IMG/VR virus record: IMGVR_UViG_3300046009_007268
Span: 1-11,432 of that record
Length of the DNA: 11,432 nucleotides
Strand: one strand, 5' to 3'
From: a virus
Part shown: in pieces, positions 1-11,432 of the stretch
Layout: each line of letters opens with the position of its first letter
How positions within the stretch are numbered: the first letter of the stretch is position 1
The notes under the pieces: model-generated
Seen by the model: the letters and a program-made list of their open reading frames with translations, nothing else
What the model was told of the DNA's origin: nothing
Database searches by the model: none
Program-made: the position numbers and the translations under genes

Positions 1-717
1 GGATTTGAAGATTTAGCTGATGAACAAGCTTCAATGAAATGGCAGATGGTTCGTCTTTACGAATACCTCCAAAATCTTCCACTCACAACAATCGTGGTTG
101 ACCATATTGAAGCTGATGATGTTATCGCTTATTTGGCATCCTACTTCAAGGAAAAGGTTTACATCCTATCCAATGACCGAGATTTTCTCCAATTGGTTTC
201 AGAGAAGGTAAACGTTTATGTTCCTACACAGAAAAAAATGTTCAATCAAGAGAATCTGTTGGAACAATATTCCGTGTGGTCTGAAAACTTTACAATCTTC
301 AAGGCATTACTTGGTGATAATTCCGACTCTATTCCAGGAATAAAGGGTATGGGTGAAAAGACAATTCTGAAACATTTTCCTGAACTTGGTGAACGAAAGA
401 AGATTGGATTGGATGAGTTTATACAAATCTGTGAATCATATGATGGTAAGGCAAAGGCAATGTTGGAATTGAAACAATCTATTCCACAATTGAAACGAAA
501 CTATGAGTTGATGCAGTTATTGGATGTGGATATACCCGCATCAATGAAATCAAACATACGAAATATGGTTGATGGTGAAATTTCTAGTATGAATAAGATT
601 CAACTTGATAAATTGTGTTTACAAGATAAACTCCGTGCCGTAATGAATGGTTGGGATGATTGGTTATCCACAAACTTCAAATCGTTGGATTCATATAGAA
701 CTAAAATTGTTGAATAG
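1..717 (+). CDS. 5'-3' exonuclease / flap endonuclease (FEN; T4 RNase H / Pol I 5'-exo family), 5' end cut by the window edge
   Basis: The frame is open from nt 1 (GFEDLADEQAS precedes the tracked Met at 34). IEADDVIA and LSNDRDFLQL match the acidic metal-site motifs. GDNSDSIPGIKGMGEKT matches the helix-3-turn-helix signature of the 53EXO/FEN family. Confidence 0.85.
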   Translation, partial: GFEDLADEQASMKWQMVRLYEYLQNLPLTTIVVDHIEADDVIAYLASYFKEKVYILSNDRDFLQLVSEKVNVYVPTQKKMFNQENLLEQYSVWSENFTIFKALLGDNSDSIPGIKGMGEKTILKHFPELGERKKIGLDEFIQICESYDGKAKAMLELKQSIPQLKRNYELMQLLDVDIPASMKSNIRNMVDGEISSMNKIQLDKLCLQDKLRAVMNGWDDWLSTNFKSLDSYRTKIVE

Positions 718-731
718 ATAGTTATAAACAT

Positions 732-810
732 AAGGCCGTGGAATTCATTTGATTCGTAGTTTGTTTGTCAGCTCCTACAAAATCTCCTCCGATTCCACGG
801 CTTTTCTTTT
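732..810 (+). terminator. Long-loop hairpin plus T-tract after the exonuclease gene (possible terminator or regulatory structure)
   Basis: AAGGCCGTGGAAT (732-744) pairs with ATTCCACGGCTTT (792-804), about 13 bp including one G-U, with a 47-nt loop. It is followed by TTTTCTTTTTATTT. The large loop makes it atypical for an intrinsic terminator. Confidence 0.4.
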
Positions 811-869
811 TATTTGATATTTATTAGTAGACAAACAAACAAATCAAATAAAAGAAAATGGAGGACTAT

Positions 870-1607
870 ATGGTTATCTACAAGACCACCAATTTGGTGA
901 ACGGAAAACAATACATTGGTAAAGATAAACACAATAACCCAAACTATATTGGTTCTGGAACTTATCTAAAAAAAGCAATCAAAAAATATGGAAAAGAAAA
1001 CTTCAAAAAAGAAATACTTGAAGTGTGTTCTTCAAGTAAAGAACTAATGGAACGTGAGGAATACTGGTTGAATTATTATGATGCCGGCGGAGATCCTAAT
1101 TTTTATAATACCCACAATTATAGTTATGGTTGTCCATCTCATTCTGAAGAAACCAGACGAAAAATGAGTGAATCACGTAAAGGAAAACCGAAAAAGAAAC
1201 ATTCGGAAGAATCTAAACGAAGAATGAGTGAATCCCGACGAGGCGAAAAACACTTTATGTATGGAAAACAGGTGAGCACAAAAACCAGAGAAAAAATAAG
1301 ACAATCTCTTATAGGGAAGAAATTTTCAGAAGAAAGAAGACAAAATATAAGTAAATCTCATCTTGGACATATTGTGAGTGAAGATACAAAACGAAAATTG
1401 AGTTTACTAAATTCCGGTGAAAATCACCCTCAATTCAAAGGATATATTATTTGTGTAAGTGGCGAATATAAAGGACAACGTAAAACGTCAAAAGAATGGG
1501 TTATATTGTTGAATACTGGTTTCAGTAGTTTATCAACTCATTTATCGGGTAAGGGATACAAAAAAGGTATTCGTGGAAATTTTTTGAAATGGGAACACGA
1601 ACTTTGA
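870..1607 (+). CDS. Free-standing GIY-YIG homing endonuclease with NUMOD3 repeats (Seg / I-TevI-like)
   Basis: N-terminus VIYKTTNLVNGKQYIGK...EREEYWLNYYDA matches the GIY-(10 aa)-YIG module. Five NUMOD3-like repeats follow (SEETRRKMSESRKGK, SEESKRRMSESRRGE, STKTREKIRQSLIGK, SEERRQNISKSHLGH, SEDTKRKLSLLNSGE), then a C-terminal HTH-like tail. GGAGG at 860-864 sits 5 nt before the ATG at 870; an in-frame ATG at 858 is the alternative start. Confidence 0.85.
   Translation: MVIYKTTNLVNGKQYIGKDKHNNPNYIGSGTYLKKAIKKYGKENFKKEILEVCSSSKELMEREEYWLNYYDAGGDPNFYNTHNYSYGCPSHSEETRRKMSESRKGKPKKKHSEESKRRMSESRRGEKHFMYGKQVSTKTREKIRQSLIGKKFSEERRQNISKSHLGHIVSEDTKRKLSLLNSGENHPQFKGYIICVSGEYKGQRKTSKEWVILLNTGFSSLSTHLSGKGYKKGIRGNFLKWEHEL
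1140..1250 (+). repeat. Tandem ~60-nt DNA duplication encoding NUMOD3 modules 1 and 2
   Basis: cattcTgaagaaACCaGacgaaAaatgagtgaatcAcg (from 1140) versus cattcGgaagaaTCTaAacgaaGaatgagtgaatcCcg (from 1200). Aligned by hand at a 60-nt period. Confidence 0.6.
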
Positions 1608-1608
1608 T

Positions 1609-1637
1609 TTGGTAAATTCAATTCACTTTCGTATATT
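1609..1637 (+). promoter_or_regulatory. Candidate promoter TTGGTA-N17-TATATT upstream of the helicase gene
   Basis: TTGGTA at 1609-1614, a 17-nt spacer, TATATT at 1632-1637, 39 nt before the ATG at 1676. The same architecture and flanks (TTTCG-TATAyT-GTA) occur at 10296-10324 and 10664-10692. Confidence 0.4.
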
Positions 1638-1675
1638 GTAGTCATAACTAAACCAACATATACGAACGATAACAA

Positions 1676-3028
1676 ATGCAAGATACACTTTCGGAATACG
1701 GACATACGTTTCAAACAAAAGTTATTTCCTGTCTTATCAGTGATAAGGCGTTCTTGGGACAAGTCAGTGATTTATTAGAACCTGGATACTTTGAATCTCA
1801 ATACAATAACTGGATAGTAGAGAAGATTTTAGATTACCATCGTAAATTCAAATCATCACCGACGGCCGAAGTTTTCAAATCTCTTCTCATTCCAGTTGAA
1901 GATAAACTACTTCGTGCTGGAATTGTAGATAATCTAAAAGAATCATACAAACTACAAAACTCCCCTGACTTGGAATACGTGAAGAATGAAGTCATTGAGT
2001 TCTCCAAAAATCAACGTATGAAGCAAGCAATTCTTACGAGCGTTGATTTGTTGAAATCTGGAAAGTTTGACCAAATCAAAAAAACCGTTGATTCGGCATT
2101 GAAAGCCGGTAGTGATAAAGACATAGGACACATTTTCAAACTTCACATTGAAGAGAGATATAGTGAAGGTGCAAGAACGTGTGTTGCAACTAATTGGGAT
2201 GTAATCAATGATATAATGTCAGGAGGTCTCGCGAACGGAGAGCTAGGCGTGGTCGTTGCTCCTGCCGGTGGTGGTAAGAGTTGGGGTCTAATCAATCTTG
2301 CTGCAAATGCCGTAAAACAGGGAAAAACCGTTATTTACTATACTCTTGAATTGAATGCTTATTATGTTGGTAGACGTATTGATGCGTATCTCACAAAGAT
2401 ACCATTTCAGAATCTCGGAGAAGAACATTCTCGCGAGAGAATCCAAGAAGTGATGGAAGGACTTGAAGGTAATCTCATTATCAAGTATTACCCAACACGA
2501 ACCGCATCAATAACGACTCTGACCTCTCATATTCAAAAATGTATAGATCAGGGACAAAAACCAGATATGATTGTTCTTGATTATGCCGATCTTATCCGTC
2601 CTGCAAAAGCTAGTGATAAAAGATTGGAACTAAATGACATCTATGAAGACCTACGTGGTGTTGCTGGTGAGTATGATATTCCAATTTGGACTGCATCTCA
2701 ATCTTCACGCTCATCCACCGACGACGAAGTAATTGAAGGAAACAAGGTATCTGAATCTTACAATAAAATTATGATTGCGGATTTTGTTATGTCCCTCTCT
2801 CGTAAGTTGAATGATAAGATTGGTGGAACAGGACGATGGCACATTATCAAGAACCGATTCGGCCCTGATGGTATGACATTCCCAAGTAAGATAAATACAA
2901 TGACGGGACATATTGAAATCTTTGAACCTAACTCTGACATCGGTAAATCTGTTTCACAATCTATGACCGGTGAAGGTATGGTAAAGAAAGCTCTTTCACA
3001 AAAGTTCAAAGAACTTGAAGGTTTCTAA
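1676..3028 (+). CDS. DnaB-like replicative DNA helicase (RecA-fold, no primase domain)
   Basis: Walker A GVVVAPAGGGKSWG, Walker B MIVLDYADL, and a downstream IWTASQSSR motif typical of DnaB / T7 gp4-type helicases. The helical N-terminal domain resembles DnaB_N. Confidence 0.85.
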   Translation: MQDTLSEYGHTFQTKVISCLISDKAFLGQVSDLLEPGYFESQYNNWIVEKILDYHRKFKSSPTAEVFKSLLIPVEDKLLRAGIVDNLKESYKLQNSPDLEYVKNEVIEFSKNQRMKQAILTSVDLLKSGKFDQIKKTVDSALKAGSDKDIGHIFKLHIEERYSEGARTCVATNWDVINDIMSGGLANGELGVVVAPAGGGKSWGLINLAANAVKQGKTVIYYTLELNAYYVGRRIDAYLTKIPFQNLGEEHSRERIQEVMEGLEGNLIIKYYPTRTASITTLTSHIQKCIDQGQKPDMIVLDYADLIRPAKASDKRLELNDIYEDLRGVAGEYDIPIWTASQSSRSSTDDEVIEGNKVSESYNKIMIADFVMSLSRKLNDKIGGTGRWHIIKNRFGPDGMTFPSKINTMTGHIEIFEPNSDIGKSVSQSMTGEGMVKKALSQKFKELEGF

Positions 3029-3084
3029 TGTTGGTCTATATTTATATCATATAAACCAAATTATTTTTTTTTTTGGAGTCGAAG

Positions 3085-3438
3085 ATGAAAGACCTAATAC
3101 AAGAAGGCAGAAAGATACAAGAAGCATTCAAGAAGAATGTTGGTGAGAACATCAATGAAGCCACACCAACTGGTGAAGACATGAAGATTATAAAGCAGAT
3201 TGCTGACATAGCTTGGAATAAATGGAAAACAAAAATGCCAAGTGATTTTCACAATACTTATGGTAATTTACCTAGATCAATTTCCAACAAGTTAACTGGC
3301 GATTTTGTTGACGCTATGGATGCTGAAGTACAGAAACTCTCCATGAATAAAAATTATTTCACTAAGGTTTTTGCAAATCAAAAGTCAGTGGAAGATATGG
3401 TACTTCGAGCATATAAGAAGTATGGTAGCATAATCTAA
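3085..3438 (+). CDS. Hypothetical protein
   Basis: ORF with GGAG at 3075-3078, 6 nt before the ATG at 3085 (the track's start at 3073 is a TTG). It is followed by a strong terminator. No family recognised. The N-terminus MKDLIQE weakly resembles the leaders at 7321, 8093, 9511 and 9891. Confidence 0.6.
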   Translation: MKDLIQEGRKIQEAFKKNVGENINEATPTGEDMKIIKQIADIAWNKWKTKMPSDFHNTYGNLPRSISNKLTGDFVDAMDAEVQKLSMNKNYFTKVFANQKSVEDMVLRAYKKYGSII

Positions 3439-3459
3439 TGTGTCAACATAGAAAATAAT

Positions 3460-3483
3460 AAAGGGAACTTCGGTTCCCTTTTT
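3460..3483 (+). terminator. Rho-independent terminator
   Basis: AAAGGGAAC (3460-3468) pairs with GTTCCCTTT (3473-3481) around a TTCG tetraloop. The T-run extends to 3483. Confidence 0.8.
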
Positions 3484-3499
3484 CATAAAAGGAAAAGTT

Positions 3500-4222
3500 A
3501 TGTCCTACCTAAATATACCAATCCCACCAATAGACGCAATGGTACGTGGGAATTTCTTACGAGACCAACGGGACTCACACGATAAGAAGTTCCCCTGTAT
3601 CATTTTTGGAATGGCATCAATTCCAGCACAAGCCCCACTCTTTCACTTTGTTATGCAAGACGGTGGACTTTGGTGGAGGATGCCAATACACGCTTTCTCT
3701 TGGAAAGAAGATGCAATAGAACAACCACTTGATGAGTTAGTCTTATGGGACTCATTCTCGTATCACGTTGCAGCAACTCAATTCCCTTATCTCAAAAACA
3801 GGAATATGACATTCATTTCCCGTCGGAGAGAAAAATACAAGGGAAGATACTTGTTCACATTAGATTGGGGTGCATCAACAGATTCAGGTGATACAGACTT
3901 TTTATTCTCTGAATACCCGTCTCAACATAAGTGTGGCCACGTTCTTGCGATGGACAATGGAAACTTTGCGATACAACCAAACAATCGTCTTTTACTCCAC
4001 GACCCTTCATTCACAACAAAAGAAGACGTGGTAATAAACAGAATGTATAATAACACTCTTTGGACTGCTGAAAGAAATCCAAGATGGGTAACTCCTGAAA
4101 CGGATAATATGCAGTATGACCACACCGATTTAGAAGCTGGTGAGTCAAATGAAAAAAGGTCAAAAGAGTATGATGAGAAACTAAATGAAAATACGGATAA
4201 GCCATCTAAACGGAAAGTATGA
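3500..4222 (+). CDS. Hypothetical protein (240 aa) with a charged Lys/Glu-rich C-terminal tail
   Basis: Long ORF with AGGAAA 6 nt upstream of the ATG. It has a Trp/His-rich globular part and a tail EAGESNEKRSKEYDEKLNENTDKPSKRKV. No family recognised by eye. Confidence 0.65.
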   Translation: MSYLNIPIPPIDAMVRGNFLRDQRDSHDKKFPCIIFGMASIPAQAPLFHFVMQDGGLWWRMPIHAFSWKEDAIEQPLDELVLWDSFSYHVAATQFPYLKNRNMTFISRRREKYKGRYLFTLDWGASTDSGDTDFLFSEYPSQHKCGHVLAMDNGNFAIQPNNRLLLHDPSFTTKEDVVINRMYNNTLWTAERNPRWVTPETDNMQYDHTDLEAGESNEKRSKEYDEKLNENTDKPSKRKV

Positions 4223-4760
4223 TAATGAAACAGGTGCAGACCTTTGTGAAGTGTTTGGAACACCCGAAGATGAAACCTACAAAGAACTTTTTGAAAAAGG
4301 ATGGCTACCAACAAAAAACGGAGAATGGTATCAATCCCGTTCTTCTCGTGTAAAGATAGATGAGTTATCAGGAACTCGTCGGTATGAAGTTAGAAAGTTG
4401 AAGGTATCAAATGAAGGTGATTGGGAAAAGATATTTGAAGAAAGTAAGTTTCTTTACCCCGATTACCAAGAAGATTATATCAGAACTTGCCTTTCATTCA
4501 ACCACGAGATTTATTACTTTGATGACTCTGTGTTTGCGGTTCTAAATTGGTTTGATGATATTCCATTCTTCTCAACCGTAGTCGGTGGTAGAATGAAGAA
4601 AAATGGAATAACTCCCCTAACTTGTTATTACTTCATCCATAAACTACTTGGACATTCGTACCCTTATTTGTATATTAGTGAATGGTATGAACAGTTCAAT
4701 TTCAAGGCAAACTATCCTAACTTTGAATGGTGGGATGGGGAAAAATGGGTAAAAAAATAA
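4185..4760 (+). CDS. Putative ATE/Bpt-like aminoacyl-tRNA-protein transferase (remote, motif-level)
   Basis: The ATG follows an in-frame TAA at 4182-4184 and overlaps the upstream ORF by 38 nt. KGWLPTKNGEWYQSRSSRV..RRYEVRK, FAVLNWFDDIPFFSTVVG and YPYLYISEWYEQFNFKANYPNFEWWDGEKW resemble my recollection of the ATE_C/Bpt motifs (GFRRSG..Y.P...R, aVav.D...dglSavY and YLGYwI...KM.YK..y.P.E....W). Confidence 0.45.
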   Translation: MKIRISHLNGKYDNETGADLCEVFGTPEDETYKELFEKGWLPTKNGEWYQSRSSRVKIDELSGTRRYEVRKLKVSNEGDWEKIFEESKFLYPDYQEDYIRTCLSFNHEIYYFDDSVFAVLNWFDDIPFFSTVVGGRMKKNGITPLTCYYFIHKLLGHSYPYLYISEWYEQFNFKANYPNFEWWDGEKWVKK

Positions 4761-4868
4761 TTCAGAAAATCACCGATTTTTTCTTTCAAACTTCATACTT
4801 ATCTCTATACGATTCAACTTTGGAATCAAAAATAAACGTTTTTAGAAAAAAAATAATCGGAGACAACT

Positions 4869-6722
4869 ATGGATATTAGCAACCGAATTCTTTCGGATAT
4901 TACTGTATTCCAAAAATACGCGAAATACTTACCCGAACTGAATCGGAGAGAGACGTGGGAAGAGTTGGTGACAAGAAATAAAGAAATGCACCAAAATAAA
5001 TACCCACAACTTCATGATGAAATTGAATCTGCGTATAAGTTTGTCTACGATAAGAAGGTTCTTCCGTCCATGCGATCACTTCAATTTGGTGGTAAGCCAA
5101 TTGAAATCAATCCATCAAGAATCTATAACTGTTCTTATTTACCGATTGACGACTGGCGCGCCTTTGGTGAAGTAATGTTTCTTCTTCTCGGTGGAACTGG
5201 TGTAGGTTTCTCCGTTCAAAAACATCACGTTGAAAAGCTACCACCAATTCACAAACCAAAGAAAGACCGCGAACGTAGATTCCTCGTCGGTGATTCTATT
5301 GAAGGTTGGGCTGATGCAATCAAAGCAGTTGTAAAGTCATACTTTTTCAGCGGTTCATCACTTCGTTTTGACTATTCAGACATTCGTCCAAAGGGAACTC
5401 GTCTCATCACATCAGGTGGTAAGGCACCAGGACCAGAACCGCTTCGTATTTGTATTGAAAAGATTCGATCTATCCTTGAACTAAAGCACGATGGTGAAAA
5501 TCTAACTCCATTAGAAGTCCACGATATTATCTGTCATATTGCAGATGCGGTTCTTGCCGGTGGTATTCGTCGTGCTGCTCTTATCTCTCTTTTCTCTGCT
5601 GATGATAACGAAATGATTTCGTGTAAGTTTGGTGCATGGTGGGAATTGAATCCTCAACGTGGACGTGCAAATAACTCAGCAGTATTACTTCGCAGTAAGA
5701 TTACCGAAGAGTTCTTCAAGGAGTTGTGGAAGAAGATTGAACTTTCAAACGCAGGTGAACCAGGAATTTACTTCTCAAACGATAAGGATTGGGGAACAAA
5801 TCCATGTTGTGAAATTGCACTTCGTCCATTCCAAATGTGTAATCTGTGTGAAGTAAACGCATCAGATGTGGTGGACCAACAAGATTTAGAAGACCGAGTT
5901 CGTGCTGCCGCATTTATCGGAACACTCCAAGCATCATACACCGAGTTCCACTACCTTCGTCCAATTTGGCAAAGAACTTGTGAGAAGGATGCGCTTCTTG
6001 GAATCGGTATGACTGGTATTGGTTCGGGCGTTGTTCAGAAGTTGGATGTCAAAACAAGTGCAAAAATTGCAAAGGAAGAAAACGAAAGAGTTGCAAATCT
6101 TCTCGGTATCAATAAAGCCGCAAGAGTAACTTGTATCAAACCATCAGGAACAACATCATGTGTTCTCGGTACGAGTTCAGGTATTCATGCATGGCACAAT
6201 GACTACTATATCCGTAGAATCCGTATTGGTAAGAATGAGGCACTATACAACTATCTTATCCAAAATCACCCACAATTGGTTGAAGATGAATACTTCCGTC
6301 CACATGATACCGCCGTCGTTGGTGTCCCACAAAAGGCACCAGACCATGCTATTATGAGAACTGAATCTCCAATTCAACTTCTTGAACGTGTGAAGTGGTT
6401 TAGCCAACAATGGATAAAGCCAGGTCATCGTTCGGGTATGAATACTCACAACATTTCGGCAACGGTATCTATCCGTGAACATGAATGGGATGCAGTAGGT
6501 AATTGGATGTGGGAAAATAAGGATTTTTACAACGGTCTTTCAGTCCTCAATTACGATGGGGGCAGTTATAAACAAAGTCCCTTCGAGGATATTACAAAAG
6601 AAGAATACGAAAGATTGATGTCAACACTCCATGAAATTGATTTAAAGAACGTTGTGGAGTATGATGACAACACAGAATTGGCACAAGAAGCTGCGTGTGC
6701 AGGCGGCGCGTGTCTAATATAA
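4869..6722 (+). CDS. nrdJ: Ribonucleotide reductase, class II (adenosylcobalamin-dependent, monomeric RTPR-like)
   Basis: 617-aa ORF with GGAG 7 nt upstream. It carries the active-site-like motifs IYNCSY, GGTGVGFS, RGRANNSAV and TNPCCEIAL (NPC.E thiyl-Cys loop). The C-terminal redox pair CAGGACLI resembles the C-x-G-G-A-C tail of L. leichmannii-type RTPR. No beta subunit gene is adjacent. Confidence 0.85.
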   Translation: MDISNRILSDITVFQKYAKYLPELNRRETWEELVTRNKEMHQNKYPQLHDEIESAYKFVYDKKVLPSMRSLQFGGKPIEINPSRIYNCSYLPIDDWRAFGEVMFLLLGGTGVGFSVQKHHVEKLPPIHKPKKDRERRFLVGDSIEGWADAIKAVVKSYFFSGSSLRFDYSDIRPKGTRLITSGGKAPGPEPLRICIEKIRSILELKHDGENLTPLEVHDIICHIADAVLAGGIRRAALISLFSADDNEMISCKFGAWWELNPQRGRANNSAVLLRSKITEEFFKELWKKIELSNAGEPGIYFSNDKDWGTNPCCEIALRPFQMCNLCEVNASDVVDQQDLEDRVRAAAFIGTLQASYTEFHYLRPIWQRTCEKDALLGIGMTGIGSGVVQKLDVKTSAKIAKEENERVANLLGINKAARVTCIKPSGTTSCVLGTSSGIHAWHNDYYIRRIRIGKNEALYNYLIQNHPQLVEDEYFRPHDTAVVGVPQKAPDHAIMRTESPIQLLERVKWFSQQWIKPGHRSGMNTHNISATVSIREHEWDAVGNWMWENKDFYNGLSVLNYDGGSYKQSPFEDITKEEYERLMSTLHEIDLKNVVEYDDNTELAQEAACAGGACLI

Positions 6723-6786
6723 CGGTGGTATCTATATTTATTTAACAGGGAACTAATCCCGACTATTATACAAACAGGAGAACGTT

Positions 6787-6963
6787 ATGACAAAGCAAGA
6801 ACTATACGAACAAATTACAAATCTGTTCAATGAGTTTACCGTCGGACACAATTCAAAGTTCAAGAAAGGTGCAGGAGACGCTCGTAAGGCGTTAGGTGCA
6901 ATCAAGAAGTTGATCACACCTTACAACAAGGCATCTGTGTCTGAAGGCAAAGAGTCCAAGTAA
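6787..6963 (+). CDS. Histone H1/Hc1-like small DNA-binding protein (58 aa)
   Basis: This ORF is below the track's length cutoff. AGGAG lies 6 nt upstream of the ATG. MTKQELYEQITNLFNEF...KKGAGDARKALGAIKKLITPYNKASVSEGKESK matches the length and the KG..A.ARKA....KL....K.S pattern of ~60-aa bacterial histone-H1-like (Hc1 N-domain) proteins, as recalled. Confidence 0.55.
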   Translation: MTKQELYEQITNLFNEFTVGHNSKFKKGAGDARKALGAIKKLITPYNKASVSEGKESK

Positions 6964-6968
6964 ATCAA

Positions 6969-7169
6969 ATGAAAGAGGAAGATTATTACATAAACGAAAA
7001 CGGGAAGGTGGTATTCACAGAAGAGTACCACCTTTGCCGTTCATTTTGTTGCGGGTCGGGATGTCTTCACTGCCCGTATGAACCAAAACATACAAAGGGG
7101 GTAACGAATGTTGCGATTAGAGAACGAGGTAGATCCGAAGATAACACAACCAACACATCTGAAGGATAA
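6969..7169 (+). CDS. DUF5522-like cysteine-rich small protein
   Basis: EEDYYINENGKVVFTEEYHLCRSFCCGSGCLHCPY matches the recalled DUF5522 signature (DFYY.E.G..VFTE.YHL.RG.CC..GC.HCPY). The C-terminal 20 codons overlap the next ORF. Confidence 0.55.
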   Translation: MKEEDYYINENGKVVFTEEYHLCRSFCCGSGCLHCPYEPKHTKGVTNVAIRERGRSEDNTTNTSEG

Positions 7170-7317
7170 AAAGATTATTGTTAGACGTGGAGATGAGATA
7201 TTTATTTCCAACGTTTTTATCACAGGTGGTACGTGTTTCGTATATTACTATGGGATGTTTATGGAAATCTTTGAAATGGATGGTTGGACGAAATTACCCG
7301 TCGTTTCATATTTATAG
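7108..7317 (+). CDS. Hypothetical small protein
   Basis: AGGGGG at 7094-7099 lies 8 nt upstream of the ATG. Its last codons (PVVSYL-stop) belong to the junction sequence that is duplicated at 8058-8089. No family recognised. It overlaps the 6969 ORF by 62 nt. Confidence 0.4.
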   Translation: MLRLENEVDPKITQPTHLKDKKIIVRRGDEIFISNVFITGGTCFVYYYGMFMEIFEMDGWTKLPVVSYL

Positions 7318-7350
7318 GTAATGATAAAACTCAAAGACATATTATCTGAA
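7286..7350 (+). repeat. Junction repeat, copy 1 (end of upstream ORF, ATG and leader codons)
   Basis: About 57 of 65 nt match 8058-8122 by hand alignment, with a 29-nt perfect core GTTTCATATTTATAGGTAATGATAAAACT at 7303-7331 matching 8075-8103. Confidence 0.85.
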
Positions 7351-8055
7351 ACAGACACAGACCCGAAAAAGGCGTTTGGTGATATTGTGTTTGGTGATAT
7401 AAGTCAAGATGATTTCTTTAAAAAACTCGTTAAGTTACAGGGAAAAACTGGTTCTGAAAAGAATACGAAAATAGAAAAACAGATATTGTCATACATATTA
7501 CAATGGGTACGCACTCCTGATGGAACTATTTCAAACAATTTGTATAAAAATAAAGACTTGTTGAAAAATGCAAAAACTAAATTTCCATCTATATTTAAAC
7601 CAGAAACCCCGAATGGTACAGAAGTCTATCGAGGTTTACAAGATATTTCGAAGAATATTATTTCTCCTCTAAGAGAAAAATCTGACTATAATGATTATAC
7701 TAAATTAAAAATCGGAAAAGAAGTATTTTATAGATATGATAAACCAATATCGTATAAACCACACCGAGATGTTCAAAGTTGGACGTCTAATATAAATGTA
7801 TCTAAAAGATTTGGAGACCATGGTATACTTATTTCAGAACAAAATGATGAGTATTTTTTCAATCAAAAGGTAATGAATTATTTGTTTTCATTCACCAGTG
7901 GTAACGGAAAAGAAAACGAAATACTTCATTTTGGAAAAAAGTATTCCAAACCTGTATTCATAGCGGTAAGTTCAGAACTATTTTGGGAGAACATTATGGA
8001 CAGATTGCCTAACAGATTGTCCAACTACATTGAACCGGACGATGATGACTTATAG
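7321..8055 (+). CDS. Putative R-S-E type ADP-ribosyltransferase (T4 Alt/Mod-like, C3/iota-like motif set) with an N-terminal leader
   Basis: EVYRG (R104), QSWTSN (S153/T155/S156, STS-like) and KENEIL (E198-x-E200). The spacing is about 49 and 45 aa, comparable to R-S-E toxins. The N-terminus is MIKLKDILSE. Confidence 0.6.
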   Translation: MIKLKDILSETDTDPKKAFGDIVFGDISQDDFFKKLVKLQGKTGSEKNTKIEKQILSYILQWVRTPDGTISNNLYKNKDLLKNAKTKFPSIFKPETPNGTEVYRGLQDISKNIISPLREKSDYNDYTKLKIGKEVFYRYDKPISYKPHRDVQSWTSNINVSKRFGDHGILISEQNDEYFFNQKVMNYLFSFTSGNGKENEILHFGKKYSKPVFIAVSSELFWENIMDRLPNRLSNYIEPDDDDL

Positions 8056-8057
8056 AC

Positions 8058-8122
8058 GGACGATATTCCCCGTAGTTTCATATTTATAGGTAATGATAAA
8101 ACTAAAACACATATTAACAGAG
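8058..8122 (+). repeat. Junction repeat, copy 2
   Basis: See copy 1. It includes a relic reading ...TIFPVVSYL-stop (8060-8089) that parallels ...TKLPVVSYL-stop at 7288-7317, followed by ATG and MIKLKHILTE. Confidence 0.85.
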
Positions 8123-9091
8123 GCACTATCAGATATAGTCTGGCACTTCACATCACCCCAAGCTGCTAAGAAGATAATAGAGCAAAACAAGTTTGAGTTG
8201 AGCATAGTGAGTGGTGCAGATATATCAAAGTTTGGTGGTAATAAACAATACTACCTTTCAACCGCTCGCCAAAAGTGGGGTGGTTATGGTAAATCATATG
8301 ATTGCCGTCTTGAGTTGGACGGGAGAAAGTTATCACAACGATATAAGGGTGGTGCGATAGATTACTGGCAGATGGGACCACAAGGTACGGAATACGAAGA
8401 CCGTTTGTTTTCCAATGAACCAACAATTCCTAATGCAAAGAATTACATCAAACGTGTGGACTTGTTCCTAAATGCCTTTGTATACAGGAGTAATATGACT
8501 CAATTGACGGCTGTAATGGATGCCTGCCTAAAAGCAAACATCCAATGTTTTCTATTCAGAAATGAAAAGAAGTTTCAATTGGGTAGAGACGGAGAACTTG
8601 TGACAAAAGAAATAGCGGATTCTTTGAGACAACCAATTGACCCGAATGAAAGTCCATATGTTTCCATGCCACCTAATCCTGAAAGATTAGATAGGTTGGT
8701 TTATATCGCACAAGTCGTCGGTATATCAAAGGAAGAACTAAATACTATCTTCATGTCAAATCAAACAGCTGAGAAAGATTTCAACAGCAGAATGTTACAG
8801 ATGGAACCGGATGATCGTGGGAAGTATGGAACATATAAGGATTACATAGAATCTGGTTGGAAAGAATATGAAAGTAAGTTATGGAATATGAGACTGACTT
8901 TTGGAGGGATGGATGCTAAATCTGTAATAGATTCCGAGATACATAACGCAAAAAGAAAGATGGGGTCTATTGCCCGTGATATTTTGATTCGTATTTATCA
9001 AGAAGGTCGTAAGAATAAAATCACTCCGGATAAGATGATTCCGTTCATTATCCAAAAGGCAAAGGAAAACTCCGAACAAGAGAATGGATGA
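8093..9091 (+). CDS. Leader-bearing hypothetical protein; the N-terminal domain has an H-Y-E-like (PARP/DarT-type ART-like) triad
   Basis: 332-aa ORF. The leader MIKLKHILTE is followed by ALSDIVWHFTS (compare AFGDIVFGDIS in the 7321 gene). IVWHFTSPQAAKKIIEQNKF (H18), KQYYLSTARQK (Y53/Y54, S56) and TEYEDRLFS (E100/E102) follow the order and spacing of H-Y-E ART motifs. No family was recognised for the C-terminal ~200 aa. Confidence 0.65.
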   Translation: MIKLKHILTEALSDIVWHFTSPQAAKKIIEQNKFELSIVSGADISKFGGNKQYYLSTARQKWGGYGKSYDCRLELDGRKLSQRYKGGAIDYWQMGPQGTEYEDRLFSNEPTIPNAKNYIKRVDLFLNAFVYRSNMTQLTAVMDACLKANIQCFLFRNEKKFQLGRDGELVTKEIADSLRQPIDPNESPYVSMPPNPERLDRLVYIAQVVGISKEELNTIFMSNQTAEKDFNSRMLQMEPDDRGKYGTYKDYIESGWKEYESKLWNMRLTFGGMDAKSVIDSEIHNAKRKMGSIARDILIRIYQEGRKNKITPDKMIPFIIQKAKENSEQENG

Positions 9092-9191
9092 AAAAGAAAT
9101 TCTACATTTTGGTAAAAAATACTCCAACCCGATAACGATTGCAGTTGAATTCGCTACATATACTGAATATGTAAAGTTCTATACTAAATAA
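9084..9191 (+). pseudogene. Orphaned ART C-terminal fragment (ExE strand), out of frame with the 8093 gene
   Basis: The +1 frame reads MDEKEILHFGKKYSNPITIAVEFATYTEYVKFYTK. It aligns with residues 197-216 of the 7321 protein (KENEILHFGKKYSKPVFIAV), with 15 of 20 residues identical from the first E. Many differences are synonymous third-position changes (ata/att, ctt/cta, gga/ggt, aag/aaa, tat/tac, cct/ccg, gcg/gca, gta/gtt). Confidence 0.55.
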
Positions 9192-9230
9192 CAGATTGCC
9201 CACCACAAGGTAAATACATGGGAAGTTCGG

Positions 9231-9458
9231 ATGGCAATAGTAAAAAGACAAAAACTACGAGACAACCTCGCAAAAACTTGTTTGGTTTTAGGAACATTCT
9301 TCAATCCACTGGGCTTCGATGCAGCATTTTCCTTCGTGATGAAATTGACAGGAAGCTACTGGATTACAGACGTTATCTTCTATGGGGTTGCGCTGTTATT
9401 TTTTGGATTTTATTTCTTACTTTCCCGTAAGAAAACAAAACCTGAATCATATTTATAG
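9231..9458 (+). CDS. Small membrane protein with two predicted TM segments
   Basis: GGAAG lies 5 nt upstream of the ATG. Hydrophobic stretches CLVLGTFFNPLGFDAAFSFV and ITDVIFYGVALLFFGFYFLL are followed by the basic tail SRKKTK. It ends in SYL-stop, encoded by the TCATATTTATAG motif. Confidence 0.55.
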   Translation: MAIVKRQKLRDNLAKTCLVLGTFFNPLGFDAAFSFVMKLTGSYWITDVIFYGVALLFFGFYFLLSRKKTKPESYL

Positions 9459-9486
9459 AATATAACCATAGTATTTTTTGGAATAT

Positions 9487-9873
9487 ATGATGGAACTGAA
9501 TAAACAACGAATGATGAAACTTGCTGGTCTTTTGACTGAATCTATCAATGAGGCAGTAAAGGAAGTAAATTTTGGTAAAGATCCAAAGAAGTTTGCCAAG
9601 GAATATGATGGAAATAACATGATGTGGAAAGACACAACAATGTTCAGTAAGAAAGATGCAATGAACATTATGAAACAAGCTCTTCCTGATGGTTATAATG
9701 AATTCACTGCTGAATTGATTGACAAATTACCAGCAGATGCAAAGATTCAACTTGGTCGTGAATATAGTGTTTGTCTTTATGTAAAGACGAATACAAAACC
9801 AAGTAAAGCTTCTTTGAAGGCGGATGAACTTGATGAAGTAGAACCAGGTCTATACCGAATTTGGTGGGACTAA
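9487..9873 (+). CDS. Hypothetical protein with a leader-like N-terminus (..RMMKLAGLLTE)
   Basis: The first ATG in the ORF is at 9487 (the track start at 9478 is a TTG). Alternative ATGs at 9511 and 9514 would give MMKLAGLLTES or MKLAGLLTES. No family recognised. Confidence 0.6.
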   Translation: MMELNKQRMMKLAGLLTESINEAVKEVNFGKDPKKFAKEYDGNNMMWKDTTMFSKKDAMNIMKQALPDGYNEFTAELIDKLPADAKIQLGREYSVCLYVKTNTKPSKASLKADELDEVEPGLYRIWWD

Positions 9874-9890
9874 TACAATCGGAGCATGAA

Positions 9891-10238
9891 ATGAAATTAT
9901 CGTCAAGAAAACAATTACTTAGCGAGGCATCTCAAACACTTCAATCACTTCGTGAAGCTGAAGAAAAGATTAGCCAAAAAGTTGAAAACTCTGTAAAGAG
10001 AATGAGAGAAGCCACAAAGAAGGCAAATCGTTCAGAGGCTTTATTTGAACTCGCTAAACTTCTAGCAGAACAAAAGTATTCAAAGATACTTGACCACACT
10101 GCTGAAATCAGAAAGATTGCTGGAACTATGCCTTATGGTATTCAACAGTATGAAAATGAATTGATGACAGAGATGTTAGCCAAGGCAAAACAAAGATTCA
10201 ATGTGAAAGAATACGCCGCTATTTATTCGGCACTTTAA
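9891..10238 (+). CDS. Hypothetical helical protein with a leader-like N-terminus (MKLSSRKQLLSE)
   Basis: GGAG at 9881-9884 lies 6 nt before the ATG at 9891 (the track start at 9861 is a TTG that overlaps the previous gene). It is followed by a strong terminator. Confidence 0.65.
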   Translation: MKLSSRKQLLSEASQTLQSLREAEEKISQKVENSVKRMREATKKANRSEALFELAKLLAEQKYSKILDHTAEIRKIAGTMPYGIQQYENELMTEMLAKAKQRFNVKEYAAIYSAL

Positions 10239-10257
10239 GAAAATTACACACCAGTTC

Positions 10258-10297
10258 AAAAAGTCTCACATTTTCTTGGTGTGAGACTTTTTTATTT
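10258..10297 (+). terminator. Rho-independent terminator
   Basis: AAAAAGTCTCACA (10258-10270) pairs with TGTGAGACTTTTT (10280-10292), 13 bp with a 9-nt loop, followed by a T-run and ATTT. Confidence 0.8.
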
Positions 10298-10324
10298 GGA
10301 AATGTCAGATTTTTTTCGTATACT
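10296..10324 (+). promoter_or_regulatory. Candidate promoter TTGGAA-N17-TATACT
   Basis: TTGGAA at 10296-10301, a 17-nt spacer, TATACT at 10319-10324. It sits directly after a terminator and 29 nt before the ATG at 10353. Confidence 0.45.
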
Positions 10325-10352
10325 TGTATTCAATCAATTACAAGTTAATAAA

Positions 10353-10652
10353 ATGACACCGAGAAAACAAAAGAAAATTGACGAATTTCAAATGAAAGCA
10401 CTTGACGAAATGTTCCGTCGTGTTGGATTTGAAGGATATGACGAAGAGTTCGCTCAACAACCTTATTGGTTTACTAAACGTGAATGGACTCTTGAAGAAG
10501 ATGTTGATTTTACAAAGTGGTTCATTGACGAATATGTAAAGACATTCCGTGAACCAAAGTATATTGCAAAGGAAGTTGCAGGTTGGTTTGTATTTAACTA
10601 CGGTTGGAAAACAAAGAAGATGTATGATAAAGTAGATAATTTTATTCGGTAA
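10353..10652 (+). CDS. Hypothetical protein (99 aa)
   Basis: The track ORF begins at 10281, inside the terminator/promoter region. The first ATG downstream of the promoter is at 10353 (MTPRKQKKIDEF...). The protein is Trp/acidic-rich. No family recognised. Confidence 0.6.
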   Translation: MTPRKQKKIDEFQMKALDEMFRRVGFEGYDEEFAQQPYWFTKREWTLEEDVDFTKWFIDEYVKTFREPKYIAKEVAGWFVFNYGWKTKKMYDKVDNFIR

Positions 10653-10663
10653 GAAAAATAAAT

Positions 10664-10692
10664 TTGGAATTGTGGAATCTTTTTAGTATATT
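10664..10692 (+). promoter_or_regulatory. Candidate promoter TTGGAA-N17-TATATT
   Basis: TTGGAA at 10664-10669, a 17-nt spacer, TATATT at 10687-10692. GTATATTGTA is identical to the 10-mer at 1631-1640. Confidence 0.4.
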
Positions 10693-10713
10693 GTACATAC
10701 TTATTGATATAGA

Positions 10714-10890
10714 ATGGATTTAGACATAACTTTTAGGACAGGAAATTCGATGAACAACTCACTACATACATGGCAATCATATCCGGCGATGACACAACAA
10801 GTCACTCGCAAAGGAGCCATTTTTTGTGGTATCACATTTAATAGTGAGTATCTCCCAACATCAAAATCCTGTAAGTTGTCTATGACCTAA
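10714..10890 (+). CDS. Questionable 58-codon ORF (the region may instead be a non-coding transcript)
   Basis: An open ATG...TAA frame, verified codon by codon. It has no Shine-Dalgarno sequence and no recognisable protein features. It lies between candidate promoter 10664-10692 and terminator 10911-10950. Confidence 0.25.
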   Translation: MDLDITFRTGNSMNNSLHTWQSYPAMTQQVTRKGAIFCGITFNSEYLPTSKSCKLSMT

Positions 10891-10910
10891 TCAAAAAGAC
10901 ACACCAGTTC

Positions 10911-10950
10911 AGAAGGACTTACAGGATAAAACTTGTAAGTCCTTTTTGTT
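10911..10950 (+). terminator. Rho-independent terminator
   Basis: AGAAGGACTTACAGG (10911-10925) pairs with CTTGTAAGTCCTTTT (10932-10946), about 13-15 bp including G-U pairs, with a 6-nt loop ATAAAA. The T5 run is followed by GTT. Confidence 0.75.
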
Positions 10951-10963
10951 TATGTGGATAACT

Positions 10964-10994
10964 TTGTAAGTCCTTTGATTTCAAAGACTTACGG
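10964..10994 (+). other. Stable hairpin reusing the TGTAAGTCCTTT unit (no T-run)
   Basis: TTGTAAGTCCTTTGA (10964-10978) pairs with TCAAAGACTTACGG (10981-10994). There is one bulged C and a very small loop. Confidence 0.5.
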
Positions 10995-10999
10995 TGAAA

Positions 11000-11030
11000 A
11001 TCCAAATTATGACAAAAAATTAATTTGGAT
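11000..11030 (+). other. Perfect 10-bp inverted repeat hairpin
   Basis: ATCCAAATTA (11000-11009) and TAATTTGGAT (11021-11030) are separated by 11 nt. Confidence 0.5.
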
Positions 11031-11059
11031 ATATCGGAAAAATTCCATAGGTTTGTGTC

Positions 11060-11075
11060 TCCTTCTTCGGAAGGA
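11060..11075 (+). other. UUCG-tetraloop hairpin just upstream of the tRNA cluster
   Basis: TCCTTC-TTCG-GAAGGA: a 6-bp stem with a TTCG loop. Confidence 0.5.
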
Positions 11076-11101
11076 CGTTCATTGAAAACTTATTACGCCA
11101 A

Positions 11102-11185
11102 GCCGCGTCGGTGCAGTTAGAGAGGCACATCGGTCTGTAAAACCGATTCTATTCAGATGAGTAGGTGCGAATCCTACACGCGGCA
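11102..11185 (+). tRNA. tRNA-Tyr (GUA), class II with a long variable arm
   Basis: Acceptor GCCGCGT/ACGCGGC with discriminator A. D stem GTGC/GCAC. Anticodon stem TCGGT/ACCGA with loop CTGTAAA. 14-nt variable arm. T arm GTAGG-TGCGAAT-CCTAC; the G at T-loop position 55 is unusual. Confidence 0.8.
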
Positions 11186-11194
11186 CAAAATTAT

Positions 11195-11269
11195 GGGCTG
11201 GTAGTGCTAACGGGAACACACGGGTTTTGCAAACCTGAATTGAGGGTTCGATTCCCTCCTGGTCCACCA
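11195..11269 (+). tRNA. tRNA-Ala (UGC), with encoded CCA
   Basis: Acceptor GGGCTGG/CTGGTCC includes a G3:U70 wobble and discriminator A73, both Ala identity elements. Anticodon stem CGGGT/ACCTG with loop TTTGCAA. T arm GAGGG-TTCGATT-CCCTC. CCA is at 11267-11269. Confidence 0.8.
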
Positions 11270-11273
11270 TAAT

Positions 11274-11345
11274 GCCGAGATAGCTCAGTTGGTAGAGCGC
11301 CAGTTTGAAGCACTGGTAGCCGTGGTTCGATTCCACGTTTCGGCA
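11274..11345 (+). tRNA. tRNA-Phe (GAA)
   Basis: Acceptor GCCGAGA/TTTCGGC. D arm GCTC-AGTTGGTA-GAGC. Anticodon stem CCAGT/ACTGG with loop TTGAAGC. T arm CGTGG-TTCGATT-CCACG. Discriminator A. Confidence 0.85.
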
Positions 11346-11352
11346 CAAACAT

Positions 11353-11425
11353 CGCGGGGTAGGGAAGTGGCTAACCCGTCGGGCTCATAACCCGAAGATC
11401 GTGAGTTCGAATCTCACCTCCGCAA
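11353..11425 (+). tRNA. Initiator tRNA-fMet (CAU)
   Basis: The 5' end CGCGGGG and the anticodon arm TCGGGCTCATAACCCGA are identical to E. coli tRNA-fMet as recalled. There is a C1:A72 mismatch and three consecutive G:C pairs at the base of the anticodon stem. T arm GTGAG-TTCGAAT-CTCAC. CCA is not encoded. Confidence 0.8.
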
Positions 11426-11432
11426 CAATCAT

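Follow-up and report, generated by a model that had tools for sequence, protein, structure and literature searches.

Enzymes of the ATE1/Bpt type, which are aminoacyl-tRNA transferases, have been described in eukaryotes and bacteria as writers of N-degrons, and we found no report in the literature of a phage-encoded clade of these enzymes. For klAte1, it has been reported that R80, the arginine of the GFRRSG motif, is essential for the binding of N-terminal Asp or Glu, as judged by mutagenesis, that the basic alpha3 helix (K112, K115, K119, R120 and K123) is essential and binds the tRNA in its 3'-proximal part, and that Y303 and K304, which were also mutated, can be interpreted by analogy with FemX (PMC9351520). 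Here we analyze a stretch of viral DNA of 11,432 nucleotides (positions 1 to 11,432 of IMG/VR record IMGVR_UViG_3300046009_007268; hereafter, the window), which encodes a 191-aa protein. Our verdict is that the family of this protein is probably a new viral variant of the aminoacyl-tRNA transferases, which would function as a unit of two genes. The features on which the analysis is based are the following.

3500..4222, + strand: partner gene, 240 aa, phrog_3704 (E 2.5e-51), immediately upstream of the ATE-like gene
4185..4222, + strand: overlap of the two reading frames, 38 nt, from the ORF coordinates
4185..4760, + strand: probable ATE/Bpt-like aminoacyl-tRNA transferase homologue, 191 aa, ATG start
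4299..4349, + strand: N-domain motif G39-W-L-P ... W48-Y-Q-x-R52-S-x-R55, counterpart by hhalign of Bpt GFRRSG...YRP-(Cys cluster deleted)-R71
4368..4406, + strand: basic helix S62 ... R66 R67 ... R71 K72. K74, in register with Bpt QQRRILKRN
4416..4754, + strand: predicted GNAT-like catalytic domain, residues 78-190, equivalent of ATE_C, from secondary-structure order and the K. lactis Ate1 profile match
4701..4706, + strand: F173-K174, counterpart in the alignments of the YK motif (klAte1 Y303-K304; Bpt Y216-K217)

Conservation and purifying selection mark the reading frame at 4185-4760 as a real gene. All 40 homologues detected at E <= 4e-36 start with MKIRISH, the alignment of close homologues contains 22 invariant columns, and dN/dS is 0.09-0.17 in pairs with five close relatives. 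The only label given to this family in the public sources that name it is "hypothetical protein".

The preliminary description of this DNA proposed a kinship with ATE/Bpt enzymes on the basis of three motif blocks. All three, KGWLPTKNGEWYQSRSSRVKIDELSGTRRYEVRK (residues 38-71), FAVLNWFDDIPFFSTVVG (residues 117-134) and PYLYISEWYEQFNFKANYPNFEWWDGEKW (residues 160-188), are found in the translation in register with bacterial Bpt, and the kinship is borne out as remote homology by a fold search topped by ATE1, transitive profile links and the conserved lysine of the YK motif. This homology is visible only via intermediate sequences and structure. Neither the 191-aa ORF nor the profile of its close family found anything relevant in Pfam, PHROGs, NCBIfam, PADLOC or the PDB sequences (phmmer/hmmsearch). 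With hmmscan, the three Pfam families named in the preliminary description (PF04377, PF04376 and PF03588) gave no direct match: ATE_C (PF04377) was matched at E <= 1 by none of 38 proteins (the window protein and 37 close homologues), Aat (PF03588) was matched neither by these nor by the scanned longer relatives, and ATE_N was absent from all listed results for family members; ATE_C was matched via the longer relatives. Direct alignment of the close family with Bpt also fails (hhalign, 0.9%), so that membership rests on intermediates and predicted structure, and the link to Bpt appears only with profiles that include the long subfamily. The lack of a significant profile hit together with the lack of a GNAT-like fold had been named as grounds for giving up the kinship; the former is literally what direct hmmscan and hhalign found, and the latter is contradicted by the fold search. 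Two other matches were judged spurious, one of the ORF and its close family to SCNM1_acidic (E 0.002, below the cut-off) and one to C. difficile toxin B repeats (E 0.03-0.3), which was driven by the string 'IYYFDD'.

The transitive links are as follows. The close-family profile retrieves 100 proteins out of 1.84 billion, and hhalign joins the close family to longer phage relatives over the full length (99.7%, E 5e-27). When the window ORF and 70 of the retrieved relatives were scanned against Pfam, 39 of these 71 proteins matched ATE_C, with a best E of 3.1e-9 and several scores above the curated 25-bit cut-off. The longer relatives align in turn with Pseudomonas Bpt over 174 columns (hhalign, 96.9%, E 1.5e-10), as does the extended family (96.5-96.9%, E 1e-9 to 1.5e-10), with all three blocks in the proposed register; the latter alignment also reproduces the gapless pairing of FKANYPNFE with YKTQYRPIE that had been pointed out from the sequence. 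Furthermore, the combined profile matches residues 194-313 of K. lactis Ate1, the GNAT core, at E 7.3e-8, and the NCBIfam models of bacterial arginyltransferases match the relative P0101 at E 8.6e-15, the NCBIfam scores lying far under the cut-offs even for longer relatives.

The predicted structure points in the same direction. The AF2 model of the 191-aa protein (pLDDT 87.8, pTM 0.86) has a predicted GNAT-like fold that is nearest to ATE1. The ten best PDB matches of this model in Foldseek comprise nine ATE1 chains and one VipF (E 1.7e-5 to 1.8e-3), the best being human, yeast and K. lactis ATE1 (E 1.7e-5 to 1e-3; query-normalised TM 0.51-0.58). L/F-transferase, Sbb17/Sba18 and MprF come after ATE1, the Aat structures 2cxa, 2z3k and 2dpt reaching E 2e-3 or worse and a query-normalised TM of ~0.43, and ordinary GNATs score lower. 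Superposition on ATE1 gives moderate TM-scores and a high rmsd of 5.9-9 Å because ATE1 is 2-3 times larger. The secondary structure elements of the model follow the order alpha-alpha-beta-beta-beta-alpha-beta-alpha-beta, which we ourselves read as a GNAT topology, and the N-terminal 30 residues, with a pLDDT of about 57-65, have no alignment to ATE_N. Taken together, the profile links and the model support a distant homology of the 191-aa protein to the ATE/Bpt aminoacyl-tRNA-protein transferases.

Inspection of the motifs shows which parts of these enzymes are kept and which are altered. G39, R55 and K174 are invariant in 65 sequences, and the motif YLYIG...YK...FEWW.G..W is invariant or nearly so in the same highly diverged set. 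K174 aligns with klAte1 K304 and Bpt K217 and, as an analogue of FemX K305, is the putative catalytic lysine; the preceding position is F in the window protein and Y in most relatives. R55, E181 and W188 align with the invariant Bpt residues R71, E224 and W231. The basic helix spans residues 63-70 in the AF2 model and, by analogy with the alpha3 helix of klAte1, R66, R67, R71, K72 and K74 would contact the acceptor stem of the tRNA. The Cys cluster is indeed absent, as had been noticed from the sequence: Bpt C61xxC64xxC67 falls opposite an 8-residue deletion of the phage family, whose sole conserved cysteine, C21, is restricted to the close family. In the hhalign register, the place of klAte1 R80 and Bpt R50 is taken by L41 (the window reads G39-W-L41-P42), and none of the 22 family rows listed has Arg or Lys in this column. 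Finally, the residues mapped to the amino-acid pocket, F129, T146, F150 and L162, are hydrophobic, a mapping that depends on remote alignments; the equivalents are S/S/E/Y in the arginine-using Ate1 and A/A/Q/L in the leucine-using Bpt. Most members of the long subfamily keep the Ate1-like glutamate (equivalent of the Arg-binding E277), the position of F150 in the window protein.

The upstream gene overlaps the ATE-like gene by exactly the 38 nt given in the preliminary description, and such an overlap makes translational coupling likely. Its family, phrog_3704, is labelled 'PurM / phosphoribosylaminoimidazole synthetase' or 'ferredoxin' in phage records, and the "PurM/ferredoxin" gene has figured among the auxiliary metabolic genes of marine cyanophages from 2010 at the latest (PMC3037559). 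We reject both labels. The 240-aa protein has no AIRS/PurM or ferredoxin domain, matches no Pfam family at E <= 1 and nothing relevant in NCBIfam, and its profile matches no PDB sequence; the AF2 model (pLDDT 85) is all-beta and has no counterpart among PDB folds (best E 0.019, TM 0.18). Invariant residues of the partner are H49, D54, R60, R108, D122, K144-C145-G146-H147, N155, Q159, N161 and E191. By tblastn, it was found in 114 isolated phages, including phages of Synechococcus, Prochlorococcus, Pelagibacter and Flavobacterium.

The idea that the two genes form a two-component unit, raised from the overlap in the window, is strongly supported by related loci. The partner lies upstream of the ATE-like gene and overlaps it in 50 of 85 loci, in several differently organised genomic contexts, and the pairing is also seen where no other detectable gene is common with the window. 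In those otherwise unrelated loci the partner is 59-76% identical and the ATE-like protein merely 30-41%; the ATE-like protein evolves faster than its partner. The gap between the genes, counted without the stop codon and, for some loci, from the longest-ORF start of the downstream gene, ranges from -74 to +2 nt in 45 same-strand upstream pairs and is mostly -14, -35 or -41. The partnership is not obligatory, because some lineages have either gene alone: the PurM-like gene is absent within 5 kb in one sublineage (L021, L023, L024, L025, L027 and L028) and in most loci of the long subfamily, and many phages carry the PurM-like gene without the ATE-like one; the five isolated phages that we inspected all lack an ATE-like gene after it. 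We also asked whether the 66-aa product of c11, a gene often found downstream of long-subfamily genes, could be a PurM-like protein reduced to one barrel, and rejected this (hmmsearch E 0.24, hhalign 0.9%). Neither cluster c13 (152 aa) nor orf121 of the window matched any family.

The 191-aa ORF family is essentially virus-only. At least 168 loci were confirmed in IMG/VR, and the cellular matches among 185,579 reference genomes (GTDB species representatives) amount to two short MAG contigs, which led us to reject a cellular origin or reservoir. The family is abundant in uncultivated phages and, but for one weak match, was not found by tblastn in 50,697 phage records: neither the 191-aa ORF nor the long relative P0060 had a match, and the only one found with P0101 was to a gene annotated as arginyl-tRNA-protein transferase in contigs of 'Acinetobacter phage MD-2021a'. 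The window as a whole matched no isolated phage by megablast. It also carries genes for tRNA-Tyr, tRNA-Ala, tRNA-Phe and tRNA-Met (11102-11426), and the preliminary description connected the enzyme with the phage tRNA-Phe. This connection is not supported, since tRNA genes lie within 5 kb in just 15 of 48 related loci and no isoacceptor recurs; for the same reason, we rejected a specific phage tRNA as cosubstrate.

On balance, we favour, by a modest degree of confidence, the explanation that the 191-aa protein is a minimal, virus-restricted transferase of the ATE1/Bpt superfamily that lacks the Cys cluster, uses an acceptor other than an acidic N-terminus and works with its partner. We infer that aminoacyl-tRNA is its substrate: the basic helix and F173-K174 would grip the aminoacyl-tRNA by its acceptor end within the cleft of the GNAT-like domain, where the amine of the acceptor would attack the aminoacyl ester and receive the amino acid in amide linkage. 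The donor would probably be a non-polar amino acid, because the pocket is hydrophobic; the longer phage relatives may use a basic one, because most of them keep the Ate1-like glutamate. Acidic protein N-termini, the acceptors of the Bpt/ATE1 type, would not be used, since Leu41 stands in place of the arginine that they require, and the target of the enzyme is probably new, because the catalytic core is kept but the acceptor-recognition arginine and the metal site are lost. The upstream all-beta protein would be made together with the enzyme and would probably work with it, whether this partnership is physical or functional; it may be a subunit that binds the acceptor or acts as an adaptor, or it may itself be the substrate.

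Several other explanations were considered. The first is that the protein is a tRNA-dependent transferase with a non-protein acceptor (a nucleotide, a DNA-base precursor or a small molecule) that the PurM-like partner would produce or present in the service of phage nucleotide or DNA metabolism. Both genes indeed occur in nucleotide-metabolism neighbourhoods: the pair in the window sits between genes for a DnaB-like helicase and a class II RNR, other lineages have ThyX or RNR nearby, and the PurM-like gene, where it occurs alone, is flanked by nrdA and nrdB in HTVC008M and adjoins nrdC in S-SM1. In addition, the invariant residues of the PurM-like protein are enzyme-like, and the fold relatives of the 191-aa protein include the tRNA-dependent small-molecule aminoacylases Sbb17/Sba18. 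However, this explanation rests on context, and phages tend to group their early or middle genes in any case; the window yielded no match to a known family of DNA-modification enzymes, and the nearest homologues, ATE1 and Bpt, act on proteins. We regard it as unlikely. A wider form of the idea, in which a virus-specific, two-component, tRNA-dependent system aminoacylates a nucleotide, a DNA-base precursor or an enzyme such as RNR, with an amino acid that differs by subfamily, seems to us quite improbable; if true, it would constitute a new viral use of charged tRNA and give a function to the widespread 'PurM' gene of cyanophages and pelagiphages.

The second is the function put forward in the preliminary description, namely that the protein, as an analogue of Bpt/ATE1, adds Leu, Phe or Arg to N-terminal Asp or Glu (or Arg or Lys) of host or defence proteins, marking them with N-degrons for ClpS/ClpAP. 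The shared superfamily, the conserved catalytic lysine and a hydrophobic amino-acid pocket similar to that of the leucine-using Bpt (PMC9351520) would fit such a role. The arginine for acidic N-termini, essential in klAte1, is nevertheless Leu41 here and has no Arg or Lys counterpart in the family rows listed, the Cys cluster beside the active-site cleft is deleted, there is no Aat-type sequence match, and no ClpS- or Clp-related function is encoded in the window or the related loci. N-degron writing of the Bpt/ATE type is thus not supported, and we consider it quite unlikely.

A third explanation, which we hold to be very unlikely, is that the protein is an ordinary acyl-CoA-dependent N-acetyltransferase, whose likeness to ATE_C is due to the common GNAT fold. 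Some longer relatives do match Acetyltransf_1, _6 and _7, and GNATs are present lower in the fold and PDB profile lists. Yet each of these acetyltransferase families is matched by at most 10 of the 71 scanned proteins, more weakly than ATE_C, which is matched by 39; in the PDB profile search, the combined profile reaches E 7e-8 with Ate1 versus 0.016 or worse with GNATs; the alignment with Bpt is not confined to the GNAT core but takes in the basic helix and the ATE_N-derived motif as well; and the YK motif corresponds to Y303 and K304, which were mutated in klAte1 and read by analogy with FemX (PMC9351520). Least probable of all is a non-catalytic tRNA- or protein-binding pseudoenzyme, for instance one that sequesters charged tRNA or regulates the PurM-like protein, because, although miniaturisation, the lost Cys cluster and acceptor-pocket arginine, and faster evolution than the partner would suit it, the gene is under purifying selection and the catalytic lysine and the YLYIG...YK...FEWW.G..W motif are nearly invariant across 65 highly diverged sequences.

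The pair may bear on the use of host charged tRNA by phages beyond translation, and through it the long-standing "PurM/ferredoxin" misannotation could be corrected. A metal-free aminoacyl transferase of 191 aa could also serve for the N-terminal labelling of proteins or peptides.

Of the described systems, Bpt (ATE_N PF04376 plus ATE_C PF04377; NCBIfam PRK01305 'arginyltransferase') and the phage family appear homologous from the equivalent of the GFRRSG motif to the C-terminus. They share the order of the motifs, the basic helix aligned with QQRRILKRN, the lysine of the YK motif, the E and W of the P.E...W tail, a hydrophobic amino-acid pocket and a similarly small size (235 aa for Bpt and 191-260 aa for the phage family). 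Unlike Bpt, the phage proteins lack C61xxC64xxC67, have LP in place of the RR of GFRRSG and carry a distinctive FEWW(D/T/N)GxxW tail, and their genes are nearly confined to viral contigs and have a conserved overlapping partner. The eukaryotic ATE1 enzymes (8tzv, 7wfx/7wg1, 7tif, 8e3s and 8j6v) provide the best structural matches, with K174 corresponding to K304. However, they are proteins of about 500 aa that possess a Zn/Fe-S Cys cluster and an ATE_N domain with a large C-terminal extension, and their R80 and E277 are replaced by L41 and F150 in the window protein. The L/F-transferase Aat, FemX/FemABX, the aa-PG synthases MprF, and Sbb17/Sba18 share the fold and presumably the chemistry, the conversion of an aminoacyl ester to an amide, but their structural matches are weaker (query-normalised TM 0.34-0.46, E 2e-3 or worse) and no sequence or profile relationship of the family to them was detected. 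Finally, the 240-aa partner is a member of the cyanophage and pelagiphage 'PurM' family (T4-GC 171; phrog_3704 'ferredoxin'), and differs from the relatives in the five isolated phages in being followed by an ATE-like gene.

The preliminary description had singled out an ORF in this phage DNA as a putative N-degron writer of the ATE/Bpt type, coupled to the ORF upstream, and the coordinates of this ORF and its 38-nt overlap with the 240-aa ORF upstream are as it described. The source is a large phage genome; the window has a low GC content of about 36%, and every long ORF lies on the plus strand. The features discussed here are the following:

858-1607, plus strand: homing endonuclease (GIY-YIG and three NUMOD3 domains, Pfam), between the 5'-3' exonuclease and DnaB-like helicase genes
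3073-3438: 121-aa ORF following DnaB and preceding the PurM-like gene, no family match
3500-4222, plus strand: PurM-like gene, the 240-aa partner, overlapping the ATE-like ORF by 38 nt
4185-4760, plus strand: ATE-like ORF, 191 aa, ATG start
4869-6722, plus strand: class II (B12-dependent) ribonucleotide reductase (RNR), 617 aa
11102-11426, right end of the window: array of tRNA-Tyr(GTA), Ala(TGC), Phe(GAA) and Met(CAT)

The ATE-like ORF is a genuine gene. Among 5.8 billion proteins searched, it has 40 homologues; all share the start methionine, and the full-length ones are 42-92% identical. In the close homologues 22 columns are invariant, and comparison with five close relatives gives dN/dS values of 0.09-0.17. 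The exact protein sequence occurs on 77 contigs, and the public name of the protein or of its cluster members, where given, is "hypothetical protein".

Firstly, Pfam hmmscan of the ORF and all 37 close homologues returned no match to ATE_C, ATE_N or the Leu/Phe-transferase family at E <= 1, and the ORF had no match in PHROGs, NCBIfam or PADLOC and no tblastn match among 50,697 phage records. Toxin-B repeats, the sole PDB output of sequence and profile searches with the ORF and its family, were judged spurious. When the close-family alignment (A1) was compared by hhalign with aligned Bpt proteins of Pseudomonas that carry PF04376 and PF04377 (A6), the C-terminal motif alone aligned, at 0.9% probability. 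Thus, judged solely by a direct profile match to the ATE/Bpt/Aat families, which the preliminary description had named as its sequence test, the idea would be rejected.

Secondly, because of the fold matches of its predicted structure and of profile links through intermediate sequences, we consider that the ORF genuinely belongs to the ATE/Bpt superfamily, though it is very divergent. An AlphaFold2 model built from a 38-sequence alignment is confident (pLDDT 87.8, pTM 0.86) and has a small beta-rich N-domain, a helix (63-70) and an alpha-alpha-beta-beta-beta-alpha-beta-alpha-beta order, which we read as GNAT topology. Its best Foldseek match in the PDB is human ATE1 (8tzv_A, E 1.7e-5). Yeast and K. 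lactis Ate1 come next (TM normalised to query 0.51-0.58), with the acetyltransferase VipF interleaved at rank 3; other aminoacyl-tRNA transferases (L/F-transferase 2cxa, Sbb17/Sba18 and MprF domains) rank lower, and ordinary GNAT acetyltransferases below these. Furthermore, an exhaustive search of 1.84 billion cluster representatives with the A1 HMM gave 100 proteins with E <= 1e-3, of which many have 205-273 aa and align over their full length. When the window's ORF and 70 of these proteins were scanned one by one against Pfam, 39 of the 71 matched ATE_C (best E 3.1e-9), with P0060, P0063, P0064, P0065, P0100, P0101, P0109, P0125 and P0134 above its 25-bit gathering score; ATE_N had no match in the listed results for these 71. 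P0101 also matched the NCBIfam bacterial arginyltransferase (Bpt) models over residues 54-214 (E 8.6e-15), far below the equivalog cut-offs. By hhalign, A1 aligned over its full length with the longer phage relatives (A5; 99.7%, E 5e-27), A5 with Bpt over 174 columns (96.9%, E 1.5e-10), and the combined alignment of 65 sequences (A3) with Bpt at 96.5%. Against the PDB, the A3 profile matched K. lactis Ate1 (E 7.3e-8) and S. cerevisiae ATE1 (1.2e-6), with GNAT acetyltransferases at 0.016 or worse. The three peptide blocks that had first suggested the likeness are found at residues 38-71, 117-134 and 160-188, and the A3-to-Bpt alignment reproduces all of them in register.

The clade with the FEWW(D/T/N)GxxW tail is essentially virus-restricted and known from metagenomes only, as follows from three counts. 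Pattern scans confirmed at least 168 loci in IMG/VR, 80 of which were fetched, and found two in bacterial and archaeal genomes (one genome per species, 185,579 species), both on short MAG contigs; no isolated phage in the collection of 50,697 phage records carries the family.

When the fetched loci were searched by tblastn and with HMMs, 50 of 85 had a homologue of the 240-aa ORF next to the ATE-like gene. In 45 of these the two genes share a strand and the homologue directly precedes the ATE-like gene, the gap, counted without the stop codon, being mostly -14, -35 or -41 nt; in the other five it lies downstream on the opposite strand. This pairing recurs in several genomic contexts that differ in their organisation. 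In the window itself the module reads gp32 - UvsX - 5'-3' exonuclease - DnaB - pair - class II RNR, and loci L034-L048 contain the pair and no other detectable gene in common with the window; in these loci, identity to the window's proteins is 59-76% for the partner and only 30-41% for the ATE-like protein. Paired loci also occur in the subfamily of longer ATE-like proteins (L058, L059, L064, L065, L069, L070, L073, L080, L082). An exception is one sublineage (L021, L023, L024, L025, L027, L028), in which the ATE-like gene directly follows DnaB. Most long-subfamily loci have, in place of the partner, small unannotated neighbours, c11 (66 aa) and c13 (152 aa), which may be alternative partners. 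Where a long-subfamily ATE-like gene has no PurM-like neighbour, the next gene is usually His-rich c13, with HERTE...HAHH (L052-L057, L061, L066, L072, L085), or c11 (L056, L060, L068, L071, L074-L079, L083). The closest isolated phage, Microcystis phage Mel-JY01 (L006; PP395634.1, 51325-67172), carries a class II RNR with 69% identity to that of the window and shares the gene order RecA/UvsX - exonuclease - helicase - RNR. It lacks both genes of the pair, which is therefore an accessory insertion in the replication module.

The partner is a member of phrog_3704 (E 2.5e-51), also T4-GC 171, with homologues in 114 isolated phages, including Synechococcus, Prochlorococcus, Pelagibacter and Flavobacterium phages. 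In the five isolated phages inspected no ATE-like gene follows it, and it often lies beside RNR subunits, NrdC or ThyX. GenBank labels these homologues "phosphoribosylaminoimidazole synthetase (PurM)" and RefSeq labels them "ferredoxin"; the phage 'PurM' has been listed among auxiliary metabolic genes (PMC3037559, PMC6293099). Neither name is supported: the partner has no Pfam or NCBIfam domain, and so neither a PurM nor a ferredoxin domain, it has no PDB sequence match, and its all-beta AF2 model (pLDDT 85) matches no PDB fold significantly, the best being Tudor-like barrels (E 0.019, TM 0.18). The 'PurM'/'ferredoxin' of cyanophages and pelagiphages is widespread, and its names are likely an annotation error of long standing. 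Its family has 34 invariant residues, including H49, D54, R60, R108, D122, K144-C145-G146-H147, N155, Q159, N161 and E191, a set (H..D / HKCGH / QPNN) that looks like an active or metal site.

The homing endonuclease looks like a mobile insertion; exonuclease and helicase genes abut directly in related contigs such as L001, and similar endonucleases occupy varying positions in close relatives. The 121-aa ORF is present only in some close relatives (L030 at 100%, part of L010), and in L001 the PurM-like gene directly follows DnaB. In the distant relative L004 (7218-12014), the RNR homologue has 1598 aa and contains an intein with a LAGLIDADG endonuclease, and an Endonuclease VII gene is inserted between RNR and ATE-like gene. 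An N-terminal decapeptide, M(I/T)KL(K/L)(D/H)ILxE, is common to 13 ORFs from seven unrelated sequence clusters (window 7321-8055 and 8093-9091; ORFs flanking the pair in L044-L048; L011, L018, L022). T4 internal proteins carry capsid-targeting leaders, and the prohead protease cleaves after (L/I)xE. The decapeptide resembles such leaders, and these ORFs may encode packaged or injected proteins with processed N-termini. In the near-identical contig L030, the tRNA array (10054-10457) continues with tRNA-Asn(GTT). Genes for tRNAs lie within 5 kb of the ATE-like gene in 15 of 48 loci, with no recurrent isoacceptor; the window's tRNA-Phe, to which the preliminary description had pointed, is therefore not evidence for a cosubstrate.

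Residues were mapped through the mutational analysis of K. lactis Ate1 (klAte1; PMC9351520), a Bpt-to-ATE1 alignment and family-to-Bpt alignments; the alignments are remote. K174 corresponds to the YK-motif lysine (klAte1 K304, mutated and read by analogy with FemX (PMC9351520); Bpt K217) and is invariant in 65/65 A3 sequences. The invariant R55, E181 and W188 align with Bpt's invariant R71, E224 and W231, and T65-R-R-Y-E-V-R-K-L with its basic helix QQRRILKRN; in klAte1 this helix, alpha3, is essential for tRNA binding (PMC9351520). These correspondences suggest intact catalytic machinery for aminoacyl-tRNA use. Bpt's C61xxC64xxC67 falls within an 8-residue deletion of the phage family, which therefore has neither a metal nor an Fe-S site. 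In G(F/W)RRSG, the first Arg (klAte1 R80) binds the acidic N-terminal residue, and the R80E mutant is inactive (PMC9351520); the window protein has Leu41 instead, within a conserved GWLP, and none of 22 family rows of A3 has a basic residue in this column. The acceptor is thus probably not an acidic N-terminus. The pocket Glu of Ate1 is found in 34/65 A3 sequences, and the donor amino acid is probably non-polar in the window's subfamily.

Residues of the donor amino-acid pocket
klAte1 (Arg donor): S255, S273, E277, Y289
Bpt (Leu donor): A, A, Q, L
Window ATE-like protein: F129, T146, F150, L162
Long phage subfamily, mostly: S, S, E, L

Taken as a whole, the explanation that we favour, with moderate confidence, is that the ORF encodes an aminoacyl transferase that is specific to viruses, depends on aminoacyl-tRNA and is made together with the PurM-like protein, and whose acceptor would differ from that of Bpt/ATE1; the partner would be the acceptor-recognition subunit or else the substrate. 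Only the genomic context speaks for a non-protein acceptor tied to nucleotide metabolism, which we regard as unlikely. A true Bpt-like N-degron writer, as first proposed, shares the superfamily and is weakened by the missing Arg and Cys cluster, so that we rate it slightly lower still. That the GNAT topology belongs to an acyl-CoA enzyme seems to us quite improbable, and a pseudoenzyme, against which the invariant Lys and motif speak, marginally more so.

The literature searched contained nothing relevant on phage-encoded ATE/Bpt-like or aminoacyl-tRNA transferases. The proposed virus-specific transferase would belong to the same superfamily as the ATE/Bpt enzymes and probably share their chemistry. 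Unlike them, it appears minimal and metal-free, with an altered acceptor pocket; its clade is essentially virus-only, and its gene has a new conserved partner.

Follow-up and report, generated by a model that had tools for sequence, protein, structure and literature searches.

The stretch of viral DNA analysed here, called the window below (11,432 nucleotides, positions 1 to 11,432 of the IMG/VR virus record IMGVR_UViG_3300046009_007268), contains four neighbouring genes, G1 to G4, and a further gene at position 3085, the predicted products of which all begin with a short leader. The N-termini read from the translation are MIKLKDILSE|T for G1 (7321), MIKLKHILTE|A for G2 (8093), (MMELNKQR)MMKLAGLLTE|S for G3 (9487/9511), MKLSSRKQLLSE|A for G4 (9891) and MKDLIQE|G for the gene at 3085, and all coordinates and all five N-termini of the original prediction were reproduced in this way. 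The regular expression proposed at that time matches four of the 16 window proteins, solely at the N-terminus, and two or more matches were obtained in 0 of 20,000 residue shuffles; the leaders in the window are real and well above chance. They end in ILSE, ILTE, LLTE, LLSE and INE, all of which conform to the (L/I)-x-E motif of prohead proteases. The five N-termini had been regarded as variants of one motif; they are instead four distinct leader classes, one on both G1 and G2 and three others on G3, G4 and the 3085 gene. The features of the locus are the following (evidence in brackets):

3085..3159, + strand: leader class 4 on the gene 3085-3438, MKDLIQEGRKIQEAFKKNVGENINE (translation, matches in relatives)
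7286..7349, + strand: copy 1 of a 64-nt repeat, made up of the end of an upstream 69-aa ORF (..PVVSYL*), GGTA and the first 10 codons
7309..7316, + strand: upstream element TATTTATA, with further copies at 3039-3046, 8081-8088 and 9450-9457
7321..7350, + strand: leader class 1 on G1, MIKLKDILSE, with predicted cleavage after E10 (translation)
7351..8055, + strand: G1 cargo, 234 aa after the tag, with invariant YRG / QSW / ExEILHFG columns (alignment A1)
8058..8121, + strand: second copy of the 64-nt repeat, forming the 5' boundary of the G2 cassette and containing a frameshifted remnant of the end of the 69-aa ORF
8093..8122, + strand: leader class 1 on G2, MIKLKHILTE (translation, 64-nt repeat, G2-family alignment)
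8123..9091, + strand: G2 cargo, a predicted DarT/Tpt1-like fold over the N-terminal 170 aa or so, then a helical C-terminal domain (AlphaFold2 and Foldseek)
9084..9191, + strand: 35-aa stub MDEKEILHFGKKYSNPITIAVEFATYTEYVKFYTK*, the 3' end of a displaced G1 paralogue of the P0038 type
9487..9540, + strand: leader class 2 on G3, MMELNKQRMMKLAGLLTE (translation, G3-cargo alignment)
9541..9873, + strand: G3 cargo domain, KEVNFGKDPK...RIWWD (alignment A3)
9891..9926, + strand: leader class 3 on G4, MKLSSRKQLLSE (translation, matches in relatives)
9927..10238, + strand: G4 cargo, a small helical protein (translation, comparison with relatives)

The four copies of TATTTATA in the window are all on the + strand and each lies 5' of a leader-bearing gene; in relatives, the element is found upstream of genes in general, with no specificity for leader genes.

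The 64-nt direct repeat common to G1 and G2 (89% identity) covers 35 nt upstream and the first 10 codons, so that the leaders of these two genes are not independent events. At the other end of G2, the stub overlaps the stop codon and is identical to the C-terminus of P0038, and its DNA has 100% identity to the intact gene in contig L140, with a sharp breakpoint at AATGGATGA. G2 lies between a copy of the 5' flank of G1 and the stub of a displaced paralogue. Leaders are swapped between cargos, with cassette exchange visible at G2 and at G3, in agreement with the earlier suggestion that the leader serves as a recombination handle.

In the G1 family (40 proteins, down to about 30% identity), M1, I2, K3, L4, K5, I7, L8 and E10 of the leader are invariant or nearly so, as are R104-G105, Q152-S153-W154 and E198-x-E200 of the cargo. 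The AlphaFold2 model of G1 has a mean pLDDT of 54 at residues 1-10 vs 91 for the whole model, and places the R, S and ExE columns on predicted strands 101-106, 151-155 and 200-204, which is the motif arrangement of R-S-ExE ADP-ribosyltransferases (Arg, Ser-x-Ser/Thr and Glu-x-Glu on successive strands). G1 had been described as an Alt-like R-S-E ADP-ribosyltransferase; the columns are indeed invariant, but profile and fold comparisons do not bear out the assignment. No match to G1 was found in Pfam, in PHROG or among PDB sequences, and a Foldseek search of the PDB with the model gave nothing significant (no match below E=0.28). In BFVD the best Foldseek matches are uncharacterised phage proteins, the first one annotated 'ADP-ribosyltransferase exoenzyme' being at rank 10 (E=0.22), and the alignment by hhalign of the G1 family with a tagged Alt-like family, described below, is limited to residues 1-12, i.e. 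the leader.

The model of G2 has a pLDDT of 89.5 (mean of 65 at residues 1-10), and in both models the leader is a low-confidence terminal helix. The only strong Foldseek matches of G2 are Tpt1 (7yw4, E=1.9e-3, probability 1.0, target-normalised TM-score 0.68) and DarT (7omy, 7yk3 and 7omw, probability 0.93-0.99; DarT entries as a whole, probability 0.92-0.99, TM-score about 0.4). As modelled, its N-terminal domain is DarT/Tpt1-like, with the fold of the ADP-ribosyltransferase superfamily, and has an H-x-T motif near its start, as in DarT and Tpt1/KptA (NAD+-dependent nucleic-acid ADP-ribosyltransferase and 2'-phosphotransferase). At the sequence level G2 has no such match (Pfam gave none for G2, nor for the domain region of nine relatives), and it differs from these enzymes in having an additional helical C-terminal domain and the N-terminal tag. 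The G2 family comprises 1,501 representatives; in an alignment of 40 of them, with 23-40% identity to G2, the invariant residues are M1, H18, T20, S56, R59, E100, E102 and R104, and E10 is conserved in at least 90%. In this family only 2-4 residues separate the leader-like N-terminus from the first conserved strand, so that here it could belong to the domain.

Because the residues K-Q-R just before MMKLAGLLTE are conserved in the G3 alignment (A3), G3 probably starts at 9487 or 9490, and its leader would therefore be of about 18 aa rather than 10. The G3 cargo domain is found in other phages behind a G3-type, a G4-type or a 3085-type leader, and the G3-type leader precedes at least three cargos in relatives. 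The G4-type leader, in which the helical part held in common may reach a length of about 25 aa, gave 14 matches at ORF starts, in front of seven cargo clusters, and the 3085-type leader 12 matches, all 12 at ORF starts, in front of eight; one relative is alike over the first 28 residues and divergent after them. The motif [ILV]-x-E is present in all three of these alternative leader types.

The distribution of the class 1 tag was studied with a DNA pattern for M-I-K-[LF]-K-x-I-[LF]-x-E in viral contigs and in bacterial and archaeal genomes, the viral sample being the matches listed and not a random one. Viral contigs contain at least 132 matches; among the matches listed, 126 of 132 begin an ORF of at least 45 aa and an upstream in-frame ATG is almost absent, vs just 24 of 120 ORF-start-like matches in bacterial and archaeal genomes (Fisher p = 3e-38). 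Removal of the tag from the 121 unique tagged proteins among the matches listed leaves at least 75 unrelated cargo clusters, between which the tag is the sole conserved element (clustering, and the 12 residues aligned by hhalign). It occupies the extreme N-terminal 10 or so residues, which is the position of a T4 capsid-targeting sequence (CTS). The cargos include DarT/Tpt1-like, Alt-like and M23 peptidase proteins, and nuclease and kinase motifs recognised by eye only. In Microcystis phage Mel-JY01, the closest cultured relative (complete genome, 190 kb), a looser regular expression matches four of 1,700 Met starts, of which three are G2 paralogues beginning MIKLKSLLQE, MIKLKSLLKE and MIKLMSLVTE. 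Our literature search found no paper on Mel-JY01 or on any other carrier.

Among ORFs near tagged genes, the Pfam families at the head of the list are Portal_T4, Terminase_6N and Gp23, and a Mel-type head module is present in 39 of 114 tagged loci among the matches listed. The head module itself, between terL and gp23, contains at least 17 tagged genes, and tagged genes cluster among the protease, scaffold and capsid genes, with an enrichment of only about 2-3 fold in short loci. Mel-JY01 encodes Portal_T4, Peptidase_S77 and Gp23, and contigs L018 and L028 each have Peptidase_S77 together with a tagged gene, so that carriers and their relatives possess both a T4-type head and the gp21-type prohead protease on which the original prediction depended. 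No head genes were found in the window or in near-identical contigs (16 kb at most), and we therefore infer the protease of the window's own genome from these relatives. Homologues of the major capsid protein keep a matching site, QL[ILV]xE|[AS], just N-terminal to the start of the Pfam Gp23 match (residue 71).

One tagged family of the head module, absent from the window and encoded between protease and scaffold, matches alt of phage Ac42 (tblastn, E=3e-4) and has R / S-T / ExE columns; we regard it as a true homologue of T4 Alt. Its orthologue in Mel-JY01 begins MYEYVEYILE, aligned to MIKLKTILLE, with M1 and E10 invariant.

In T4, the first ten residues form the CTS; targeting depends on residues 4 and 7 and processing on residues 8 and 10, and gp21 cuts after L/I-x-E inside proheads (PMC9026906). 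The tag resembles it in being ten N-terminal residues that end in hydrophobic-x-Glu and in being the only element common to diverse proteins (PMC9026906, PMC3012670, PMC8442874), and also in its constraints, hydrophobic residues 4 and 7 together with 8 and 10 being fixed and 9 free. As in T4, the phages have a gp20/gp21/gp23 head module and the loci are variable and recombination-prone. The tag sequence MIKLKDILxE nevertheless differs from the T4 CTS, MKTYQEFIAE (PMC8442874), with which it has in common only M1, an acidic residue 6, hydrophobic residues 7 and 8 and E10; this low identity is a point against the interpretation preferred below. MYEYVEYILE of the Alt homologue has Y4, E6, an aromatic residue 7, I8 and E10 in common with the T4 sequence. 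Further differences are that the carriers are uncultured aquatic T4-type phages (Mel-JY01 being the sole cultured relative found) and not T-even coliphages, that the cargo amounts to at least 75 clusters, many of them enzyme-like, vs a few small basic proteins, and that at least four leader classes occur in one genome and many of the tagged genes are located within the head module. T4 Alt, a packaged ADP-ribosyltransferase of the head core, is cleaved by gp21 at its two ends (PMC9026906); the tagged Alt-like family shares its R / S-T / ExE columns and is encoded between protease and scaffold, whereas G1 has R / S / ExE-like columns but no profile or fold similarity to Alt. In the giant phages phiKZ and SPN3US many head-internal proteins, inner-body and ejection proteins among them, have propeptides that are removed after Glu, at a short motif, by a diverged gp21 homologue (PMC9026906, PMC5694885). 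These propeptides are long and varied, unlike the single conserved decapeptide described here, the carriers of which have canonical Pfam Gp23, Portal_T4 and S77 matches.

We consider that the N-terminal segments of G1, G2, G3, G4 and the 3085 gene are probably detachable propeptides that act like the T4 CTS. The CTS-type propeptide first proposed for this locus has stood up to all tests applied here and is strengthened by the head genes, the placement in head modules, the tagged Alt homologue, MYEYVEYILE, the conservation pattern and the cassette exchange at the leader; an Alt-like G1 is not confirmed, and the single motif is replaced by four leader classes. The leader would be a short amphipathic N-terminal helix that attaches to the scaffolding core while the prohead assembles and in this way encloses the cargo; a serine protease of the gp21 family (Peptidase_S77) would then cut after the Glu of [I/L]-[L/I]-x-E, i.e. 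after residue 10 of MIKLKDILxE, and the mature cargo would remain in the head and enter the host together with the DNA. Of these steps, physical packaging, cleavage behind the Glu and delivery into the host are putative.

Alternatively, the leader might be a translation-start cassette, with ten A/U-rich first codons that would be spread by recombination because they raise expression in hosts with sparse use of Shine-Dalgarno sites, possibly on leaderless mRNAs, the peptide itself being without function. The codons are highly A/T-rich, TATTTATA is separated from the ATG by only 2-5 nt in the window and in several relatives, and the 5' flank is common to G1 and G2 at the DNA level. Codons 5-7 (AAA-GAC-ATA) also show a nucleotide bias, ATA being used at codon 7 in 87% vs 42% for the background and AAA at codon 5 in 94% vs 75%, which could reflect an extra RNA-level constraint or recent spread. 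However, Leu4 and Leu8 are encoded by both TTA and CTN and synonymous codons at I2, K3, L4 and L8 follow background usage, and therefore it is the amino acid that is kept; E10 is near-invariant, with a conservation of at least 90% in both unbiased alignments (A1 for G1, A6 for G2), variation is seen at residues 6, 9 and 11, and the 5' flanks are highly diverse between carriers. These patterns argue for selection on the protein, and a cassette of this kind, which also leaves unexplained the head-module placement, the correspondence of the tag to MYEYVEYILE in the Alt homologue and the [ILV]-x-E of all alternative leaders, seems to us improbable. Still less credible is ordinary homology, with G1 to G4 as diverged paralogues and the leader as a helix conserved at the start of a single domain family. 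The duplicated 5' junction, the G1-paralogue stub after G2, and the G2 family, where leader-like N-termini are common and adjoin the first conserved strand, would fit such an origin, but at least 75 cargo clusters have no detectable similarity past the tag, the profile-profile alignment of G1 with the Alt-like family stops at 12 residues, no significant structural match is common to the models of G1 (none in the PDB) and G2 (Tpt1/DarT), and the G3 cargo is paired with three different leaders.

The leader might also be an address or control tag of another sort, binding a phage chaperone, a membrane or another assembly, or holding toxic enzymes inactive until proteolysis, with a cargo neither stored in the capsid nor injected. 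Many cargos look potentially toxic (DarT/Tpt1-like, Alt-like, M23 peptidase and, by eye, nuclease and kinase), a removable N-terminal peptide is a common means of restraining such enzymes, and the presence of tagged proteins in virions is a matter of inference. Against this stand the clustering of tagged genes between protease, scaffold and capsid genes, the correspondence of the tagged Alt homologue to a packaged T4 protein, and the fact that the only protease of fitting specificity is the head protease, active in T4 inside proheads (PMC9026906); we regard such a tag as unlikely.

We would give even chances to a broader proposal, in which MIKLKDILxE and its sister leaders are portable tags marking the full capsid-loaded, co-injected set of a large and almost uncultured aquatic T4-type clade (at least 75 families, Alt-like, DarT/Tpt1-like and M23-peptidase-like, with NUDIX, HD, kinase, GNAT and exonuclease recognised by eye), and are also recombination handles that turn any gene into an injected effector by cassette exchange. 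Proteins injected along with phage DNA act before phage gene expression and are therefore prime candidates for anti-defence and host takeover. To our knowledge, virion proteomics is the only way of finding them beyond a handful of model phages; if the tag does direct proteins to the capsid, simply searching sequences for it would yield a catalogue of injected proteins for hundreds of uncultured phages. It would then also be visible how new effectors are recruited, by cargo swap behind a fixed tag, and a second, unrelated tag would be available for loading foreign proteins into T4-type capsids. Mel-JY01 is a cultured phage in which the tag idea is directly testable.

The original prediction had placed related leaders at the N-termini of five genes of the window (G1 to G4 and a small gene at 3085), and all five were recovered exactly as they had been written. 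All confident genes of the window lie on the + strand, in the following order:

34-717, +, 3' part of a 5'-3' exonuclease gene
858-1607, +, GIY-YIG/NUMOD3 homing endonuclease
1676-3028, +, DnaB-type helicase
3085-3438, +, small gene
3500-4222 and 4185-4760, +, two conserved genes
4869-6722, +, class II ribonucleotide reductase
between the reductase gene and G1, three small ORFs
7321-8055, +, G1
8093-9091, +, G2
9084-9191, +, 35-aa stub
9231-9458, +, 75-aa membrane ORF
9487-9873, +, G3
9891-10238, +, G4
10353-10652, +, further gene
11102-11426, four tRNA genes (Tyr, Ala, Phe, Met)

This locus recurs in many metagenome contigs, each of at most 16 kb. The closest cultured relative, the 190 kb Microcystis phage Mel-JY01, was reached through the helicase search only; its helicase is 61.7% identical to that of the window and the region is syntenic. 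Neither the whole window by megablast nor G1 and the two largest cargo clusters by tblastn gave any match among GenBank phages, and the phage group is essentially uncultured.

The regular expression first proposed for the leaders matches 4 of the 16 window proteins, every time at residue 1-3, and none of 20,000 residue shuffles contained two or more matches. With a looser expression, only 4 of the 1,700 Met starts in the whole Mel-JY01 genome matched, three of them belonging to G2 paralogues that lie directly 3' of the reductase gene, the same arrangement as in the window; MIKLKSLLQE begins WWT39342 and MIKLMSLVTE begins WWT39345. A 64-nt repeat (89% identity), covering 35 nt upstream and the first ten codons, is common to G1 and G2, and this pair by itself could be a local duplication. 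That doubt is removed by the homologues, in which the leader is kept as had been anticipated: an alignment of 40 G1-family proteins, whose identity falls as low as about 30%, shows little or no variation at M1, I2, K3, L4, K5, I7, L8 and E10, which equal the best core columns in conservation, and among 40 representatives of the G2 family (23-40% identity to G2) M1 never varies and E10 is conserved to at least 90%.

Using the G1/G2 leader, hereafter the tag, as M-I-K-[LF]-K-x-I-[LF]-x-E back-translated to a DNA pattern, we scanned IMG/VR and at least 119 stretches matched. Among the 132 viral matches listed, 126 stand at the start of an ORF (45 aa or longer), and in most of these cases no ATG precedes them in frame. 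Once stripped of the tag, the 121 unique proteins among the matches listed fall into at least 75 clusters without blastp similarity between clusters, several cargos having motifs that by eye are typical of M23 peptidase, NUDIX, HD hydrolase, P-loop kinase, protein kinase, GNAT acetyltransferase and DnaQ-like exonuclease, and several contigs carry two or three neighbouring tagged genes. As a control, the same pattern was run against bacterial and archaeal genomes totalling 596 Gb, where the matches are mostly internal or out of frame by chance and resemble ORF starts in 24 of 120 cases (Fisher p = 3e-38 for the excess among the viral matches listed); a few of them bear cargo families also present in the viral set. 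Synonymous usage at Ile2, Lys3, Leu4 (both TTA and CTN) and Leu8 equals background, so conservation acts on the amino acids; codons 5-7 are skewed to AAA-GAC-ATA. Neither position 9 nor the residue following Glu10 is constrained, and hydrophilic residues occupy positions 12-15.

Among the control contigs with a match at an ORF start is NHHP01000001.1, a 72 kb contig of a MAG labelled Candidatus Pelagibacter sp. TMED166, which encodes a tagged ORF together with homologues (about 40% identity) of the primase-like protein of Mel-JY01 and of a large AAA-domain protein. This contig is Mel-JY01-like phage DNA that was binned wrongly or came from an infected cell, so that its binning gives no more than a weak hint to the host. 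Three G1 homologues (P0008, P0014 and P0045) have a C-terminal extension of leucine-rich-repeat-like repeats (NxLTTLxGAP), and a separate tagged family (on contigs L089, L106, L167 and L184) is built mainly of repeats of this type.

The cargo domain of G3 follows three alternative N-termini, depending on the phage:

MxELNKQRMMKLAGLLTE, the window form
MKDLIQEGR..ILxE, found in the window on the gene at 3085
MKLSSREQLLKEA.., the leader of G4

Pattern scans with the G4-type leader returned 14 ORF starts and 7 cargo clusters, and with the 3085-type leader ORF starts in 12 of 12 matches and 8 cargo clusters. In the scan with the short form MKLAGLLxE, chance matches predominate (ORF starts in about 7 of 27), and the G3-type leader is therefore rarer and better defined as the 18-aa form. 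Every class holds at least one [ILV]-x-E motif. The leaders on the five genes thus stand, as four classes, given their modularity across cargos, and the single motif with variants into which they had originally been fitted does not. Mel-JY01 has further leader-like starts on a cytidylyltransferase-like protein of 639 aa whose gene precedes that of the terminase (MGKLINILLSE; L008 11243-13162) and on a 266-aa protein (MGILKQLLKE; L009 96164-96964), and its capsid protein start, MDIKNILTS, loosely resembles the tag.

The 5' junction of G2 is a copy of that of G1 and even retains, as a frameshifted relic, the last part of the 69-aa ORF that lies upstream of G1. The 35-aa stub begins right at the G2 stop codon. 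In related contigs a G1 paralogue (P0038) is intact, and the stub matches its 3' end with 100% DNA identity, which breaks off sharply at AATGGATGA. The G2 cargo therefore took the place of the middle part of a tagged paralogue, of which the tag and the 3' end were kept. This replacement and the leader swaps on the G3 cargo support the earlier suggestion that the tag serves as a recombination handle. Two ORFs, the 69-aa one and the 75-aa membrane ORF, terminate in TCATATTTATAG (..SYL*), which is also present as a relic 5' of G2 (7317, 8092, 9458); upstream gene ends seem to travel with the downstream leader junction.

The carriers of the tag have T4-type heads. Among 101 random large ORFs adjoining tagged genes, the commonest Pfam families were Portal_T4, T4-type terminase and Gp23, and Mel-JY01 encodes Portal_T4, Peptidase_S77 (the gp21 family of prohead proteases) and Gp23. 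Mel-type head proteins occur in 39 of the 114 tagged loci among the matches listed, and at least 17 tagged genes lie between the terminase and capsid genes, the majority between protease and scaffold. The family of the gene directly 3' of the protease (Mel 21704) starts with MIKLKDILKE in six contigs and elsewhere with other sequences rich in [IV]-x-E. Homologues of the capsid protein keep a QL[ILV]xE|[AS] site, QLISE in Mel-JY01, just N-terminal to the start of the Pfam Gp23 match, and the scaffold, on which the leader was to be sought, begins M..LLKE|A in its homologues, with abundant hydrophobic-x-E sites. A prohead protease of the kind to be sought in the rest of the genome was found, as S77, in Mel-JY01 and on contigs L018 and L028; none of the contigs holding the window locus (at most 16 kb) also holds the head module. 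The nearest link of the window gene families to that module is L018 itself, where gp23 and a G1-family gene are about 1 kb apart and the S77 protease is on the same contig.

Next to the 21704 family stands a family with tblastn similarity to alt of Acinetobacter phage Ac42 (29% identity, E=3e-4) and with R / S-T / ExE columns. Its N-terminus is MIKLK(T/N/S)ILLE in five contigs and MYEYVEYILE in the Mel-JY01 protein WWT39312, and the alignment between tagged and Mel-JY01 forms resumes directly after Glu10. The Mel-JY01 sequence is like the T4 capsid targeting sequence (CTS) MKTYQEFIAE at M1, Y4, E6, aromatic 7, I8 and E10 (PMC8442874).

In T4, gp21 cleaves after the Glu of L/I-x-E, residues 1-10 of IPIII suffice for capsid targeting, positions 4 and 7 of the CTS serve targeting and 8 and 10 processing, T-even phages have diverse internal proteins in which the CTS alone is conserved, and Alt is a gp21-processed head-core protein (PMC9026906, PMC3012670). 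The tag likewise has ten residues, fixed at 4, 7, 8 and 10 and free at 9. In AlphaFold2 models of G1 and G2, the leader is a low-confidence terminal helix (mean pLDDT of residues 1-10, 54 and 65 respectively, and about 90 for each whole protein). We consider it probable, by analogy with T4, that the leaders act as propeptides for capsid targeting: each would direct its cargo into the capsid and would then be cut off by the S77 protease.

It is rather unlikely that the tag addresses another destination or holds toxic enzymes inactive. A pure translation-start cassette is less probable still, as it conflicts with the synonymous variation in the tag codons, the head-module context of the tagged genes and the equivalent place taken by MYEYVEYILE in the Alt orthologue. 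Plain paralogy as the source of the shared N-terminus is highly improbable in view of the cargo clusters, at least 75 among the matches listed, and of hhalign alignments confined to 12 residues. Capsid targeting coupled to a prohead protease is, as a class of mechanism, already known from T4 (PMC9026906, PMC3012670). We found no earlier description of the tag in the literature on MIKLK strings, Mel-JY01 or recent capsid targeting sequence work; its sequence and distribution in an almost uncultured T4-type clade, its cargo breadth, and the several leader classes within one genome with visible cassette exchange appear undescribed in the searchable literature.

Invariant columns of G1 (YRG, QSW and ExEILHFG) fall on successive strands. 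Its proposed identity as an Alt-like R-S-E ADP-ribosyltransferase was not borne out by PDB Foldseek, a PDB-sequence profile search or hhalign against the Alt-like family, and neither the fold nor kinship to Alt could be confirmed. Pfam and PHROGs searches for G1-G4 returned nothing above threshold. The N-terminal domain of G2 belongs to a large unannotated family (1,501 representatives) whose sole strong structural matches are the tRNA 2'-phosphotransferase Tpt1 and the DNA ADP-ribosyltransferase DarT, a likeness that is notable because the locus adjoins tRNA, RNA ligase and kinase-phosphatase genes. Beyond the tRNAs, longer contigs carry an Rnl1-type RNA ligase and a polynucleotide kinase-phosphatase (L001 9322-11272), which with the tRNA genes form a T4-like RNA-repair set adjoining G2.

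Four copies of TATTTATA occur in the window (3039-3046, 7309-7316, 8081-8088 and 9450-9457), on the + strand only and each 5' of a gene with a leader. A role as a late promoter restricted to such genes was rejected: in relatives the element lies upstream of 19 of the 126 leader genes among the matches listed against 111 of 1,052 other ORFs (p=0.13). Its reverse complement precedes just 15 of the 1,052, a strong strand bias that makes it a general phage upstream element, possibly a promoter; in Mel-JY01 it stands about 31-39 nt 5' of portal, tail-tube and other genes. At G1 and G2 only 4 nt separate its end from the ATG, a spacing that would make the transcripts almost leaderless. Sigma-70-type promoters are not enriched in 6600-11100 (16 observed, 15.7 expected). 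A promoter-like element, TTGGAA-N17-TATAnT, overlapping TTTCGTATAnTTGTA, has three copies, which precede the helicase gene (1607-1640), the gene at 10353 (10290-10328) and the region at 10714 (10662-10695). Hairpins followed by T-runs lie at 10240-10295 and 10893-10946, both preceded by a ACACACCAGTTCA box; only the latter was called terminator-like by the tool.

A Cys-rich DUF5522 ORF (6969-7169) and the 69-aa ORF (7108-7317) overlap by 62 nt in different frames, and both are gene calls in related contigs. The homing endonuclease, whose internal 37-38-nt repeats are NUMOD3 units, sits between the exonuclease and helicase genes. In contig L003 it is absent and the genes flanking the slot abut, and in L296, L299 and L302 the slot is occupied by a tagged G1-family gene; it is an insertion hotspot.

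Follow-up and report, generated by a model that had tools for sequence, protein, structure and literature searches.

A probable internal-protein-like cassette slot with leader-tagged genes and a gene relic in a distant T4-like freshwater myophage

The virus studied here is a distant T4-like freshwater myophage, related to Microcystis phage Mel-JY01. In this report, we found that the region from 7286 to 9232 of its DNA is probably a hyperplastic cassette slot, similar to the internal-protein loci of T4-type phages, that holds genes for putative effectors tagged with a common leader peptide, together with the relic of one further gene, most likely left by a deletion. The window, i.e. the whole stretch of 11,432 nucleotides that was analysed (IMG/VR record IMGVR_UViG_3300046009_007268, positions 1 to 11,432), is syntenic with Mel-JY01; shared proteins are 62-69% identical (69% for RNR). 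The array is surrounded by replication and nucleotide-metabolism genes, and the window contains no head genes. An Rfam search of the window returned four tRNAs only, and a blastn search of the locus against 50,697 phage records gave no match. The features are as follows, with L numbers denoting relatives and P numbers denoting proteins.

7108..7317, plus strand: g69, a conserved gene upstream of the cassette slot, homologues of which precede the slot in L009, L019, L020, L028 and L032
7286..7320, plus strand: left flank (L), copy 1, comprising the last ~30 nt of g69, followed by ATATTTATAG, whose promoter-like motif is at 7308-7316, and by GTA; defined by repeat D1
7321..8055, plus strand: gp7321, A family, 244 aa, leader MIKLKDILSE at 7321-7350; supported by homologues, invariant residues and an AF2 model
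8000..8092, plus strand: composite junction between gp7321 and gp8093, in which a degenerate right flank at 8000-8047 (ACAGATTG...) precedes left flank copy 2 at 8058-8092 (containing ATATTTATA at 8080-8088); defined by repeats D1 and D2
8093..9091, plus strand: gp8093, B family, 332 aa, leader MIKLKHILTE at 8093-8122; supported by homologues, an AF2 model and Foldseek
9082..9083, plus strand: non-homologous joint between the gp8093 body and a P0038-type remnant; blastn homology to L009 begins at 9083
9083..9191, plus strand: pseudogene relic (ORF 9084-9191), the 3'-terminal 36 codons of an A-family gene of the P0038 type; matches L009 and P0038
9185..9232, plus strand: right flank (R), TAAATAACAGATTGCCCACCACAAGGTAAATACATGGGAAGTTCGGATGG, which extends into the beginning of g75; joins the left flank at the empty L019 site and follows each cassette of L009
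9231..9458, plus strand: g75, a small conserved gene downstream of the slot, kept in L009, L019, L020 and L032
9449..9873, plus strand: third copy of ATATTTATA (9449-9457) and g120 (ATG at 9511), with the leader-like N-terminus MMKLAGLLTE
3038..3438, plus strand: fourth exact copy of ATATTTATA (3038-3046), in front of g3073 (ATG at 3085, MKDLIQE...)
700..734, plus strand: second, empty cassette slot between a FEN/RNase H gene and a GIY-YIG endonuclease gene; filled in L016-L019

The left flank belongs to a direct repeat, D1, in which 7286-7349 and 8058-8121 are 89% identical over 64 nt and share the perfect 29-nt core GTTTCATATTTATAGGTAATGATAAAACT. The window contains exactly two copies of an 18-mer from this core, where chance would give 0.03. 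D1 spans the PVVSYL codons and the stop of ORF 7108-7317, GTA, and the beginning of gp7321 and gp8093 from the ATG to codon 10. A preliminary description of this DNA had reported both the repeat with its 29-nt core and its reach from the end of the upstream ORF across the ATG into the leader; the two observations are correct for both copies.

The same flanks enclose very different contents in relatives, with backbones that are 93-99% identical between empty and filled slots. In L019, three nucleotides (TTG) between the left and the right flank replace the 1867-nt array at 7318-9184. The slot of L009 contains P0038, a 222-aa paralogue and a homing endonuclease. There are six tandem leader genes in L028 and seven in L026, while L157 has a leader-bearing zeta-toxin-like kinase, a B gene and a solo leader scar; the arrays of other relatives comprise two to six different leader-bearing genes. 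Junctions inside arrays are composites of a right flank and a left flank, as the junction alignment makes plain, and the R+L composite is intact at L009 3115-3201. The second slot, which includes the degenerate motif ATAGTTATA at 718-726, is occupied in L016-L019 by the A-family cassette P0012 (234 aa), placed exactly there in an otherwise collinear backbone. Flanks that stay fixed around bodies that vary are what the preliminary description had expected of related contigs, and its analogy to the polymorphic, commonly tagged internal-protein loci of T4 holds up well. It had also cast the leader region as a recombination handle. The P0009 allele is a chimera with a crossover ~55 codons in; thus, the 5' region does act in this manner.

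We propose that the slot between the left flank (the 3' end of g69 plus ATATTTATAG) and the right flank, which starts with TAAATAACAGATTGCC, holds a variable array of accessory genes whose products all start with the decapeptide leader. Turnover of the array would be driven by the phage's own homologous recombination across the flank-plus-leader repeats of ~30-65 nt, either by unequal crossover or via excised circles such as those proposed for the PeSL cassettes of T4. Adjacent GIY-YIG homing endonucleases may assist. A GIY-YIG/NUMOD3 gene is found in the slot behind the R+L junction in L009 and L011, and another lies beside the P0012 cassette in L016-L019; in the window, the endonuclease gene nearest the slot is at 858-1607 and not at 7286-9232.

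The repeats are reminiscent of the promoter-early stem-loop (PeSL) cassettes through which T4-type phages shuffle modules (Arbiol 2010, PMC2839356; Comeau 2014, PMC4122927). In both cases, the accessory ORFs of hyperplastic regions have conserved regulatory repeats in the intergenic spaces on either side; these repeats take in the beginning of the expression signals of the next gene and mark the limits of insertion, deletion and replacement differences between near-identical genomes (here, the L019 site and the R+L composites). Unlike PeSLs, the present repeats include coding sequence at both ends, namely the leader on one side and the 3' end of the preceding gene on the other, and they differ in their signals: a scan for the sigma-70 -35/-10 consensus at 7286-7320 and 8058-8092 found no site, folds of all junctions gave z-scores of -0.7 to +0.1 relative to shuffled sequences with no stem-loop, and no terminator-like sites were found at the junctions. 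Because neither a stem-loop nor a terminator rises above the shuffled controls, strict membership among the PeSLs is rejected. The junction does contain ATATTTATA, which is found 34 times on the gene strand versus 6 times on the other strand and lies 3-40 nt upstream of ATGs. These counts and positions suggest a putative strand-specific, promoter-like motif close to gene starts. The conserved 5' junction keeps the recombination role first ascribed to it, but much of it is a promoter-like motif that stands before many genes.

The leader itself has the consensus M-I-K-L4-K-x-I7-L8-x-E10, with positions 6 and 9 variable, and is nearly invariant even where the bodies of A-family proteins are only 30% identical. 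Its codons vary synonymously between genes while the peptide does not, and a purely DNA-level role is therefore rejected. When the A and B families are compared by hhalign, the alignment is limited to the 14 N-terminal residues; the similarity between gp7321 and gp8093 is thus confined to the leader, beyond which, as had been observed earlier, it ends. Among viral contigs, 134 of 141 strict leader matches stand at the beginning of an ORF of 60 aa or more, and the bodies behind strict leaders fall into at least 76 unrelated clusters. One carrier, in L042, is a head-module gene that starts MIKLKNILLE.

The closest precedent is found in the ipI, ipII and ipIII genes of T4 and other T-even phages, and in the genes that take their place in related phages, unrelated small effectors with a common N-terminal tag of ~10 residues that ends in L/I-x-E. 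In the T4 capsid-targeting sequence (CTS), targeting depends on residues 4 and 7 and processing on residues 8 and 10, and gp21 cleaves after L/I-x-E (PMC9026906). Positions 4, 7 and 8 of the leader are hydrophobic and position 10 is the Glu of L/I-x-E, and like the T4 tag the leader precedes unrelated proteins (the A and B families, the arrays of L028 and L026, and the clusters counted above). Further, the loci of both systems vary strongly among close relatives, and they are found apart from the head module, in the neighbourhood of tRNA genes and GIY-YIG endonucleases. The differences are that the tag sequence is not the same (T4 IPII and IPIII start MKTYQEFIAE, against MIKLKDILSE here), that the Mel-JY01-like lineage is very distant, that the present tag is far more widespread, and that the bodies are larger putative enzymes instead of small basic proteins. 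Mel-JY01 encodes a Peptidase_S77 (E 6e-30), Gp23 (E 1e-79) and Portal_T4; the link of a gp21-type protease to the window is by way of this relative.

These likenesses lead us to propose that the leader is probably a capsid-targeting propeptide, which a gp21-type prohead protease would cleave off behind L-x-E10; the products of the cassettes would be packaged into the head and then injected with the DNA. More tentatively, at slightly less than even confidence, we suggest that the leader is a portable tag for capsid targeting and cleavage, shared by a large T4-like clade, most of it uncultured, and that any gene acquiring it by recombination at the promoter-leader junction comes to encode a head-packaged, injected effector.

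A rather less probable reading holds that the 5' module is an expression element only, i.e. a promoter and an A/T-rich start, with the decapeptide serving translation efficiency or acting as a degron or an assembly handle; the cassettes would be ordinary early genes with products that are not packaged. ATATTTATA precedes many genes that lack a strict leader, as this reading would have it, and the setting of the array among replication and nucleotide-metabolism genes is also in its favour, although the T4 ip genes likewise sit outside the head module, beside tRNA genes. ModA and ModB of T4, the closest sequence match, are not packaged (PMC9503650). A looser N-terminus rich in K, L and E, MMIRKYKDLLKE, is present on a FEN/RNase H homologue, and the leader pattern could therefore be partly compositional. 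However, an invariant peptide with synonymous codons argues against constraint on the nucleic acid only. In L028, even genes that overlap the adjacent ones and lack the motif in front retain the leader, and the conserved positions 4, 7, 8 and 10 are the functional ones of the T4 CTS. The head-module gene of L042 also weighs against an expression element alone.

What the tagged proteins do can be approached from their sequences and models. The gp7321 protein, which the preliminary description had called an ADP-ribosyltransferase (ART), presents Y103-R104-G105, S153-W-T155 and E198-N-E200 in that order, spaced by 49 and 47 residues. This is the motif order of the R-S-E clade (aromatic-R-G on beta 1, S-x-S/T on beta 3, and E/Q-x-E at the start of beta 5), and the AF2 model (pLDDT 89, residues 1-10 disordered) has strands at 101-106, 151-155 and 200-204. 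R104, S153 and E200 are invariant across 30 A-family homologues (alignment A4). The C-terminal 18 residues are a read-through of the degenerate right flank (junction alignment A6). In hhalign, A4 matched T4 ModB with P = 4.3e-4 and a probability of 34% over 109 columns, with YRG and S-x-T in register, against P = 0.3-0.6 for control comparisons; T4 ModA and Alt aligned only around YRG. The size of gp7321 is also near that of ModA and ModB, and it differs from these in having a leader, since ModA and ModB lack a CTS. Alt, for its part, is head-packaged and trimmed by gp21.

General searches gave less. No ART family in Pfam, NCBIfam or PHROGs was matched by gp7321 or any of the 30 members, and none of 89 gp7321 homologues (0/89) has a precomputed Pfam domain, although one A-family member matches DRAT at E 0.042. 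Against the PDB, Foldseek with gp7321 found no solved ART and nothing below E 0.1 (PARP1 at E 1.5-4, TM 0.2), and sequence searches with single proteins and profiles produced chance matches only. A tblastn search of phage records with gp7321 had no match, BFVD structure matches were to uncharacterised proteins, and A-family homologues number 59 to 710, none with a name. We therefore regard gp7321 as a putative, weakly supported Mod-like R-S-E ART; the earlier assignment finds backing in the motifs and the ModB profile match, but not in Pfam, PDB sequences or Foldseek. The A domain also occurs as a module in polyvalent proteins of 859 and 1632 aa, beside ART-PolyVal, GNAT and SprT-like domains. 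Polyvalent proteins are known from phages and conjugative elements (Iyer et al. 2017, PMC5512222) and are predicted to be virion-packaged and injected (PMC9503650). In contrast to those fusions, every module in the present locus is a separate gene with its own leader.

The second protein, gp8093, has two domains, alpha/beta in the N-terminal ~180 aa and helical at the C-terminus (AF2 pLDDT 84; residues 1-10 modelled as disordered). Its 27 homologues all have the same leader, and its N-domain is present in many large phages, including Mel-JY01. Three leader genes of the B family lie at 60276-62718 in Mel-JY01, which also has a head-module protein that is CTS-like. The top Foldseek match of that domain is DarT, the DNA ADP-ribosyltransferase of DarTG (7omw; probability 0.98, marginal E 0.033, TM 0.28/0.43). 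An invariant H18-x-T20 and an acidic motif, E100-x-E-D-R, are reminiscent of ARTs of the H-Y-E type, and 3 of 26 B-family members match Tox-ART-HYD1 weakly (E >= 0.05). Unlike DarT, gp8093 has the extra helical domain and no DarG partner, and it matched neither DUF4433, nor PDB sequences, nor the ART-PolyVal profile. Searches of Pfam, NCBIfam and PHROG found no significant family match, and hhalign of the B family against the ART-PolyVal segment and against ModB found nothing. A scan of viral contigs with the B-family profile detected distant jumbo-phage homologues only, and a scan of metagenome contigs with gp8093 found no confirmed locus. On the strength of the predicted structure, the N-domain is possibly DarT-like, with an ART fold. 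The gp8093 body, first described as foreign, may itself have an ART fold.

The gp8093 ORF ends with the TGA at 9089-9091, and ORF 9084-9191 follows in the +1 frame. It reads MDEKEILHFGKKYSNPITIAV..., compared with KENEILHFGKKYSKPVFIAV at the C-terminus of gp7321, and this comparison confirms that the tail is paralogous to the C-terminal ExE strand of gp7321. Over 20 codons, pS is 0.77 (saturated) and pN is 0.16; the differences are therefore mostly synonymous, again as first reported. The tail is, however, no recent tandem duplicate of gp7321, although a tandem duplication had been supposed. Its 35 residues are identical to the C-terminus of P0038, a 225-aa A-family protein that is intact in relatives, and the match of 9083-9198 to L009 2308-2423 is perfect (116 of 116 nt), while blastn detects nothing homologous before 9083. 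The P0038-type gene is only 37% identical to gp7321; the tail belongs to an anciently diverged paralogue, and the truncation came later. ORF 9084-9191 is the dead 3' end of this separate family member. The last two codons and stop of gp8093 (AAT GGA TGA, 9083-9091) are DNA derived from P0038; gp8093 is essentially complete, with a stop codon now borrowed from the remnant. Two B homologues, P0061 and P0062, have their last residue at the same place. Taken alone, the relic is ordinary gene decay, and it has a parallel in the broken partial copy of alt that lies beside alt in T4 (alt.-1/alt.-2, from an annotation note).

The joint at 9082|9083 was most likely produced by one deletion, which removed the DNA between the last codon of gp8093 and a point inside the paralogue downstream. 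The same joint is present in L032 and L033, where the B gene is ~92-93% identical at the DNA level and the tail is more decayed: its ATG has become ACG, and a further 29 nt including EILHFGKKYS are deleted. We also note an observation that our best explanation does not account for, namely that the tail matches L009 at every one of the 116 nt although the joint predates ~7% DNA divergence.

The preliminary description had instead envisaged a replacement of the region between the leader and the ExE strand. At this locus, a donor fragment (the leader and the gp8093 body) would have been exchanged for the portion of a resident P0038-type gene from the leader to codon 190, with a homologous crossover on the left, in the junction or leader, and an illegitimate right end at 9082|9083. 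We consider this unlikely, but it deserves serious weight. The remnant is genuine and the flanks are fixed, the shared junction and leader (up to 29 nt perfect, 64 nt at 89%) offer a site for the left crossover, the P0009 chimera reveals that crossovers occur in the conserved 5' part, and P0038 sits directly behind the left flank in L009-L013. However, replacement needs two events, whereas a single deletion yields the same product. The remnant is third in the array of the window, after gp7321 and gp8093, and not directly behind g69, and the parental states that replacement predicts were seen in no recovered contig. In L028 and L029, by contrast, a B gene is directly followed by an A-family gene, an order that is a substrate for simple deletion.

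A functional tail, either fused to gp8093 by a programmed +1 frameshift or made as a 35-residue peptide through coupling at ATGGATGA, is very improbable. The ATG at 9084 does overlap the end of gp8093, and the complete match to the intact allele might be taken as a sign of function. Yet 35 residues forming two beta strands have no plausible fold of their own, no slippery sequence was seen by eye at 9080-9091, and the decay of the tail in L032 and L033 led us to reject the frameshift fusion. A sequencing or assembly indel that splits one longer gene, a concern raised at the outset and suggested by the frame offset alone, can be dismissed with near certainty, given that 7280-9235 is identical in nine assemblies from different samples and pipelines, that homologues P0061 and P0062 terminate where gp8093 does, and that no frame of the sequence before 9083 shows any relation to P0038.

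Deletion within a slot of exchangeable cassettes thus remains our preferred account, and we view the locus as a variant of the T4-type hyperplastic internal-protein loci, with a new tag. It records cassette turnover in fine detail, with empty and filled sites, chimeras, solo-leader scars and a dated relic, and is a useful natural example of accessory-genome shuffling. The proteins that accompany phage DNA are hard to learn for uncultured phages; in T4, they were found via a ten-residue tag. A second, wider tag with the same logic would allow injected effectors, including candidate anti-defence enzymes, to be listed from metagenomes. If the proposal for the leader is true, the tag reads out a whole “ejectome” from sequence, comprising dozens of unrelated families, putative ARTs, a DarT-like protein and a zeta-toxin-like kinase, and the slot at 7286-9232 works like an integron for injected effectors. 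The tag would also serve as a handle for packaging foreign proteins in cyanophage-like viruses.

The locus holds three features:

7321-8055, plus strand: gp7321, 244 aa
8093-9091, plus strand: gp8093, 332 aa, adjacent to gp7321
9084-9191, +1 frame relative to gp8093: a 35-codon ORF after gp8093, here called the tail

A 64-nt repeat (7286-7349 versus 8058-8121; 89% identity, with a perfect 29-nt core) spans the last codons of ORF 7108-7317 (g69, the conserved gene upstream), the ATG and codons 1-10 of gp7321 and gp8093. An 18-mer of this core has exactly two occurrences in the window, where chance predicts 0.03. The tail encodes DEKEILHFGKKYSNPITIAV, which is paralogous to the gp7321 stretch KENEILHFGKKYSKPVFIAV; over 20 codons, pS between the two is 0.77 and pN 0.16. 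All of the features named in the preliminary description (the repeat and its core, both genes and the paralogous +1-frame tail) are thus present, and the differences in the tail are mostly synonymous, as had been stated.

The source of the tail is P0038, a 225-aa member of the gp7321 family (the A family) that is 37% identical to gp7321 and whose C-terminus is exactly the 35 residues of ORF 9084-9191. In the related contigs L009-L013, P0038 is intact and lies in the homologous place, behind a homologue of g69. Positions 9083-9198 match the 3' end of the intact gene (L009 2308-2423) at 116/116 nt. This homology begins abruptly at 9083, so the last two codons and stop of gp8093 (AAT GGA TGA) lie in P0038-derived DNA. 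In a sister lineage (L032/L033), the gene of the gp8093 family (the B family) is ~92-93% identical in DNA and has the joint (9082/9083) in common with the window; its tail has lost the ATG and a further 29 nt. Judged from these alignments, the tail is a decaying relic and no coding feature, and in itself it is ordinary. We also note that the relic and the P0038 allele that is intact agree at each of the 116 nt, yet the joint is common to a lineage ~7% diverged in DNA; phages that circulate together may have undergone gene conversion or recombination recently.

The preliminary description envisaged a tandem ART duplicate in which a foreign body had replaced the region between leader and ExE strand. 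We favor instead a single deletion that joined the end of gp8093 to a downstream paralogue, because L028 and L029 show an A-family gene next after a B gene and because a deletion requires one event only. gp8093 is essentially full length relative to its homologues. Less favored is a replacement, in which a leader-plus-body fragment took the place of the 5'-most three quarters of a P0038-type gene already in the locus; scans of viral and metagenome contigs recovered no parental contig for either route. A sequencing indel, also raised earlier, is excluded by nine assemblies from different samples that are identical over 7280-9235.

Among the parts of the earlier interpretation that stand is its prediction of fixed flanks around variable bodies. 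To either side of the slot, contig L019 agrees with the window at 93-99% identity, and it has TTG in place of 7318-9184. Its empty site reads ...TCATATTTATAG-TTG-TAAATAACAGATTGCCC... and thereby defines the flanks, between which other contigs carry different genes:

left flank L: 3' end of g69 plus ATATTTATAG
right flank R: window 9185-9232
slot in L009: P0038, a 222-aa paralogue and a GIY-YIG endonuclease
slot in L028: six different genes
slot in L157: a zeta-toxin-like kinase, a gp8093 homologue and a solo leader scar
slot in L020: a P0038-like gene with its start codon destroyed

Where an array passes from one cassette to the next, the junction is an R+L composite, with an intact example at L009 3115-3201. 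The example at window 8000-8092 has degenerated, and the reading frame of gp7321 today runs on through its former R flank. The allele P0009 is identical to gp7321 over 55 residues and thereafter 95-100% identical to P0011; thus, crossovers do happen in the conserved 5' part.

Several states of decay were seen: a lone degenerate leader that follows a B gene and is fused with the R flank (L157 5021-5110), the destroyed ATG in L020 (2621-2650), and an A-family gene that follows P0063 and starts with a CTG inside a CTGA overlap (L028 7015-7060). Microcystis phage Mel-JY01 (60923-61105; L027) has, between two full-length copies, a B-family gene truncated to 60 aa whose leader is intact; after it comes an unrelated ORF of 280 aa with a ATATTTATA of its own in front. 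The cassette slot itself contains a GIY-YIG/NUMOD3 homing endonuclease gene in L009 (3159-3925) and L011, with an intact R+L junction directly before this gene and a diverged R-flank copy after it. A second slot (window 700-734) is bounded by a FEN/RNase H gene on one side and, on the other, by the gene of a GIY-YIG/NUMOD3 homing endonuclease (858-1607). In the window this slot has no cassette, and a degenerate ATAGTTATA stands at 718-726; in the otherwise collinear L016-L019 it holds the A-family gene P0012 (234 aa).

Every gene in the arrays begins with the decapeptide M-I-K-L-K-x-I-L-x-E. This leader is nearly invariant in the A family, whose bodies are only 30% identical, and it also starts the B family; when the profiles of the two families are compared, the leader alone aligns. 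Its codons vary synonymously (ATA/ATT/ATC, CTA/CTC/CTG/TTA, GAA/GAG), and the constraint therefore acts on the peptide. In AF2 models of gp7321 and gp8093, residues 1-10 (7321-7350 and 8093-8122) are disordered. A strict back-translated pattern, run on viral contigs (sampled as L037-L154) and so giving lower bounds, found the leader in at least 119 stretches among the matches listed; 134 of the 141 listed matches open ORFs of at least 60 aa, and the 128 distinct bodies among them form at least 76 unrelated clusters. The string of the strict decapeptide was not found in the literature searched. In the window, L019 and L028, other small genes behind ATATTTATA have related N-termini (MKLSSRKQLLSE, MKDLIQE and MMKLAGLLTE at window 9888-10238, 3085-3438 and 9511-9873), and genes of the MKLSSRK type make up separate tandem arrays in L028. 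The N-terminus of a FEN homologue reads MMIRKYKDLLKE, a warning that the pattern may be partly compositional.

The unnamed gp7321 family comprises 59 close homologues and, by profile search, 710 representative clusters. R104, S153 and E200 of gp7321 are invariant and lie on predicted strands, with the order and spacing of R-S-E ARTs. The A family aligns with the T4 ModB profile over 109 columns (P = 4e-4, against 0.3-0.6 in three control comparisons), with both N-terminal motifs in register. gp7321 has no match in Pfam, NCBIfam or PDB sequences, and Foldseek found no solved ART. For gp8093, the top structural match is DarT (prob 0.98, E 0.033) and three relatives give faint Tox-ART-HYD1 matches; profiles lend this likeness no support. 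Weighing these results, we consider gp7321 somewhat likely to be an ART and gp8093 a possible one. The A domain also occurs, unannotated, within the polyvalent proteins P0165 (1632 aa) and P0181 (859 aa), beside ART-PolyVal, GNAT, SprT-like and DUF5661 domains; recurring ...DGGE(V/I)... linkers part the modules. Polyvalent proteins are predicted to be virion-embedded and injected (PMC9503650). Six proteins of ~450-475 aa (P0087-P0089, P0091, P0094, P0096) each score as two A-family domains and look like fusions of tandem paralogues.

ATATTTATA has four copies in the window, all on the plus strand and each a short way ahead of a gene. A count over 11 loci, Mel-JY01 among them, gave 34 copies on the gene strand versus 6 on the other, 3-40 nt before ATGs; it is probably a promoter element. 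The closest known mechanism to this locus is PeSL-mediated modular shuffling (PMC2839356), in whose strict sense it falls short, as neither a stem-loop nor a sigma-70 hexamer pair was found at the junctions.

The only cultured relative found, Mel-JY01, is syntenic with the window (RNR 69% and DnaB 62% identical); its RNR gene is followed by three B-family genes that bear the leader. The window's own ribonucleotide reductase (4869-6722) is class II (B12-dependent, RTPR-like); four clustered tRNA genes (Tyr, Ala, Phe, Met) lie at 11102-11426, and relatives carry T4-type RNA ligase 1 and PNKP downstream. Among the products of Mel-JY01 are Portal_T4, a prohead protease of the gp21 type (Peptidase_S77) and a capsid protein, Gp23. 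In T4, gp21 cuts behind L/I-x-E, and the T4 capsid targeting sequence (CTS) is residues 1-10 of IPIII, of which 4 and 7 set targeting and 8 and 10 processing (PMC9026906). T4 IPII and IPIII start with MKTYQEFIAE; the leader here, with L4, I7, L8 and E10, has the same pattern. Further, L042 (IMGVR_UViG_3300017784_009607; reverse strand, 1466-2686) has a head-module gene with the N-terminus MIKLKNILLE, neighbored by genes for ribosomal protein S21, a scaffold-like protein and the Gp23 capsid protein. Its Mel-JY01 orthologue begins MYEYVEYILE, a CTS-like decapeptide ending in I-L-E. From these likenesses we infer that the leader would be a capsid-targeting propeptide and that the cassettes would encode injected effectors.

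The internal proteins of T4 have been described as a varied set of defence proteins with the CTS alone in common (PMC3012670). The present locus is a variant, in a distant lineage, of this T4-type hyperplastic internal-protein locus; its leader is different and much more widespread. It is the leader, rather than the relic, that is worth pursuing.
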